Shown here: positions 1-64,000 of the stretch, piece after piece
How the letters are laid out: every line of letters begins with the position of its first letter
Position numbering within the stretch: position 1 is the stretch's first letter
Assembly: GCA_017406805.1 (NCBI GenBank)
Contig: JAFQXU010000001.1
Location: 7,423-71,422, forward strand
Direction of reading: 5' to 3'
Origin: Clostridia bacterium
GTDB taxonomy: Bacteria; Bacillota; Clostridia; Oscillospirales; Acutalibacteraceae
Length of the DNA: 64,000 nt
Position numbers and translations under genes: made by a program
The notes under the pieces: model-generated
What the model saw: only the letters and a program-made list of their open reading frames with translations
Databases searched by the model: none
What the model was told of the DNA's origin: nothing

Positions 1-307
1 AATAAAACCCCCACAAAAAAACCTGTACGCTTTTTATATCTCAATTTAATAAACGGAAAGCCTTTTTTGCCTTTTATTTTTATTTTGCAGCAAGATTTTT
101 TTGCGAATTGGCGAAGGCTTCTGTATTCCTCCGCCAGCACTTTCCCTTTTAAAACAAATCCTTGCTTTTTTATATCCCAAATATTAATTTTATTTTTTAC
201 TGTAAGGTTTATAAATTTTTCCGGGCATTCACCAATCAGTTCAAACGAAACATACCCAAAAAGCCATCTGAAACACTGCAAAATCAAACTTAAACAGCCC
301 CCAATCA
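1..307 (-). CDS. yqfD: Sporulation protein YqfD, N-terminal part (gene runs off the left window edge)
   Basis: The minus-strand frame starts at ATG 307, one nt after the yqfC stop. It reads MIGGCLSLILQCFRWLFGYVSFELIGECPEKFINLTVKNKINIWDIKKQGF..., which is YqfD-like, and the yqfC-yqfD order is conserved. The ORF is open at the window edge, so it is absent from the ORF track. Confidence 0.6.
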
Positions 308-308
308 T

Positions 309-608
309 TTATGTATTAAATTCTACCGAAGTAATAAACCCGTCTATTATCAAAGAATCAACGCCTAGACATTTTATTTTTAAATTTCTGCCAAAAAACG
401 AAACGGACATTTTTTTAACTTTTATCTTTACCATGTTTTCGTCATATTGTTCAATACTTTGGCACCCTTCCACAATCACCTGGCGATTACTTTTCATTTC
501 TAAATGTACGGGGCACATAAAGCTCCCCACAGACGAATTTTTGAATTTAGAGAGCAATTTTTGCGGATTTTTAAAACTGCTTTTTTTACCAAACAATCCA
601 AAAATCAC
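309..608 (-). CDS. yqfC: YabP/YqfC family sporulation protein
   Basis: The 99-aa ORF has the YabP-family pattern (VIVEGCQSIEQYDENMVKIKV...FGRNLKIKCLGVDSLIIDGFITSVEF). It sits immediately upstream of a yqfD-like gene. Confidence 0.65.
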   Translation of the reverse strand: MIFGLFGKKSSFKNPQKLLSKFKNSSVGSFMCPVHLEMKSNRQVIVEGCQSIEQYDENMVKIKVKKMSVSFFGRNLKIKCLGVDSLIIDGFITSVEFNT

Positions 609-699
609 CCCTACTTAATTTTTTCAGTACTATAAATATGCAAAATCATAAATAAAAATCACTTTAACATATATATTTTTTGGGAGTGATTTTAAACCT

Positions 700-1815
700 A
701 TGTTTAAAAAATTAAAATCAGCGTTTATCCTAATTATTACCGCAGTTTTTACTATAAAAATAATACAAACACCGGAAGTCGCCTGCAAGGGTGCTGCTCA
801 GGGCATAAATTTCTGCTTAGAAATGCTAATTCCATCGCTTTTTATATTTATGTTTTTGGCAGCGTTTATTGTAAATTCCGGAATATCAAGAAAGCTTCAA
901 AAAGCACTCTCCCCCATAACAAAATTTTTGTTTTACTTGCCCGGCTGCACAGCTCCCGTTATTATTCTTAGTTTAATTGGCGGATACCCTGTGGGTGCCA
1001 GGGGCGCAAAAGCTCTTTTTTTAAAAAAAGAAATAAACGAAGAGCAGCTTAACCGATTAATGTGTTTTTCCGTTAACGCCGGACCCGCTTTTATTATAAA
1101 TATAGTAGGAAAGATTTTAACAAAGAATTACTTGTTCGGGCAAATTTTATTTTTTACCCAAATACTTTTTTCTTTTTTTATATGCCTAATGTGCGGGCTG
1201 ATATCTAAAATAAAAAAAAGAAAGTTTTACGAAAAAAATTCTGATAATAACAATAAGGACATTTGTTTTTCAGATTCTTTGATTTTATCTTGCGAGGAAA
1301 CATCAAAAACAATGGTTAATATGTGCTCATTGGTTATTTTATTTTGCACAGCTATTGAAATAATTCAAAATTTGAATATATACGGCGTACTTATAAACCA
1401 ATTAAATTTAATAAATATAAGCCCGAATTTGTCTGAGCCTATTATTGCATCAGTACTGGAAATCACCTCGGGCTGCTATAAAGCCACAAAATTAAAAGCA
1501 CCGCTAACTGTAATCGCTTTTGCCGTGGGTTATGGCGGAATTTGCGCACATCTTCAAATAAAGCAAATTTTAAGCGGTGCAAATTTTAATTATTTAAAAT
1601 TCTGCACGGTAAGGTTTTTTAACGGTATTGCAACGGCTTTTGTTACAGTTTTTATTTTAAGCAGAATACCCGAAAAATACCAAAGCGTGTTTTCCACTTT
1701 AAAGCAACCGATTTTAATCTCAAATTCTGCAACAAAATTTGGAAGCGTAGTATTAATTTGCTTTTGCATTTATTTTATTTTTTCCGTAAATTCTCATATT
1801 CACACAAAAAAATAA
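700..1815 (+). CDS. ylbJ: Sporulation integral membrane protein YlbJ-like (nucleoside-recognition/Gate domain)
   Basis: 371-aa polytopic membrane protein with size and hydrophobicity like YlbJ. It lies in a sporulation gene neighbourhood. Confidence 0.5.
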   Translation: MFKKLKSAFILIITAVFTIKIIQTPEVACKGAAQGINFCLEMLIPSLFIFMFLAAFIVNSGISRKLQKALSPITKFLFYLPGCTAPVIILSLIGGYPVGARGAKALFLKKEINEEQLNRLMCFSVNAGPAFIINIVGKILTKNYLFGQILFFTQILFSFFICLMCGLISKIKKRKFYEKNSDNNNKDICFSDSLILSCEETSKTMVNMCSLVILFCTAIEIIQNLNIYGVLINQLNLINISPNLSEPIIASVLEITSGCYKATKLKAPLTVIAFAVGYGGICAHLQIKQILSGANFNYLKFCTVRFFNGIATAFVTVFILSRIPEKYQSVFSTLKQPILISNSATKFGSVVLICFCIYFIFSVNSHIHTKK

Positions 1816-1826
1816 TCCCCAGAAGA

Positions 1827-3023
1827 TTAATTCTGAGGATAAAATGTAACTTTAACTTTTTTGCGTCCAAAATTCCGACAATCTGATCCGCTTCCCTTAA
1901 ATATATCAACCACTGCATGATTACTCATAAGCGCACTACCTGTATCCTGAGCAATCCCCGTACATATAACATTGTTGTTTAAATCGGTAACCACAATACG
2001 GCTTCCATATGGTATTTTATTTGGATTTACAGCAATGGTTACTCCTTCAATTGGAATATTGCCTTGAGAAGTCCTTGCTCCACTTGGTGCGGTGTATGCT
2101 GTCGCCGAGCCATAAAGAACGTGAGACGTTCCGGAAAATGCCGCTAAAGACTCGCTAGAACTTTCTTTTTCGCCAGGTTCATCTGTACCTTTTAAAATAA
2201 CTTCATCTACCGGCTCAGTAATAACTTTGCTACTTATTTCTTCACTTTCTTTTACAACGCCATCTACAACTGTTTCTTTCACGACAACTTCTTTTTCGCC
2301 TTTTTTCCCAGTTGAAGAAACCTGGCTGCCTTTACCGTCCAGTAAATGTGTGGTTTTATATACCGTTTTAAAAGGGATCTCTTCTTTTTTTACAACTTCC
2401 CTTATTTCCACACGATTAATATTTATTTCCATTCCTTCGTAAATATCAGAAGAAATGTCAACGTTTATTAAGTCGTTTGAAGAAATATTTATTCCCAAAT
2501 AATTCAAAGCCTCGTTAACGCTTAAACCTGCCGGAACAGTATATTCTCTTTGCTGACCATCCACAAAAACTTTTATTCTTTTAATTTCATGAATTTCTAT
2601 ATTCATTCCGGAGAAAACTTTTTCATTTAGCGGATAATTCACCTCGTCATTTTCATCAACCGAGATTCCGGATTCTTTAATTGCTTCTCCCACGGTCTCC
2701 ACCGCTTTTACAAAGGAAACCTTTTCGTCTCCCTTAGAAACCGAAACTCTGCAAGCTCTTTTTATTGAAATTCTAATATCTTGGTCTTCGCGTCTGTCTA
2801 CAACGTCACCATCAAAAATCCTTATATCCATTTGATCAAGAATTTTATCTGTGTCGTTGCTAACAGTCAATGATGTTTTTTCCATATCATCAACTTTAAC
2901 ATGAACCCTACGGCTAAATGCTCCTACAGAAAAAATAGATCCCATACCAATAGTACCCATAAGTATTAAAGCAACGTATTTTTTGGTTGTTTTATTTAAC
3001 TTTTCTTTTGTGATTTCTTCCAT
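1827..3023 (-). CDS. Cell-wall protein with N-terminal TM, DUF348-like repeats, G5 domain and C-terminal 3D domain (YabE/RpfB-like architecture)
   Basis: The C-terminus (GSATAYTAPSGARTSQG...IAVNPNKIPYGSRIVV...AQDTGSAL...VDIF) is a typical 3D/MltA-like domain. Upstream are ubiquitin-like repeats and a G5-like segment. Confidence 0.65.
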   Translation of the reverse strand: MEEITKEKLNKTTKKYVALILMGTIGMGSIFSVGAFSRRVHVKVDDMEKTSLTVSNDTDKILDQMDIRIFDGDVVDRREDQDIRISIKRACRVSVSKGDEKVSFVKAVETVGEAIKESGISVDENDEVNYPLNEKVFSGMNIEIHEIKRIKVFVDGQQREYTVPAGLSVNEALNYLGINISSNDLINVDISSDIYEGMEININRVEIREVVKKEEIPFKTVYKTTHLLDGKGSQVSSTGKKGEKEVVVKETVVDGVVKESEEISSKVITEPVDEVILKGTDEPGEKESSSESLAAFSGTSHVLYGSATAYTAPSGARTSQGNIPIEGVTIAVNPNKIPYGSRIVVTDLNNNVICTGIAQDTGSALMSNHAVVDIFKGSGSDCRNFGRKKVKVTFYPQN

Positions 3024-3459
3024 ACTTACCTCCTAACGTAACTCAAGTAAAGAATTTCACACTTTATGTAATTATTTTTTTAAAAAACGTAACTCCTTTT
3101 TTCGTAAAAAACAATCACTTAATCACAATGATATTAAACATTTTGCTTTTTGTCAACTCGCCAATATTAATTTTTTTGTTTAAAATGCCAAGGTGCCTAA
3201 AAACGCATTCTATTTTTTGCACAAAATATATTTGGATAAGTTATAAAAAATATTATCTTTTAAGAACATTAAATTTTTTAAAATTTTAGCTTTGTGCAAA
3301 ATCACGAAATTGGAGTTAACAATTTAGTTACAAAAAATTACACAATTTAACCGATTTGCCCTGAAAAATTTAATCTCCATTGCATCTTGAAATTTATCAA
3401 AATTTTTGCTTAAAGAATATACTAAATATAATAAAGATTTTTACTGGGGGTTCTTTAAA

Positions 3460-4332
3460 ATGTCTAATCAGTTTTTAAATGCCGCTTCTCTTTCTTTTGA
3501 ATACGGACATCAAAAAGGTTTTACTCTTTCCAATACCGCCAATGCTTCTGTGCAAGAAGTCATTACGGCAAATAAATCCGCTTTAACGAGTTCATACTTT
3601 CTAAACAAAGAAATTTTTTACTGCATATCCGTTGCAAACAACAAACCAACCGCTATTAAAAGCCTTAAAATAAATGAAAATTTAGGCGCTTACTCTAATA
3701 GTGTATCTTCTGAAACAAAATTTATACCACTTGATTATTTCGGGCCTTCTTTTCTATATATAAATGGAAAATTTGATTCTCAAATAATTCCCGAAACATA
3801 TTCAGACAAAATCATCTTTAAAATCGATAATTTCCCCGCTTATTCAAATATTTTGTTAATATACTCCGCAAAAGTAAACAACAAAGCACCACTTGATGAA
3901 AAATCGTCAATTATAAACACATCAAGTATTACATCAAGTGAAATACTAAAACCGATTATATGCTCAAAAGAAGTATTCACAGATAAAAAAGCAGACATTG
4001 ACATCGTAAAATACATGTACCCCAACCCTGCTATGCCGGGAGAATTAATAACTTACAATTTTACCATATATAATTATGGAAACATTGAGGCCACAAATAT
4101 TAAACTAAACGACGTTTTGCTTCCTGCACCAAATAATATAAATGTTTCGGTTAATTCCAAAAATTTATCCCGAAAAGATTACTCTTACACCGGCAGCACA
4201 CTTAATATTCCCTCTTATGATTCGAATTTTTCCGTTTCCATTCCTCCCGCACAGTTTTTGCAAGATTCAACCACGGGGATTTTTACAACAAATCCGGGAG
4301 TGGTTAATATTGTTGTATCAGGGAAAATATAA
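3460..4332 (+). CDS. DUF11 (conserved repeat domain) protein, no signal peptide
   Basis: The C-terminal segment KYMYPNPAMPGELITYNFTIYNYGNIEATNIKLNDVL matches the DUF11 repeat pattern. ATG at 3460 follows GGGGG by 9 nt, so the track start at 3406 is less likely. Confidence 0.5.
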   Translation: MSNQFLNAASLSFEYGHQKGFTLSNTANASVQEVITANKSALTSSYFLNKEIFYCISVANNKPTAIKSLKINENLGAYSNSVSSETKFIPLDYFGPSFLYINGKFDSQIIPETYSDKIIFKIDNFPAYSNILLIYSAKVNNKAPLDEKSSIINTSSITSSEILKPIICSKEVFTDKKADIDIVKYMYPNPAMPGELITYNFTIYNYGNIEATNIKLNDVLLPAPNNINVSVNSKNLSRKDYSYTGSTLNIPSYDSNFSVSIPPAQFLQDSTTGIFTTNPGVVNIVVSGKI

Positions 4333-4456
4333 TCAGGCTTATACAAATTATTATATAAAAATTTCCATTTTCAGATATTTTTTATGCTAACTTGAACAAT
4401 TTTAAAGACGTTTTTTGAGCAACCCTTACAATACTTAACAATTTATATAAAAATTG

Positions 4457-4485
4457 TTGACTTATTTTTTGACTTCGTATATAAT
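4457..4485 (+). promoter_or_regulatory. Sigma-70-type promoter (TTGACT-17 nt-TATAAT)
   Basis: TTGACT at 4457-4462, a 17-nt spacer, then TATAAT at 4480-4485. Confidence 0.6.
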
Positions 4486-4518
4486 TTACTGAGTCAAGCA
4501 TTTGTATGCGCATACGTG

Positions 4519-4589
4519 CCCAAGTAGCTTAGTATAGCAGAGCGTTGTAAGTATCACAGAGATGTCGGTGCGAACCCGTCCTAGGGCAA
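4519..4589 (+). ncRNA. Non-canonical tRNA-like cloverleaf (tRNA pseudogene or leader element)
   Basis: Acceptor-like stem GCCCAAG/CTAGGGC with one mismatch, and a canonical-looking D arm (TAGCTTAGTATAGCAGAGC). The anticodon stem is weak (4 bp) with loop AAGTATC. The T arm has loop TGCGAAC instead of TTCRAAT. No CCA is encoded. Confidence 0.35.
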
Positions 4590-4623
4590 ATTAATTTATT
4601 CCAAGAATTGAGGTATTTTATTT

Positions 4624-4911
4624 ATGTACGAAGACAAGACCCTTACATGCAAAGAATGCGGAAGTGAATTTGTATTCACTGCAGGCGAGCAAGAATTTTA
4701 CGCCGAAAAAGGCTTTGTAAATGAGCCGCAAAGATGTAAAGCTTGCAGAGATGCACGCAAAAACGCAGCAAGACAAGAACGCGAAATCTTTATTGCACAA
4801 TGTGCAACATGTGGCGGAGAAGCTAAAGTTCCTTTTAAACCACGTGAAGATCGCCCGGTTTACTGCAGCGAATGCTTTGCAAAAATGAAAGAAGAAAACC
4901 CGGAAGAATAA
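4624..4911 (+). CDS. CxxC-x17-CxxC zinc-ribbon protein
   Basis: 95 aa with CKECG...CKACR and CATCGGEAKVPFKPREDRPVYCSECF motifs. An RBS GAGG lies upstream. Confidence 0.7.
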   Translation: MYEDKTLTCKECGSEFVFTAGEQEFYAEKGFVNEPQRCKACRDARKNAARQEREIFIAQCATCGGEAKVPFKPREDRPVYCSECFAKMKEENPEE

Positions 4912-4937
4912 AATCCACGTTTTCTTTTGTATAAAAA

Positions 4938-4968
4938 GAGCTACGCAAAAGTTCGTAGCTTTTTTGTT
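4938..4968 (+). terminator. Rho-independent terminator
   Basis: Stem AGCTACG/CGTAGCT with an 8-nt loop, followed by a T-run. Confidence 0.75.
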
Positions 4969-5003
4969 TTTTTAAAACTTGCAAATATTAAGGAAAATTA
5001 TTT

Positions 5004-5708
5004 ATGGAAAAAATTAAACTAAGCAGCAGACTTCTTCGGTGTGCGGAAATGGTATCAAAAAATTCAAAAATCGCGGATATAGGCACAGATCATGCATATA
5101 TACCGATATACCTTACACAAAATAATACAATAACTCACGCCATTGCAAGCGATGTTAAAAGCGGGCCTTTGCAAAACGCTATTAAAAATATTGAAAAATA
5201 TGACCTACAAAATAATATTGAAGCTCGCATTTCAGACGGGACAAATGAAATAAACGAAAACGAAGCAGACGAAATAATAATTGCAGGTATGGGCGGAAAT
5301 GTAATATCAAATATCTTGGAAAAATGCAGATGGAAAAATAAAAATGATAAAGTTTTTATAATTAACCCCATGAAATATGAAGAACGCCTGAGGGAATTCC
5401 TTTATGAAAACGGGTACAAAATAACAAAAGAAACCGCAGTTGTTTGCTCAGGGAAAGTTTACTCGGTTATGAAAGTTATCTACACGGGCAAAAAAGAAAA
5501 AATTAACCCCGTAGAAAAGTATATCGGTAAAATGTGGGAAAATATAACCCCGGCAGAAAAATCATACATAAAAAAACAAATAAAAAACTTGAATAATCAC
5601 TTAAAAGGCGCTAAATCCAGATGCAAAACAGAAAAAGAAAAATACTTTGAAGGCGTAATAAGCAGCTTAAAAAAATTCATACATAATGAAAAGGACGATG
5701 CAAAATGA
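5004..5708 (+). CDS. trmK: tRNA (adenine22-N1)-methyltransferase TrmK
   Basis: N-terminal LSSRL...IADIGTDHAYIPIYL motif. It is followed by NIF3 with a 4-nt ATGA overlap, matching the Bacillus yqfN-yqfO order. Confidence 0.8.
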   Translation: MEKIKLSSRLLRCAEMVSKNSKIADIGTDHAYIPIYLTQNNTITHAIASDVKSGPLQNAIKNIEKYDLQNNIEARISDGTNEINENEADEIIIAGMGGNVISNILEKCRWKNKNDKVFIINPMKYEERLREFLYENGYKITKETAVVCSGKVYSVMKVIYTGKKEKINPVEKYIGKMWENITPAEKSYIKKQIKNLNNHLKGAKSRCKTEKEKYFEGVISSLKKFIHNEKDDAK

Positions 5709-6472
5709 CAAAAGTTAAAAATATTTTTAATTTTATAAATGAATTTGCCCCTTTTGAAAACGCTTTAAGCTTTGACAATTGCGGACTACTAATCGGCGAG
5801 GCGGAACAAGAAATAAAAAATGTAGTCCTTTCTTTGGATATTACCAAAAGCGTAGTGGAAGAAGCCAAAAACTTAAACGCAAATCTTATAATAAGTCATC
5901 ACCCGATTATATTTAAGCCAATTTCTGAAATTAAACTCAGCGGTGCAATATCTTTGCTATGTAAAAACGACATAAACGCAATTTGCGCGCATACAAATTT
6001 AGATATAGCAAATAAGGGAGTTAACTTTCATCTGGCTAAAAAATTAAATATACAAGGCACCACACCACTTTCTTATGAAGAAGGCAAACCGCTGGGGTTA
6101 ATTGGAAATTTAAACCATGAATTTGAGTGCAAAGAATTTGCAGAATATGTAAAAGAATCACTTGGTTGCAAAGGCGTAAGATACACGGAACCAAAAAACA
6201 AAAAAATCAAAACCGCCGCAGTATGCTCGGGCTCGGGTGGAGAATTTTACAAAAAGTCTCACGAAAAAGGCGCCGATGTAATAGTAACAGGAGAAATAAA
6301 GCACAGTCAAATCATAGCGGCAAACGAGCTGGGAATAATGGTAGTAGATGCAGGGCATTACAAAACAGAAAATGTTATTTTGGAGCCTTTAAAAAACATG
6401 CTGGAAGAAAAATTTGAAAACGTAAATTTTTACTTAAGTGAATCTTTTACAGACAACATAAATTATCTTTGA
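5705..6472 (+). CDS. Nif3-like dinuclear metal centre protein (YqfO family)
   Basis: The translation has the NIF3 pattern: FAPFENALSFDNCGLLIG...LDIT..VVEEA...ANLIISHHPIIF, and C-terminal DAGHYKTE. Confidence 0.8.
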   Translation: MTKVKNIFNFINEFAPFENALSFDNCGLLIGEAEQEIKNVVLSLDITKSVVEEAKNLNANLIISHHPIIFKPISEIKLSGAISLLCKNDINAICAHTNLDIANKGVNFHLAKKLNIQGTTPLSYEEGKPLGLIGNLNHEFECKEFAEYVKESLGCKGVRYTEPKNKKIKTAAVCSGSGGEFYKKSHEKGADVIVTGEIKHSQIIAANELGIMVVDAGHYKTENVILEPLKNMLEEKFENVNFYLSESFTDNINYL

Positions 6473-6554
6473 TTTAAAATTGCAATTGAAAATAATAAAG
6501 CAAAGAATTATAATATATATAAATAATATACATTAGTATAAGGGGAAATAAATT

Positions 6555-8387
6555 ATGTGCGGAATAGTTGGATATATTGGAGAAAATAAAAAAGCCGTTC
6601 CTTTTTTACTTCAAGGGCTGGAAAAACTTGAATACCGCGGATACGATTCATCGGGAATAGCCGTTTTGAATCAAAACGAAATTAAAATAGTAAAAAAGCA
6701 AGGCCGATTAAAATTTATTAAAGATATTTTGGGCAGCAAAGATGATCTGCACTCAAATTTGGGAATTGGCCACACACGCTGGGCAACTCATGGCGACCCT
6801 TCTGACGTTAACGCCCACCCGCACCTTAGCAAATCGGGCAAAATTGCCGTTGTGCACAACGGAATAATAGAAAACTACATAAATTTAAAAAAGACTCTTT
6901 CTGAAAAAGGGTATGAATTTAAATCAGATACCGACACAGAAGTAGTAGCACAACTATTAGACAGCCTATATGAAGGCGACATGCTTAGCACAATAAAAAA
7001 AGCCACCGAACTTCTGGAAGGTTCGTTTGCTCTGGAAATAATTTGCGCAGATTATCCCGATACTTTATTCGCCGTAAAAAAAGATAGCCCGCTTATTATC
7101 GGAATTGGGGAAAATGAAAATTTTATAGCCTCAGATATTCCGGCAGTACTTTCAAAAACCAGAAAAATATGCAGATTAAAAGAAAAACAAATTGCTGTTT
7201 TAACCAGCAAAAATATCGATATTTTTGATTTTGGCGGAAATAAAGCCAAAATGGAAATTTCTGAAATAAACTGGAATGTAGATACTGCAGAAAAAAACAA
7301 TTACGACCATTTTATGATAAAAGAAATAATGGAACAACCCAAAGTTTTAACCGACACTATTTCGCCAAGGTTAAAAGACTACTCAATAAAGCTCGATAAC
7401 CTTAATTTTACCGAGGAATACCTTAAAAATCTTAATAAAATATCAATCGTGGCTTGCGGTTCTGCATACCATGTGGGGTGCGTGGCAAAATACTTTATGG
7501 AGGAGCTTATCAGAAAACCCGTTGAAGTTGAGCTGGCTTCAGAATTTAGATACCGTTCACCGATCGTAGACAAAAACACACTGGTAATAATAATCAGCCA
7601 GTCCGGAGAAACCGCCGACAGTTTAGCCGCACTACGAGAAGCCAAAAAATTGGGCGCACGAGTTCTTTCTGTGGTAAATGTTGTAGGAAGTTCAATCGCC
7701 AATGAATCGGACGACGTTCTTTACACTTGGGCAGGCCCGGAAATTGCAGTTGCAACTACAAAAGCCTACAGCACACAGCTATCCCTTATGTATTTAATTG
7801 CTCTTTATATTAGCAAAGTTTTAGGAACCATCACAGACGAAAAATACAAAAATATTATAGAAAACATTAAATCAATCCCCGAAAAAATAGCCGGCATTTT
7901 AAAAGGGTCATCTTCAACCGAAGAAATTGCAAAAAAATACTATCAAACGGAAAAAATATTCTTCATCGGCAGGACATTAGACTACGCCGTTTGCATGGAA
8001 GGCTCTTTAAAATTAAAAGAAATTTCATACATTCATTCCGAAGCCTATGCAGCCGGAGAATTAAAACATGGCACGATATCCCTTATCGATAATAAAACAC
8101 TTGTCATCGCACTTGCCACTCAAGATAAACTATTTGACAAAACAATCAGCAACATAAGGGAAGTAAAATCACGAGGCGCAACAATTTTACTGATAACCAC
8201 AGAAGATAAAGCAGATAAAATTTCCGATATTGCAGATGACGTTATTTATATCCCAAAAATTTCAAATATACTCTCCCCTTCTCTGGCAGTTATACCAATG
8301 CAGCTTCTTTCTTATTATATAGCAAAATTTAGAGATTGTGATATCGATAAGCCCAGAAATCTTGCAAAATCAGTTACTGTGGAATAA
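6555..8387 (+). CDS. glmS: Glutamine--fructose-6-phosphate aminotransferase
   Basis: MCGIVGYIG N-terminal nucleophile, two SIS domains, C-terminal KSVTVE. 610 aa. Confidence 0.95.
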   Translation: MCGIVGYIGENKKAVPFLLQGLEKLEYRGYDSSGIAVLNQNEIKIVKKQGRLKFIKDILGSKDDLHSNLGIGHTRWATHGDPSDVNAHPHLSKSGKIAVVHNGIIENYINLKKTLSEKGYEFKSDTDTEVVAQLLDSLYEGDMLSTIKKATELLEGSFALEIICADYPDTLFAVKKDSPLIIGIGENENFIASDIPAVLSKTRKICRLKEKQIAVLTSKNIDIFDFGGNKAKMEISEINWNVDTAEKNNYDHFMIKEIMEQPKVLTDTISPRLKDYSIKLDNLNFTEEYLKNLNKISIVACGSAYHVGCVAKYFMEELIRKPVEVELASEFRYRSPIVDKNTLVIIISQSGETADSLAALREAKKLGARVLSVVNVVGSSIANESDDVLYTWAGPEIAVATTKAYSTQLSLMYLIALYISKVLGTITDEKYKNIIENIKSIPEKIAGILKGSSSTEEIAKKYYQTEKIFFIGRTLDYAVCMEGSLKLKEISYIHSEAYAAGELKHGTISLIDNKTLVIALATQDKLFDKTISNIREVKSRGATILLITTEDKADKISDIADDVIYIPKISNILSPSLAVIPMQLLSYYIAKFRDCDIDKPRNLAKSVTVE

Positions 8388-8400
8388 ATATTAAAACAAA

Positions 8401-8442
8401 AATCCTTTAACGATTTTTTACCGTTAAAGGATTAATTTTTTT
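8401..8442. terminator. Bidirectional rho-independent terminator
   Basis: Perfect 12-bp stem AATCCTTTAACG/CGTTAAAGGATT with A/T runs on both sides, between convergent genes. Confidence 0.75.
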
Positions 8443-8454
8443 GCTTTTTAAAAA

Positions 8455-8868
8455 TTAATTTAATATGCCTATATTCCCATTTTTCACTTTTTTCGCTTCT
8501 TCTTCCAAAATTTCCGCTAACTCTTTAGTAATATTATCTATTAACTGAACCATGCTAACAAATTCCGTTTTATACGTACTATATTTTTCCCATTTTGCTT
8601 TTTTGGCGAACACTTCGCTACATTTTTCTACCATTATTTTAAGTTTTTCAACTTTTTCTTGTAAACTATTTGAATTATAATATTCTTTATTTGCTTCTCT
8701 AAATTTACCTAAATGCTTCTCCCAAAACTTTTTATATTCCAAAAATGGAAAAGTTTTCACTTTGGTTGGATCTTTTACTTCTTCTTTTAACTCCCTAAGA
8801 TACCTGCTTTTTAAAGAACTTAATTTACTAACAAGATTTTTTGCTTCATCAATAACAGTTTTCGGCAT
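8455..8868 (-). CDS. Hypothetical coiled-coil protein
   Basis: ORF with ATG at 8868 preceded by AGGTGA. The GTG start in the track lies inside that RBS. I recognise no family. Confidence 0.45.
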   Translation of the reverse strand: MPKTVIDEAKNLVSKLSSLKSRYLRELKEEVKDPTKVKTFPFLEYKKFWEKHLGKFREANKEYYNSNSLQEKVEKLKIMVEKCSEVFAKKAKWEKYSTYKTEFVSMVQLIDNITKELAEILEEEAKKVKNGNIGILN

Positions 8869-8981
8869 AAAAATCACCTATCTTTCTTAATATTTAAATA
8901 AATTATACATTTTTTTCGAAATTTGTCAATAATAAAAATGCATAATTTTGAAAAAATTTAAAAATAAAAAACAAACTCATT

Positions 8982-9971
8982 TTAAATGGGCTTGTTTTTT
9001 GACGTACTAAGCGGATTTGAATTTATTGCATCTTGAATTTGTTTATCGCACACGTGGGTATATATTTCTGTGGTACCCAAATTTTCATGCCCCAGAATTT
9101 CTTTTAGTATTCTAATATCCGTATTACCGTATTGATACATAAGTGTGGCCGCCGTATGCCTTAATTTATGCACGGAATAGCCCATTCCGCTAAGCCCAGC
9201 CAAATCCAGATACTTATTAACCAAATGCTGAACTGTTTTTGGGCTTATTCTTTTTAAATGCCTGCTTATAAAAAAAGCATTTCTTTCTTTTAACCCGTCC
9301 ACAGGCCGAACTTTTTTATATTTTTCAATGGCTTCTTTGCAAGCGTCGTTTATGTACACAATTCGTTCTTTGTTTCCCTTTCCGATAAGCCGAAGCGTTC
9401 CGTCTGCCCTTATATCGTTAAAATTAATTCCCACAAGTTCCGAAAGTCGCATACCACAATTTAAAAACAAAGTAATTATGCAGTAATCACGTTCTTTATA
9501 TTCGCCGCCGTTTTCCAAAACAGTATTTAAAAGCTTAAAACTTTGCTCCAAATTTAAAAACTTTGGCAATCTTTTCCCCAATTTAGCGGTTTCAAGTTCT
9601 TTTACGGGGCTTGACTCCAAAAGAGATAGTTTATTTGTAAGATAATCAAAAAACACCCTTAAGCTGGAGGCTTTTCTGGCACGGGCGGCCTCGTGATTTC
9701 CTCTTTTATCAAGTAAATAATTCATATATTCAAAAACATCAATCAGCGTAATTGTTTTTATAAATTCTATATCTATATCATTAATAGCTATATCCTCAAA
9801 TTCTACGTCATTATCCACCACATGGCGTTTTACTTTCATGTATCTAAAAAAAGTGCGAAGATCCAAAAAATACTCCTCCACCGTTTTTGGCGATTTTCCT
9901 TTAACGGTTTGAAGATACCCTAAAAATTTTTTCATAAGCAAAGGAGATTCATTTAAAATACTTTCTTTCAT
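8982..9971 (-). CDS. Tyrosine recombinase, XerC/XerD-like
   Basis: N-terminal SAM-like domain (FLGYLQTVKGKSPKTVEEY). The catalytic region has ...GMRLSEL..., HKLRHTAAT and LGHENLGTTEIYTH. Confidence 0.8.
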   Translation of the reverse strand: MKESILNESPLLMKKFLGYLQTVKGKSPKTVEEYFLDLRTFFRYMKVKRHVVDNDVEFEDIAINDIDIEFIKTITLIDVFEYMNYLLDKRGNHEAARARKASSLRVFFDYLTNKLSLLESSPVKELETAKLGKRLPKFLNLEQSFKLLNTVLENGGEYKERDYCIITLFLNCGMRLSELVGINFNDIRADGTLRLIGKGNKERIVYINDACKEAIEKYKKVRPVDGLKERNAFFISRHLKRISPKTVQHLVNKYLDLAGLSGMGYSVHKLRHTAATLMYQYGNTDIRILKEILGHENLGTTEIYTHVCDKQIQDAINSNPLSTSKNKPI

Positions 9972-10044
9972 TTTCCCCTCCTAAACATTAAAGATACTCA
10001 ACATAATAAATAAGCTAAGTATCTTTATAAATTTATATTAACTT

Positions 10045-10120
<76 letters not shown>

Positions 10121-10126
10121 AAAACG

Positions 10127-10202
10127 TGGCAGGGGCAGAAGGACTCGAACCCTCGACACGCGGTTTTGGAGACCGCTGCTCTACCAACTGAGCTATACCC
10201 CT
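10127..10202 (-). tRNA. tRNA-Trp (anticodon CCA)
   Basis: The reverse complement AGGGGTATAGCTCAGTTGGTAGAGCAGCGGTCTCCAAAACCGCGTGTCGAGGGTTCGAGTCCTTCTGCCCCTGCCA is a canonical cloverleaf. Confidence 0.95.
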
Positions 10203-10267
10203 AAACGTGTATAAACACCGTGCAATTGTAATTATACACTTAGAAAAAGGCGATGTCAATAATTAAT

Positions 10268-11098
10268 TTACACTATTGATATAAACGCCGCGCTTCCCCC
10301 TCGTTTCCCATTTGTGGCACGGTGAGAAAACAGCAAATCATGATTACATTTTGTACACACATCAGATTTTACTATGTTTTCTTTCAAAACACCTTCTTTT
10401 AAAAGCATCTGCTTGTTTACTTCCAATAAATCTATATTTGCTTTGTCGCTGTTTTTATCATATCGTTTTAAATATGTTTTTGGCAAACCAAGCTTTTCAA
10501 ATTCTGGCAAAATATTCTCAGATACTTCAAAACAGCACTGCCCTATTGCAGGCCCCAAAGAACAAATTAAATCACTCGGCGACGAACCATAGCAGGTTAC
10601 AAATTTTTCCACAAGTTTTTTTGCAATTTTCTGAACGGTACCTTTCCACCCTGCATGAGCTAGGCCAACAACTTTTTTCACACTGTCCACCATAAATATC
10701 GCCGGGCAATCAGCATGAAAAGTAGCTAGGGTTACGCCTTTAATATCTGTAATAAGGCCGTCTATACCGGAAAATTTTCTGTTGTTTAGTGTGCCGGGTT
10801 TAATATCATTTTCATAAATGCATTTAATTTTACTGCCGTGAATTTGAGAAGTAAGAACCAGCTTTTCCATATTAAAACCTAAGGCATCACAAAAAATCCT
10901 GTAATTTTCATTTACATTTTCTGCTATGTCTCCCTGAGAGTAACTCAAATTCATAGATTTAAATTGTCCCCTACTTACCCCGCCCAATCTGGTAGAAAAA
11001 CAGTGCTTTAAAAAACTGAACTTTTCTAGATTTTTAAACGTAAGGTACCCCACTGCGTTTTTAAAATTAATATTCATTGTTTGGCTTTTAAATTTCAT
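10268..11098 (-). CDS. pgeF: Peptidoglycan editing factor PgeF (YfiH/DUF152 laccase-domain family)
   Basis: Motifs HGSKI, GIDGLITD, HADCPAIF, HAGWKGT and a C-terminal FSHR...RGGS. Confidence 0.8.
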   Translation of the reverse strand: MKFKSQTMNINFKNAVGYLTFKNLEKFSFLKHCFSTRLGGVSRGQFKSMNLSYSQGDIAENVNENYRIFCDALGFNMEKLVLTSQIHGSKIKCIYENDIKPGTLNNRKFSGIDGLITDIKGVTLATFHADCPAIFMVDSVKKVVGLAHAGWKGTVQKIAKKLVEKFVTCYGSSPSDLICSLGPAIGQCCFEVSENILPEFEKLGLPKTYLKRYDKNSDKANIDLLEVNKQMLLKEGVLKENIVKSDVCTKCNHDLLFSHRATNGKRGGSAAFISIV

Positions 11099-11190
11099 AA
11101 GTTCTCCTTTTTATAATTTTTGCAGATTGTATAATTAAATTTAAAATGATAATATATAACTAAAATATATTCACGAAAGATGGTGTTAAT

Positions 11191-12147
11191 TTGATTGCTG
11201 CACTAATAATTATTGCTTCTTTATTTTTGCTTATTTTTATTGTTTGCGGCGTTGTTGCGGGATATTTATATAATTTAATTATTTGCCCTTCGAGCGACAA
11301 ATCTATAATACTTTTAGCACCGCACAACAAAAAAAATTCATTTTTAAGCAAAGAAAACGATCAAAATATACCCTATAAAATGCCGTTTAAAAATAATTCA
11401 CAAAGTGTGTATATTAAATCTTATGATGGCCTTAAACTACATGCGTATGTTTTGAAAAATCATGCACTTAGCAACAGCTGGGTCATCATGTGCCACGGGT
11501 ACAGCGGGAATGCACTGCGGCTTAAAAGGGCAGCCGCGCTTTTCTATAAAATGGGTTTAAATGTGCTGGCACCAGATGCAAGAGGTCACGGCAAAAGCGA
11601 GGGGAAATACATTGGAATGGGCTGGCATGAAAGATTTGACGTTATAAGCTGGGCTAATTTAATTATTTCCAAAAATAAAGATGCAAAAATTGTTTTATAT
11701 GGTGTTTCTATGGGCGGGGCAACTGTTGCCATGGCTTCGGGAGAGAATTTGCCTAAAAATATAAAGTGTATAATAGAAGATTGCGGATACACAAGCGTAT
11801 GGAGTGAACTAAATTATCAATTCAGAAAATTTTTAAAATCAAAATTCAAGATTACTGCAAATCTTATTTTAAATTTGGTTTCCTTGGAAACAAAAATACA
11901 GGCAAAATACTCATTTAAAGAGGCCGATGCATTAAAACAAGTAAAAAAATCAAAAACGCCGATGCTTTTTATTCATGGGTCAAAGGATAAATTTGTGCCA
12001 ACATTCATGGCAGATAAATTATATGATGCCGCCACCTGTAAAAAAGAAAAATTAATAATCGAGGGCGCCGCACATGCAGAATCTTATGAATTCAGCCCTG
12101 GTCTTTATGAAAAAGCCGTTAAAAATTTTATTGAAGAAAATTTATAA
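11191..12147 (+). CDS. Alpha/beta hydrolase with N-terminal membrane anchor
   Basis: HG oxyanion region (IMCHGYSG), nucleophile elbow GVSMGG, and C-terminal HGSKDKFVP...AAH. Confidence 0.7.
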   Translation: MIAALIIIASLFLLIFIVCGVVAGYLYNLIICPSSDKSIILLAPHNKKNSFLSKENDQNIPYKMPFKNNSQSVYIKSYDGLKLHAYVLKNHALSNSWVIMCHGYSGNALRLKRAAALFYKMGLNVLAPDARGHGKSEGKYIGMGWHERFDVISWANLIISKNKDAKIVLYGVSMGGATVAMASGENLPKNIKCIIEDCGYTSVWSELNYQFRKFLKSKFKITANLILNLVSLETKIQAKYSFKEADALKQVKKSKTPMLFIHGSKDKFVPTFMADKLYDAATCKKEKLIIEGAAHAESYEFSPGLYEKAVKNFIEENL

Positions 12148-12149
12148 TT

Positions 12150-12908
12150 TTAAGCTAATGAAAAACCAAAAGCCGGCATAAACTCTTTGATAAAATAGCC
12201 CACTTCCGGATACTTATCAGCCATGATTTTTAATTTTTCTGTAATTGTAACCAAGGGTTTATTAAATTCAGGGTTATTTAAACTTTTTTCCCTTAAGCAT
12301 TTAATAAGTGCCGACAAAATATCTGCGTTTTTTACTATTTGCCAAAGCTCTTTTTCTTCTTCCGTGTGGCTTAAAAGGGGCCTGAAATCATCTTTAAACT
12401 CTTCCGGAAGCATTGAAATCATCTCGCTAACTGCCACTTGTTCGATTTTATCGTAAAGCGGCTTCATTTCTGTTCCAAAATACTTAACAGGCGAAGGCAT
12501 ATCACCGGTTATCAACTCAGTTGTATCATGATAAAGGCCCAAAAGTGCCGCCCTTTCTGCGTTTACTTTCCCGCCGAATTTTTTGTTTTTTATAACCGCC
12601 AAAGCATGCGCCAAAAATGCAACTTCCGCGCTATGGTCTGCTAAATCTTCGGATTCGTTGTTTTTAAAAAGCGCCCAACGATTCACATATCTGAGCCTGG
12701 AAATAAAACTAAAAAACGAATTACCTTCGTCAGACGTCCCACCAAAATTTGTGGGTATATCACTGCTCAAGCACCGGGTGTCTTTACTGCTTTTTTCGGG
12801 ATTTTCGGGCCCCGGCGGATCTGCATATACACATGATAAAGAAAGACAAAAGCATGTACAAAAAGCTATAAGTTTCAATGTGTTTTTAAAATAATTATTC
12901 TTTTTCAT
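12150..12908 (-). CDS. YfbR-like HD-domain 5'-deoxynucleotidase with an N-terminal signal-peptide-like extension
   Basis: The core RLRYVNRWAL...DHSAEVAFLAHALA...LYHDTTELITGDMPSPVKY is YfbR-like. It is preceded by about 63 aa beginning MKKNNYFKNTLKLIAFCTCFCLSLSCVYA. Confidence 0.65.
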   Translation of the reverse strand: MKKNNYFKNTLKLIAFCTCFCLSLSCVYADPPGPENPEKSSKDTRCLSSDIPTNFGGTSDEGNSFFSFISRLRYVNRWALFKNNESEDLADHSAEVAFLAHALAVIKNKKFGGKVNAERAALLGLYHDTTELITGDMPSPVKYFGTEMKPLYDKIEQVAVSEMISMLPEEFKDDFRPLLSHTEEEKELWQIVKNADILSALIKCLREKSLNNPEFNKPLVTITEKLKIMADKYPEVGYFIKEFMPAFGFSLA

Positions 12909-12937
12909 TAAATTAAAAATCCTTTTCTAAAAATATT

Positions 12938-15028
12938 TTAAACACTAAAAAGTATGTCATCGTAAGTAGGATATGGCCAATAAGATCTTGGCATGTTAAA
13001 TTCCATTGTGTCTACTATATTTCTAAGTATATTCATATTTTCCAAAACATCTTTTTTGTATTTATCAGCCTTTTCCACCAAATCATACGTTTTTTTGGCA
13101 ATATCCAGTGTATCTATCAAATCACTTAGTGTTTTACTTGCTTTTGAAGTAAGGTCAGAAAGAGTTTTTAAATTTTCCATTTCATACTCAGAGGAAATCG
13201 CCGCACCTATTTTGTTTTTGTTTAATATCTCGCTGCTAAGCTCTTTTGTATAACTGCAAACTGCGGGCAAAATTTCATTTTTTACCATGTTTATCATAGT
13301 TTTTGCCTCGATGTGAATAACTTTGCAGTAGTTTTCCATATGTATTTCGCATCTAGAAACAAGCTCTCTGTGAGATAATACTTTATGAGTGGTAAACAGC
13401 TTAACATTTTTTTCATCAAGCGAATGTTTAAGCGCATCAACTGTTGTTTTATAATTGCAAAGTCCACGAGAATTTGCTTCTTTCTCCCATTCTTTTGAAT
13501 AGCTGTTACCGTTAAATATAACTCTTTTATGCTTCTTTATTGTTCTTTGCAAAAGGTCGTTAAGGTCTTTTTCTATATTATCTGATTTTTCCAACTCGTC
13601 TGCAAACTCCTTTAAAGATTGCGCCGTTATTATATTAAGTATCATATTTGTTGCCGCAATAGATTGCGCAGAGCCAACCATTCTAAACTCGAATTTATTT
13701 CCGGTAAACGCAAAAGGAGACGTGCGATTTCTGTCTGAAGTATCGCAAGGAAAAGCCGGCAAAACATCTAGCCCAACATAGAATTCACCACGTTTTTTTC
13801 GGTTATATATTTTTCCTTCTTCAATAGATTCCAAAATTTCCATAATATCTTCCCCAAGATAAACCGAAACGATAGACGGTGGGGCTTCGTCTCCGCCCAA
13901 ACGGCAATCGTTGCCCGCAGAAGAAATAGAAATCCTAAGAAGGTCGGCGTATTCATCAACGGCTTTAATCATAGCACAAAGAAACACCAAAAACTGGGCA
14001 TTATCTCTTGGTGAAATTCCGGGTTCAAAAAGGTTTACGCCCGTATCCGACGAAAGCGACCAATTATTGTGTTTTCCGCTGCCGTTTATTCCTTTAAATG
14101 GTTTTTCATGAAGCAGGCAAACCAAATTATGTTTTTCCGCAACCTGTTTTAACGTTTCCATTATTATATGATTTTGGTCTGCGGCATGGTTAGAAAAAGT
14201 ATGTATCTGCGCAACTTCATGCTGAGCCGGTGCGACTTCGTTGTGCTTTGTTTTAGAGGGAACACCTAATTTCCAAAGTTCTTCATCAAGCTCTTGCATA
14301 AAATCGGAAACTCTTGGTTTAAGAGCGGTAAAGTAGTGGTCAGAAAGATCCTGAGCTTTAACGGGTTTTGCACCAAAAAGAGTTCTACCGCAAAAAATTA
14401 TATCTTTGCGTTTTTTATAAACTTCTTTATCTATTAAAAAATACTCTTGCTCAGCACCCATTGATGGCGTAACTTTTTTTACACTGTTGTTACCAAGTAT
14501 TTTTAAAACCCTGAGAGCCTGTTTATTAACCGCATACATGGATTTAAGCAACGGCGTTTTTTCGTCAAGAACTTCCCCACTATACGAGCAAAAAAATGTG
14601 GGTATATACAAAGATTTATTTTTTACAAAAGCATACGATGTAGGGTCCCAAGAGGTGTACCCTCTTGCTTCAAATGTTTCCCTAAGACCTCCGGACGGCA
14701 AACTGGAAGCATCGGATTCACCTTTTATAAGTTCTTTAACCGAAAAGCTCATTTTTGCGTTACCGTTATCATCAAATTCTAAAAAGCTGTTATGCTTTTC
14801 GGCTGTTATTTCCGTTAATGGCTGAAACCAATGTGTAAAATGCGTTGCTCCTTTTTCTATTGCCCAAGATTTCATTGCTCTTGCGACAAATTCGCCCGTT
14901 TCAACGTCTATTGGAGAATTCTCATTAATAGATTTTTTTAAATTTTCGTACACTTCACACGGCAACAATTTTTTCATTACTTCTTCATTAAAAACCATGC
15001 TTCCAAACATTTCTGGAATACTTGCCAT
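12938..15028 (-). CDS. glnN: Glutamine synthetase, type III
   Basis: 696 aa with N-terminal ...GATHFTHWFQPLTEITAEKHNSF, typical of GSIII. Catalytic-domain motifs run throughout. Confidence 0.9.
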   Translation of the reverse strand: MASIPEMFGSMVFNEEVMKKLLPCEVYENLKKSINENSPIDVETGEFVARAMKSWAIEKGATHFTHWFQPLTEITAEKHNSFLEFDDNGNAKMSFSVKELIKGESDASSLPSGGLRETFEARGYTSWDPTSYAFVKNKSLYIPTFFCSYSGEVLDEKTPLLKSMYAVNKQALRVLKILGNNSVKKVTPSMGAEQEYFLIDKEVYKKRKDIIFCGRTLFGAKPVKAQDLSDHYFTALKPRVSDFMQELDEELWKLGVPSKTKHNEVAPAQHEVAQIHTFSNHAADQNHIIMETLKQVAEKHNLVCLLHEKPFKGINGSGKHNNWSLSSDTGVNLFEPGISPRDNAQFLVFLCAMIKAVDEYADLLRISISSAGNDCRLGGDEAPPSIVSVYLGEDIMEILESIEEGKIYNRKKRGEFYVGLDVLPAFPCDTSDRNRTSPFAFTGNKFEFRMVGSAQSIAATNMILNIITAQSLKEFADELEKSDNIEKDLNDLLQRTIKKHKRVIFNGNSYSKEWEKEANSRGLCNYKTTVDALKHSLDEKNVKLFTTHKVLSHRELVSRCEIHMENYCKVIHIEAKTMINMVKNEILPAVCSYTKELSSEILNKNKIGAAISSEYEMENLKTLSDLTSKASKTLSDLIDTLDIAKKTYDLVEKADKYKKDVLENMNILRNIVDTMEFNMPRSYWPYPTYDDILFSV

Positions 15029-15176
15029 TTTTAATAACCTGCTTTCTTTATAAATTTACACAACAAAACAATTATATACCATAACAATTATGGGTTCAAT
15101 AATCTTTTAAATGCTTTTTTAATTAATTTTATTTATAAATATCAGGCTAAAAAATTGGCTTTTTAAATTAACAAAA

Positions 15177-15638
15177 TCAGTTAAGAAGTGCTATGCTTAA
15201 ATTTAAATACGCAGCAAAAGTAAGCCACAGAATATACGGAATATTAAGGTAAGCCGCGGCCGGTTTAATATCATAAAAAAATTTAATCATCCAAACTACC
15301 AAAACCCACAAAATAATTAAAATCACAAACGCCAAATAAAACATACGGCCTCCAAAAAACGCAAACGGCCACGAAAAATTGATTACCAGCTGCACAAAAT
15401 AAACAACAAGCGCTTTATCTTTTAATGAAGACATGGATTCATAAATCATATAAGCAGAAATACCCATTAAAATATATAAAATTACCCAAGCAATCGGAAA
15501 CAAAATAGATGGCGGAGCAAATTTGGGCAAAACAATATCGTCGTAAACAGACATTGAATTCCTGGTTAAAAAGCCAACAATCAGTCCCCCGCCCAAAGAT
15601 ATTAACAAGCTAACTATTAAAGGTTTTATTTTAATCAT
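15177..15638 (-). CDS. tspO: TspO/MBR tryptophan-rich sensory protein
   Basis: 153 aa with five TM helices and W-rich segments (PIAWVILYILMGISAYM, NFSWPFAFFG, YILWLTFAAYLN). Confidence 0.8.
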   Translation of the reverse strand: MIKIKPLIVSLLISLGGGLIVGFLTRNSMSVYDDIVLPKFAPPSILFPIAWVILYILMGISAYMIYESMSSLKDKALVVYFVQLVINFSWPFAFFGGRMFYLAFVILIILWVLVVWMIKFFYDIKPAAAYLNIPYILWLTFAAYLNLSIALLN

Positions 15639-15714
15639 TCAATCAGTCCTTTTTCAAAAATATATTTATATTATGCACCATGTAATAAATTTTATTATTA
15701 AAAGCTATTTTATA

Positions 15715-15748
15715 TTACAAAAAACCGCACCAAAAACTGATGCGGTTT
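15715..15748 (-). terminator. Rho-independent terminator of the 15824-16792 gene
   Basis: Minus-strand stem AACCGCA/TGCGGTT followed by TTTTTT. Confidence 0.7.
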
Positions 15749-15823
15749 AAAATTTTATACTATGTATCCTGTTTTTTAAAGGAATATCGTTATCCTCGCC
15801 TTTAAATCTTTGTGTGACTCACG

Positions 15824-16792
15824 TTAATCAGCAACTTCGTACAATGCGGATAAAAACTGCATATTCAACTCACTCGGCTGGACTACATTTGAATCATCTT
15901 TTGGCTGAGCCAAACGTTTTTTCTTACTTGGATAATATTCCAAAATTGGTGTAGAAGGCACATCTGATTCGCTCGGCTGAACTAAGTGCTTTCTTTTACT
16001 TGGGTGGTATTCTACAATCGGTGTAGGATATGCATTTGACTCATTTCCAGAATAATCTTTTACCGGTGTAGTGGGCATATCTAACTTGTTCGTTTGTTTA
16101 ATCCTGCTACGAGTTCTTTTACCAATAGGAGTACATATATTATTCATTAAATTCATCGCTTCAGAATATCTTCCCGATCTAAGCAAATCAGGCAATTTGG
16201 CATATTTTCTGAGCTTAGTAACTATGAGACCATCATTATTTAAAATATCCCCGTAATCAATACCGTACTCCCTCAGCGCTCTTTTTAAATCCTTAAATCC
16301 TAATTCAAAAACATCTTCTAATTTTTTCCTTTTATTAAAACATTCCTGCTCGGCTTTAAGATATTGAGCACTCATACGGCTTGCGCTATGACTCCCTGTT
16401 TTCCAGTGAACTTCCTTAGGGATTAAAACAGCCGGAGCTTCTTCTACACTTATTACACCAGGATTGTTTCTGCAAAAAGAACTGGAAATTAAGTGATGCG
16501 ACTCATATTCTCCGCCACTTCCGGTATGAAAAACGTTGTCATAAGCACCACAATCTAAAATTATAACTTTTTTACGTCCGTCGTTGTCTATAAAAAAGTT
16601 GCATTTAAGATGCTCAATTTGCTGTCTTCTTGGTTCCCGACTCTTAAAAATATTTTTACCTGATGCAGTTAACTTATACCCATCAACATAAATTACATAT
16701 CTGGCAGCTGCATTTGTGGGCAAAGTCACGCTTCCTATCATCATTAACGTTAACATTGCACCTGAAATCAATTTCCTTAAAAAATACTTCAT
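15824..16792 (-). CDS. Secreted protein with a possible SHH/HNH-EndoVII-like nuclease signature and a C-terminal Pro/Lys-rich repeat
   Basis: Signal peptide MKYFLRKLISGAMLTLMMIGSVTLPTNAAA. Central GGEYESHHLISSS...IPKEVHWKTGSHSAS. Tail repeat PTPIVEYHPSKRKHLVQPSE / STPILEYYPSKKKRLAQPKD. Confidence 0.35.
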   Translation of the reverse strand: MKYFLRKLISGAMLTLMMIGSVTLPTNAAARYVIYVDGYKLTASGKNIFKSREPRRQQIEHLKCNFFIDNDGRKKVIILDCGAYDNVFHTGSGGEYESHHLISSSFCRNNPGVISVEEAPAVLIPKEVHWKTGSHSASRMSAQYLKAEQECFNKRKKLEDVFELGFKDLKRALREYGIDYGDILNNDGLIVTKLRKYAKLPDLLRSGRYSEAMNLMNNICTPIGKRTRSRIKQTNKLDMPTTPVKDYSGNESNAYPTPIVEYHPSKRKHLVQPSESDVPSTPILEYYPSKKKRLAQPKDDSNVVQPSELNMQFLSALYEVAD

Positions 16793-17082
16793 GTTTAAAA
16801 TGTTAAATCCTTTCCGAATTTATATAATTATATTTTAACACTAATATTTTTTAAAACAAATAGTTTTTCAATTATTTTTTAAATTTCTATTATTTTTTTA
16901 AAAATTTTCCACCAAAATTCGATTTATTATAGTTATTTAACTAAATTTAAATTATTTTTAAAGATTAAAAAATTATATTTTTAAATGAAACGAAAATTGT
17001 TTTTAACTGCTAAAAAGTAAGCAAAATTTATAACTTAAAATGGTTTTAATGGTTTAACAATCGTACTATAAACTAAAAAATG

Positions 17083-17111
17083 TTGACATCCCATTTTAAA
17101 TATTGTAAAAT
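17083..17111 (+). promoter_or_regulatory. Sigma-70-type promoter (TTGACA-17 nt-TAAAAT)
   Basis: TTGACA at 17083-17088 and TAAAAT at 17106-17111, about 30 nt upstream of the RBS GGGGAGG of the 17144 gene. Confidence 0.6.
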
Positions 17112-17143
17112 TACCACATATTTTAAAAGGGGAGGAAATAAGT

Positions 17144-18310
17144 ATGGGCGAAATACTCACTAAAATAAAGAGGAATTACAAAACACACCAAATAAAAAAA
17201 GAAAAGTCCGAAAGCATCTCCGAAGAAGAACTAAAAGAAATACTAGGAGATCTGTATAAAGAACTCGAAAAAGGCATAAAAGAGTACGAAACAGAATGGA
17301 AAAAAGCAAACATCAACACGGACGTCAAAAAAGAATTTACCAGTTTTGAATCTTATTATAAAAAACTAAAATATACGTTTTTGGCATGCCAAAAAAACAT
17401 AGATAAAACCGTAGATAAAATAGATAAAATGGCTGACATCTTAGACAAAATGCCTGAAAAAATTGGCAAAGCAAAAGACACAGAAAAAAGCCTGGATAAA
17501 ATTGGGAAAATTGAAAAATTACATCCTGATGCTAAACGTTTAAAAAAAGAAATAGCAACAATAATTGGAAATCTTAAAGAACTGCGTAACAAACAAAAAG
17601 AAATAATGCAAAAAGATAGCGGTTTATCATCTATTACCCCAAAATATTTAAAAAACAAACTAAAAGCAATTAAGAAATCTGAAAAAACTACAGACAGTCG
17701 TAGGATTAAAGAAAAAGCTAACAAATTAAAGGCGTTAATAGACTTATTAAATACCAACGCAAATAATTTTGACAAATCGTGCAGGGATTCATACATCGAT
17801 GGCAGAAAATATTATTTTAATAAATTTAAAGAAATTGCAAAAGCAAAAGCAAAAAAGAAAAATAATAAAAACGTACAAAGTTTTAAAGATGATGAACTAT
17901 CCAAGTTTTTTAAAACAGGAAAAACAAATATCATTTATTTTTCACTAGGTTTTATTAACTGTTTTTATGCAAATTCATATAAATCGTCAAAAGAGTTATA
18001 TCAGGAAGTACAAAAACTACGCCAAGAAACCGATAAAATTACAGACAGCAAACTGAAAAAAGTCGGAAAACTTGCTGCAATATTAATCCCCGGACTAATA
18101 GGCATGGTGGCAAGTGTTATGAGTGCATTTAGCAGTGACTTAATTTTATTTATATCAGCCTTGGGATTTATAGTTTCTCAGTTAGGATACAGCACTCAAG
18201 AAACAATTGATGGTTCAAACGCCGGTATGTCTGGCATCAACAAACAAAACGACTTAAACATTAAAGAAGCTTTAGAAGAACTAGAAAAATTAGAAAAAAT
18301 AAGAAATTAG
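17144..18310 (+). CDS. Lys/Glu-rich coiled-coil protein with a C-terminal hydrophobic hairpin, no signal peptide
   Basis: 388 aa, highly charged and helical. The segment LAAILIPGLIGMVASVMSAFSSDLILFISALGFIVSQLGY sits near the C-terminus. Strong RBS. Confidence 0.5.
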   Translation: MGEILTKIKRNYKTHQIKKEKSESISEEELKEILGDLYKELEKGIKEYETEWKKANINTDVKKEFTSFESYYKKLKYTFLACQKNIDKTVDKIDKMADILDKMPEKIGKAKDTEKSLDKIGKIEKLHPDAKRLKKEIATIIGNLKELRNKQKEIMQKDSGLSSITPKYLKNKLKAIKKSEKTTDSRRIKEKANKLKALIDLLNTNANNFDKSCRDSYIDGRKYYFNKFKEIAKAKAKKKNNKNVQSFKDDELSKFFKTGKTNIIYFSLGFINCFYANSYKSSKELYQEVQKLRQETDKITDSKLKKVGKLAAILIPGLIGMVASVMSAFSSDLILFISALGFIVSQLGYSTQETIDGSNAGMSGINKQNDLNIKEALEELEKLEKIRN

Positions 18311-18460
18311 CAAAAATTAAAAATCAAGCATTTTACTGCCTTAAACTTTGAAACAGTAAAGTGCTTTTTTGCTGTATTTTTTTAAAAAATTTAATTAATT
18401 TGCACACCAAAAAGCAAAAAATGCCGCCTTTTTTAAGTTTAATAAGGAGGTATAATTTTT

Positions 18461-19267
18461 ATGGAATTTAAAGGAATAGACGTTTCTAAGTGGAACGGAA
18501 ATATTAATTGGAGCAAAGTTAAAAATGCCGGCATTAATTTTGCTATGATACGAGAAGGTTTTGGAGTGAAAAATCCAAATCAAATTGACAAAAAATTCAA
18601 AGAAAACATATTAGGCGCCAAAAACTCAGGGGTTAACATCGGGGTTTACCATTACAGCTACGCATGTTCGGCGGAAGAAGCCACGGACGAAGCACATTTT
18701 TGCCTTGAAAACATTCAGGATTTGCAGCCAGAATACCCTGTTGTAATCGATATTGAAGACAAAAGCCAGCTAAAGCTTACAAACCGCGAGAGAACAGATA
18801 TTGTTAAAACTTTTTGCGAAGAAATTGAAAAAGCGGGCTACTACGCTATGTTCTACTGCAACTTAAATTGGCTTAATAATTATTTGTATAAAGACGAACT
18901 AACGCAAAAATACGACCTTTGGCTTGCTCAATGGAATATAGGATCACCTTCAAATGAATGTGGTATATGGCAATATTCCAGCACAGGAAATATAGACGGA
19001 ATAAACGGATACGTAGACCTTAATATATCATACAAAAACTACCCCGAAATCATAAAAAATAAGGGCTTAAACCGCTATGGAAAAAATAACACCAATAAAA
19101 CATCAAATAAGTCTTATTTTGAATACACGATTAAAAAAGGCGACACTCTTTGGGAAATAGCTCAAAAATACCTTGGAAGCGGCACAAAGTATAAAGAAAT
19201 CAAATCTTTAAACGGACTTGAATCGGACACAATTTACGTTGGCCAAACATTAAAAATACCAAAATAA
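18461..19267 (+). CDS. GH25 muramidase (endolysin-like) with C-terminal LysM domain, no signal peptide
   Basis: GIDVSKWNGNINWSKVKNAGINFAMIREG...VYHYSY...DIED is the GH25 pattern. C-terminal YTIKKGDTLWEIAQKYLGSGTKYKEIKSLNGLESDTIYVGQTLKIP is LysM. Confidence 0.85.
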   Translation: MEFKGIDVSKWNGNINWSKVKNAGINFAMIREGFGVKNPNQIDKKFKENILGAKNSGVNIGVYHYSYACSAEEATDEAHFCLENIQDLQPEYPVVIDIEDKSQLKLTNRERTDIVKTFCEEIEKAGYYAMFYCNLNWLNNYLYKDELTQKYDLWLAQWNIGSPSNECGIWQYSSTGNIDGINGYVDLNISYKNYPEIIKNKGLNRYGKNNTNKTSNKSYFEYTIKKGDTLWEIAQKYLGSGTKYKEIKSLNGLESDTIYVGQTLKIPK

Positions 19268-19281
19268 GGAGATCGTTATTT

Positions 19282-19560
19282 ATGAATAAAGAAATATCTA
19301 AAATTTTAATAGTTTGTAGTCTTATTGAAGGAATTATAACATACATAAACAGTTTTTTTGTTTCAGGGAGTCCCCATTATCAAATGATTTTAAGTTTGCT
19401 TTTTGGGGTATTTATTGCAGTAGCTTATAAATTTGATATATTAAAAATGATAAATATAAAAAGCAGCAATCCCTACATTGGAAGTGTTTTAACGGGAATA
19501 CTTTTTTCAAGAGGGAGCAACTATATACATGACGTTTTATCACTTATGAACCTTATATAA
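19282..19560 (+). CDS. Holin-like small membrane protein
   Basis: 92 aa with 2-3 TM segments, starting 15 nt after the lysin stop. Its size and topology resemble phage holins. Confidence 0.5.
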   Translation: MNKEISKILIVCSLIEGIITYINSFFVSGSPHYQMILSLLFGVFIAVAYKFDILKMINIKSSNPYIGSVLTGILFSRGSNYIHDVLSLMNLI

Positions 19561-19604
19561 AAAATAAAAGCCCACGAAAACAATTCGCGGGCTTTACTTA
19601 CAAT

Positions 19605-20558
19605 TTATTTATACCAATATTGCTTACTATTAATAACATCAAGCTGATTATAATTTAATATTTGAATATTAAAAGTGCTGTTCTCGCTACTCCATGTTAC
19701 TTCCGGAAGAACAATTTCTTCATCAACTTTTTCAACTAATTCGCTAAGGTGTTTTTGGCCTGTTGCTTTTACAATTGGGATATAACCTTTATTTATAGAA
19801 TGCTGCAATAAAACAGCAGGTGAAAAATGACGCTCTTTTACCAAACGCCCTCGTCCCAAAGGCCTGTAAGTTTCATATTTTATTTTATAAGATATACATT
19901 TACTATATACTTGATTTCCCATATTAAATAAATCTAATAAAAATTTTGAGCCATACCAATATGGGTTTTGCACCACTTGAATATAATGAATTAAATTATC
20001 TCTTACCAATTTATCGAATTCACCCACAGTAACAGTACTAAGACCAAATTTTATATTCTTATATTTTATATCCTGTTTTAATTCTTTAAACACTCTTACT
20101 ACATCACTAAACGACACGGCAGGAGGAAGTTTTTTATTAAATACAAATTCATCTACATGACCAAATCTTTCTATTGATTTATCGAGCTTATTTCTAATAT
20201 AACCTTCTAAATTGTTAATATTTTCCACTAAACTATCCCCTACAAACACACTACCCCCAAAAGTACCGGGAAATGAAAATCTAGAAATAATATAAACATT
20301 GTTGCCCATAAATTTAGCTTCAAAATCTTGAACAGCCTTACCCATATTTTGCTCAACATCAGGATCATCTGACGATGTGTCAATATTATAAAACCCATTC
20401 TCAAGCGCCTGCATCACATAACTATAAGCTTCTTGCTCACCAACTTCATCCGTCCCGATTATAACTTGATTTTTCTTTACCGCACTACATTTAAAAACTA
20501 TAAATCCCAAAATAAAAATAGCCAAAAACGACACTAATAAATTTTTTGAAAATTTCAT
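19605..20558 (-). CDS. Divergent aldo/keto-reductase-like protein with N-terminal signal/anchor; catalytic tetrad apparently not conserved
   Basis: The AKR scaffold pattern is visible (ALENGFYNIDTSS, KLDKSIERFGHVDEFVF, KFGLSTVTVGEF, YRPLGRGRL, INKGYIPIVKATGQKHL). The usual Y/K/H positions are substituted. Confidence 0.35.
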   Translation of the reverse strand: MKFSKNLLVSFLAIFILGFIVFKCSAVKKNQVIIGTDEVGEQEAYSYVMQALENGFYNIDTSSDDPDVEQNMGKAVQDFEAKFMGNNVYIISRFSFPGTFGGSVFVGDSLVENINNLEGYIRNKLDKSIERFGHVDEFVFNKKLPPAVSFSDVVRVFKELKQDIKYKNIKFGLSTVTVGEFDKLVRDNLIHYIQVVQNPYWYGSKFLLDLFNMGNQVYSKCISYKIKYETYRPLGRGRLVKERHFSPAVLLQHSINKGYIPIVKATGQKHLSELVEKVDEEIVLPEVTWSSENSTFNIQILNYNQLDVINSKQYWYK

Positions 20559-20725
20559 AAAATCATCCTTTCGTTAAAATAATTGCTTATAATTATAATA
20601 CTATTATAGCAAAAAAATCAATATAACTTTTATTTAATAATGCTAAATTTAATATTATCCTGACAAAGTGCAACGTAACACCTGTATATAAACCATTGGT
20701 GCACAAATATATTTTTATAAAACAG

Positions 20726-20754
20726 TTGACAAATAACTAAATATGTGTTACAGT
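20726..20754 (+). promoter_or_regulatory. Sigma-70-type promoter with extended -10 (TTGACA-17 nt-TACAGT, TGt upstream)
   Basis: TTGACA at 20726-20731 and TGTTACAGT at 20746-20754. Confidence 0.55.
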
Positions 20755-20795
20755 TAGTTTTAGTAAATTCAAAAACAAAAGGAGGCTAAAAAACT

Positions 20796-21032
20796 ATGGA
20801 TTTCAAAAAATTAACCGATACCGAACTTGAAAATATTACAGGTGGGAAAAAAACAAAAATAAAAATAACTACAAAAGAAAAGTATTACCATGATGACTCG
20901 CTGACATGTTTTGCAAGGATGTGCACAGAAAGTCCTATTGCGGGAGCAATCAGCGGAGCATTTTTAATAGTATTTGGTGCATTTATATTTGGCATAAGCA
21001 TCCACAATGCTTCAAGAAATAATAATCACTAA
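20796..21032 (+). CDS. Double-glycine-leader bacteriocin-like precursor peptide
   Basis: The leader MDFKKLTDTELENITGG matches the LSxxELxxIxGG consensus. The 61-aa core has a Lys-rich segment, two Cys and one hydrophobic helix. Strong RBS AAGGAGG. Confidence 0.65.
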   Translation: MDFKKLTDTELENITGGKKTKIKITTKEKYYHDDSLTCFARMCTESPIAGAISGAFLIVFGAFIFGISIHNASRNNNH

Positions 21033-21145
21033 ACAATCACATCGCATTTCTTTAAATATTAAACTTGACACTTCCAGACTAAAATGCCGTGATTATATAT
21101 TTTATTTTTAAAACAAATACAAATCGAAAATCGCTTGGCAAATCG

Positions 21146-21185
21146 AAAAAGCACCCTGAATTCAGGGTGCTAAATTATTTATTTT
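21146..21185. terminator. Bidirectional terminator
   Basis: The 20-nt palindrome GCACCCTGAATTCAGGGTGC is flanked by an A-run and T-runs, between convergent genes. Confidence 0.7.
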
Positions 21186-21554
21186 TTATTTATAATATTT
21201 TTCTTCCTTTTTCTTTTGACCTCTCGCCCATTCAGAATTTAAATCACAATCATTATCTGCAGCAATCTCAAACAAAAGATACATCATATCGTAAATTTGA
21301 TGTGAAACAGCAGCGTTGTCAGAATTTTTAACGGCTGATTTTAACAAGTCCAACTCTTTTTCCAACCATACTAATTTTTGGTCTTGATTTTTACATAAAA
21401 CCCCAATTTTTTTCATAAACTCTTTTACTTGATCTCTGTATTTATTTAACCCCATATCAGTATCCCAGTACTTTTCTTTTACTTCATCTGTGTACTGTTT
21501 TTTGTAATTTTGTAATTTTTTAATTTCAAAAATATCAAATTCACTAAAACTCAT
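21186..21554 (-). CDS. TipAS-like C-terminal domain ORF (intact, with its own RBS)
   Basis: 122 aa. YTDEVKEKYWDTDM resembles the TipAS antibiotic-recognition domain. AAGGGAG lies 8 nt upstream of the ATG. Confidence 0.55.
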   Translation of the reverse strand: MSFSEFDIFEIKKLQNYKKQYTDEVKEKYWDTDMGLNKYRDQVKEFMKKIGVLCKNQDQKLVWLEKELDLLKSAVKNSDNAAVSHQIYDMMYLLFEIAADNDCDLNSEWARGQKKKEEKYYK

Positions 21555-21895
21555 GTTATCATCTCCCTTAAGCGTTTTATCTACAAGCCTAATTAACTTG
21601 TTTAATCTGCCCAGTTTTAATGTGAATAAATTTTTGTGATTTAAAAGTGCTTTTTCTATATCAAAGTTAAGATTTTTTATTATGGATTCGATTTCTTTAA
21701 GTGGGAAATTCCAATTCCTTAAAAAACAAAATTTGTTGCAAAGTTTTTAGATCTTCATCGCTGTAAAGTCTATATCCTGATTCAGAATATTTGCTCGGTT
21801 TAAATAAACCTACCCTGTCATAGCGATGAAGCGTTTTACACTAACAAGATTATACTTGAATTCTTGTCCAAACGAGACTAATGTAAATCCCATAT
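21186..21895 (-). pseudogene. MerR/TipAL-family regulator disrupted by two compensating frameshifts
   Basis: The frame from ATG 21895 gives [20 protein letters not shown]. The conserved [43 protein letters not shown] is in a shifted frame between homopolymers at 21834-21837 and 21703-21705. The original frame then resumes ([11 protein letters not shown]...) and runs into the 122-aa ORF. Confidence 0.7.
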
Positions 21896-21909
21896 TTTTA
21901 ATATTTTTC

Positions 21910-22548
21910 ACAATTCGCACCGTACCCCGTGTAGGGTGCGACCATTGCTTCTTTTGTAATTTTCTTTTCAGACTTGATATTTCAATCCACGCACCCCGTA
22001 AGGGGTGCGACTAAGCGATTGTGCCATACCTGCAACAGAATACTTATTTCAATCCACGCACCCCGTAAGGGGTGCGACACAAATGTTGGACAAAATGAGC
22101 GCCGAGATAGATATTTCAATCCACGCACCCCGTAAGGGGTGCGACTTATTACAATTGTATTTTGGAGACTCCCGATGGATTTCAATCCACGCACCCCGTA
22201 AGGGGTGCGACCCAGCTCCCTTATAAACAAAAACAAAAATAAAAAAGATTTCAATCCACGCACCCCGTAAGGGGTGCGACTTATAACGATGATACTAAAA
22301 CATTTTCGTTTAATATTTCAATCCACGCACCCCGTAAGGGGTGCGACCGGTAAAACGATCCCGTCTTGTTTTAGCGTTTCGAATTTCAATCCACGCACCC
22401 CGTAAGGGGTGCGACTAGCCATTTATCACATCTCTGATTTTTACTCTATATTTCAATCCACGCACCCCGTAAGGGGTGCGACTTAATATATCGGTCTATA
22501 ACTCGCCCTTGAGGCATTTCAATCCACGCACCCCGTAAGGGGTGCGAC
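21910..22548 (-). CRISPR. Type I-C CRISPR array: 9 identical 33-nt repeats plus 1 degenerate terminal repeat, 9 spacers of 33-36 nt
   Basis: The repeat on the transcribed strand is GTCGCACCCCTTACGGGGTGCGTGGATTGAAAT. Repeats start at 21979, 22046, 22113, 22179, 22248, 22315, 22383, 22450 and 22516. The degenerate copy is 21910-21942, distal to cas2. Confidence 0.97.
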
Positions 22549-22717
22549 AGCAAAATTATACAAAAAATAAAAATATTTTTTATATAACATTGCAAATATC
22601 TAAAAAACATTTGGCTGTACATAAAAAGCACAAATAAATTTTAGATAATTTATTACATATTATACACATTTTCAAGTGCGAATCAACCCATAAAAATATG
22701 TTTACTTAGGTTTCGCA
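22549..22717 (-). promoter_or_regulatory. CRISPR leader (AT-rich, between cas2 and the first repeat)
   Basis: AT-rich 169-nt segment with no ORF. It is on the opposite side of the array from the degenerate repeat. Confidence 0.55.
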
Positions 22718-23008
22718 TTAAATAATTATGGTTCCCTCAATATCAAAACTTGGCTTTGCGCCTATATGATCTATTTTAGTTTTATACTTATTCCCAAGAT
22801 AATAAAACCTTAAACTATCTGTATCCTTATCTATTATTTTTTCAAGTTTGTTTTTTATTTGCAAAAATTTAGCTGTATCAGCAACACATTCAAATACTGA
22901 ATTCTGCACTCGCTGCCCATAATTCACACATTCTTTGGCGATTTTTCGGAGTCTTTTCTTCCCTGCAGAAGTTTCCGTATTTACATCGTATGTAATTAAT
23001 ATCATCAT
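22718..23008 (-). CDS. cas2: CRISPR-associated endoribonuclease Cas2
   Basis: 96 aa, MMILITYDV..., typical Cas2 length and N-terminus, adjacent to the array. Confidence 0.9.
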   Translation of the reverse strand: MMILITYDVNTETSAGKKRLRKIAKECVNYGQRVQNSVFECVADTAKFLQIKNKLEKIIDKDTDSLRFYYLGNKYKTKIDHIGAKPSFDIEGTIII

Positions 23009-23024
23009 TTCTTACTCACCTCTT

Positions 23025-24056
23025 TTATTTATAGAAAAACGGCGGATATTCATCTAAATCTCCCCGTAAGTACCTTGCTAACAACAATGCTTGTGCATAC
23101 GGCATTAGGCCCCATGGTAATTTCTCCCTTAAATAAGGGTGCAATATTTCTTCTTGAATTCTTTTATGCCATGATGACAAAATAGTTTTCCTGGTCTCAT
23201 CATCCATAATAACGGCTCCACTTTCTTTTTTGAGAAATCCTTTAGACTTTACAACTTGTTTATTAATCATACTGATAACAAACCTATCCGCCAAAACACT
23301 TCTGAATTCCTCCATTAAATCAAGCGCCAAAGACACTCTTCCTGGTCTGTCCGTATGAAAAAAACCTACATATGGGTCCAGCCCAACAGATTCAAGCGCC
23401 GAAACACAAATGCTTATAAGAAGCGTATACGAAAACGACAATAATGCGTTAACATTATCAAGCGGAGGTCGCCTGGTTCTTCCTTTGAAATAGAACTCTT
23501 GCTTTTGATTAAGTATTAAATCATTAAAGCACGAAAAATATATACTCGCACAATTACCTTCAAAACCCCTTAAAGTATCATGTGAATTCACTATTCTTAT
23601 TTTATTCAGATAATCACCCAAAATCTCAGATTTAGAATTCAAATTATCAATATCAAGTCTTAAGGGATAATCACGAACCGCTCGCTTAATGACAGCCATT
23701 GAATTATATACTTTCCCAGTGATAAAATTTCTTGATATCGCAATACTTCTGATAGGATCATCTGAAATTCTATACTGTTCTTTTCTAAGAAACACGTTAC
23801 CATTTATTTTTCCGACAACCCTAGATAAAAATTTACCACTTTGTGATAAAAAAATTATACTTACTCCTCTTTCGGAACATGCATTCATCAATGCAGGACT
23901 AGCACCGGTATACCCAAATGTTACAATCGATTCAAAATTATGGATCGGGAACTTAGAAATTAATTCATTTTCACGCCGTATACAAATACATTCTCCGTCT
24001 AAAGATAAATATACATCAGGAGAAGTGATAAAAAGAGTATTAAGTAATTTTCTCAT
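23025..24056 (-). CDS. cas1: CRISPR-associated endonuclease Cas1 (I-C type)
   Basis: 343 aa with a Cas1 pattern (LNTLFITSPDVYLSLDGE..., FHTDRPGRVSLALDLMEEFR). Confidence 0.9.
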   Translation of the reverse strand: MRKLLNTLFITSPDVYLSLDGECICIRRENELISKFPIHNFESIVTFGYTGASPALMNACSERGVSIIFLSQSGKFLSRVVGKINGNVFLRKEQYRISDDPIRSIAISRNFITGKVYNSMAVIKRAVRDYPLRLDIDNLNSKSEILGDYLNKIRIVNSHDTLRGFEGNCASIYFSCFNDLILNQKQEFYFKGRTRRPPLDNVNALLSFSYTLLISICVSALESVGLDPYVGFFHTDRPGRVSLALDLMEEFRSVLADRFVISMINKQVVKSKGFLKKESGAVIMDDETRKTILSSWHKRIQEEILHPYLREKLPWGLMPYAQALLLARYLRGDLDEYPPFFYK

Positions 24057-24720
24057 TTTTATTATCTCCTCCCTTTATAAAATTTTCAATGTAGCTTTTT
24101 ACAGATTTATCACTGCAAACTTTAGGTAAACACAAATCTTTCAACGAACAAGAATTACAATGTTTACTAGTTTTTACTTTCGGCGTATATTTTCGTTGAT
24201 ACATTACATGCATCTCAGATAGAATATCTTTAAACTCGTTTCTAAGTTCTTCATCAATAAAGACTTTTTCACGATGTTTTATTTCCACATAGTAAATATA
24301 CGCCTCCGAAATATCACAACAAAGCATTTCTTCTAAACATAACGCTTGTGCACAAAGCTGAAGTCTATCGCAATTTCTTCTTTTCGGGCCACCTTTTTTG
24401 TATTCCACTGGTACCACTTTATAAAAACCTTCTAAATCATTAACCTGTACGCCATTTTTATTTTTCTGAAATTCTACAATATCACATTCACCCGATATTC
24501 CAAGCTTTCTTGAAAAAATAGGCATACCTCGAACAATTACAACGTTTTTCCTGAACTCCCTAAAGAATTTATCGTGAGCTTTTTCGTGGGCAATGTGGCC
24601 TTTTACCGTATGATAGTTTTCGCCCCACTGATTTTCTACATGTATAAGTGCCCACTGTCGCCGACAAAACGAAAAATGCTGAATTCCCGAAATTTGCAAA
24701 AAATCTTCTTCACTAAACAT
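24040..24720 (-). CDS. cas4: CRISPR-associated exonuclease Cas4
   Basis: 226 aa with N-terminal ISGIQHFSFCRRQWALIHVE and a C-terminal CxxCxxxxxC cluster (CNSCSLKDLC). It overlaps cas1 by 17 nt. Confidence 0.9.
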   Translation of the reverse strand: MFSEEDFLQISGIQHFSFCRRQWALIHVENQWGENYHTVKGHIAHEKAHDKFFREFRKNVVIVRGMPIFSRKLGISGECDIVEFQKNKNGVQVNDLEGFYKVVPVEYKKGGPKRRNCDRLQLCAQALCLEEMLCCDISEAYIYYVEIKHREKVFIDEELRNEFKDILSEMHVMYQRKYTPKVKTSKHCNSCSLKDLCLPKVCSDKSVKSYIENFIKGGDNKNEKIT

Positions 24721-24729
24721 AAATATGTA

Positions 24730-25620
24730 CTATTTTATTTCGAAAATCTCAGGTTCCACATCGCAATTTTCAGGTTTTGTATAAGTAAACTCATAATCAT
24801 CTATACTCGTAGGTAATTCCTTGCACCTATCAGATTTTAGTTTTGCCTCTATGCTACCATGAATTTGAGCCGTTGTAACTTTTGGGGTTTTACAATTGTG
24901 TTTCCACCAATAAAACCTGCATACTTGCATAGTTCCTTCAGGGCGCGCAGATGATGAGTCATTTTCAAATAGAGTTTTTAAAGCCTCTTTTATTTTTAGT
25001 GCATCATCGTAAGTAAAACCAGTTTTTTCTGCGAGTTGACAATTTATGCTTCCTTTAATCTTATAAAGTCCAAAACGAACAAAATGTTTCATACCCATTG
25101 TATCCGGCGATTTTCCGCCATCTTTTGTCGGATCACCGTTAACACTTTTTGTTATCTGTATACTTTGTATATCAACACTGTTCACGCTAATTGCTTGATG
25201 AACCGAAACAGGTCCACGAACACCTATTGAAACATTACCCGATTTAAACGCAAAAACTTGTCCGAAACTTCTTACATCTATCCATTTTTCGCAAGTATAC
25301 TTCACCAACTTGTCTTCATCAAAATTTTTTTCTTTCTTCTCTGTTAATTCTGAAAACTCCTTTTTTGCACTGTCAAATCTTTCGGACAAACTCGTAAATC
25401 CGTCATCTGATCTTTCCTCCATTTTAACAAAGATGTTTTCGCCCATATCTTGAAGTCGGTTTCTAATTTTTCTCTTTATGCATACATCAGAAATTTCACC
25501 CAAATCATCAAGAGTTTGTCTGGGCCTGTTTCCGTTTAAAGGATCTCCATTAGGATTTGCATTTGTAGCTGATACAAACATTACAAAATCAATTTTGTTT
25601 CTTAAAGTTTCATTATTCAT
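24730..25620 (-). CDS. cas7: Type I-C Cas7 (Csd2)
   Basis: NANPNGDPLNGNRPRQT...ISDVCIKRKIRNR is the Csd2 pattern. ATG at 25620 follows GGAG and lies one nt after the cas8c stop. The track start at 25647 is less likely. Confidence 0.9.
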   Translation of the reverse strand: MNNETLRNKIDFVMFVSATNANPNGDPLNGNRPRQTLDDLGEISDVCIKRKIRNRLQDMGENIFVKMEERSDDGFTSLSERFDSAKKEFSELTEKKEKNFDEDKLVKYTCEKWIDVRSFGQVFAFKSGNVSIGVRGPVSVHQAISVNSVDIQSIQITKSVNGDPTKDGGKSPDTMGMKHFVRFGLYKIKGSINCQLAEKTGFTYDDALKIKEALKTLFENDSSSARPEGTMQVCRFYWWKHNCKTPKVTTAQIHGSIEAKLKSDRCKELPTSIDDYEFTYTKPENCDVEPEIFEIK

Positions 25621-25621
25621 T

Positions 25622-27529
25622 TTAATCGTCTCCTTCTGTATTTTCATTATTTTTAATATTTAAAGCTATCATCTGGCAGTGATATCCAAGTAAATAAAGC
25701 CCATCAAGTTTTTTGTCATTTTTATAATCTTCAGTTTTAAATTTACTATGTATCAAATCTAGCAAGTTACCGTAATATGCCCTTGACCCTGATGAAAGTG
25801 AAACCAAATAAGGTCTCAATCTTTTTTCTATAATTTCCCAAGTTTTAAAAGGCCTTTGCGAAAAAGCGCTCATATATCTTCCTGCATTCGTTTCATTCAC
25901 ATTCTTATCATTTTTCTTGTATTGTGCCGCTTTTTCTATCTTGTCGGCAACAGCCAAAAGCCTTCCGTAAAGATAATTTCTGTCTGTTATATTTTCGTCT
26001 AATGCCATTTTGTATTCCCCCTTATTATTTTCAAACCAATATTTTTTTACACACGAACACGTTGCCCGCAAAACAGATTCCCAATTAATATAACTTTTAT
26101 AACACTGCCTATTCGAAGCTTTATAAATAAGCTGTTCTACTATAGATTTAGGAATTTTTTTACCTTCAATTACGCAAGGCAACAATTTTGCCACTGTTAC
26201 CCCGAAAAATTTATCTTTCTCGATTTCTATAAAACCATTTTCTCTCTCATTTCCATAAGCGTACTTGACTATATCTAAAATTGATGGCATACCTTCAAAA
26301 ATTATTTTCTTGGATTTTTTAGAATTTTTGTCTTCTTTAATATATTTAAAATGCTCCCAAAAACCTTCTTTATGCCATTTTAAGATATTGTCAAGATACT
26401 CCTCCGTTAGAATCTCACGATAATATCTTATTGACATTCTTCCCTTACCAGGCGCTTCCAAAATTAAAATATTCATTTTTGCAATACCATTTTTTAAGTC
26501 TTTGCGAGGTGCTTTTAGAGTTTTTGCCGCTTTCATAAAGTCATCCAAGTAAACTTTATTTCCGGTGGAGTAGCTTTCAAAATTATTTTCATATATACCT
26601 AATGTGCTTTCCCATGGACGATTAGGAACCTTTTTAGAAAAAATCTGATTTTCCCATAAAACAAATTTTGATTCCCCTATTGTAAAACCCTGGTTTTCAA
26701 TAAGCCACTTAAGCGCAAGGCTAAATTTTTGGTTAGCGTGAATACCAATGCTAAAAGCTTCACTATCATTTAAAAATCTTCCACGATATGTAAAGTTAGT
26801 ACCATCATTTGCAGAAATAAGCTTTGAATTACCTAAAAATTTAAAAAAGTCTTTAGTTGCTAAATCTTCATTTCCCATAATATAGCAAATTTCTTTAAAC
26901 TCATTTTGCCCTAAAACACAGTTTTCATAATAATCCGTATATCGCTTTCTGACCACCTTATTCTGCCAAAGCTCGTCACTTTCTCCGTCATCTTTTGATA
27001 AATTATCGCTTCTATCTTTATTGCCGACCACCTCAAAAAGTAAAAACCACTTCTTATTTAGATCCAAACCTGTGTTTTTTATATCTTCTTTTAAAGTTCC
27101 GCATTTTATGTATTTAAGTAAGGAATTTATTTTCGGATGACTGTAATCAGAATTACACCAATTTTCAAGGTTCTTAATGTATTTTCCCATACCTTCTTTA
27201 TTATTTTCAAAATCAAAATACTCCAACAAATCAAAAACAGCATGCATCGCTTTTTGAGCTTTTTTGCCTGATCTTGCAAACGATTTACCGTTTACCGGAA
27301 TTATTATAGACTTATCCTCTTTTCTTTTTCCTACATGAATTTTTTGCCCTTCTTCTTTACTTCGCGAAAATTGCTCAGCACTTATAAAATATCCATCCTC
27401 ATTTAATGTAACAACCAGCAAAGGATCATTATTTACCGATTTATAATCATGATACAGCGGAGGCAAAGTAGAATTTTTATCATTTATTTGCTTATCATAG
27501 AATTCTATTAGATTTTTAAAAAGCCCCAT
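25622..27529 (-). CDS. cas8c: Type I-C Cas8c (Csd1) large subunit
   Basis: About 635-aa ORF in the canonical position between cas5 and cas7. ATG at 27529 lies 6 nt after AGGAGG. Confidence 0.85.
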   Translation of the reverse strand: MGLFKNLIEFYDKQINDKNSTLPPLYHDYKSVNNDPLLVVTLNEDGYFISAEQFSRSKEEGQKIHVGKRKEDKSIIIPVNGKSFARSGKKAQKAMHAVFDLLEYFDFENNKEGMGKYIKNLENWCNSDYSHPKINSLLKYIKCGTLKEDIKNTGLDLNKKWFLLFEVVGNKDRSDNLSKDDGESDELWQNKVVRKRYTDYYENCVLGQNEFKEICYIMGNEDLATKDFFKFLGNSKLISANDGTNFTYRGRFLNDSEAFSIGIHANQKFSLALKWLIENQGFTIGESKFVLWENQIFSKKVPNRPWESTLGIYENNFESYSTGNKVYLDDFMKAAKTLKAPRKDLKNGIAKMNILILEAPGKGRMSIRYYREILTEEYLDNILKWHKEGFWEHFKYIKEDKNSKKSKKIIFEGMPSILDIVKYAYGNERENGFIEIEKDKFFGVTVAKLLPCVIEGKKIPKSIVEQLIYKASNRQCYKSYINWESVLRATCSCVKKYWFENNKGEYKMALDENITDRNYLYGRLLAVADKIEKAAQYKKNDKNVNETNAGRYMSAFSQRPFKTWEIIEKRLRPYLVSLSSGSRAYYGNLLDLIHSKFKTEDYKNDKKLDGLYLLGYHCQMIALNIKNNENTEGDD

Positions 27530-27546
27530 TTTCATCCTCCTTTCTC

Positions 27547-28284
27547 TTATGAATTTAATGAATTAATTTCTTCTTCTACATTCTTAAAATTTTCATCTAA
27601 CCCAAACTTCTTTATGCTCATTTTTCTTATATGCCTTTTTTTCTCTACTGAATTTGGCTCTGGAAACTCAATTATTCCATTTTTCATTTTGCAATGCCAA
27701 AACCTAACCGTCATATAATCCTTATCTTCCGACAAAAACGCTTCATCAGGGTAAGTTATACCATGAAACATATTGCCGAAGTCAATTGGTTCACTATCAT
27801 ATTCGTAAAAACTTTTCACTGTTTCAAAATTGCACGGCTTTACATATCCTGAACATTCACGAGTCCCTAAAAATATATCCCGTCTGCCTCCTCTTTCGAG
27901 TGCTCTTTTCGCCATAAAATAATGCTTGTCCTCTATGCGATCTTTTTTCAGTTCAGGCCGATTTGTGTTCCAAACAAAATGTGCTTCTACGACATATCTC
28001 ACGTCTTTTAAGTATGTATAAAACGACCTATCACACACACTGCTGTCATTATATTTCATAGTTCGTATACTTTTAGATTCAGTTTTAATAGGATTCAAAA
28101 CTTTTACTCTGTCTATAATCCATATAATAGTCGGTTTCCAGTAGATACTGTGCAAAATCCCTTTCAAAGCCTCATAAGTAGGAACATAATGGGAATTCTT
28201 TTCTCCACCTACTCTTGTAATAGGGTCTGAGAACAATGCATAATCCCCGTAAATTTCAAATTCCAAGGTGTTCTTTTTTTTCAT
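27547..28284 (-). CDS. cas5: Type I-C Cas5d (pre-crRNA processing subunit)
   Basis: LEFEIYGDYALFSDPITRVGGEKNSHYVPTYEALKGILHSIYWKPTIIWIIDRVKV is the Cas5d pattern. ATG at 28284 lies 8 nt after GGGAG. Confidence 0.9.
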   Translation of the reverse strand: MKKKNTLEFEIYGDYALFSDPITRVGGEKNSHYVPTYEALKGILHSIYWKPTIIWIIDRVKVLNPIKTESKSIRTMKYNDSSVCDRSFYTYLKDVRYVVEAHFVWNTNRPELKKDRIEDKHYFMAKRALERGGRRDIFLGTRECSGYVKPCNFETVKSFYEYDSEPIDFGNMFHGITYPDEAFLSEDKDYMTVRFWHCKMKNGIIEFPEPNSVEKKRHIRKMSIKKFGLDENFKNVEEEINSLNS

Positions 28285-28315
28285 TTTATCATCTCCCTTC
28301 AAATATAATTTTCAT

Positions 28316-30679
28316 TTAAATTATCCATGTTTCGCTATCACTTTCCTCACTGCTAACTCCAAATATTTCATTATAATTTCTTTCTGATAATATATTTACA
28401 CTATAGTTTTCATTTAAATATCTGGGGTCATAATCCAAATTCTTATATTCATTTTCATAAAGACTCACGGTATATCTCTGCAACTTCTTAATTATCTTCA
28501 TTTTTTCAAAAAAATTCTTATCCGCATAAAGCTCCGCTATTAATTTTCCGGAATCCTTATAGTAAACTATAAAATCCTCTTTTTCGCCGTCTGTAATAAC
28601 CTCAAATTCTCTTCCAGCAGTTTTCGGAGCTTGCATCATAAATGGCTCGATTTTGTTTTGCCTTACAAATTCATTATGGCAATCATTTGTATTTACCGAT
28701 AAAAGCTCTAGAATACTACTGTTAAATTTACTATTATTTATCGGGTAAGTCATTTCACCTCTTCTTGAACCAAAATACTCATTATAATATTTATCCATAA
28801 TTTCTTTTGAAAAAATATACTCATTATTTTCTTCTATCTTCTTTTTAAACAGATGAAAAATATTTTGGCTTTTTCTTTTTCCGAATTTTATATCTTCAAG
28901 AGACCCCAAATTTTCAAATTCTTCAAAAAACTTAACTACATAAAGTTTCCCTTTTTTGGGAGCATATTCATTGTTACGATTGCACCTACCACAAGACTGA
29001 ATAATACTATCCATACCGCACATAGAACGCACAACAGTCTGAAATGAAATATCAACACCCGCCTCAATAAGCTGTGTACTTACACATATAATTTTTTCGC
29101 CGCCTTTAAGGGATTGTCTTATATGATTTTCCAAAACATCATTTCGATGTTGCGCACACATGTTTGTACTCAAATAATAAACTTTATAATCACTGAATTC
29201 CCGGTTCAACTTCTTGTAAATTTTCAAAGCGCATTTTTTGGTGTTTACTATTATCAAACAATTTAAATCTATTTTATCTTTTATAAAATTGGTAAATTCA
29301 TCTTCATTTTTGAAAATATCATTTACTAAATGCGAGGATACCCTGGTAGGTAATTTATCTAAATGAACATCAATACTTTTTATATCTTGTATTTTATAAC
29401 TAAGCTCATCAAAAGGCGGTTGAGTTGCCGAACACAAAACCACGTCCGCGTCACAAATTTTTGACAGAAAATTAATTGCCAAATTAAAAATATAAGTACA
29501 CTTTATTGGCAAAAATTGAATCTCATCTATTATAATTACTGAATTACTTAAAGTATGGAATCTCTGTATATCTTCACGCCTTCCTCCAAAAAGGCAATTT
29601 AAAAATCGTACCGCAGATGTAGCAATTACCGGACTATCCCAATTTTTAATTTTACATTCATATGTTTCATTTGCTGTTTTATCGCTTTCGTCACTAATTA
29701 CATTGCAATGATGTTCCAAAACATTTTCATCTCCAGCAACATCTTTCAAATCTTTAGCGTTTTGTTCCAAAATAGAATTAAAAGGCGCTATATAGAAAAT
29801 ATGATCTTTATTTTTTCGTCTGCATTTTTCAATCGCAAATCTTAGCGAACTCAAAGTTTTCCCCATCCCTGTAGGAACAGCCAATCTATAAATATTAGGC
29901 TTTTTATCTTGCGATGCTTCAAAACATTTATTTGAAATCTCGGAACGTAAATTGTCTATTTCTGTTTTATTTTCAAACATATTCAGTTTCTTATTTAATT
30001 TTTGGCTAAATTTATTCCATGTCTCTTTCTTGCTATCTTTAGAAACAAAATCTATACCATTTTCGAAGTTTGCGGCATCTGTACCATCAGCATCAATTAG
30101 CACTGACATCAAATACCTTGCAATCATGTTTATATAAAAATCACATTCCAGCTTTGATATATTTGAAAACTTTTCTTTAACATTTAAAAATAATTTTTCT
30201 ATATCTTTACAAATATTTATAACCTTTTCTTCAAGTTCAGATTTGCTCATTTGCTTATCAAAAAAGCACTTACAAATATTGTCACAATCGTAATTTTTTC
30301 TGAAATCCATAATCCTATCTTCTTGCCTAACATGAAAATCATTTGGCGAGACAAAATCATCAATCCCATGGTGGCACATAACTACATTATTTATTAATTC
30401 TCTTACCAATGGATAGTACTTATCCTCAATATTCAAATCATCAAAAATAAGCCCCGAAGCAATGGCGTGTTTTACACTTCCACGTTTTAAACAGTCGCCT
30501 TCTTCAATGTATTTTTGAAACTTTTCGGAATACTTGCCTACATCGTGAACCGCTCCTATCAATTTAACAATCTCATTTAAACACTTAATCCCATTTAAAC
30601 TATACGATATTTTTGCAACATTTTTACAGTGCTCATCTACACTTTGTAACCTATCATTATATTTATGCGCTATATACAT
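28316..30679 (-). CDS. cas3: Cas3 helicase-nuclease (HD plus SF2 helicase)
   Basis: N-terminal HD motifs (VDEHCKNV..., GAVHDVGKYSEKFQ), Walker A PTGMGKT, DEIQ box. 787 aa. Confidence 0.92.
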   Translation of the reverse strand: MYIAHKYNDRLQSVDEHCKNVAKISYSLNGIKCLNEIVKLIGAVHDVGKYSEKFQKYIEEGDCLKRGSVKHAIASGLIFDDLNIEDKYYPLVRELINNVVMCHHGIDDFVSPNDFHVRQEDRIMDFRKNYDCDNICKCFFDKQMSKSELEEKVINICKDIEKLFLNVKEKFSNISKLECDFYINMIARYLMSVLIDADGTDAANFENGIDFVSKDSKKETWNKFSQKLNKKLNMFENKTEIDNLRSEISNKCFEASQDKKPNIYRLAVPTGMGKTLSSLRFAIEKCRRKNKDHIFYIAPFNSILEQNAKDLKDVAGDENVLEHHCNVISDESDKTANETYECKIKNWDSPVIATSAVRFLNCLFGGRREDIQRFHTLSNSVIIIDEIQFLPIKCTYIFNLAINFLSKICDADVVLCSATQPPFDELSYKIQDIKSIDVHLDKLPTRVSSHLVNDIFKNEDEFTNFIKDKIDLNCLIIVNTKKCALKIYKKLNREFSDYKVYYLSTNMCAQHRNDVLENHIRQSLKGGEKIICVSTQLIEAGVDISFQTVVRSMCGMDSIIQSCGRCNRNNEYAPKKGKLYVVKFFEEFENLGSLEDIKFGKRKSQNIFHLFKKKIEENNEYIFSKEIMDKYYNEYFGSRRGEMTYPINNSKFNSSILELLSVNTNDCHNEFVRQNKIEPFMMQAPKTAGREFEVITDGEKEDFIVYYKDSGKLIAELYADKNFFEKMKIIKKLQRYTVSLYENEYKNLDYDPRYLNENYSVNILSERNYNEIFGVSSEESDSETWII

Positions 30680-31515
30680 AATATCCTCCCTATCTTAATT
30701 TGCATGTTCTTACAATTTTTATAAAATAAGATATATAAAATTAGATATTATTTTTCAAAGCTTCAACCACCTGTTTTATTTTGGCAAACATAAGTTTGGG
30801 ACGCTCAGTCAAAAATTTTTCGTAAGACATATTTCCCCAACCATAAGATAGTAAATTCCTTCTTCCATTTTGATTATATCTTCGGAGCTTTTGTTCTTAC
30901 ATATTATCGGGATAATAAACAACCAGCAACTGATCAAGAATTCCCATTTTATCCTTCCAATCTATAAAAAACATAGTTTGCCATACGGTTTAACCGACTT
31001 TTAGAAAACAAAACATTTGCATTTAAAATATTAAGTGCTGCAATATACGCATTCCATTCATTATTTTCCCGCTTTTTTATTAAACTAAAAATGTAATAAT
31101 TGAACAATAATATAAAAAATTTATACAATTTTATATAAATATGTTTTATGCTACCACATTTAATATTTATTGTCAAATAAAAATATTAATTATGTATAAA
31201 TAAATTAAAAAATAGCACCATATCACAAAAGCTCCATGTGCTTAAAATATAGCGCTAATTAATTTTGTTTCTTATTTAATTTGTCAAGAATTAAAAAAAT
31301 CTACCAATATATGGAATCAACAATAGAAAAGTAACAATATTTTAAAAATCTATATAAAAAATATCTCTTTCAAAAACATGATTTTTCATTTTTTCTATAA
31401 ATTATAAAAAAACAGCTCCATATAATTTGGAAACCGTTTTTTAAAATAAGTATTAAAACCAAACTGTTACCACAAAAAAATTTTTGAAATAGATAGTGTT
31501 CGTTTTATACTCTGT

Positions 31516-31868
31516 TGGTGGAGGCGAGGGGAATTGAACCCCTGTCCGAAAAACAGACTATTTAAGCTTTCTACGAGTGTATCTAATGATCATTATTTCC
31601 CCATAAAGCAAGTTCATTAGAAAACTTGAGCTGCAGGTATTCTCTAATTCATGACCAAAGCCGAGAACATCTTTGATTCACGTTCACCGCTAATTCGTCA
31701 TCTTACAATAGTCGCGGTTACCTAAAGTAAAATGTCTGCCTATTTAATTAAGCAGCAGCTAATTCTGTTGTGTTTCCGTTTAATTGGAAAGTTGTGACTT
31801 TTAAAGCAGTTCCACATTGCTACTCGCTTACTTAAACTTCTATTCCCCGTCGAAGCCGTTACGCCCCC
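31516..31868 (-). ncRNA. ssrA: tmRNA (SsrA)
   Basis: The minus strand starts GGGGGCGTAACGGCTTCGACGGGG and ends GGACAGGGGTTCAATTCCCCTCGCCTCCACCA. An internal tag frame reads ...GNTTELAAA-stop. Confidence 0.93.
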
Positions 31869-31885
31869 ATAATATATATTATATA

Positions 31886-32395
31886 CTAAAATGATGCACT
31901 ATTATGCTCATCGTATATAACATTAAGCGCTAAAGCTATAACGCAGATACAAATCGAAGTATAGTTTTCATCTAAAATTTCCGCTGTGTACTTCCCTTTC
32001 AGCCAGTTTCTTATTATAGTTTTACATTTTAAAACCATAATTAACTCATCATTTTTATAAAGACGCATTTTTCTGTCTCTCATACTTCGGGTCAAATACA
32101 TTTCTTTATTCTCGCCAATGAATATTCCTTCACCCTTTTGAACTTTAACTTTAGCTTTTTTACCTGTTTCCAAGTTATTAATCACATAATCGTTTACCAT
32201 CATAAATTTTCTTTTTAAATCTTCTTCGTAAAGCACTTCGCCGATGATTCTATTTTCCCTGTTTTTTACTTTCATTTTAAAATGCTCTTCGTCTTTTGTT
32301 TCAATATTCACTGTATATGCAGGAGTCTCCATATCACTTTCTTCGTAAATTTTCAATTTTCCGGTTCTGATTTGACCCGTAAAATTCAGCTTCAT
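31886..32395 (-). CDS. LURP-one-related/tubby-C-like (DUF567-like) protein, paralog 1
   Basis: 169 aa. Beta-rich pattern with a C-terminal hydrophobic helix (ICICVIALALNVIYDE), as in bacterial LOR/scramblase-like proteins. Close paralog of the next gene. Confidence 0.4.
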   Translation of the reverse strand: MKLNFTGQIRTGKLKIYEESDMETPAYTVNIETKDEEHFKMKVKNRENRIIGEVLYEEDLKRKFMMVNDYVINNLETGKKAKVKVQKGEGIFIGENKEMYLTRSMRDRKMRLYKNDELIMVLKCKTIIRNWLKGKYTAEILDENYTSICICVIALALNVIYDEHNSASF

Positions 32396-32442
32396 AAAAC
32401 TTCCTCCTAAAAGCGCATACAGCCTATTATTTCCACTAAATT

Positions 32443-32958
32443 TTATACAGTAAGTGAAGTACAGTTATGCTCATCAAATATAACATTGAGTACTATAATT
32501 ATAACACAAACACAAAGGGAAGTATAGCTTTCATCTAAAATTTCTGCTGTGTAATCCCCTCTGAGCCAATTTCTTAAAATTGTTTTGCATTTTAAATTCA
32601 TAATTAATTTATCATTTTTGTAAAGACGCATTTTTCGATCTCTTATACTGCGTTCCAAATACATTTCTTTATTTTCACCGATAAATAATTTTTCGCCTAT
32701 TTTTGCTTTAACCTTAGTTTGCTCCCCTGTTTCAAGATTATTTATTGTATAATCGCTTACCATCATGAATTTTCTTTTAACTTCTTCTTGATAAAGAATT
32801 TCACTTATCAGTTTATTTTCTTTATTTTTTACTTTCATTTTAAAGTGCTGTCTATCTTCCGTTTCCACATTTATGGTATATGCCGGATTTTCCATATCGT
32901 TTTCTTCGTAAATTTTTAATTTCCCTGTATCGATTTGTCCAACAAATCTCAGTTTCAT
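32443..32958 (-). CDS. LURP-one-related/tubby-C-like (DUF567-like) protein, paralog 2
   Basis: 171 aa, colinear with and highly similar to 31886-32395 (MKL.F.GQI.TGKLKIYEE.DME.PAYT.N.ET...). Confidence 0.4.
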   Translation of the reverse strand: MKLRFVGQIDTGKLKIYEENDMENPAYTINVETEDRQHFKMKVKNKENKLISEILYQEEVKRKFMMVSDYTINNLETGEQTKVKAKIGEKLFIGENKEMYLERSIRDRKMRLYKNDKLIMNLKCKTILRNWLRGDYTAEILDESYTSLCVCVIIIVLNVIFDEHNCTSLTV

Positions 32959-32997
32959 AAAACTTCCTCCTTAAAAAACCAAAAAACAGTGCTATTT

Positions 32998-33465
32998 TTA
33001 ATAACGATTGTTTTCTTTAAACGCGCGTTCCATATCACGCCGCGCAGAACGCTCTGCCAACACACTTCTTTTATCGTGCAGCTTTTTACCTTTGCAAAGG
33101 CCAATTTGAACTTTAACTCTCGATCCCTTAAAATAAAGCGAAATTGGTATAATTGATATTCCATCTTGCTTTACCATGCCGTAAAGTTTAAGTATTTCTT
33201 TTTTATGCATCAGAATTTTGCGCACTCTTAACGAGTCAACATTAAATATATTACCCTGTTCATACGCTCCAATATGTATTCCGTTGGCAAATAATTCTCC
33301 TTTTACAATAGAACACCACGAATCTTTTAAATTAACATTTCCTTTTCTCAAGGATTTTACTTCTGTTCCCTTAAGCTCGATTCCACCCTCGAAACTTTCT
33401 ATTATAAAATAATCATGAAAGGCTTTTTTATTTTTAGCTATTGTTTTTAACATTTCTTTGCTCAT
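32998..33465 (-). CDS. smpB: SsrA-binding protein SmpB
   Basis: KTIAKNKKAFHDYFIIESFEGGIELKGTEVKSLR... is the SmpB pattern. ATG at 33465 follows AAGGTGAT. Confidence 0.92.
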   Translation of the reverse strand: MSKEMLKTIAKNKKAFHDYFIIESFEGGIELKGTEVKSLRKGNVNLKDSWCSIVKGELFANGIHIGAYEQGNIFNVDSLRVRKILMHKKEILKLYGMVKQDGISIIPISLYFKGSRVKVQIGLCKGKKLHDKRSVLAERSARRDMERAFKENNRY

Positions 33466-33618
33466 TTTTATCACCTTCGCGATTTTAATTTTATCAATTT
33501 AATCTTTTTGTGTCAATAAAATTTTAAAAAACATTTCTGATATTTTGGCTTTTTCATGCGGTTTATAGGCATCAAGTTTTAAAAATTACAAAAAATTTAA
33601 AAAATATTACAAAAAGTG

Positions 33619-33647
33619 TTGACAATTGTAATTTTTAGTGATACAAT
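33619..33647 (+). promoter_or_regulatory. Sigma-70-type promoter (TTGACA-17 nt-TACAAT)
   Basis: TTGACA at 33619-33624 and TACAAT at 33642-33647. Confidence 0.6.
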
Positions 33648-33702
33648 AATAATAGGTTAATTGATAATTAACCAAATACAAATTGAAAAGGATGGTACTA
33701 TT

Positions 33703-34035
33703 ATGACCAACGAAAAAAATCTAGCAAAAAGTCTTATTATCAGTGCTTCAATTATCGGAGGTTCAATACTTCTCACAGGAGGTCTCGGCATTTTATCCCA
33801 CTTCATAGGCGGACACAAAAAACCTCAACCGCACATAAACAACACATGCTGCGAAAGAAGAATTCCAAACGAACACGAAAGCTTTAAAAAAGACGGCAAA
33901 ATGCCAAATCACGGCCACATGAAAAATCGTGAAAATGCTCCGGAATTTAAAGGCGAAAAGAAAGACCACAACCCCCAAGAAAATAAAAACGACAAACCAA
34001 AAAGCGACGAAAACAAACCAAAATCCAATGCTTAA
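33703..34035 (+). CDS. Small membrane protein with a His/Lys/Pro/Asn-rich tail
   Basis: One TM segment (LIISASIIGGSILLTGGLGILSHFIGG), then a low-complexity basic tail. ATG at 33703 follows AAGGATGG. Confidence 0.45.
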   Translation: MTNEKNLAKSLIISASIIGGSILLTGGLGILSHFIGGHKKPQPHINNTCCERRIPNEHESFKKDGKMPNHGHMKNRENAPEFKGEKKDHNPQENKNDKPKSDENKPKSNA

Positions 34036-34059
34036 ATTTTAAAACCGGATCAAATGAAA

Positions 34060-34096
34060 ATCCCTATCACTATTTTATGATAGGGATATCTTATTT
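34060..34096. terminator. Bidirectional terminator
   Basis: Perfect 9-bp stem TCCCTATCA/TGATAGGGA between convergent genes, with a T-run downstream. Confidence 0.65.
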
Positions 34097-34336
34097 TTAG
34101 GCTTTGCTTTTACGAACTACTGCTGCTTTTTTTCTAGCGGCAGTGTTTTTATGAAGAATACCTTTTGAAACAGATTGGTCTATCTTTTTTATTGCAGCTT
34201 TTACTGCTACTTCTTCTGCACCTTCTGCCATTGCATTTTTTATAAGTGTTCTAAGTTCTGACTTATATGCTTTGTTTCTTTCTGTTTTTGTTTTTATAAC
34301 CTTTACTCTTTTTTTAGCAGATTTTATATTCGGCAT
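34097..34336 (-). CDS. rpsT: 30S ribosomal protein S20
   Basis: MPNIKSAKKRVKV... is a canonical S20 N-terminus. 79 aa. Confidence 0.93.
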   Translation of the reverse strand: MPNIKSAKKRVKVIKTKTERNKAYKSELRTLIKNAMAEGAEEVAVKAAIKKIDQSVSKGILHKNTAARKKAAVVRKSKA

Positions 34337-34367
34337 AGTTTACTTTTCCTCCTTTTAATAATTTTGA

Positions 34368-35228
34368 TTACCGTTTATCTCCAAAAAAGACAACCGCCAA
34401 TGTTCCCGGCCCAACGTGGGCACCTATCATAGAACCAATATTATTAATAACAAAATTTTTAACTTTTAGTTTTTCTTTTATTTTATTTGCAAAATCTTTT
34501 GCTTCTTCTTCGCAATCCCCGTGAACAACATAAAGAGTTTGCGAACAAACATCTTTGGCGTGTTTTTCTATTTGCAAAATCATATATTCGGCCGCTTTCG
34601 ATTTTCCTCTGACTTTTTCCACAACTTTAAGTTTTCCAAAATCATCAAGGATTAATATTGGCTTGATATTCATCATACTACCAAGCAAAGCCACCGACTG
34701 CGGAATTCTGCCTCCACGCTGCAAATGTTTTAAATCATCAACCATAATCCAATGGCATATATTCAGCTTGTTTTTTTCTGCCCAATCTGCAAGTTCTTCC
34801 AAATCGGCTCCATTATTCTTTTTTAACGCCATTTCGTAAACCAGTACGCCTTCGCCAATCGAAGCACAAAGGGAATCAATCACAACTATTTTGCACCCCG
34901 GGTAAGAATTCATAACATCTTTTGCGGCAATTAGTGCTGAATTGTATGTACCGCTAAGACCCGAAGAAAAACAAACGTATAAAATATCTTTTCCTTCTTT
35001 TGCAAACTTGCTAAATTGCTCGGTATAAACCGACGGACTGATTTGCGACGTTGTAGGGACAATTTTATTCCTAAGTTTTTCGTAAAAATCTTTTGGGCTC
35101 ATGCTTCCATCTACAAAAACTTTTTCCTCCATAACAAAAGTCATGGGAATAACTTCAATATTTAATGTTTTCAAAATTTTTACAGGTAAATCTATTGTAG
35201 AATCAGTCATTAATACATAATCTTTCAT
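34368..35228 (-). CDS. DegV family fatty-acid-binding protein
   Basis: 286 aa. VLMTDSTIDLP...TSQISP...SSGLSGTY... is the DegV pattern. Confidence 0.85.
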   Translation of the reverse strand: MKDYVLMTDSTIDLPVKILKTLNIEVIPMTFVMEEKVFVDGSMSPKDFYEKLRNKIVPTTSQISPSVYTEQFSKFAKEGKDILYVCFSSGLSGTYNSALIAAKDVMNSYPGCKIVVIDSLCASIGEGVLVYEMALKKNNGADLEELADWAEKNKLNICHWIMVDDLKHLQRGGRIPQSVALLGSMMNIKPILILDDFGKLKVVEKVRGKSKAAEYMILQIEKHAKDVCSQTLYVVHGDCEEEAKDFANKIKEKLKVKNFVINNIGSMIGAHVGPGTLAVVFFGDKR

Positions 35229-35322
35229 ATAATCACCATATAAAACCTTTACATCAAATTAGAAGTGCTTTACAAAAACTCAAGCCGCACGCTGAATATA
35301 TAACGTTTTAGTATAAAAAATA

Positions 35323-35724
35323 CTAACGTTTTGAGAATTGCGGTGCTTTTCTTGCTTTTTTAAGTCCGTATTTCTTACGTTCTTTCATTCTTGGGTCACG
35401 CGTTAAGAAACCGGCTTTTTTCAAACTAAGTTTGAATTTTTCTGAATCGCATTCAAGAAGAGCTCTTGCAATACCATGTCTGATTGCTCCTGCTTGACCG
35501 GCAACCCCACCGCCTGTTACATTACAGACTATATCAAATTTATTTTGATTTTCTGTAAGTACTAACGGCTGGCGAACAATAACTTTTAAAGTTTCAAGGC
35601 CAAAATATTCATCTATATCTCTGCCGTTTATAGTGATTTTTCCTGCGCCTTTGTATAGTCTTACTCTTGCTACGGAACTTTTTCTTCTACCTGTTCCATA
35701 AAAGAAAGGAGTTTTATTATACAT
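35323..35724 (-). CDS. rpsI: 30S ribosomal protein S9
   Basis: [14 protein letters not shown]...[19 protein letters not shown]...[26 protein letters not shown]. Confidence 0.95.
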
Positions 35725-36167
35725 TATTTACTTCCCTCCAAATCTTTCCATAATTCCGGCTTTTGTGCCGAGTGTTTGTGGTCTGAACCAACAACTGCAC
35801 GCAGTCTTACAATTTGTGATCTTCCAAGAGAATTCTTTTGAAGCATTCCTTTAACTGCTAAGTGCATAGCTTTTTCAGGGTTTGTTTTCATAAGTGTGTC
35901 GTACCTTACACTCTTTAGGTTTCCCACATAACCTGTGTGATGATAATGATATTTTTGTGTTAGCTTTTTTCCTGTCAGAATAGCTTTTTCACAGTTAATG
36001 ATAATTACATGATCTCCGCAATCAACGTGTGGTGCATAAGTCGGCTTGTTTTTTCCGCGAAGTAAATTTGCGGCTATAACGGCTGTTCTGCCCAGTGGTT
36101 TTCCTGCAGCGTCTATAATATACCATTTGCGCTCTACCGCGCCTTTTTTAGGCATGTATGTAGACAT
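35724..36167 (-). CDS. rplM: 50S ribosomal protein L13
   Basis: [16 protein letters not shown]...[15 protein letters not shown]... The stop overlaps the rpsI start (TAATG). Confidence 0.95.
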
Positions 36168-36398
36168 TTTTCTTCCTCCTATTTTTATTTTTTACTATTA
36201 AATAATAACATTTTCCGAGCGCACTTGTCAATAAAAATTTAATTTCTTTTGGGCGAATCTCTTTTTTACTCTTTATTTTTATATAAAAACTCTTTTTATC
36301 TCATTTTTGAATTTTATTTTGTTTATTTTTAGCTATCCTTTAAAATACAAAAATTTTGTTGTATAATTAATATTGATAAGATTTAAGGAGAGATTTTT

Positions 36399-37835
36399 AT
36401 GGCCAAAAACGAAAAACAAGTTAAAGAAATAACCTCGATGGATGAAGATTTTGCCAAATGGTACACCGATATTGTAAAAAAAGCCGAACTTATGGACTAT
36501 TCCAGCGTTAAAGGCTGCATGGTGATTGAGCCTTACGGCTATGCAATTTGGGAAAACATGGTAGCAATTCTTGACAAAAAATTCAAAGAGCTTGGACATC
36601 AAAATGTATCTATGCCGATGTTTATTCCTGAAAGTTTACTGCAAAAAGAAAAAGATCATATAGAAGGATTCGCACCGGAAGTTGCATGGGTAACACACGG
36701 CGGCGAAGAAAAACTGCAAGAGCGCCTTTGTGTACGCCCAACTTCCGAAACGCTTTTTTGCGAACACTACGCAAAAGTGGTCCATTCTTGGAGGGACTTG
36801 CCAAAACTTTACAACCAATGGTGCAGCGTTGTTCGCTGGGAAAAAACCACAAGGCCTTTCCTGCGTTCGACTGAAATCAATTGGCAAGAAGGCCACACAA
36901 TCCATGAAACACCAGAAGAAGCCATAAAAGAAACCATGCAAATGCTGGAAGTTTACTATGATTTCTTTAAAGATTGCCTTGCAATACCCGCAATCAAAGG
37001 GCAAAAAACCGAAAGCGAAAAATTTGCCGGGGCCAAATCAACATACACAATAGAAGCTTTAATGCACGACGGAAAAGCCCTCCAATCCGCAACAAGCCAT
37101 TATTTTGGCGACCATTTTGCCAAAACTTTTAATATAGAATTCCAAAACCGTGACAATAAACCACAAAATCCATACCAAACCTCTTGGGGCTGCTCAACAA
37201 GAATGATTGGCGCAATAATTATGGCTCACGGCGATGACAGAGGCCTTGTTTTGCCGCCAAAAGTAGCACCAATTCAAGCGGTTATCATTCCTATTGCAAT
37301 GCAAAAAGAGGGTGTGCTTGAAAAAGCAAACGAACTTAAAAGCCGCCTTGAAAAAATTTGCAGGGTTAAAGTTGACGACACAGAAAAATCGCCCGGATGG
37401 AAATTCTCCGAGTATGAAATGCGCGGGGTACCGCTTAGAATTGAAATCGGCCCAAAAGACATCGAAAAAAATCAATGCGTAATTGTCAGAAGAGATAATT
37501 TGGAAAAAACTTTTGTAAATCTTGATGACTTAGAAACGGCGATTCCGGAAATGCTTAAAAAAGTTCACGACGAAATGTATGAAAAAGCCCTAAAGCGCAG
37601 AAATGAAATGACGCACGAGGCACATGACTTTGAAGAATTTAAAAACATCGCCAAAAACGAAACCGGGTTCATAAAAGCTATGTGGTGTGGCAATGAAGCA
37701 TGCGAGAAAAAAGCCAAAGAAGAGACATCTTTCACATCCAGATGTATAAAAGACGAAGAAAAAACAATCGGCGACAAATGCGCAATATGCGGGAAACCCG
37801 CAAAACATCTTGTTTACTGGGCAAAAGCATATTAA
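36399..37835 (+). CDS. proS: Proline--tRNA ligase (archaeal/eukaryote-like short form)
   Basis: 478 aa with N-terminal [35 protein letters not shown], class II motifs, and a C-terminal Zn-binding tail ending in Y. Confidence 0.92.
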
Positions 37836-37836
37836 A

Positions 37837-38562
37837 ATGAAAAGTGTATGCGATTTTTTAAAAAAGTGCAAATGTTTTTTTCTTGCATCAATAAATGATG
37901 ATTTCCCGGCGATAAGACCATTTGGCGCTATTATGGAATATGAAAACAATCTTTATATTTCAACCGGCCCACAAAAAGAAGTATACAAACAATTAAAAAC
38001 AAATAACAACATTCAAATTGTGGCCTTAAAAAACGGCACAAGAAAATGGATTAGAATAACGGGCTTTGCCGATGAATGCAAAGACTTAAAAACAAAACGG
38101 GAAATGCTTAAAAAATGCCCCAAAATTTCAAAACATTTTACATCTGAAGATGACGAAAATTTTGTGCTGTTTCAAATTACACCACTTAAAACCGAATTTA
38201 AAGAAGGAAGCGAAACACTAATGGAAAGAAAATTTTTTAATAAACTCGTGCGGGATAAAATTCCCGAGATGCTGGCAAAAAACGGCGGCGAACCCGAAAC
38301 AGAAACACTAAACGATGAAAAATATAAAACATGCCTTTATGAAAAATTGAAAGAAGAATGCGAAGAAACTGTAAATTCATACTCAAAAGAAAACCTTGCA
38401 GAAGAACTTGCGGATTTACTGGAAGTTATAATGGCTATTTCCAAATTAAATGATATCGATTTTGCGGAAATTGAAAAAATTAGACTTGCCAAAAAAGAAA
38501 AACGCGGAGGGTTTGACTCCAAAATACTTTTAAAAAGCTCTAATATAGTAAACAAAATTTAA
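37837..38562 (+). CDS. Fusion protein: PNPOx-like (pyridoxamine-5'-phosphate-oxidase fold) N-domain plus MazG-like NTP pyrophosphohydrolase C-domain
   Basis: The N-half FLASINDDFPAIRPFGAIMEYENNLYISTGPQKEVYKQL is PNPOx/GSP26-like. The C-half KLVRDKIPEMLAKNGG...EELADLLEVIMAISKLNDIDFAEIEKIRLAKKEKRGGF is MazG/PRA-PH-like. ATG at 37837 lies 1 nt after the proS stop. Confidence 0.6.
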   Translation: MKSVCDFLKKCKCFFLASINDDFPAIRPFGAIMEYENNLYISTGPQKEVYKQLKTNNNIQIVALKNGTRKWIRITGFADECKDLKTKREMLKKCPKISKHFTSEDDENFVLFQITPLKTEFKEGSETLMERKFFNKLVRDKIPEMLAKNGGEPETETLNDEKYKTCLYEKLKEECEETVNSYSKENLAEELADLLEVIMAISKLNDIDFAEIEKIRLAKKEKRGGFDSKILLKSSNIVNKI

Positions 38563-38578
38563 AAAGGGGGCTAATTAA

Positions 38579-41500
38579 TTGAAAAACAAAATTACTAAAT
38601 CTACTATGGACGGAAACACCGCAGCGGCATATTCTGCGTATGCCTTTTCAGAAGTCGCCGCAATATACCCGATTACCCCTTCTTCCACCATGGCAGACGT
38701 TGCGGATAAGTATTCGGCAGCGGGTAAAAAAAATATATTCGGATCAGAAGTACAGGTTACGGAAATGCAGTCTGAAGCAGGCGCTGCCGGCGCTATTCAT
38801 GGCGCACTTTCGGCAGGCTCTTTGGCCACTACTTTTACATCGTCGCAAGGGCTTTTACTTATGATCCCAAATATGTACAAAATGGCGGGTGAACTACTCC
38901 CCTGCGTAATTCATGTTGCCGCAAGAACCGTTGCAGCCCATGCGCTTTCTATCTTCGGCGATCATTCCGACATTTACGCTTGCAGACAAACGGGATATGC
39001 CATGCTATGCTCAAATAATCCGCAAGAAGCCATGCATTTCAGCGCTATTGCTCATCTTAGTGCAATTAAAGGCCATGTTCCGTTTTTACATTTTTTCGAC
39101 GGCTTCAGAACATCACACGAAATACAGAAAGTTAAACTGTTAAATTATGAAGATTTAGAAAAACTCATAGACAAAAAAGAGCTTAAAAAATTCAGGGAAA
39201 ACTCCTTAAACCCGGAAAATCCACACATGAGCGGCACTGCGCAAAATGACGACGTGTATTTTCAAAATCGAGAAGCTTGCAATTCATACTATAATGAAAT
39301 TCCAGGCATTGTGGAATCTTATATGAAGGAAATAAACAAACTTACAAACACAAATTATGCTCCGTTTGAATATTACGGCTCTTTAAACGCTGAAAAAATC
39401 ATAATTGCAATGGGATCTGTTTGCGAAACAATTGAAGAAACCATTGATTATATAAATAAAAACGGAGAAAACGTTGGGCTTATAAAAGTAAGGCTGTATC
39501 GCCCGTTTTCCGCCAAACATTTTTTAAAAGCTCTACCGAAAAGCGTTAAAAAAATTTCCGTACTGGACCGCACAAAAGAGCCGGGGTCAATCGGCGAACC
39601 GCTATATCTTGATGTTTTAGCGGCGCTTAAAGACCTAAATATTCAAAATGTTTCAGTTTTTTCGGGAAGATACGGATTAAGCTCCAAAAACACTACCCCT
39701 TCACAAATTTTGTCCGTTTATGAAAATATGGGCTCCAAACAAGCAAAACCTCGGTTTACAATCGGAATTAATGATGACGTAACGCATTTGTCCCTTGACA
39801 TAAAAAACGAAATCTGCACAACTCCCGAGGGGACTTTTTCTTGCAAATTTTGGGGTGTTGGATCAGACGGAACAGTAGGAGCTGCAAAAAACACAATAAA
39901 AATAATCGGCAACAACACCGAAAAATATGTTCAGGGCTTTTTTGAATATGACTCAAAAAAATCAGGCGGAGTGACTATTTCTCATCTAAGATTTAGCGAC
40001 AAGCCGATAAAATCGACGTACTATGTGGACAAAGCTGATTTTGTGGGCTGTCACACCCCCGAATATATATATAAATATAGTATAGTAGAAGATTTAAAAC
40101 CAGGAGGAGATTTTTTACTAAATTGCTCTTGGGACGAAAAAGAAATCGAAAAATTTATCCCAAACAAAATAAAAAAATACATTGCTTTAAACAACGTTAA
40201 TTTTTACACAGTAGATGCCGCAAACATCACAAGAGAGTTGGGACTTGGCGGAAGAGTAAACACAATGCTTCAAGCTGCTTTTTTCAAAATCACAAAAATT
40301 ATTAATAGTAAAAATGCTTTGGAATTCATAAAATCCGCCATTAAAAAGACCTACTCCAAAAAAGGCGAAGAAATTGTTAAAATAAATTATCTGGCGGCAG
40401 AAGCCGGAATGAATGCGGTTAAAAAAGTAAATATTCCGCAAAGCTGGAAGAACCTTCCCGAAAGTGAAATTAAAACTGCAACCAAAAAAGAAGCAAAAAC
40501 GGAACTTGAAAAATTCCTTGAAAACATCGCAAATCCAATTAACAAAAAAAGTGGGAACGACCTGCCCGTTTCTGCATTTACAAACTGCGTAGGCGGGAAA
40601 ATCCCGCTTGGCACTTCTGCATTTGAAAAACGTGGCACCGCAAGTTTTATTCCCGAGTGGATACCCGAAAACTGCATACAATGTGGATTTTGCTCCTTTG
40701 TATGTCCGCACGCCGTAATACGCCCGGCGGTTCTTACAGACGAAGAATTAAAAAATTCCCCACAAGTTTTAAAATCCAAAAAAATGATTGGTTTTCCAAA
40801 CTTAAACTTTGCTATAGTTATATCTGCAGAAGACTGCACAGGCTGCGAAAATTGCGTAGCTATTTGCCCAGGGCTTAAGAAAAACAAAGCCCTTAAAATG
40901 GTAAAAAATGAAAATGAAAACGAAAATCAAATTCAAAGCGTGTTTGATTACTGCCAAAAATTACCTGAAAAACCGGAAATATTAGAAAAATTCAAAGAAA
41001 CATCAGTTAAAGGAAGCCAGTTTAAAAAACCCCTGCTTGAATTTTCTGGAGCATGCGCGGGGTGCGGCGAAACACCATACGCCAAACTTGCTACACAGCT
41101 TTTTGGCGACAGAATGATTATAGCAAACGCCACAGGATGCTCATCAATTTGGGGAGGCTCGTTCCCTTCCTCGCCATACACAAAAACAAGTGGAGGAAAA
41201 GGCCCCGCATGGCAAAATTCCCTTTTTGAAGATAATGCAGAATTCGGTTTTGGTATAGCTCTTTCTCAAAAAGCAAAGAAAAAAGTTATTATCGAAGCGG
41301 TTGATTCCGCTAAAAACTTAACCAAAGACGTAAATTTAAAAGACATCTGCGAAAAATATCTTGAAACAATTAATAATTCTAACAAAAATCAACTGCCATC
41401 AACGGAATTGATTAAATATTTAAAATCCCGGTACAGTAGCCTTGATATTTCTAAAGAGCTGACTGATAAAATTCTGGAAAACAAAAACGATTTAAGCACA

Positions 41501-42040
41501 AAATCAATCTGGATGTTCGGCGGCGACGGATGGGCTTACGATATAGGCTTTGGAGGGCTTGACCATGTTGTGGCATCAGGCGAAAATGTAAATATGCTTG
41601 TCTTTGATACGGAAGTTTACTCAAACACAGGCGGGCAAGCTTCTAAAGCAACGCCAAAAGGAGCAGTGGCTCAATTTGCTTCTTCGGGCAAAAAAACGCC
41701 AAAAAAAGACTTGGCGTCCATATTAATGACTTACGGATATGTTTACGTTGCGCAGGTTGCTCTTGGTGCTGATTTAAACCAGTGCATTAAAGCCTTTACC
41801 GAAGCAGAAAACTATAACGGCCCGTCGGTAATTATCGCCTATTCGCCGTGTATTAACCATGGCATAAAAGGCGGCATGAAAAATTCGCTTTTATCTGCAA
41901 AGCAAGCCGTGGAATCTGGGTACTGGAAACTGTTTAGGTTTAATCCCGAAAACGAAACTCCGCTCCATGTCGACAGCAAACCCTCTACCTTACCACTTAA
42001 TGAATTTTTAAAATCCGAAAATAGATTTAAAAACATATAA
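38579..42040 (+). CDS. nifJ: Pyruvate:ferredoxin (flavodoxin) oxidoreductase
   Basis: 1153 aa. MDGNTAAAYSAYAFSEVAAIYPITPSS, two 4Fe-4S CxxCxxCxxxCP motifs, and the TPP motif GGDGWAYDIG. TTG at 38579 lies 8 nt after GGGGG; ATG at 38606 is an alternative start. Confidence 0.93.
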   Translation: MKNKITKSTMDGNTAAAYSAYAFSEVAAIYPITPSSTMADVADKYSAAGKKNIFGSEVQVTEMQSEAGAAGAIHGALSAGSLATTFTSSQGLLLMIPNMYKMAGELLPCVIHVAARTVAAHALSIFGDHSDIYACRQTGYAMLCSNNPQEAMHFSAIAHLSAIKGHVPFLHFFDGFRTSHEIQKVKLLNYEDLEKLIDKKELKKFRENSLNPENPHMSGTAQNDDVYFQNREACNSYYNEIPGIVESYMKEINKLTNTNYAPFEYYGSLNAEKIIIAMGSVCETIEETIDYINKNGENVGLIKVRLYRPFSAKHFLKALPKSVKKISVLDRTKEPGSIGEPLYLDVLAALKDLNIQNVSVFSGRYGLSSKNTTPSQILSVYENMGSKQAKPRFTIGINDDVTHLSLDIKNEICTTPEGTFSCKFWGVGSDGTVGAAKNTIKIIGNNTEKYVQGFFEYDSKKSGGVTISHLRFSDKPIKSTYYVDKADFVGCHTPEYIYKYSIVEDLKPGGDFLLNCSWDEKEIEKFIPNKIKKYIALNNVNFYTVDAANITRELGLGGRVNTMLQAAFFKITKIINSKNALEFIKSAIKKTYSKKGEEIVKINYLAAEAGMNAVKKVNIPQSWKNLPESEIKTATKKEAKTELEKFLENIANPINKKSGNDLPVSAFTNCVGGKIPLGTSAFEKRGTASFIPEWIPENCIQCGFCSFVCPHAVIRPAVLTDEELKNSPQVLKSKKMIGFPNLNFAIVISAEDCTGCENCVAICPGLKKNKALKMVKNENENENQIQSVFDYCQKLPEKPEILEKFKETSVKGSQFKKPLLEFSGACAGCGETPYAKLATQLFGDRMIIANATGCSSIWGGSFPSSPYTKTSGGKGPAWQNSLFEDNAEFGFGIALSQKAKKKVIIEAVDSAKNLTKDVNLKDICEKYLETINNSNKNQLPSTELIKYLKSRYSSLDISKELTDKILENKNDLSTKSIWMFGGDGWAYDIGFGGLDHVVASGENVNMLVFDTEVYSNTGGQASKATPKGAVAQFASSGKKTPKKDLASILMTYGYVYVAQVALGADLNQCIKAFTEAENYNGPSVIIAYSPCINHGIKGGMKNSLLSAKQAVESGYWKLFRFNPENETPLHVDSKPSTLPLNEFLKSENRFKNI

Positions 42041-42060
42041 TTTTTAAAAAGATAGCTTAA

Positions 42061-42090
42061 ATCCCGCCTTTTTTGGTGGGGATTTTTTTA
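42061..42090 (+). terminator. Rho-independent terminator (imperfect stem)
   Basis: ATCCCGCC/GGTGGGGAT stem followed by TTTTTTT. Confidence 0.55.
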
Positions 42091-42185
42091 AATAAAATTT
42101 GAAAAAATAATCATATTTGTATAAAATGTTATTATATTAAAAAAATTAAACTCAGTTATTCACAAAAATTTAAGGAGTGAAAATT

Positions 42186-42656
42186 TTGACGAAAAATACA
42201 TATAGCATATCCGAAATGGATATTAAAGACTTTGAAAAATGCCAAAACATCTGGGATTTAAAAAACAATTCAGCAACTGCTCAAAAGTTTTATAATCAAA
42301 TAAAAGAGGGAAACCGAAAAACATTTATTTACAAAAACTCAAATGGCGAATTTATTGCAGAAATAAGCCTGGTTTTTAAAGACCCAGCCCCACAATTCAC
42401 AATTAAAGGAAAAAGGGTGTATCTATCTCATTTAATAGTGAAGCCCGAATATAGGGGCAAAGGAATAGGCACGCTTTTGTGCGACTACATATTTGATTAT
42501 TGCAAAAAATTAAACTACTCAGAAATTTCACTTGCGGTTTTGCTAAGCAATTACAACGCTATGCGGCTTTATCACAGGCTGGGATTTACCCGGTTACTAT
42601 GCGTTGGCGAAGATGAAGACGGAAAATACATCGGGCTTTTAAAAAAATTAAATTAA
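42186..42656 (+). CDS. GNAT family N-acetyltransferase
   Basis: The acetyl-CoA motif YRGKGIGTLL is present. TTG at 42186 lies 8 nt after AAGGAG. The GTG in the track overlaps that RBS. Confidence 0.7.
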   Translation: MTKNTYSISEMDIKDFEKCQNIWDLKNNSATAQKFYNQIKEGNRKTFIYKNSNGEFIAEISLVFKDPAPQFTIKGKRVYLSHLIVKPEYRGKGIGTLLCDYIFDYCKKLNYSEISLAVLLSNYNAMRLYHRLGFTRLLCVGEDEDGKYIGLLKKLN

Positions 42657-42797
42657 AAAACACAAAACTAAAATTTATTAAATACATACTAAAAAAATCA
42701 TTTTTCTTAAAATTTCTTCTTGCAAAAATTCCATTGATTCCAATTTTTATCTTTGTTAAGATTAAATTACAAAATAAAAATCAAAGGATGATCAAAA

Positions 42798-43298
42798 ATG
42801 AAATTTAAAAGAACTATTGCAAGTGTTTTAGCAGCAACTTTTTCGCTAACCTTAATGGGGCAAAGCGTACCAAAAGCTTTTGCAAAAGGCGAAACTCCGG
42901 AAATTACCACGGAACAAAAATTAGACTCTAAAACACAGGAAAAAATAAACCAAGAAGTAAAAAAATTAGACGAACAAGGGAACCTCGATGAATTAAAAGA
43001 AAAAATCAAAAAAATGGAAAAAGAGGTAACCGATTTAAAAGAAGGAACCAGATCCGGATGGTCCTTTAAAAAAGGAATTAAAGCCATTAAAAAAAGCGCT
43101 GCCAGCTTTGTACTATTCTTTATTGGTTCATTTTACATTCGCGTACTCAACGACACGCTAAATAATTACCTAAATACAGAAAACGAAGACTTTGGTGAAG
43201 TATTACTAAACACCATTAAATTGGGAAAATATAAATATTTTATCAATGCATTTTTTAATACTTCTACGATTATGTTATATCGCTTTGCATACGCATAA
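42798..43298 (+). CDS. Secreted/anchored hypothetical protein, tandem paralog A
   Basis: Signal peptide MKFKRTIASVLAATFSLTLMGQSVPKAFA, a coiled segment, and a C-terminal hydrophobic region. Close paralog of the next gene. Confidence 0.5.
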   Translation: MKFKRTIASVLAATFSLTLMGQSVPKAFAKGETPEITTEQKLDSKTQEKINQEVKKLDEQGNLDELKEKIKKMEKEVTDLKEGTRSGWSFKKGIKAIKKSAASFVLFFIGSFYIRVLNDTLNNYLNTENEDFGEVLLNTIKLGKYKYFINAFFNTSTIMLYRFAYA

Positions 43299-43372
43299 AA
43301 AAGAGCCTTTAATAAAACTCTTTTTTTGATATAATTATATTGTAAAATAAATTAAGAAAGGAAAAACAATAC

Positions 43373-43867
43373 ATGAAATTTAAAAGAACTCTTGCTTTAA
43401 CATTAGCAACAATTTTTTCGCTAACTTTAATGGGGTCAAGCGCACCCAGAACTTTTGCGGAGGGCACTCCGGAAATTACCACGGAACAAAAATTAGACTC
43501 TAAAACACAAGAAGAATTAAACCAAGAAGTAAAAAAATTAGATGAACAAGGAAAACTTGACGAATTAAAAGAAAAAATTAAAAAAATAGAAAATGAGGTA
43601 ACTGATTTAAAAAAAGAAACCGGATGGTCCTTTAAAAAAGGAATTAACGCCATTAAAAAAAGCGCTACCAGCTTTGTACTATTCTTTATTGGTATGGCTT
43701 CCCTTAATATATCCAATGACACATTGCTTAACGAAGACCTACTAGAAGGAAAAAAAGGCTTTGGTGAAGTATTACTAAACAACATTAAATCGAAAAAATA
43801 TAAATATTTTATCAATGCATTTTTTAGTACTTCTGTGATTATGTTATATCGCTTTACATACGCATAA
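43373..43867 (+). CDS. Secreted/anchored hypothetical protein, tandem paralog B
   Basis: Colinear with 42798-43298. The N- and C-terminal thirds are nearly identical, and the middle differs. Confidence 0.5.
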   Translation: MKFKRTLALTLATIFSLTLMGSSAPRTFAEGTPEITTEQKLDSKTQEELNQEVKKLDEQGKLDELKEKIKKIENEVTDLKKETGWSFKKGINAIKKSATSFVLFFIGMASLNISNDTLLNEDLLEGKKGFGEVLLNNIKSKKYKYFINAFFSTSVIMLYRFTYA

Positions 43868-43895
43868 AAAAGAGCCTTTAATAAGGCTCTTTTTT
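43866..43895. terminator. Bidirectional terminator
   Basis: Stem AGAGCCTT/AAGGCTCT flanked by an A-run and a T-run. Confidence 0.7.
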
Positions 43896-44844
43896 ATGCA
43901 TTTGCAAAAACATTGCTGTGCAATTTAAAATCTGTTTCAATGGTGCGGCTGCTACTTTCCGGCGAATATATAAATTTATCCATATGATTACCGGAAAAAA
44001 AGTAATTAATTTTTGGCTTTGTTTTTTCTCTTTCGAAAGTATCGATTATAACAAGTTTTATTTTCATTTTGTCGGGAACTATATTTTTAATATATACGCT
44101 GGCGCAGCTCCCTTCAAAAACATTTTCATGGGGTTCGGCAAGGCCTGCTAAATTTGGAGTCAGCTCCACGAATATACCGTAATCTTCTATCGACCGCACA
44201 ACCCCTCCGACCGTTTCACCAATAGAGAACATCCTTGCGTTTTCTTCCCATGTACCGAGAAGCTCTTTGTGAGTTAAATGAACCCTGCCTTTTTCTAAAA
44301 ATTTTACGATTACCTTTATGTCCATTCCAATGAAAAATCTCTCTCTTGGGTGAGAAATTCTAGAAACGGAAATTGTATCTATCGGCAAAAATGAAATTAT
44401 TCCGCAGCCAATATCCGCAAAAGCACCAAAGTTTTCCATGTGAGTTATTTTTGCATCTATTACATCCCCCGGAGAAAGATTTAAAACATATTGCTCCATG
44501 CAGATTTCTTGCGCTTTTCTGCGCGAAAGAATTGCTATTTCTTCGCCCATTTCATTTTTTTCAAAACCTATTATAACAAAACAAACGGGTCTATTTACTT
44601 TTGAAATTACAGCGATATCTCGCACAGTTCCTTCTTTTATGCCTATTGCTCCTTCTTCTCTGGGTATAATTCCTTTCATAAAGCCCAAATCCACTATTAA
44701 ATTGTGGTCTTTATCGCAAATAATTGCTTTAGCTTCTAATATTTTTTTATTATTATAAGCTTCCTTTAAGCTTGAAAGACACATTAAAGAACTTTTATTA
44801 TCAAAATTATCTATTAACCGTCCCTCGGGATAAAATTCTAACAT
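43894..44844 (-). CDS. S1 RNA-binding domain protein (multiple S1 motifs)
   Basis: GDVIDAKITHMENFGAFADIG and GETVGGVVRSIEDYGIFVELTPNLAGL are S1 OB-fold signatures. Confidence 0.7.
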   Translation of the reverse strand: MLEFYPEGRLIDNFDNKSSLMCLSSLKEAYNNKKILEAKAIICDKDHNLIVDLGFMKGIIPREEGAIGIKEGTVRDIAVISKVNRPVCFVIIGFEKNEMGEEIAILSRRKAQEICMEQYVLNLSPGDVIDAKITHMENFGAFADIGCGIISFLPIDTISVSRISHPRERFFIGMDIKVIVKFLEKGRVHLTHKELLGTWEENARMFSIGETVGGVVRSIEDYGIFVELTPNLAGLAEPHENVFEGSCASVYIKNIVPDKMKIKLVIIDTFEREKTKPKINYFFSGNHMDKFIYSPESSSRTIETDFKLHSNVFANA

Positions 44845-44918
44845 TTTTTACGCCCTCCAATTAATAATCTACATCACTATTTATATGCAGCATGGAAGGC
44901 GTAATATTCTAATTAAAT

Positions 44919-46247
44919 TTAATATTTTTTTCTGTTTCCTGGGCCGTAAAAAACTCTTACGTTGCCTCTTCTTTTCCTTTTTTTATTACCTCTAAAAAAT
45001 GCCAAAACATAAAACACAAAAAACAACATAACCAGCGAAAACACCATTATTGAAATTGGCGACAAAAACATTCCGCAAATAAAGCTGTTTAAAACCAGCA
45101 AATAATTCTTTTTAAATGTTTGGGAGGAAACAAGGTTCATATCCCCTATTTTTTCATTTTTATAAAAAATTTCCGCCGTGCCCATCATATCTCCGGCTTC
45201 AACGGGCGCTTCCACCAAATCGGGAATTTCAAAACTAACGTAAATATCATCTTTTGAAAAATTCTTTGGCAAACTAAAATAAAAATCAGACTGTGGAGAA
45301 AGAAGTAATTTATCGTGATTCCAAACATATTTTAATGATATTTCCTTAAGAGGCGAATCTTTAGAAAAAAGCTTGGCAGAAACTAAATTTTCAAATATCC
45401 ACAAATATATGTTTTTAGTGTCTACCATAGCCATGTTTTTTTCTATTTTTGCACCTTTTTTATCTTTTACAGGGCCACCCATAACCACGGCAACGTACGT
45501 TTCGCCATTTTTTTCTGCGTACGAAATCAAACATCTTCCGGCCTGTTCCAAATACCCGGTTTTTATTCCTTTTACAATCGGAAGGTAGTATTCTCCGCCT
45601 CTTTTTCTGTCTATCATTTTATTTGTTGTTACTATTGGATCACGATTATCGTTAAAAAGGTTATACTCTGATTTTCCTGTTATATTTAAAAACTCCGGCA
45701 AATTCATTGCATACTTTGTAATTTTATACATATCTTCTGCGGTTGTGTATTGCTCACTGTCGTAAATTCCGTCGGGATTTTTAAAATGCGTATCATTACA
45801 ACCAAGTTCCTGCGCTTTTTGATTCATTAAATCAACAAAATTTTCAACTCCACCTCCGGCATAATCAGCAATTACCATCGCCGCATACCCGGAAGAGCAT
45901 ATCATCATGCAGTGAAACAACTCCATAGCGGTAAATTCCTCGCCATCTTTAAGCTTGCAACCGGAACTTTCCGGATCAACCATATCCAAAACATCTTGGC
46001 GAACTTTTATTTTATAATTACTTACGTCTTTAATATTTTCGCAGGCAACTATATAAGTCATAATTTTTGTAAGCGATGCGGGACTTCTTCTTTGCTTTGT
46101 GTTTTTTTCTATTATCGGCGCCATGCTATTTTTATTTATAACATACACCGACTCTGAATTAATATCATTTTTATAAAAGTTAATACCGTAAACTCCGCAC
46201 TCGCAAAAAATCAAAAACAAAAAAACAAAAGCCAAAATTTTTTTCAT
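44919..46247 (-). CDS. D-alanyl-D-alanine carboxypeptidase (S11 serine peptidase, PBP5-like) with C-terminal anchor
   Basis: Signal peptide, SxxK motif (PASLTKIMT), PBP5 C-terminal domain, and a terminal TM plus basic tail. Confidence 0.8.
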   Translation of the reverse strand: MKKILAFVFLFLIFCECGVYGINFYKNDINSESVYVINKNSMAPIIEKNTKQRRSPASLTKIMTYIVACENIKDVSNYKIKVRQDVLDMVDPESSGCKLKDGEEFTAMELFHCMMICSSGYAAMVIADYAGGGVENFVDLMNQKAQELGCNDTHFKNPDGIYDSEQYTTAEDMYKITKYAMNLPEFLNITGKSEYNLFNDNRDPIVTTNKMIDRKRGGEYYLPIVKGIKTGYLEQAGRCLISYAEKNGETYVAVVMGGPVKDKKGAKIEKNMAMVDTKNIYLWIFENLVSAKLFSKDSPLKEISLKYVWNHDKLLLSPQSDFYFSLPKNFSKDDIYVSFEIPDLVEAPVEAGDMMGTAEIFYKNEKIGDMNLVSSQTFKKNYLLVLNSFICGMFLSPISIMVFSLVMLFFVFYVLAFFRGNKKRKRRGNVRVFYGPGNRKKY

Positions 46248-46327
46248 ATATAATCAACCTTTACCATTTATTTTTTAATAGAAAAACTAGTCTGGCATAA
46301 ATAAAATACGCCAGCCTTTTTATTAGT

Positions 46328-49300
46328 TTACATATCTTGAGCAAAATTGGATTTTTCTGCTTCTCTATTTTCGCCAGATTCGTTTTTTCTTACCATAACG
46401 TCTCTGTACCTGTGAATACCAGTCCCCGCCGGTAAAAGTTTACCAATAATTACATTTTCTTTAAGACCAACAAGCGGGTCAATTTTTCCTTTAATGGCTG
46501 CTTCAGTCAGAACACGTGTGGTTTCTTGGAATGATGCTGCCGAAAGGAATGATTCCGTTGCAAGAGATGCTTTAGTAATTCCCAGAAGTATTGGCGTACA
46601 AACTGCTTCTTCAAGCTCGGTTTCTCCTGCTTTTTTGCGAGCATTAATCTTGTCATTTTCATGGAGAAATTCCGATTTATCAACTATTGAATTTTGAATC
46701 AAATTAGTATCTCCGGGCTCATCAATTCGGACCTTACGCATCATTTGACGCACAATAACTTCGATATGTTTATCATTAATATCAACGCCCTGCATTCTGT
46801 ACACTCTTTGTACCTCTTGAATAAGGTATGCTTCCACAGCTTCCGGACCTTTAACAGCCAGAATATCGTGCGGATTTACAGAACCTTCCGTAAGAATATC
46901 GCCGGCTTCTATCTTTTGATTTTCAGAAACACAAATCCTAGAATCAAAAGGAATCAAATAAGATTTTTCGTCGCCGGTTTCTTCGTTATAAACAATAACA
47001 TTGTAGCTGTTTTTAACCTCTTCAAGGTGGACCGTACCGCTAATTTCACTAATTATTGCAAGACGTTTCGGCTTACGGCCTTCAAAAAGTTCTTCAACAC
47101 GTGGCAAACCTTGTGTTATATCTTCCGAACTTGCTATACCGCCCGTATGGAACGTTCTCATTGTAAGCTGAGTTCCCGGCTCACCGATAGATTGCGCTGC
47201 AATAATTCCAACTGCTTCTCCCACTGCAGCAGGTAAACCATTTGCCAAATCCGCACCATAACATTTTTTGCAAACGCCTTGTTTGGATCTGCAATTCAAA
47301 ATTGAGCGAATTTCAATTTTTTCAACGCCATGAGAAATTATAATTTCTGCATCTTTATCATCCATTAACTTATCTTTTGAAATAAGTACCTCTTTTGTTT
47401 TTGGATCCACAAAATCTTCACAAAGATACCTGCCAATCAGACGTTCGCTAAGACTTTCGATTGATTCTTTGCCATCTTTAATTTCAAACACAGTAATACC
47501 ATGAGTTGCACCGCAATCGTCTTCTCTAATTATAACCTCTTGCGATACATCTACAAGCCTACGTGTAAGGTATCCCGAGTCTGCTGTACGAAGTGCAGTA
47601 TCTGCAGAACCTTTCCTTGCGCCACGAGAAGCTATAAAGTACTCCAATATATTAAGCCCTTCACGGTAGTTACCCCTAATCGGTATTTCAATTGTCGCAC
47701 CGGAAGTATTTGCAATGAGCCCACGCATACCTGCAAGCTGCCTAATCTGACTCATTGAACCCCTTGCTCCTGAATCTGCCATCATAAATACAGGATTATA
47801 TTTATCCAAATTTAATTGCAATGCTTTTGAAACATCATCAGTGGCTTTTTCCCAGATTTTTAAAGTATGAGTTCTTCTTTCATTATCAGACATAAGTCCA
47901 CGTCTGAAATCTTTCAAAACATTATCTATATCGCTTTCAGCTTTTGCCAAAATATCTTTTTTTGCGGGCGGTATAACTGCATCGCAAACGGCAATTGTAA
48001 TTGCACCTTTTGTGGAATATTTATACCCCTGAGCCTTGATATCGTCAAGAATTTTTGCGGTTTTTTGAGTTCCATGAACTTTAATGCACGCATCTACTAT
48101 ATTTCCGAGTTGTTTTTTGCCTACCAGGAAATTAATTTCGAGCTGACCTTCGTTTTCGGGGATTGTTCTGTCTATATAGCCCAAATCTTGCGGTATTGGC
48201 TGATTAAATATGATTCTTCCGGGCGTGGTTTCTATTAAAACATTCTTTCCGTTTACAACTCTTCTTACTTTGATTTTTGCATGAAGCCCAACGACTTTGG
48301 CATCATACGCCATAAGAACCTCGTTGAAATCTCTAAACACTTTACCTTCGCCGGGTTCACCATCTTTTTCGAGCGTAAGATAATATGAACCAAGAACCAT
48401 ATCCTGGGTCGGAACTGTAACCGGCCTACCATCAGAAGGTTTAAGGAGATTTCCAGAAGCAAGCATTAAAAACCTTGCTTCTGCCTGTGCTTCTGCGGAA
48501 AGTGGAACGTGAACCGCCATTTGGTCACCGTCGAAGTCTGCGTTATATGCAGAACATACAAGCGGATGAAGTTTAAGTGCTCTTCCTTCTACCAAAACAG
48601 GTTCAAATGCTTGTATTCCGAGTCTGTGAAGCGTTGGAGCACGGTTCAAAAGGACAGGGTGCCCTTTAATTACAATTTCAAGTGCATCCCAAACTTCCGG
48701 TCTGCATCTATCCACAGCTTTTCTTGCGGCTTTTATGTTGTTTACAACGCCAATTTCAACCAATCTCTTCATAACAAACGGTTTAAAAAGTTCCAGCGCC
48801 ATTTCTTTTGGAAGTCCACATTGATAAATTTTAAGTTCAGGGCCAACAACGATAACCGACCTTCCCGAATAGTCAACACGTTTTCCGAGAAGATTTTGTC
48901 TAAATCTTCCTTGTTTACCTTTAAGCATATCAGAAAGTGATTTAAGAGGTCTATTATTCGGGCCTGTTACAGGTCTTCCACGGCGACCGTTATCAATTAA
49001 AGCGTCCACAGATTCTTGAAGCATTCTTTTTTCGTTTCTAATAATGATATCCGGCGCACCCAAATCCATAAGGCGCTTTAAACGATTGTTTCTATTAATA
49101 ACACGTCTGTAAAGATCATTTAAATCAGAAGTTGCAAATCTGCCGCCATCAAGCTGAACCATTGGTCGCAAATCGGGCGGAATTACGGGAAGAGCTTCAA
49201 GAATCATCCACTCAGGGCGATTACCCGACAATCTAAATGATTCCACAGATTCCAATCTTTTTAAAAGTCTTATCTTTTTTTGACCGGTTGCTGTAACCAA

Positions 49301-49882
49301 AGACTCTTTTATTTCTTCCGAAAGGGCTTCTAAATCGATTTTTTCAAGGAGCTTTTTAATGGCTTCGGCTCCCATTCCTGCTTCAAAGTCATCTTCGTAT
49401 TTTTCGCGCAAATCCTGGTATTCTTTTTCGGTTAAAAATTGCTGAGCGCTAAGTTCCTTCACATCGCCCGGATCAATTACCACATAAAGAGCAAAATAGA
49501 GAACTTTTTCAAGCATTCTGGGTGACATATCTAAAATTAATCCCATTCTGGACGGAATGCCTTTAAAATACCAAATGTGAGAAACCGGTGCCGCAAGCTC
49601 AATATGTCCCATTCGTTCACGGCGAACCTTTGAACGCGTTACTTCCACTCCGCAGCGGTCGCATATTTTGCCTTTGTATCTTATCCTTTTATATTTTCCG
49701 CAGTGGCATTCCCAGTCTTTTTGAGGTCCAAAAATACGTTCACAAAACAAACCATCTGTTTCCGGTTTTAAAGTTCTATAATTTATTGTTTCAGGTTTTT
49801 TTACTTCTCCGTATGACCAACTTCTTATTTTTTCAGGAGACGCCAAACCTATTTTTATTGATTCAAAAATATTAAAATCCAT
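46328..49882 (-). CDS. rpoC: DNA-directed RNA polymerase subunit beta'
   Basis: 1184 aa with the Zn finger [23 protein letters not shown] and [12 protein letters not shown]. Confidence 0.98.
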
Positions 49883-49958
49883 ACTGCAACCCCTTAAATT
49901 TTTTATGAATTTGTTAACTTGTTTTTTTGCTAATTTGTATCTAATTTAATTAATTTGG

Positions 49959-52900
49959 TTATAATTCTTCCGAATCATCGCTTAAATCATCGTCCATGTC
50001 TTCATCGTAAAACTCATCATCATCTGATTCTTCCATGGTTTCTCCGTCAGAATTTTCTATAGCGTACCCTTTGTCCTCGGAATTTGTCATTACTTCAGGG
50101 CCTAAAATGTCTTTATCTATTGCAAGGCCCATATCGTCTTCGTCTTCAAAATCACATTTAAGGTCAATTTCGTTATTATCTTTATCAAGCACCGACAAAT
50201 CAAGACCCATAGACTGCAATTCTTTTATAAGAACTTTAAACGACTCGGGGATACCCGGTTTTGGTATATTTTGTCCTTTTACAATCGATTCATAAGTTTT
50301 AACTCTACCTACGACATCGTCGGATTTAACGGTTAAAATTTCTTGAAGCGTATATGCTGCGCCATAAGCCTCAAGCGCCCAAACTTCCATTTCTCCAAAT
50401 CTTTGTCCACCGAACTGTGCTTTACCGCCAAGTGGCTGCTGCGTTACGAGCGAATATGGGCCCGTGGACCTTGCGTGAATTTTATCGTCAACCAAGTGAT
50501 GCAATTTAAGGTAATACATATATCCCACTGTTACAGGATTATCAAAGTATTCTCCCGTTCTTCCGTCTTTAAGCCACATTTTACCGTCTTCATTGTATCC
50601 TGCATCTTTTAAACATTTAAATATATCATCTTCGTGCGCGCCGTCAAATACCGGCGTTGCAATTTTCCAACCAAGAGCTTTTGCGGCATATCCAAGATGC
50701 ACCTCCAAAACCTGACCGATATTCATACGTGAAGGAACACCAAGAGGATTAAGAACTATATCCAGCGGCGTACCGTCCGGCAAGAATGGCATATCTTCAA
50801 CAGGTAAAATCCTGGAAACAACACCTTTGTTACCATGTCGACCGGCCATTTTATCCCCAACGGAAATCTTTCTCTTTTGCGCTATATAACATCTTACAAC
50901 CTTATTAACGCCAGGTTGAAGCTCATCTTTGCTGTTTTCTCTTGTAAACACTTTAACATCTACAACAATTCCATATTCACCATGCGGAACTCTGAGAGAG
51001 GTATCTCTTACTTCTCTTGCTTTTTCACCAAATATAGCTCTGAGAAGTCTTTCTTCGGCGGTAAGTTCCGTTTCACCTTTTGGCGTTACTTTACCAACAA
51101 GAATATCCCCCGCTCTAACCTCAGCACCAATTCTTATAATACCGTTTTCGTCAAGGTCTTTTAGTAAATCTTCATTTACGTTCGGAATATCACGAGTAAT
51201 TTCCTCAGGCCCAAGTTTGGTATCTCTGGATTCGATTTCGTATTTTTCTATATGAATTGATGTATAAACATCTTCTCTAACTATTTTTTCACTAATAAGA
51301 ACTGCGTCTTCGTAATTGTAACCTTCCCATGTCATAAAGCCTATGAGAGCATTTTTGCCCAAGCTTATTTCTCCGTGATCGGTAGCCGGACCATCTGCAA
51401 GGACTTCGCCGGCTTTTACGCGCTGCTTAACGGAAACTATCGGCACTTGGTTAACACAAGTACTTTGGTTTGAACGTGTAAATTTAGTAAGGTTAAATAT
51501 TTCGTCTTTTCCGGAATCATAATGAACCACAATTCTATCTGCGCTAACGCTTTTTACAACACCATCTTCTTTAGAAAGAACACAAACTCCGGAGTCTACT
51601 CCCGCTTGATATTCCATACCTGTTCCAACGATTGGTGCTTCACTTTTTAAAAGCGGGACGGCTTGCTTCTGCATGTTTGAACCCATAAGTGCACGGTTAG
51701 CGTCATCGTTTTCCAAAAACGGTATCATTGCAGTTGCAACAGAAACAACCATTTTCGGCGAAACATCCATGAAATCCACTTCATTTTTTGGAATTTCAAC
51801 GAACTGGTCTTTACATCTGCCATTAACTTTAGCATTGATAAATTCTCCGTTTTTATCAAGCGGCTCATTTGCCTGTGCAACTATATATTCATCTTCCTCG
51901 TCCGCCGTCATGTAAACAACCTCGGAAGTTACTCTGCCGGTTTTTTTATCAACTTTTCTAAACGGCGCTTCAATGAACCCATATTCATTAACCTTTGCAA
52001 ATGTTGAAAGGTACGAAATAAGACCTATATTTGGGCCTTCCGGAGTTTCAATCGGGCACATACGTCCATAGTGACTGTAATGAACGTCCCTGACTTCAAA
52101 CCCAGCACGATCTCTGGAAAGACCTCCGGGGCCAAGTGCAGAAAGTCTCCTTTTGTGAGTAAGCTCAGAAAGCGGATTTGTCTGGTCCATAAACTGTGAA
52201 AGCGGCGAGGAACCAAAAAATTCTTTAATTGCAGCAACAATCGGCCTAATGTTGATAAGTGCGTTAGGCGTTATTACTTCTAGGTCTTGCGCTTGAAGTG
52301 TCATTCTTTCTCTTATTACACGTTCAAGTCTGGAAAATCCTATTCTAACTTGATTTTGCAAAAGTTCCCCAACCGAACGAATTCTTCTGTTACCAAGGTG
52401 ATCTATATCATCTGTAACTCCCACACCATGATTTAAACAAATCATATAGTTAATTGAAGCAAAAATATCATCAACTATAATGTGTTTTGGCACAAGTTCA
52501 TCTATTCTGCTTATAATAGCATTTTTCAATTCTTTTTCGGTTTTACATGTTTCCAAAATTTCCGAAAGAATACTAAATCTAACTTTTTCTTTAACGTCGC
52601 AAGCTTTTTTGGCGTCGAACTTAACGAATTTATTTATATCAACCATTCCGTTGGATATAATTTTTAATTCTTTTTCACCATCTTTAACGTATGCCATGCA
52701 AATACCTGCGTTTTCGATTTCCAAGGCTTTCTTTTCGGAAATAACTTCGCCGACATCAGCAATTATTTCACCGGTCATAGGGTTTGGAATTGGGCGAGTA
52801 AGTTCCTGCCCTTTCAAGCGATGTGAAATAGCTAATTTTTTATTGTATTTATATCTTCCCACACGTGATAAATCGTATCTTCTGGCATCAAAAAGAAGCG

Positions 52901-53693
52901 AATTTATGTGTGCTTGAGAATTTTCGAGTGTTGGAGGTTCACCGGGGCGAAGCTTTCTGTAAACTTCTAAAAGAGCTTCTTCCATGCATGTGCAAGCGTC
53001 TTTTTCAAGAGTTGCAGAAATGCGCTCATCTTCACCAAAATAATCTGTTATTTCGGAATCTGTACCGAGCCCTAAAGCACGTATGAACGTTGTTAAAGGT
53101 ATTTTTCTATTTTTATCGATTCTAACATATAATATATCATTAGAATCGGTTTCATATTCAAGCCATGCGCCACGATTTGGAATAATAGTGGAACTAAAAA
53201 GTTTTTTGCCGGTTTTGTCGTACTCCATTTTAAAATAAACGCCCGGCGACCTAACAAGCTGCGAAATTACAACACGTTCGGCACCATTTATTACAAATGT
53301 ACCGCTTTCGGTCATAAGCGGAAAATCGCCCATAAACACATCAGATTCTTTTACTTGACCTGTTTCACGGTTTAAAAGCCTTGCCGTTACTCTAAGAGGC
53401 GCCGCATATGTAGTGTCACGCTCTTTGCATTCATTAATGTCATAAGTCGGATGATTTACATCCATGTTATAATTGACAAAATCCAAAACCAAATTACCCG
53501 TAAAATCAGTTATGCCGGAAACATCTTTAAAAACTTCTTTAAGACCTTCTTCTAAAAACCATTTATAAGAATTTTTTTGAATTTCCAAAAGATTTGGAAG
53601 TTTTATCACCTCGTCAATTTTAGAAAAATTCATTCTGGTAGTTTTCCCAAGTTGAAGCGGTTTGACATTTGCCATAAACTTACAACACTCCAT
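49959..53693 (-). CDS. rpoB: DNA-directed RNA polymerase subunit beta (acidic C-terminal tail)
   Basis: 1244-aa ORF with canonical beta-subunit blocks. The start is uncertain: ATG 53693 or ATG 53675 ([10 protein letters not shown]...). Confidence 0.97.
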
Positions 53694-54002
53694 TTCATTT
53701 CTTATACATTTATTTCTACTAAATAATTTAAAATTTACATTAAAAAATCATAAATCTTTTAACCCCAAAATTAACTTTAAAATCGACAACATTATTTTTT
53801 GCAAAATTAATATAATTTCTCTTGATTTAAGAGTAAAATTATGGTAGTATAGAAGTGATTTTTAATGCTCACTTTAAATTATCGTGCATTATAGTATTTT
53901 ACCTCGTTTTGAAACATTTGTCAAGTATGTATTTTTATTTTATATTTTTTTTTTAGTTTTTTATCAAACTTTTTTTATTTTTTAAGAAAGAAGGATTTAA
54001 AA

Positions 54003-55226
54003 ATGAATATCTATCAAGAATTAAAGCAAAGAGGTTTAATAGCTCAGGTAACCAACGAAGAAAATGTGGAAAAGCTATTAAATAGTGAAAAAGTACCTTT
54101 TTACATTGGATTTGAACCCACGGCAGATTCCCTGCACGTTGGACATTTTGTGCAAATTTTAATTATGTCAAGACTGCAAAAAGCAGGACATATCCCGATA
54201 ATACTCTTTGGCGGAGGTACGGGGTTAATCGGCGACCCTTCCGGCAAAACAGACATGAGAAAAATGCTTTCAACCGAAACGATTGATCATAACATAAAAT
54301 GTTTTATTAAGCAAGCCTCCAAATTCTTGGATTTTTCACCCGGAAAAGCCATTATAGTAAATAATGCAGACTGGCTGAGAAATCTTAATTATATAGACTT
54401 TTTAAGGGAAATAGGGGTGCATTTTTCCGTTAACAGAATGCTTGCCGCAGAATGCTATAAACAGCGCTTGGAAACAGGGCTAACATTTTTTGAACTCAAT
54501 TACATGCTAATGCAAAGCTACGATTTTTTGGTACTAAACAGAAAATACGGATGCAAGTTAGAGCTTGGCGGAGATGACCAATGGAGCAACATAATAGGCG
54601 GAGTGGAACTTGTAAGAAAATGTGACAGAAAAGAAGCTTACGGCCTAACCTTTAAACTTTTAACCACAAGCGAAGGCAAAAAAATGGGCAAAACCGAAAA
54701 AGGAGCTCTTTGGTTAGACTCAGAAAAAGTATCCCCTTATGATTTTTATCAATATTGGAGAAACGTCGGTGACAAAGACGTAATCAACTGTTTAAATATG
54801 CTCACGTTTATACCGGTTGAAAAAATAAAAGAATATGAAAAATTGGAAGGTCAAGAATTAAACAAAGTTAAAGAAATTTTGGCTTTTGAAGTAACAAAAC
54901 TCGTTCACGGCGAAGAAGAAGCCACCAAAGCAATGAACACAGCCAAAGCGTTATTTTCTGCAAGTGAACAATCGGAAGAAAATATGCCAAAATTCCAAAT
55001 TAATTCTGAAATGCTAACAGATGGCAAAATAAACATTCAGCAATTATTGGTAGTATCAAGTTTGGCGCCATCTAAAAGTGAAGCAAGAAGGCTTATTACT
55101 CAAGGCGGAATTTCAGTAGACGGAGAGAAAATAACAGATATAAACCACAGTATAGTATTAGATCAATTAGCAAACGGAATAGTAATTAAAAAAGGCAAAA
55201 AAGTTTACAAAAAAATATACATCTAA
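54003..55226 (+). CDS. tyrS: Tyrosine--tRNA ligase
   Basis: HIGH-type motif (SLHVGHF), KMSKS-type motif (KKMGKT), and a C-terminal S4 domain. Confidence 0.95.
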
Positions 55227-55233
55227 AAAGCCA

Positions 55234-55266
55234 AAAAGCTTCGGATAAAATCCGAAGCTTTTTTAG
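55234..55266. terminator. Bidirectional terminator
   Basis: Stem AAAGCTTCGGA/TCCGAAGCTTT flanked by A- and T-runs, between convergent genes. Confidence 0.8.
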
Positions 55267-55277
55267 TTTAAGCAAAT

Positions 55278-55607
55278 TTAAAGTATATTATCGTTATTTT
55301 GAGGTTTAAATATGGTAGGACCTTTTTTCATATTCTTATAGAATTTCATAGCTGAAAGCGCTTTAGCACCAACTGATACTCCGCCGCCAACATAGCTAAG
55401 CATTTCTTTGTCAAGCTCAGTTATATCTGTGTCGTATTCACCTTGGCTACTGTTGAGAAAATCAAGAAATTCATCACGAGTATAACCATCTTCAACACTT
55501 AAGCAAAAATCATACACATCATCGTACGTTTCTTTCTTCGCAAGCTCTTTCATCAAATCTTCTCTTTCCAGAACAGCTTCAATCATCTTATTGATATTGG
55601 TCACCAT
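55278..55607 (-). CDS. Nif11-like leader peptide family precursor (GG-type cleavage motif)
   Basis: 109 aa from ATG 55607, which lies 5 nt after GGAGGGG. The leader MVTNINKMIEAVLEREDLMKELAKKETYDDVYDFCLSVEDGYTRDEFLDFL...ITELDKEMLSYVGGG is Nif11-like, followed by a basic core of about 33 aa. Confidence 0.6.
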   Translation of the reverse strand: MVTNINKMIEAVLEREDLMKELAKKETYDDVYDFCLSVEDGYTRDEFLDFLNSSQGEYDTDITELDKEMLSYVGGGVSVGAKALSAMKFYKNMKKGPTIFKPQNNDNIL

Positions 55608-55629
55608 AAAAACCCCTCCAAAACAAATT

Positions 55630-58029
55630 CTATTTAAATTCAGCTTTAAATACATATTTTTTATAAACAGGATCTTTTATAACAAAAAATTTATTGTTGG
55701 TGTCTTTTCTGGCTCGTATTTCTTCTTCCGGATTGATTTCTTGCAAGTCATATTTTTTGTAAACATCAGTTTTTACGTAAATATCACTTTCTTCTTCAAA
55801 GTTTATATCTTCTTCTTCGTCAGAGGTAACATTTTCAAGTTCATACTTTTTATATTTATCTCCAACTTTAACGTATAGACCTTTTCTGTCTTTTTTGGCA
55901 ACTTTTTCTTCTTCGGAAGAAACATCCAACAATTTATATTTCTTGTATTCGCCACCAATTTTAACATAGAGGTTTTTGTTTTGCAAGATATAATTTTGAT
56001 CTTTTAAAATTAACTCTTTTTCTTCAGGGGTAATATCTTCTAGTTTGCGTTTTTTGTAGCCTTGAAGTTTTACGTATAGTTTTCCGCCCAATTTACTGCT
56101 AATATGTTTCTTAGCTATTTTTTCTTCTTCCGGAGAAAGATCGAGAAGTCTATACTTTTTATATTCTTTATTAATTTTCACATATTGCTTGAAATCTTTA
56201 TCATTTTTAGCAATTTCAATTTCTTCAGGCTCAATATCATCTAATTTATACTTATAAGCACCGCTTATAAGTTTATAGTTTTTCCCTTCTTTATCTTCTT
56301 TTGCGGCTTTTAATTCTCTATTATTGATGTCTCTTAATACAAATTTTAGTACTACATCTTTACCATTTGCATTTTTGAAATCTTCATTGCTCTTGCCTGA
56401 CAAGAATCTGGTTATTACCGAAGATGCTTCGCCGAATAAATAATTTAACAAATGCCTTGCGCCTTCGCCGTAAGCTCTGGTTTTTTGGGCTAAAGCTTCA
56501 ATTGTTTCATCATCCACTATCAGATTGATGCCACCGCAATCTTCGTGTGCAAAATATTCTTTAAGAACAGGTATAAACTGAGAAGATGCGATATCTTTAT
56601 ATGTTTGTATCGGTAAATTTTCAAATTCTACAAGTCTAATTCTATTAGTAAAAGATTTATCATGAATATGTTCTGTTAAAGAATCATCCATTTCTTCTTC
56701 ACCAGATTGATTAAGTGATGCTTTTGTTTCGTTTGAAGTTAATATGAACGTAATTCCGGAACAATCTAACTCTTGATTGTATACAAGGACTTTACCGTTA
56801 TCTATTATTCCCCTCATAACTTCATCTAAAGAATCATCGTAAAACTTATCATATTCATCGATAATAACTATTCCATTAGGATGATTTTGTATATAGCGGT
56901 ACAAACTGCTCTTCATCTTTTTAGCACCACCATCTCCGAAACCAAAATCGGCAGCTTTTGGCCCAAATATTTGAGATACAAGCGATTCTTCCTTGTTTTT
57001 AAGGTCAACATCGGAAGAACTCATAAAATAAGGCTCCGCGTCACTTCCTAATATTTTATACTTTGCCAAACCTTTTGCAGCGTAGGATTTACCCACACCT
57101 GAAGGCCCAATAAAGTAAAGTACATCACCATGAGAATAAGTTTCTCCGCGGCGTCTTGCCATATCTTTTTTAGTAACTATATCATTTATATGTGTTCTAA
57201 GTTTTTCTTTTGCCTCCTCTTGACCTTTAAAGTCTTTAAACAACAGTTCCAGACTTTCACTGCTACTTTTCGGGTTAACCGGCAAACTTGGGTATAGTAT
57301 ATTATCTAGTTTTGTCTTAATTTTATCATATGCGGTTCCAAAAAATCCATAAGGGCTAATAACTTTTTGAATATCTTCACCCAGTTCACCCGCACTGCTA
57401 AAAAATGACTTGATACCACTCAAAAAGAAACCACCTACAGACGCACCGACCATCATTGAACTGATAACCGGATTTTTATCACAAAAATTAAAAAAAGTAT
57501 TTATAATATTATTAGAACACCTATCACTATTATCAGTTCTTTGCACATCAGCAGGTTTATGACCTTCTTTATTCGGAATGAACGTAGGGTTGTTACCATT
57601 ACCAAAGTCCACAAAACAACCACCTAGCTCCGAATCATATTCTTTTTTATAGCTGTGTGTTTCGGATTTGTTGTCTTTATTATCTGCACCGGATTCTTTA
57701 TCATCCGCATTTTCCTTTGGAGGTTCGGGATCTTTATTGGGTTCAGTTGGTTCATTGGATTTTTGACGATATTTATAAAAACCATAACCGCCAACACAAC
57801 ATACCACAACCGCTAAAGCAGCTGCTGCAATAAATTTCCACTTATGCTTTTTAACAAAATCCCAGGCCTTTCCTGCAAAACTTTTTTCTCCTTTGCTGGT
57901 AGACGTCGAAACACTACTTGACACACTTGTTTCTGCGGCGTATACATTAATATTGCCCGAATTTAATGGTGACGATGTAGTAAGCGTCAAAACAGCCAGC
58001 GTACAAGCTAAACTTTTTTTGAAATTCAT
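55630..58029 (-). CDS. Membrane-anchored AAA+ ATPase (ClpA/B D2-like, AAA_2-type) with a C-terminal tandem repeat array
   Basis: Signal-like N-terminus, a TM (FIAAAALAVVVCCVGGYGFY), a Pro/Asp/Lys-rich linker, Walker A GPSGVGKS, Walker B IVIIDEYDK, then seven 17-36 aa repeats. Confidence 0.7.
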   Translation of the reverse strand: MNFKKSLACTLAVLTLTTSSPLNSGNINVYAAETSVSSSVSTSTSKGEKSFAGKAWDFVKKHKWKFIAAAALAVVVCCVGGYGFYKYRQKSNEPTEPNKDPEPPKENADDKESGADNKDNKSETHSYKKEYDSELGGCFVDFGNGNNPTFIPNKEGHKPADVQRTDNSDRCSNNIINTFFNFCDKNPVISSMMVGASVGGFFLSGIKSFFSSAGELGEDIQKVISPYGFFGTAYDKIKTKLDNILYPSLPVNPKSSSESLELLFKDFKGQEEAKEKLRTHINDIVTKKDMARRRGETYSHGDVLYFIGPSGVGKSYAAKGLAKYKILGSDAEPYFMSSSDVDLKNKEESLVSQIFGPKAADFGFGDGGAKKMKSSLYRYIQNHPNGIVIIDEYDKFYDDSLDEVMRGIIDNGKVLVYNQELDCSGITFILTSNETKASLNQSGEEEMDDSLTEHIHDKSFTNRIRLVEFENLPIQTYKDIASSQFIPVLKEYFAHEDCGGINLIVDDETIEALAQKTRAYGEGARHLLNYLFGEASSVITRFLSGKSNEDFKNANGKDVVLKFVLRDINNRELKAAKEDKEGKNYKLISGAYKYKLDDIEPEEIEIAKNDKDFKQYVKINKEYKKYRLLDLSPEEEKIAKKHISSKLGGKLYVKLQGYKKRKLEDITPEEKELILKDQNYILQNKNLYVKIGGEYKKYKLLDVSSEEEKVAKKDRKGLYVKVGDKYKKYELENVTSDEEEDINFEEESDIYVKTDVYKKYDLQEINPEEEIRARKDTNNKFFVIKDPVYKKYVFKAEFK
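55633..56280 (-). repeat. Coding tandem repeat: seven units of consensus YVK-x-G-x-YKKY-x-L-x-D-[IV]-[ST]-P-EEE...
   Basis: The last 216 aa of the AAA+ ORF split into units of 32, 36, 36, 31, 32, 32 and 17 aa with recurring YVK...YKKY...EEE. Confidence 0.8.
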
Positions 58030-58205
58030 TTTTTTCTCCTACTTTCTTTAGTATTTTAATTAAAATTAATTTTTAATTAATATCGCAATTACAATTATAT
58101 CATTTTATTGTAATAATGTCAACAAATAATTTAAAAAAATATTGTAACCATTTTTTTAAATTTGAAATAGTATGTAATGTAAATACTAAAAGGAGGAATT
58201 AATAT

Positions 58206-58334
58206 ATGTGTAACAACTTTTTTGGCGGAAACAACTGCTGCTTCATCATCTTACTTATCATTATAATTTTATGCTGTTGCGGCGACGACAGCTGCGGCTG
58301 CAATAACGGCTGCGGTTGTGGTTGTGGGGGCTAA
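58206..58334 (+). CDS. Unannotated 42-aa Cys/Gly-rich tiny TM peptide (YjcZ/tiny_TM_bacill-like)
   Basis: ATG lies 7 nt after AAAGGAGGAA. The product is MCNNFFGGNNCCFIILLIIIILCCCGDDSCGCNNGCGCGCGG. A strong terminator follows. It is too short for the ORF track. Confidence 0.6.
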   Translation: MCNNFFGGNNCCFIILLIIIILCCCGDDSCGCNNGCGCGCGG

Positions 58335-58350
58335 TACACCCACACTAACA

Positions 58351-58381
58351 AAAACCACCTGTAAATTCAGGTGGTTTTTTT
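58351..58381 (+). terminator. Rho-independent terminator
   Basis: Stem AAAACCACCTG/CAGGTGGTTTT followed by a T-run. Confidence 0.8.
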
Positions 58382-58425
58382 ATTGACATAAACGAGCAAA
58401 TAATATATAATCATTATATAAGCAA

Positions 58426-58511
58426 GCCGGTGTGGCGGAATGGCAGACGCGACGGACTCAAAATCCGTTGTTGGCAACAACGTGTGGGTTCAAGTCCCAC
58501 CACCGGTACCA
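58426..58511 (+). tRNA. tRNA-Leu (anticodon CAA)
   Basis: GCCGGTGTGGCGGAATGGCAGACGCGACGGACTCAAAATCCGT... has a long variable arm, T arm GTGGGTTCAAGTCCCAC and an encoded CCA. Confidence 0.93.
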
Positions 58512-58517
58512 TGCTGG

Positions 58518-58553
58518 GTAGTTATAAGGGGCATGGATATTTCTTATAACTAC
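58518..58553. repeat. Perfect 11-bp inverted repeat (GTAGTTATAAG-14 nt-CTTATAACTAC) between the tRNA-Leu 3' end and the recombinase stop
   Basis: Read directly from the sequence. No T-run follows on either strand. Confidence 0.8.
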
Positions 58554-58585
58554 TCAAGGCTATAAAGGGCAGAGAATGTATTGTT

Positions 58586-60334
<1,749 letters not shown>

Positions 60335-60372
60335 TCATTATACTAAACTTTTTTGGCCTCATGAAGCCCAAT

Positions 60373-60534
60373 TTAATGAGGTTTTCGGCGAATCTCCGAT
60401 ACTAATAAATTTTTTATTTTTTCTTTTAAGCTTTCGCCTGTTTTATCAAAATAAGAATTAATTAAATATGTTGTTTTCCCAACTTGCACTTTGCTTTCCG
60501 TTGGGAATGATATTAATTTAAATGAATTTACCAT
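60373..60534 (-). CDS. TnpW-like small transposon-associated protein (unannotated, 53 aa)
   Basis: ATG at 60534 lies 9 nt after GGAG. The product is MVNSFKLISFPTESKVQVGKTTYLINSYFDKTGESLKEKIKNLLVSEIRRKPH. The pattern resembles small TnpW-type ORFs found upstream of serine recombinases in Clostridial elements (from memory, not searched). Confidence 0.4.
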   Translation of the reverse strand: MVNSFKLISFPTESKVQVGKTTYLINSYFDKTGESLKEKIKNLLVSEIRRKPH

Positions 60535-60570
60535 TTGAAAATTCTCCTTAAAAAGTTATACTATCTTAGC

Positions 60571-60690
60571 CCTTCGTAATAATAAAAACGAAGGCACACG
60601 AATTTCACGTCCCCACAGCCTGTGGGGCCACCCTCATTGCCTGCGACGGTTTTTTCACGCTCGGACTGTGACTGAGTGGGAGTAGCTTTA
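60571..60690. other. GC-enriched structured non-coding island (candidate ncRNA or protein-binding DNA site)
   Basis: Hairpin CCTTCGT/ACGAAGG at 60571-60594 and a 17-nt palindrome CCCCACAG-C-CTGTGGGG at 60611-60627. There is no start-codon-initiated ORF in any frame. Its composition stands out from the AT-rich flanks. Confidence 0.4.
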
Positions 60691-60817
60691 ATTGTTACTA
60701 AGATTTTTTATTCAATTGTCAATGTTCTCGGAAGAGTATAATTATTCTTCCACTTATATAAAGAGTGTTTTTAGCTTATTTTTGGCACCCTATTTTTAAA
60801 AAAACTTTTCGACAAAT

Positions 60818-61213
60818 TTAGCGTTCCATAAGTTTTCTTAATTTTTTGAGAATGCGATTAAATCGTTTCCCAATATTTTGATGTGAAATATTATAACTTT
60901 CAGCCAACTCTCGCTGCGTTTTACACTCTTTAACTATGTAGCTAATAAATATTTGGTCTTCGATTTTCAAACTTTTTAATGCTTTATGTAAATTTTCATT
61001 CTCAACAAGTTCAATCCAGCCAAGTAAACTTGTTTGAAACAACTGCTTGTTCACATCAGACGTATTTGAAAATTCATCATACATAACTTCTTCAATTGGA
61101 ATTTCGTATTCATTTATTTTTGACCTCTTGATGTTGTCTTTTAAATCCATGTTTTTTATTACCTTGTGAAAATATGCTATTTTATTTTTTATATTGTCAT
61201 GATGGCTTCCCAT
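60818..61213 (-). CDS. Sigma-70 region-4-like helix-turn-helix protein
   Basis: 131 aa. The C-terminal LKIEDQIFISYIVKECKTQRELAESYNISHQNIGKRFNRILKKLRKL is a region-4-type HTH. RBS GGAGG. Confidence 0.6.
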   Translation of the reverse strand: MGSHHDNIKNKIAYFHKVIKNMDLKDNIKRSKINEYEIPIEEVMYDEFSNTSDVNKQLFQTSLLGWIELVENENLHKALKSLKIEDQIFISYIVKECKTQRELAESYNISHQNIGKRFNRILKKLRKLMER

Positions 61214-61321
61214 AAACCATTACCTCCGAATTATTTTTAGATTTCTAAATAATTCGAATGGCTATGGATATCTTGCAAAGTAGAGAAACCACCGCTCCAT
61301 AGGCTTGTCCCCAATGCAACC

Positions 61322-61364
61322 TAAAAAAAGCGCAGAGTTCTACACCGGAAGTGCAAAACTCTGC
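61322..61364 (-). terminator. Strong rho-independent terminator on the minus strand with no ORF upstream of it
   Basis: Minus-strand stem GCAGAGTT/AACTCTGC followed by GCTTTTTTT. Confidence 0.75.
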
Positions 61365-61925
61365 TTATCAAATTAAGTATTAAAAATGCTCTGCATAATA
61401 TAAAGCCAATTTGCAAAGTATTTATATGTATGAAAATTTATTCTTGCAAAGCATTTAAGACATCATATTTTAAATTCCCCTTTTCAAGTGTCAATACCTA
61501 ATTTTTTATAGGTTACGCACTTTCTTTGATTATTTTTTAGCAGGCAAATTAAAAAAGCTTAGCCTACTTGGCTAAATTTTAGATCAGGTAATAATGTAAG
61601 CTGTGTCGCAGTATGGCTGGGGTTTTCAGGAAGTTTTTATCGTACTTTGCGGTTTTTAAAAGTATTTAAGATTAAAAAGTAAAAATAAACATAAAAAATG
61701 AAACTCATCTAAAGTTTCATTTCAAAAAAGGTGTATATTTTCACATGATAAAAATGCATGCAATCATTTTTGATTTTTATAGTATTAAATAGGAATATGA
61801 ATGTATTGTAAGTGCATGATGTGAAGGTAATCGTTTTGTACTCTATGTTTTTATATTTTTGACATTTTCTCTACTGTTTTAGATTTATATAAGTTTTTCG
61901 ATATAAATTAAATTTTTATTTGGCG

Positions 61926-63053
61926 TCAAGTCAACATATCCATTATTTTGTCTTGAGTATAGTGATAGAATTTAATATTTCGGTATGCATCATGTTTAAA
62001 ATGGCGACGGAATAACGAATAAATTTTTTCGACAGAAATATTTTTTGGTTTTAGTCTGTATCTACCTACAAGGGGCGTCATTATTGAAATCGGAATTTTA
62101 TTGATCTTGGTATATTCCAATAGTTTTTCGAATGTTTTAATTCTGTTTTGTGATTCAGTTCGTTCCATTTCGTTTGCGTAATCATAGTAGAAAAAAGGTT
62201 TTAAAAAGTGGTATCCCAAAATAATTCTTGTTGGTTTAGGTGTACTTACACGAATACGGCGTAACGATTTACTACCAGATGGCAGAATCATAACTAATCG
62301 CCATTCATTTTCATATTTCCAAGTGGTCGCCTTATTAAGAGCAGTGCATAAGACAGATGCTTCAATATGGTGTTTGCAAATTTTGTTTCTATCATCTTCA
62401 ATCAAATCCTTTATATCTATGGGGGCAGATGAATATGCAACAGGAAATAGCATTTGACGTTGTAGTCGGTTTACATTTTTATCATTAAAATCATATTCAA
62501 CGCACATACCTGTATTTGAACTGGCGTAGTGAGACCACATAAGTGTAGAATTGTTTTTTAAAGATAGACATACCGCATAAGTTCCCAGATAATCTAACAG
62601 TCTGAATTTCATTCGCGACTCAGTTTTATAACGATTAGAACGCCTATTAACGTATTCATCATGTTTAATTAAGTTGTCGGGAAGATTAAAGGCGGTTATT
62701 AAGCTTTTCATTTCGTTCCAGTCCGATTTGGCAGCTTTGTTTCTTTCTTTTTCCGAGCCGTAATAATGTATTGTGCCATCAAACAGATCATTGAAGTCAC
62801 CTATGCGCGTTGCATACAAAAAACCATTTATTAAGTTGTCAATAGTACGGTCCGATAAAGACTGATATTTATACAATTTGGGTATATTGGTTTTGAATGA
62901 GTAATAAGGATTATTTGTACCCTTTGCTATACGTTGTTCCACAAAATTACGAAAATCCGCATCTTGTATGATATCAGAATATGTCAACAAAACATCATTC
63001 TCCTTTTTTAGACACCAATATTGTTTTTCTGTCATAATTTCTATAATTTGCAT
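61926..63053 (-). CDS. DUF2971 family protein
   Basis: KLYKYQSLSDRTIDNLINGFLYATRIGDFNDLFDG and STLMWSHYASSNTGMCVEYDF match my recollection of DUF2971 signature blocks. No clear RBS is present. Confidence 0.6.
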   Translation of the reverse strand: MQIIEIMTEKQYWCLKKENDVLLTYSDIIQDADFRNFVEQRIAKGTNNPYYSFKTNIPKLYKYQSLSDRTIDNLINGFLYATRIGDFNDLFDGTIHYYGSEKERNKAAKSDWNEMKSLITAFNLPDNLIKHDEYVNRRSNRYKTESRMKFRLLDYLGTYAVCLSLKNNSTLMWSHYASSNTGMCVEYDFNDKNVNRLQRQMLFPVAYSSAPIDIKDLIEDDRNKICKHHIEASVLCTALNKATTWKYENEWRLVMILPSGSKSLRRIRVSTPKPTRIILGYHFLKPFFYYDYANEMERTESQNRIKTFEKLLEYTKINKIPISIMTPLVGRYRLKPKNISVEKIYSLFRRHFKHDAYRNIKFYHYTQDKIMDMLT

Positions 63054-63129
63054 AAGGGAGGCAAAAAAGATGTGGTAATATTCGGTATCTGATTTTTTTG
63101 GAAATAAAAAGATAATTGTTTTATATCTT

Positions 63130-64000
63130 TTATAAATTAATTTTATTTATTTCTTTTGCTATCATTTTAATAATCGGCACGCAAACCGAATTACCGATTT
63201 GTTTATAGGCACTTTTTAACGGTATATCTGCAATTTTAAAATTTTTTGGAAATCCCATTAAAGCCAAACATTCGTTAGGAGTTATTGTTCGAATTCTGTA
63301 GTTATCTTTTATTATGGGTACTCGGTCGTTCCATGTACCCATATTTGCTTTTAAGGTAAATGATATTTCGTCTTTACCTGATTGAATGCCGTAGTCTGAA
63401 AAACGGTATATTTGGTTGTTATCTTTAATGGCTTTTATCATTTTGTTGTATTGAGGTGTATTTTCGGAAAGATAAAAACACTTATCAGCTTTAATGGATT
63501 TATCGATTAAATCAAATATACGTTTTTTTAACTTGATTTTTTCGGGAAAGCGGTACGATTCACACTGGTTGAAACTTTGAAATGCAATCAAATAAGTTCT
63601 TGTACGATGTTGAGGAATACCATAATCGCAAGCATCGGCAACCAAATAACGCAAATAATAATCTCTGCATACCAGCTCATTATGAATAACATTAAATGTG
63701 CGTCCTTCATCGTGCTTGACAAGATTTGCAACATTTTCAAGGAATATGATTGAAGGTTGAATTACATCAACAATACGCATTATTTCAAAAAACAGGTTAC
63801 CTCTGCTATCGTTAAAACCTTTTTGATTTCCGCAAACCGAAAAAGATTGACAAGGAAACCCTGCTGTAATAACATCCACTTTCGGAAGCAATGTGGCATC
63901 TATCGTTCGTATGTCATTTTCAAATAATGTAGTTTCAGGAAAATTTAGTCTGTATGTTTTACAAGCCTCTTTGTCTATTTCGTTTGCCCAAACAATATCA
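63130..64000 (-). CDS. dcm: DNA (cytosine-5)-methyltransferase, C-terminal about 290 aa (N-terminus beyond the window edge)
   Basis: Motif IV ITAGFPCQSFS, motif VI FLENV, and a C-terminal QIGNSV. The frame stays open upstream of 63891 to the window end (DIVWANEIDKEACKTYRLNFPETTLFENDIRTIDATLLPKVDV). Confidence 0.9.
   Translation of the reverse strand, partial: DIVWANEIDKEACKTYRLNFPETTLFENDIRTIDATLLPKVDVITAGFPCQSFSVCGNQKGFNDSRGNLFFEIMRIVDVIQPSIIFLENVANLVKHDEGRTFNVIHNELVCRDYYLRYLVADACDYGIPQHRTRTYLIAFQSFNQCESYRFPEKIKLKKRIFDLIDKSIKADKCFYLSENTPQYNKMIKAIKDNNQIYRFSDYGIQSGKDEISFTLKANMGTWNDRVPIIKDNYRIRTITPNECLALMGFPKNFKIADIPLKSAYKQIGNSVCVPIIKMIAKEINKINL

Follow-up and report, generated by a model that had tools for sequence, protein, structure and literature searches.

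The AAA+ ATPase of 799 aa and the 109-aa protein encoded directly downstream of it are best read as neighbours by common descent, and not as a module of precursor peptide and handler (probability roughly 55%). A dedicated peptide-handling module, as proposed in the earlier note, is not supported, because the adjacency of the two genes is explained by tandem paralogy together with the presence of a leader on most AAA+ homologues. Both are real genes under purifying selection, with dN/dS values of 0.21 for the AAA+ gene and 0.12–0.21 for the small ORF (at a dS of about 1), compared with 0.05 for the convergent tyrS gene. Judged from its sequence, the 109-aa ORF is a functional gene, given this selection, ribosome-binding and promoter-like sites of its own, and its retention after loss of the AAA+ gene.

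The pair lies in a window of 64,000 nucleotides (the whole stretch of DNA analysed) from a Clostridia bacterium. Both genes are on the minus strand, the AAA+ gene at 55630-58029 (799 aa) and the small ORF at 55278-55607 (109 aa), and all sequence features described earlier for them were found again there: the signal-like N-terminus, TM helix, Pro/Asp/Lys-rich linker, GPSGVGKS and IVIIDEYDK in the 799-aa ORF and, 22 nt downstream, the GGAGGGG site and the 109-aa ORF with its basic tail of 33 aa. No terminator lies in the 22 nt between the AAA+ stop codon and the small-ORF start, and co-transcription is likely. The terminator said to be common to the pair and to tyrS (54003-55226) is indeed present, as a 14-bp stem at 55233-55263. 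The features are as follows.

58094..58122, minus strand: promoter of the AAA+ gene, TTGACA-17-TGnTATAAT (TG-extended), perfect with 12/12 matches
58036-58040, minus strand: ribosome-binding site of the AAA+ gene, AGGAG
55630..58029, minus strand: AAA+ ORF, stop codon included, 799 aa; leaderless, membrane-anchored, single-module Hsp100/ClpB-D2-type ATPase
57934..58029, minus strand: signal-peptide-like N-terminus of the AAA+ protein, aa 1–32, with basic n-region, hydrophobic core and VYA/AE
57775..57843, minus strand: TM2 of the AAA+ protein, aa 63–85, a hydrophobic helix (AlphaFold helices 51–91)
57400..57774, minus strand: Pro/Asp/Lys-rich, low-complexity linker of the AAA+ protein (aa 86–185) and third hydrophobic segment
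56350..57282, minus strand: AAA+ module, aa about 250–560, AlphaFold pLDDT about 90
55633..56277, minus strand: C-terminal array of the AAA+ protein, about 7 repeats of about 33 aa, each a beta-hairpin plus helix, YVKxGxxYKKYxLxDxxxEEE
55958..55986, minus strand: promoter-like site within the 3′-terminal part of the AAA+ gene, TTGCAA-17-TG-extended TAAAAT, a consensus match
55613..55619, minus strand: ribosome-binding site of the small ORF, GGAGGGG
55278..55607, minus strand: small ORF, stop codon included, 109 aa
55380..55607, minus strand: Nif11-like leader domain, aa 1–76, with four helices, an acidic disordered linker and L-7/V-4/GGG
55281..55379, minus strand: basic tail, aa 77–109, with helix AKALSAMKFYKNMKK plus GPTIFKP
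55233..55263, both strands: bidirectional intrinsic terminator, 14-bp stem, common to convergent tyrS

Homologues of the small ORF all start MV(S/T)NI, which favours the 109-aa start over a 125-aa one. The promoter-like site inside the AAA+ gene is a candidate for the small ORF's own promoter; part of its conservation could stem from the AAA+ coding sequence around it. Rfam, searched at the gathering threshold, returned tmRNA and tRNAs only, with no leader RNA near the locus.

The AAA+ protein begins with the signal-like sequence MNFKKSLACTLAVLTLTTSSPLNSGNINVYA/AE, and a basic amphipathic stretch, KAWDFVKKHKWK, directly precedes TM2. A third, Gly-rich hydrophobic segment, absent from the earlier note, follows at about aa 188–210. 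The ATPase module carries Walker A from aa 308 (GPSGVGKS, with K314), Walker B at aa 387–395 (IVIIDEYDK, with E392 as the Glu of DEYDK), N433 as sensor-1 and GEGAR as sensor-2, and these motif residues are invariant in the family alignment. The pore-loop region is aromatic and of Hsp100 type (QIFG...FGFG). The description of the core as ClpA/B-D2-like holds in each comparison made: Pfam AAA_2 matches the protein (E 6.6e-11), Foldseek aligns about 330 columns with the D2 domains of ClpC, ClpA and ClpB and with Skd3 (E about 1e-13), and among solved structures an HMM search finds the NBD2 of Hsp104, ClpC and ClpB (E 5e-20). These Clp matches cover D2 only, the N-terminal 250 aa consisting of membrane segments and low-complexity linker, and the equivalog models for ClpB, ClpA, ClpV1 and ClpX were not reached (best ClpV1, 49.7 bits, cut-off 884.95).

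The C-terminal repeat array is a further feature absent from the earlier note. Its repeats have no Pfam match, Tandem Repeats Finder detects no tandem repeat in the DNA beneath them, and the relatives P0008, P0010 and P0028 carry the repeat unit in single copy. Positive-inside counts around TM2 conflict with those around the signal-like segment, so that the topology call is ambiguous; we assume a cytoplasmic ATPase module. With that orientation the protein would act as a membrane-tethered hexameric unfoldase or remodeller. A reading as a defence system was dropped, since PADLOC matched neither the AAA+ protein nor the small protein, the partner protein described below or the UCH-type leader proteins.

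The key to the pair lies in the homologues of the ATPase, which form 74 clusters. Of these, 47 have the leader fused to the start of the ATPase itself; its L..(V/I)(S/A)GG motif is strict, and a basic, hydrophobic segment ending in AxA comes next. It is with this stretch after the GG motif that the signal-like segment of the window protein aligns. Leaderless members start 2–6 residues past the GG position (about two in the window protein). The usual architecture of the family is thus a Nif11-like double-glycine leader, a signal-peptide-like hydrophobic segment, a short loop, a basic stretch plus TM helix, a low-complexity linker and one Hsp100/ClpB-D2-type AAA+ module; the AAA+ gene of the window lineage has lost the leader, and its protein starts at the signal-like segment. 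The family belongs to gut Clostridia (Eubacteriales, Oscillospiraceae, Acutalibacteraceae) and is without a name so far. A profile search of contigs with the AAA+ alignment found at least three distant loci.

The leader itself has a wider distribution. An exhaustive search of cluster representatives with the leader profile gave 567 representatives, in which the domain is always N-terminal (a word-indexed search with the same profile returned near relatives and fragments only). It stands mostly on proteins of 250–1000 aa, right upstream of a signal-peptide-like segment. AAA+ ATPases account for about half of the long-cargo leader proteins examined (63/123), and other cargo includes USP-type (UCH) peptidases and Macro-domain proteins. 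Members with short cargo attain the TIGR03798 cut-off and match PF07862. The literature searched contained no description of such a leader upstream of a signal-like segment on large proteins, and the wider family, in which large membrane enzymes of gut Clostridia bear Nif11-type leaders, appears undescribed. Nor was the present gene pairing described there, in agreement with the earlier note.

In the small protein, the leader ends ...ELDKEMLSYVGGG, with L-12, L-7 and V-4 before GG. Homologues form 12 clusters of 64–100% identity with the reading frame intact, and the two glycines of the leader are invariant across their alignment (as IRGG in one cluster). The claim that this is a Nif11-type leader was borne out by profile–profile comparison, whereas direct models failed to recognise it. 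Neither TIGR03798 nor PF07862 matched the small protein at E<=1 in NCBIfam and Pfam, ten leader-bearing AAA+ proteins likewise had no Nif11 model match at that threshold, and direct HMMs gave at most sub-threshold matches to the GG region in all of these. One of them, Bacteriocin_IIc (PF10439), matched the GG region of the small protein only (14.3 bits, cut-off 27.1, E 0.041). By hhalign, window-type small proteins and five TIGR03798-passing sequences align over 85 columns (97.8%, E 1e-12), and membership of residues 1–76 in the Nif11-like double-glycine leader family is supported at the level of profile–profile comparison only. With the model of the small protein, Foldseek retrieved nothing meaningful from the PDB (best E 2.5). 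The tail of 33 aa has a net charge of +5 and is conserved, with IFKP invariant and omega at 0.23–0.39.

The origin of the small ORF is apparent in sister genomes, where a gene for a pseudo-ATPase of 477–480 aa lies directly downstream of the AAA+ gene (L013-15, L011). By hhalign (99.7%, E 2.9e-26) this partner is an AAA+ family paralogue; its Walker A has been replaced, by NGSKEKEW in P0090 and NGAREKEW in the L013 copy. Residues 1–76 and 77–102 of the small protein align with partner residues 1–76 and 125–150 (E 5e-32), the latter derived from the TM2 end and linker just before the ATPase module. By alignment, then, the small ORF is a truncated orthologue of the leader-bearing pseudo-ATPase partner: the leader and the basic helix with IFKP remain, whereas the hydrophobic segment and all of the pseudo-ATPase are gone. 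The truncation is clean, at a domain boundary, and other short forms, too, extend little beyond that helix motif, P0098 stopping directly behind IFKP and P0132 behind FYKNLKQN. A Cys-rich ORF and a 383-aa neighbour in sister genomes have no Pfam match.

The earlier note had left open whether the AAA+ family recurs beside Nif11/GG peptides. It does so in the closest relatives (L001-L003), but in other lineages the AAA+ homologues have no adjacent peptide gene and are monocistronic among housekeeping genes. In the related loci read, the AAA+ gene always adjoins convergent tyrS-rpoB-rpoC. L004 and L005 have undergone a deletion of about 2.1 kb that removed nearly all of the AAA+ gene and left the small ORF together with a conserved TTG(C/A)AA-17-TGtTAAAAT site, and in this lineage (L004-L007) the small ORF is still under purifying selection. 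An AAA+ paralogue may exist elsewhere in these genomes. A second peptide copy considered in L004 was rejected, the first ORF of 116 aa there being an unrelated membrane protein.

On the reading by common descent, the 109-aa protein would be a soluble, cytoplasmic leader-domain protein that binds a factor recognising the leaders of the family; the likeliest candidate for this factor is a C39-type double-glycine peptidase with its gene elsewhere. Towards it the small protein would act as substrate, decoy or regulator, and it would not be cargo of the neighbouring ATPase. More tentatively, we suggest that the Nif11-type double-glycine leader has a second, general role in gut Clostridia, as a removable N-terminal module before a Sec-type signal or anchor on full-size membrane enzymes (ClpB-D2/Torsin-like AAA+ ATPases, USP-type (UCH) peptidases and Macro-domain proteins), the window then containing a leaderless ATPase and a free leader-domain protein that continues to bind the receptor for leaders. 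This broader proposal is less likely than not; if it is true, large proteins would pass through a leader-dependent, C39-like step of processing or trafficking.

The strict conservation of GG argues that the leaders are cleaved, and export of the small protein as a precursor is therefore still conceivable. In that case a C39 peptidase or PCAT elsewhere would cut after GGG and export the cationic 33-aa peptide (VSVGAKALSAMKFYKNMKKGPTIFKPQNNDNIL) as a linear bacteriocin or signal, with the AAA+ gene an unrelated neighbour. We consider this unlikely. Class IId peptides are cationic and free of Cys, and so is the tail. The homology of the leader to TIGR03798-passing sequences and the predicted disorder of the linker around the GG motif would suit a precursor, as would the persistence of the small ORF, with its own promoter-like site, without the AAA+ gene. 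The hydrophobic residues at -4, -7 and -12 before GGG fit the LahT recognition element, which comprises the C-terminal 13 residues of the leader (PMC6363468). However, the gene is single-copy and its putative core is conserved, whereas diversifying pressure would be expected to yield a hypervariable one; moreover, the homologous stretch of the 480-aa partner is internal to that protein, GG is replaced by SAG in the related short form P0098, and the Bacteriocin_IIc match falls below its cut-off. Nor is an exporter at hand: the absence of a PCAT or maturase that had been noted for the window holds for its ORFs of at least 600 aa, which include no PCAT-sized ABC or C39 gene, and about ten related loci likewise yielded neither a PCAT nor a C39 peptidase nor a maturase (LanM, radical SAM, cyclodehydratase) within 10 kb.

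The losses in the window lineage are complementary, the ATPase having lost its leader and the partner its ATPase module, and could instead mean an obligate split complex. The small protein would then supply the missing leader domain in trans, as an adaptor or regulatory subunit of the AAA+ protein comparable to the N-domains and adaptors of ClpA/ClpC or to the Torsin activators LAP1/LULL1. Rosetta-stone logic speaks for such a complex, leader and ATPase being one polypeptide in most homologues, and so does the arrangement of the genes, 22 nt apart with no intervening terminator. An Asp apparently occupies the canonical Arg-finger position of the AAA+ family, and the ATPase of sister genomes has a degenerate AAA-like paralogue at its side, which recalls Torsin with LAP1. 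Yet the partner shows no Arg at the matching position, the small protein of the window has lost the very pseudo-ATPase module that a LAP1-like activator would need, and L004-L007 keep the small ORF under selection with the AAA+ gene deleted. We therefore regard an obligate complex as improbable.

Much less probable still is the proposal from which this analysis started, in which the AAA+ protein is devoted to the downstream peptide as its unfoldase, exporter, immunity factor or sensor. Adjacency, likely co-transcription, conservation of the pairing in L001-L003 and a pore-loop region suited to threading would all fit, but the pairing is restricted to one narrow clade, where paralogy accounts for it, homologues elsewhere stand alone among housekeeping genes, and the peptide outlasts deletion of its supposed handler. 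Finally, although truncation from a longer gene is demonstrable for the small ORF, it can hardly be a non-functional remnant of a decayed paralogue, given its low omega, intact frame in 12 clusters, strong ribosome-binding site, clean cut at a domain boundary and the similar end points of P0098 and P0132.

Descent from a common ancestor, as favoured here, bears on genome mining: a Nif11/GG-leader ORF beside an unusual enzyme need not mark a RiPP cluster, and that of the window is a domesticated fragment of the enzyme's own family. It also draws attention to an uncharacterised family, widespread in gut Clostridia, in which a RiPP-type leader precedes a signal-like segment on large membrane-tethered enzymes. 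If these leaders are cleaved, double-glycine peptidase biology would extend from peptides to proteins.

Among known systems, the small protein most resembles the Nif11-like (N11P) RiPP precursors such as ProcA and LahA1-9, with which it shares a long (about 75 aa), helical, acidic leader, the double-glycine end, the hydrophobic residues at -4, -7 and -12, and profile–profile homology to short-cargo relatives that pass TIGR03798. In contrast to those precursors, it reaches neither curated model, is encoded by a single-copy gene, and has a conserved post-GG sequence derived from a large protein; the loci read showed no PCAT, LanM or radical-SAM neighbour, and the leader of its family stands mostly on proteins of 250–1000 aa.

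The AAA+ protein shares with the second ring of Hsp100/Clp proteins (ClpB/Hsp104 NBD2, ClpA/ClpC D2, ClpV/TssH and human Skd3/CLPB) the fold of the large and small D2 subdomains, Walker A and B, sensor-1, the GAR of sensor-2 and the aromatic pore-loop region. It differs in having a single Walker A and AAA+ module, with no D1 ring, Clp N-domain or middle domain, and in its membrane anchorage through a signal-like segment plus TM helix. The Arg of the FRPEFLNR motif is, we take it, the trans-acting arginine finger of Hsp100/Clp proteins; in a sequence alignment of the family consensus kHDkSFlNR with HFRPEFLNR of Hsp104, Asp457 falls at its position.

Torsin with its activators LAP1/LULL1, of the eukaryotic endoplasmic reticulum, likewise has one ClpB-D2-like AAA+ module together with a signal peptide and a hydrophobic segment; the canonical Arg finger is missing from Torsin and apparently from the window family too, and the sister-genome ATPase is similarly paired with a degenerate AAA-like paralogue unable to bind nucleotide. 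The Torsin model PF06309 has no match in the window protein at E<=1, a sub-threshold one in the distant member P0072 (E 0.0014) and a precomputed hit in P0063. The sensor-2 of Torsin is a Cys-containing motif, in contrast to GAR in the window protein; the ATPase of the window family is presumably cytoplasmic; and, unlike the Torsin activators, the partner has no evident Arg finger and in the window has lost its AAA-like domain. The likeness is one of analogy, with no claim of membership. As such, a single-ring, membrane-anchored relative of Hsp100 D2, sometimes accompanied by a pseudo-ATPase paralogue, offers a possible and tractable bacterial counterpart of the Torsin–activator arrangement.

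The Nif11-type double-glycine (GG) leader seen in the small protein encoded downstream of the membrane-anchored AAA+ ATPase is native to the ATPase family, which has it as its own N-terminal module; the small protein is a free-standing form of this module that is under selection. The locus is laid out as follows:

58094-58122: AAA+ gene promoter, a perfect extended sigma-70 site (TTGACA-17-TGnTATAAT)
55630-58029, minus strand: AAA+ ORF, 799 aa
55958-55986: promoter-like site TTGCAA-17-TGtTAAAAT in the 3' part of the AAA+ gene, kept in the related locus L004 as TTGAAA-17-TGtTAAAAT
55278-55607, minus strand: small ORF, 109 aa, 12.4 kDa, starting 22 nt past the AAA+ stop codon
55233-55263: bidirectional terminator with a 14-bp stem, common to the small-ORF side and convergent tyrS

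An AGGAG ribosome-binding site lies upstream of the AAA+ ORF, GGAGGGG precedes the small ORF start, and no terminator was found between the two. The protein features described in the earlier note, made from the sequence alone, were all recovered: the signal-like N-terminus, TM helix, Pro/Asp/Lys linker, GPSGVGKS and IVIIDEYDK of the ATPase, and, in the small protein, ...ELDKEMLSYVGGG with a basic tail of 33 aa behind it.

The AAA+ protein matches AAA_2 in Pfam (E 6.6e-11), and in NCBIfam the D2 part alone of ClpV1, ClpG and ClpX, far under the cut-offs. AlphaFold, given 29 homologues, models residues ~250-560 with confidence (pLDDT ~90), and Foldseek aligned this model to the D2 rings of ClpC, ClpA, ClpB and human Skd3 in the PDB (~330 columns, ~20% identity, E ~1e-13). 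The family HMM matches Hsp104, ClpC and ClpB NBD2, with E down to 5e-20. The Walker A lysine, Walker B glutamate, sensor-1 asparagine and GAR sensor-2 are conserved in the family; the window protein has a single AAA+ module. The HMM aligns kHDkSFlNR, a motif of the family, with HFRPEFLNR of Hsp104, which would put Asp457 at the presumed Arg-finger position. We infer that the protein works as an Hsp100-like remodeller, tethered to the membrane and with its motor putatively in the cytoplasm. Its C-terminus carries seven lineage-specific repeats of ~33 aa each. The repeated beta-hairpin-plus-helix unit (YVKVGDKYKKYEL..., 55633-56277, minus strand) is present as a single copy in the homologues P0008, P0010 and P0028, and reaches 5-7 copies solely in the clade in which the leader was lost and the downstream partner gene shortened.

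A leader-like N-terminal domain, with close likeness to residues 1-76 of the small protein, was found in 47 of 74 AAA+ homologue clusters. These fused leaders end in a strict L..(V/I)(S/A)GG motif. The segment right behind it resembles a Sec signal peptide, with a basic n-region, then a hydrophobic core, and an end like AxA. Between this segment and the ATPase lie, in order, a short loop, a TM helix with its basic stretch (SFWQRHKKK), a linker of low complexity and a hydrophobic segment rich in Gly. Leaderless members (the window protein, P0007, P0028, P0062-70 and P0073-74) start 2-6 residues past the GG position.

The assignment of the leader to the Nif11 type, made in the same note, holds at the level of profile links, which support homology; direct searches with TIGR03798 and PF07862 gave nothing at E<=1. 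When 1.84 billion representatives were searched with a profile made from 30 leader domains, 567 clusters matched at E<=1e-3, and the domain is N-terminal in all of them. Of these, the short-cargo members P0175, P0185, P0221, P0161 and P0205 pass the TIGR03798 cut-off of 32.3 (32.5-39.4 bits); short-cargo members also match PF07862 and occur in tandem arrays. Twelve window-type small proteins aligned by hhalign with these five over the whole leader (97.8%, E 1e-12). Among the leader proteins examined, 123 of 194 have a cargo of more than 200 aa, with a hydrophobic segment right after the GG in 100 of these 123 and AAA+ in 63. The same leader is also present on large proteins that are not ATPases, among them UCH/USP peptidases and a Macro-domain protein.

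The whole cassette, from Nif11-like leader and GG through signal-like segment and basic stretch to the TM, precedes eukaryote-type ubiquitin C-terminal hydrolase (UCH/USP, PF00443) domains in P0145, P0123 and P0178 (locus L025, 7447-9171), of which P0145 also has a Macro domain; other leader members have BNR/fn3-like repeats. No C39-peptidase ABC exporter (PCAT) was found nearby in L025.

The origin of the small ORF can be read from sister genomes, where the AAA+ gene occupies the same place adjoining convergent tyrS-rpoB-rpoC and is followed by a partner gene of 477-480 aa; one copy, P0090, comes from an Acutalibacteraceae MAG and bears no annotation beyond hypothetical protein. The small protein matches this partner at E 5e-32: its residues 1-76 correspond to the same positions of the partner, the partner's signal-like segment and spacer (77-124) have no counterpart in it, and its residues 77-102 (VSVGAKALSAMKFYKNMKKGPTIFKP) correspond to partner residues 125-150. 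The partner is itself an AAA+ family paralogue (hhalign 99.7%, E 2.9e-26), and since it has NGSKEKEW (P0090) or NGAREKEW (L013 copy) where Walker A would be, it is a pseudo-ATPase. The small ORF ends at the ATPase-module boundary and is therefore a tandem paralogue with a clean truncation, reduced to those N-terminal parts that look cytoplasmic. Comparable products are P0098 (125 aa), which stops right after IFKP and has SAG in place of the window protein's GG, and P0132 (144 aa), which stops after FYKNLKQN, shortly past the same helix motif. AlphaFold predicts four helices in the small protein (3-56, pLDDT 80-86), a disordered acidic linker with GGG, then one more helix (79-95), with disorder again at the end; Foldseek found no PDB fold match for this model. 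Tandem duplication and reduction produced the pair, whose adjacency calls for no functional account.

The AAA+/tyrS locus is a hotspot of duplication and decay. The sister locus L011 has three tandem family members ahead of tyrS: a leader-AAA+ gene of 702 aa, a leader protein of 738 aa in which a degenerate AAA module precedes one with GPSDSGKT, and a pseudo-ATPase of 479 aa. Two of these genes are at 10001-12217 (P0019) and 7855-9963. A protein of 383-397 aa with a signal-peptide-like start, absent from the window and without a family match, is encoded between partner gene and tyrS in L013 (13593-14744, minus strand) and L011 (13813-15006, minus strand).

Four other explanations of the small ORF were weighed. 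It could encode an exported 33-aa peptide beginning VSVG, as the GG and basic tail suggest; against this, most of that tail aligns with partner residues 125-150, and the tail is itself conserved (dN/dS 0.23-0.39; leader 0.07-0.16). It could form an obligate split complex with the ATPase, as the adjacency would allow; in L004-L007, however, the sequence upstream of the small ORF, collinear with the window through tRNA-Leu and the small Cys-rich ORF, jumps to ~105 nt from the AAA+ gene 3' end and runs on to the ribosome-binding site, so that all but a little of the ATPase gene (~2.1 kb) is lost and the small ORF is intact. The retained piece holds the conserved promoter-like site. The earlier proposal that the ATPase handles the peptide as a RiPP module is not supported, as tandem duplication and reduction accounts for the adjacency. 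Within 10 kb of the AAA+ gene none of the lineages sampled has a PCAT or maturase, no ABC or C39 protein is among the window ORFs of >=600 aa (GlmS, glutamine synthetase III, Cas8c, Cas3, PFOR, RpoB, RpoC), PADLOC gave no matches, and in distant lineages the AAA+ gene is monocistronic amid housekeeping genes. Finally, a dead remnant, as truncation might suggest, fits poorly with a dN/dS of 0.12-0.21 (window, L001, L004; AAA+ gene 0.21, tyrS 0.05; dS ~1).

Elsewhere, the window holds a complete type I-C CRISPR-Cas locus (21969-30679, minus strand) and a segment, 58426-64000, that is probably a mobile element integrated at tRNA-Leu:

28316-30679, minus strand: cas3
27547-28302, minus strand: cas5c
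25622-27535, minus strand: cas8c/csd1
24730-25647, minus strand: cas7/csd2
24040-24720, minus strand: cas4
23025-24056, minus strand: cas1c
~21980-22548: CRISPR array, at least 9 repeats of ~33 nt (ATTTCAATCCACGCACCCCGTAAGGGGTGCGAC), spacing 66-69 nt
start of 58426-64000: tRNA-Leu(CAA)
58586-60286: large serine recombinase with DUF4368
60818-61213: small sigma-70-like protein
61926-63053: DUF2971 protein
63130-63891: Dcm cytosine methyltransferase
31516-31868, minus strand: tmRNA, tag peptide GNTTELAAA
10045-10202, minus strand: adjacent tRNA-Thr and tRNA-Trp genes

On the opposite side of tRNA-Leu, L004/L005 have different, phage-like genes (SSAP_Sak). At 58206-58334 on the plus strand lies an ORF of 42 aa, rich in Cys and Gly and with a hydrophobic core (MCNNFFGGNNCCFIILLIIIILCCCGDDSCGCNNGCGCGCGG); it has a terminator of its own and, at its start, a strong ribosome-binding site (AAGGAGGAAT). 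Nucleotide identity of this region with L004/L005 is 88%; the ORF has no Pfam or NCBIfam match and is reminiscent of the tiny YjcZ-like sporulation proteins. The tmRNA and the tRNA-Thr/tRNA-Trp pair are ordinary features.

As a stand-alone leader, the small protein would bind a factor that recognises the family's leaders. A C39-type peptidase would be the most plausible receptor, because the GG motif is strict and leaderless homologues begin right after it. In the case of the peptidase LahT, recognition is of the leader's last 13 residues (PMC6363468). The literature searched yielded no account of this AAA+ family, nor of large proteins with Nif11 leaders. The underlying AAA+/leader family merits attention: both building blocks are of known kinds, and their combination is new.
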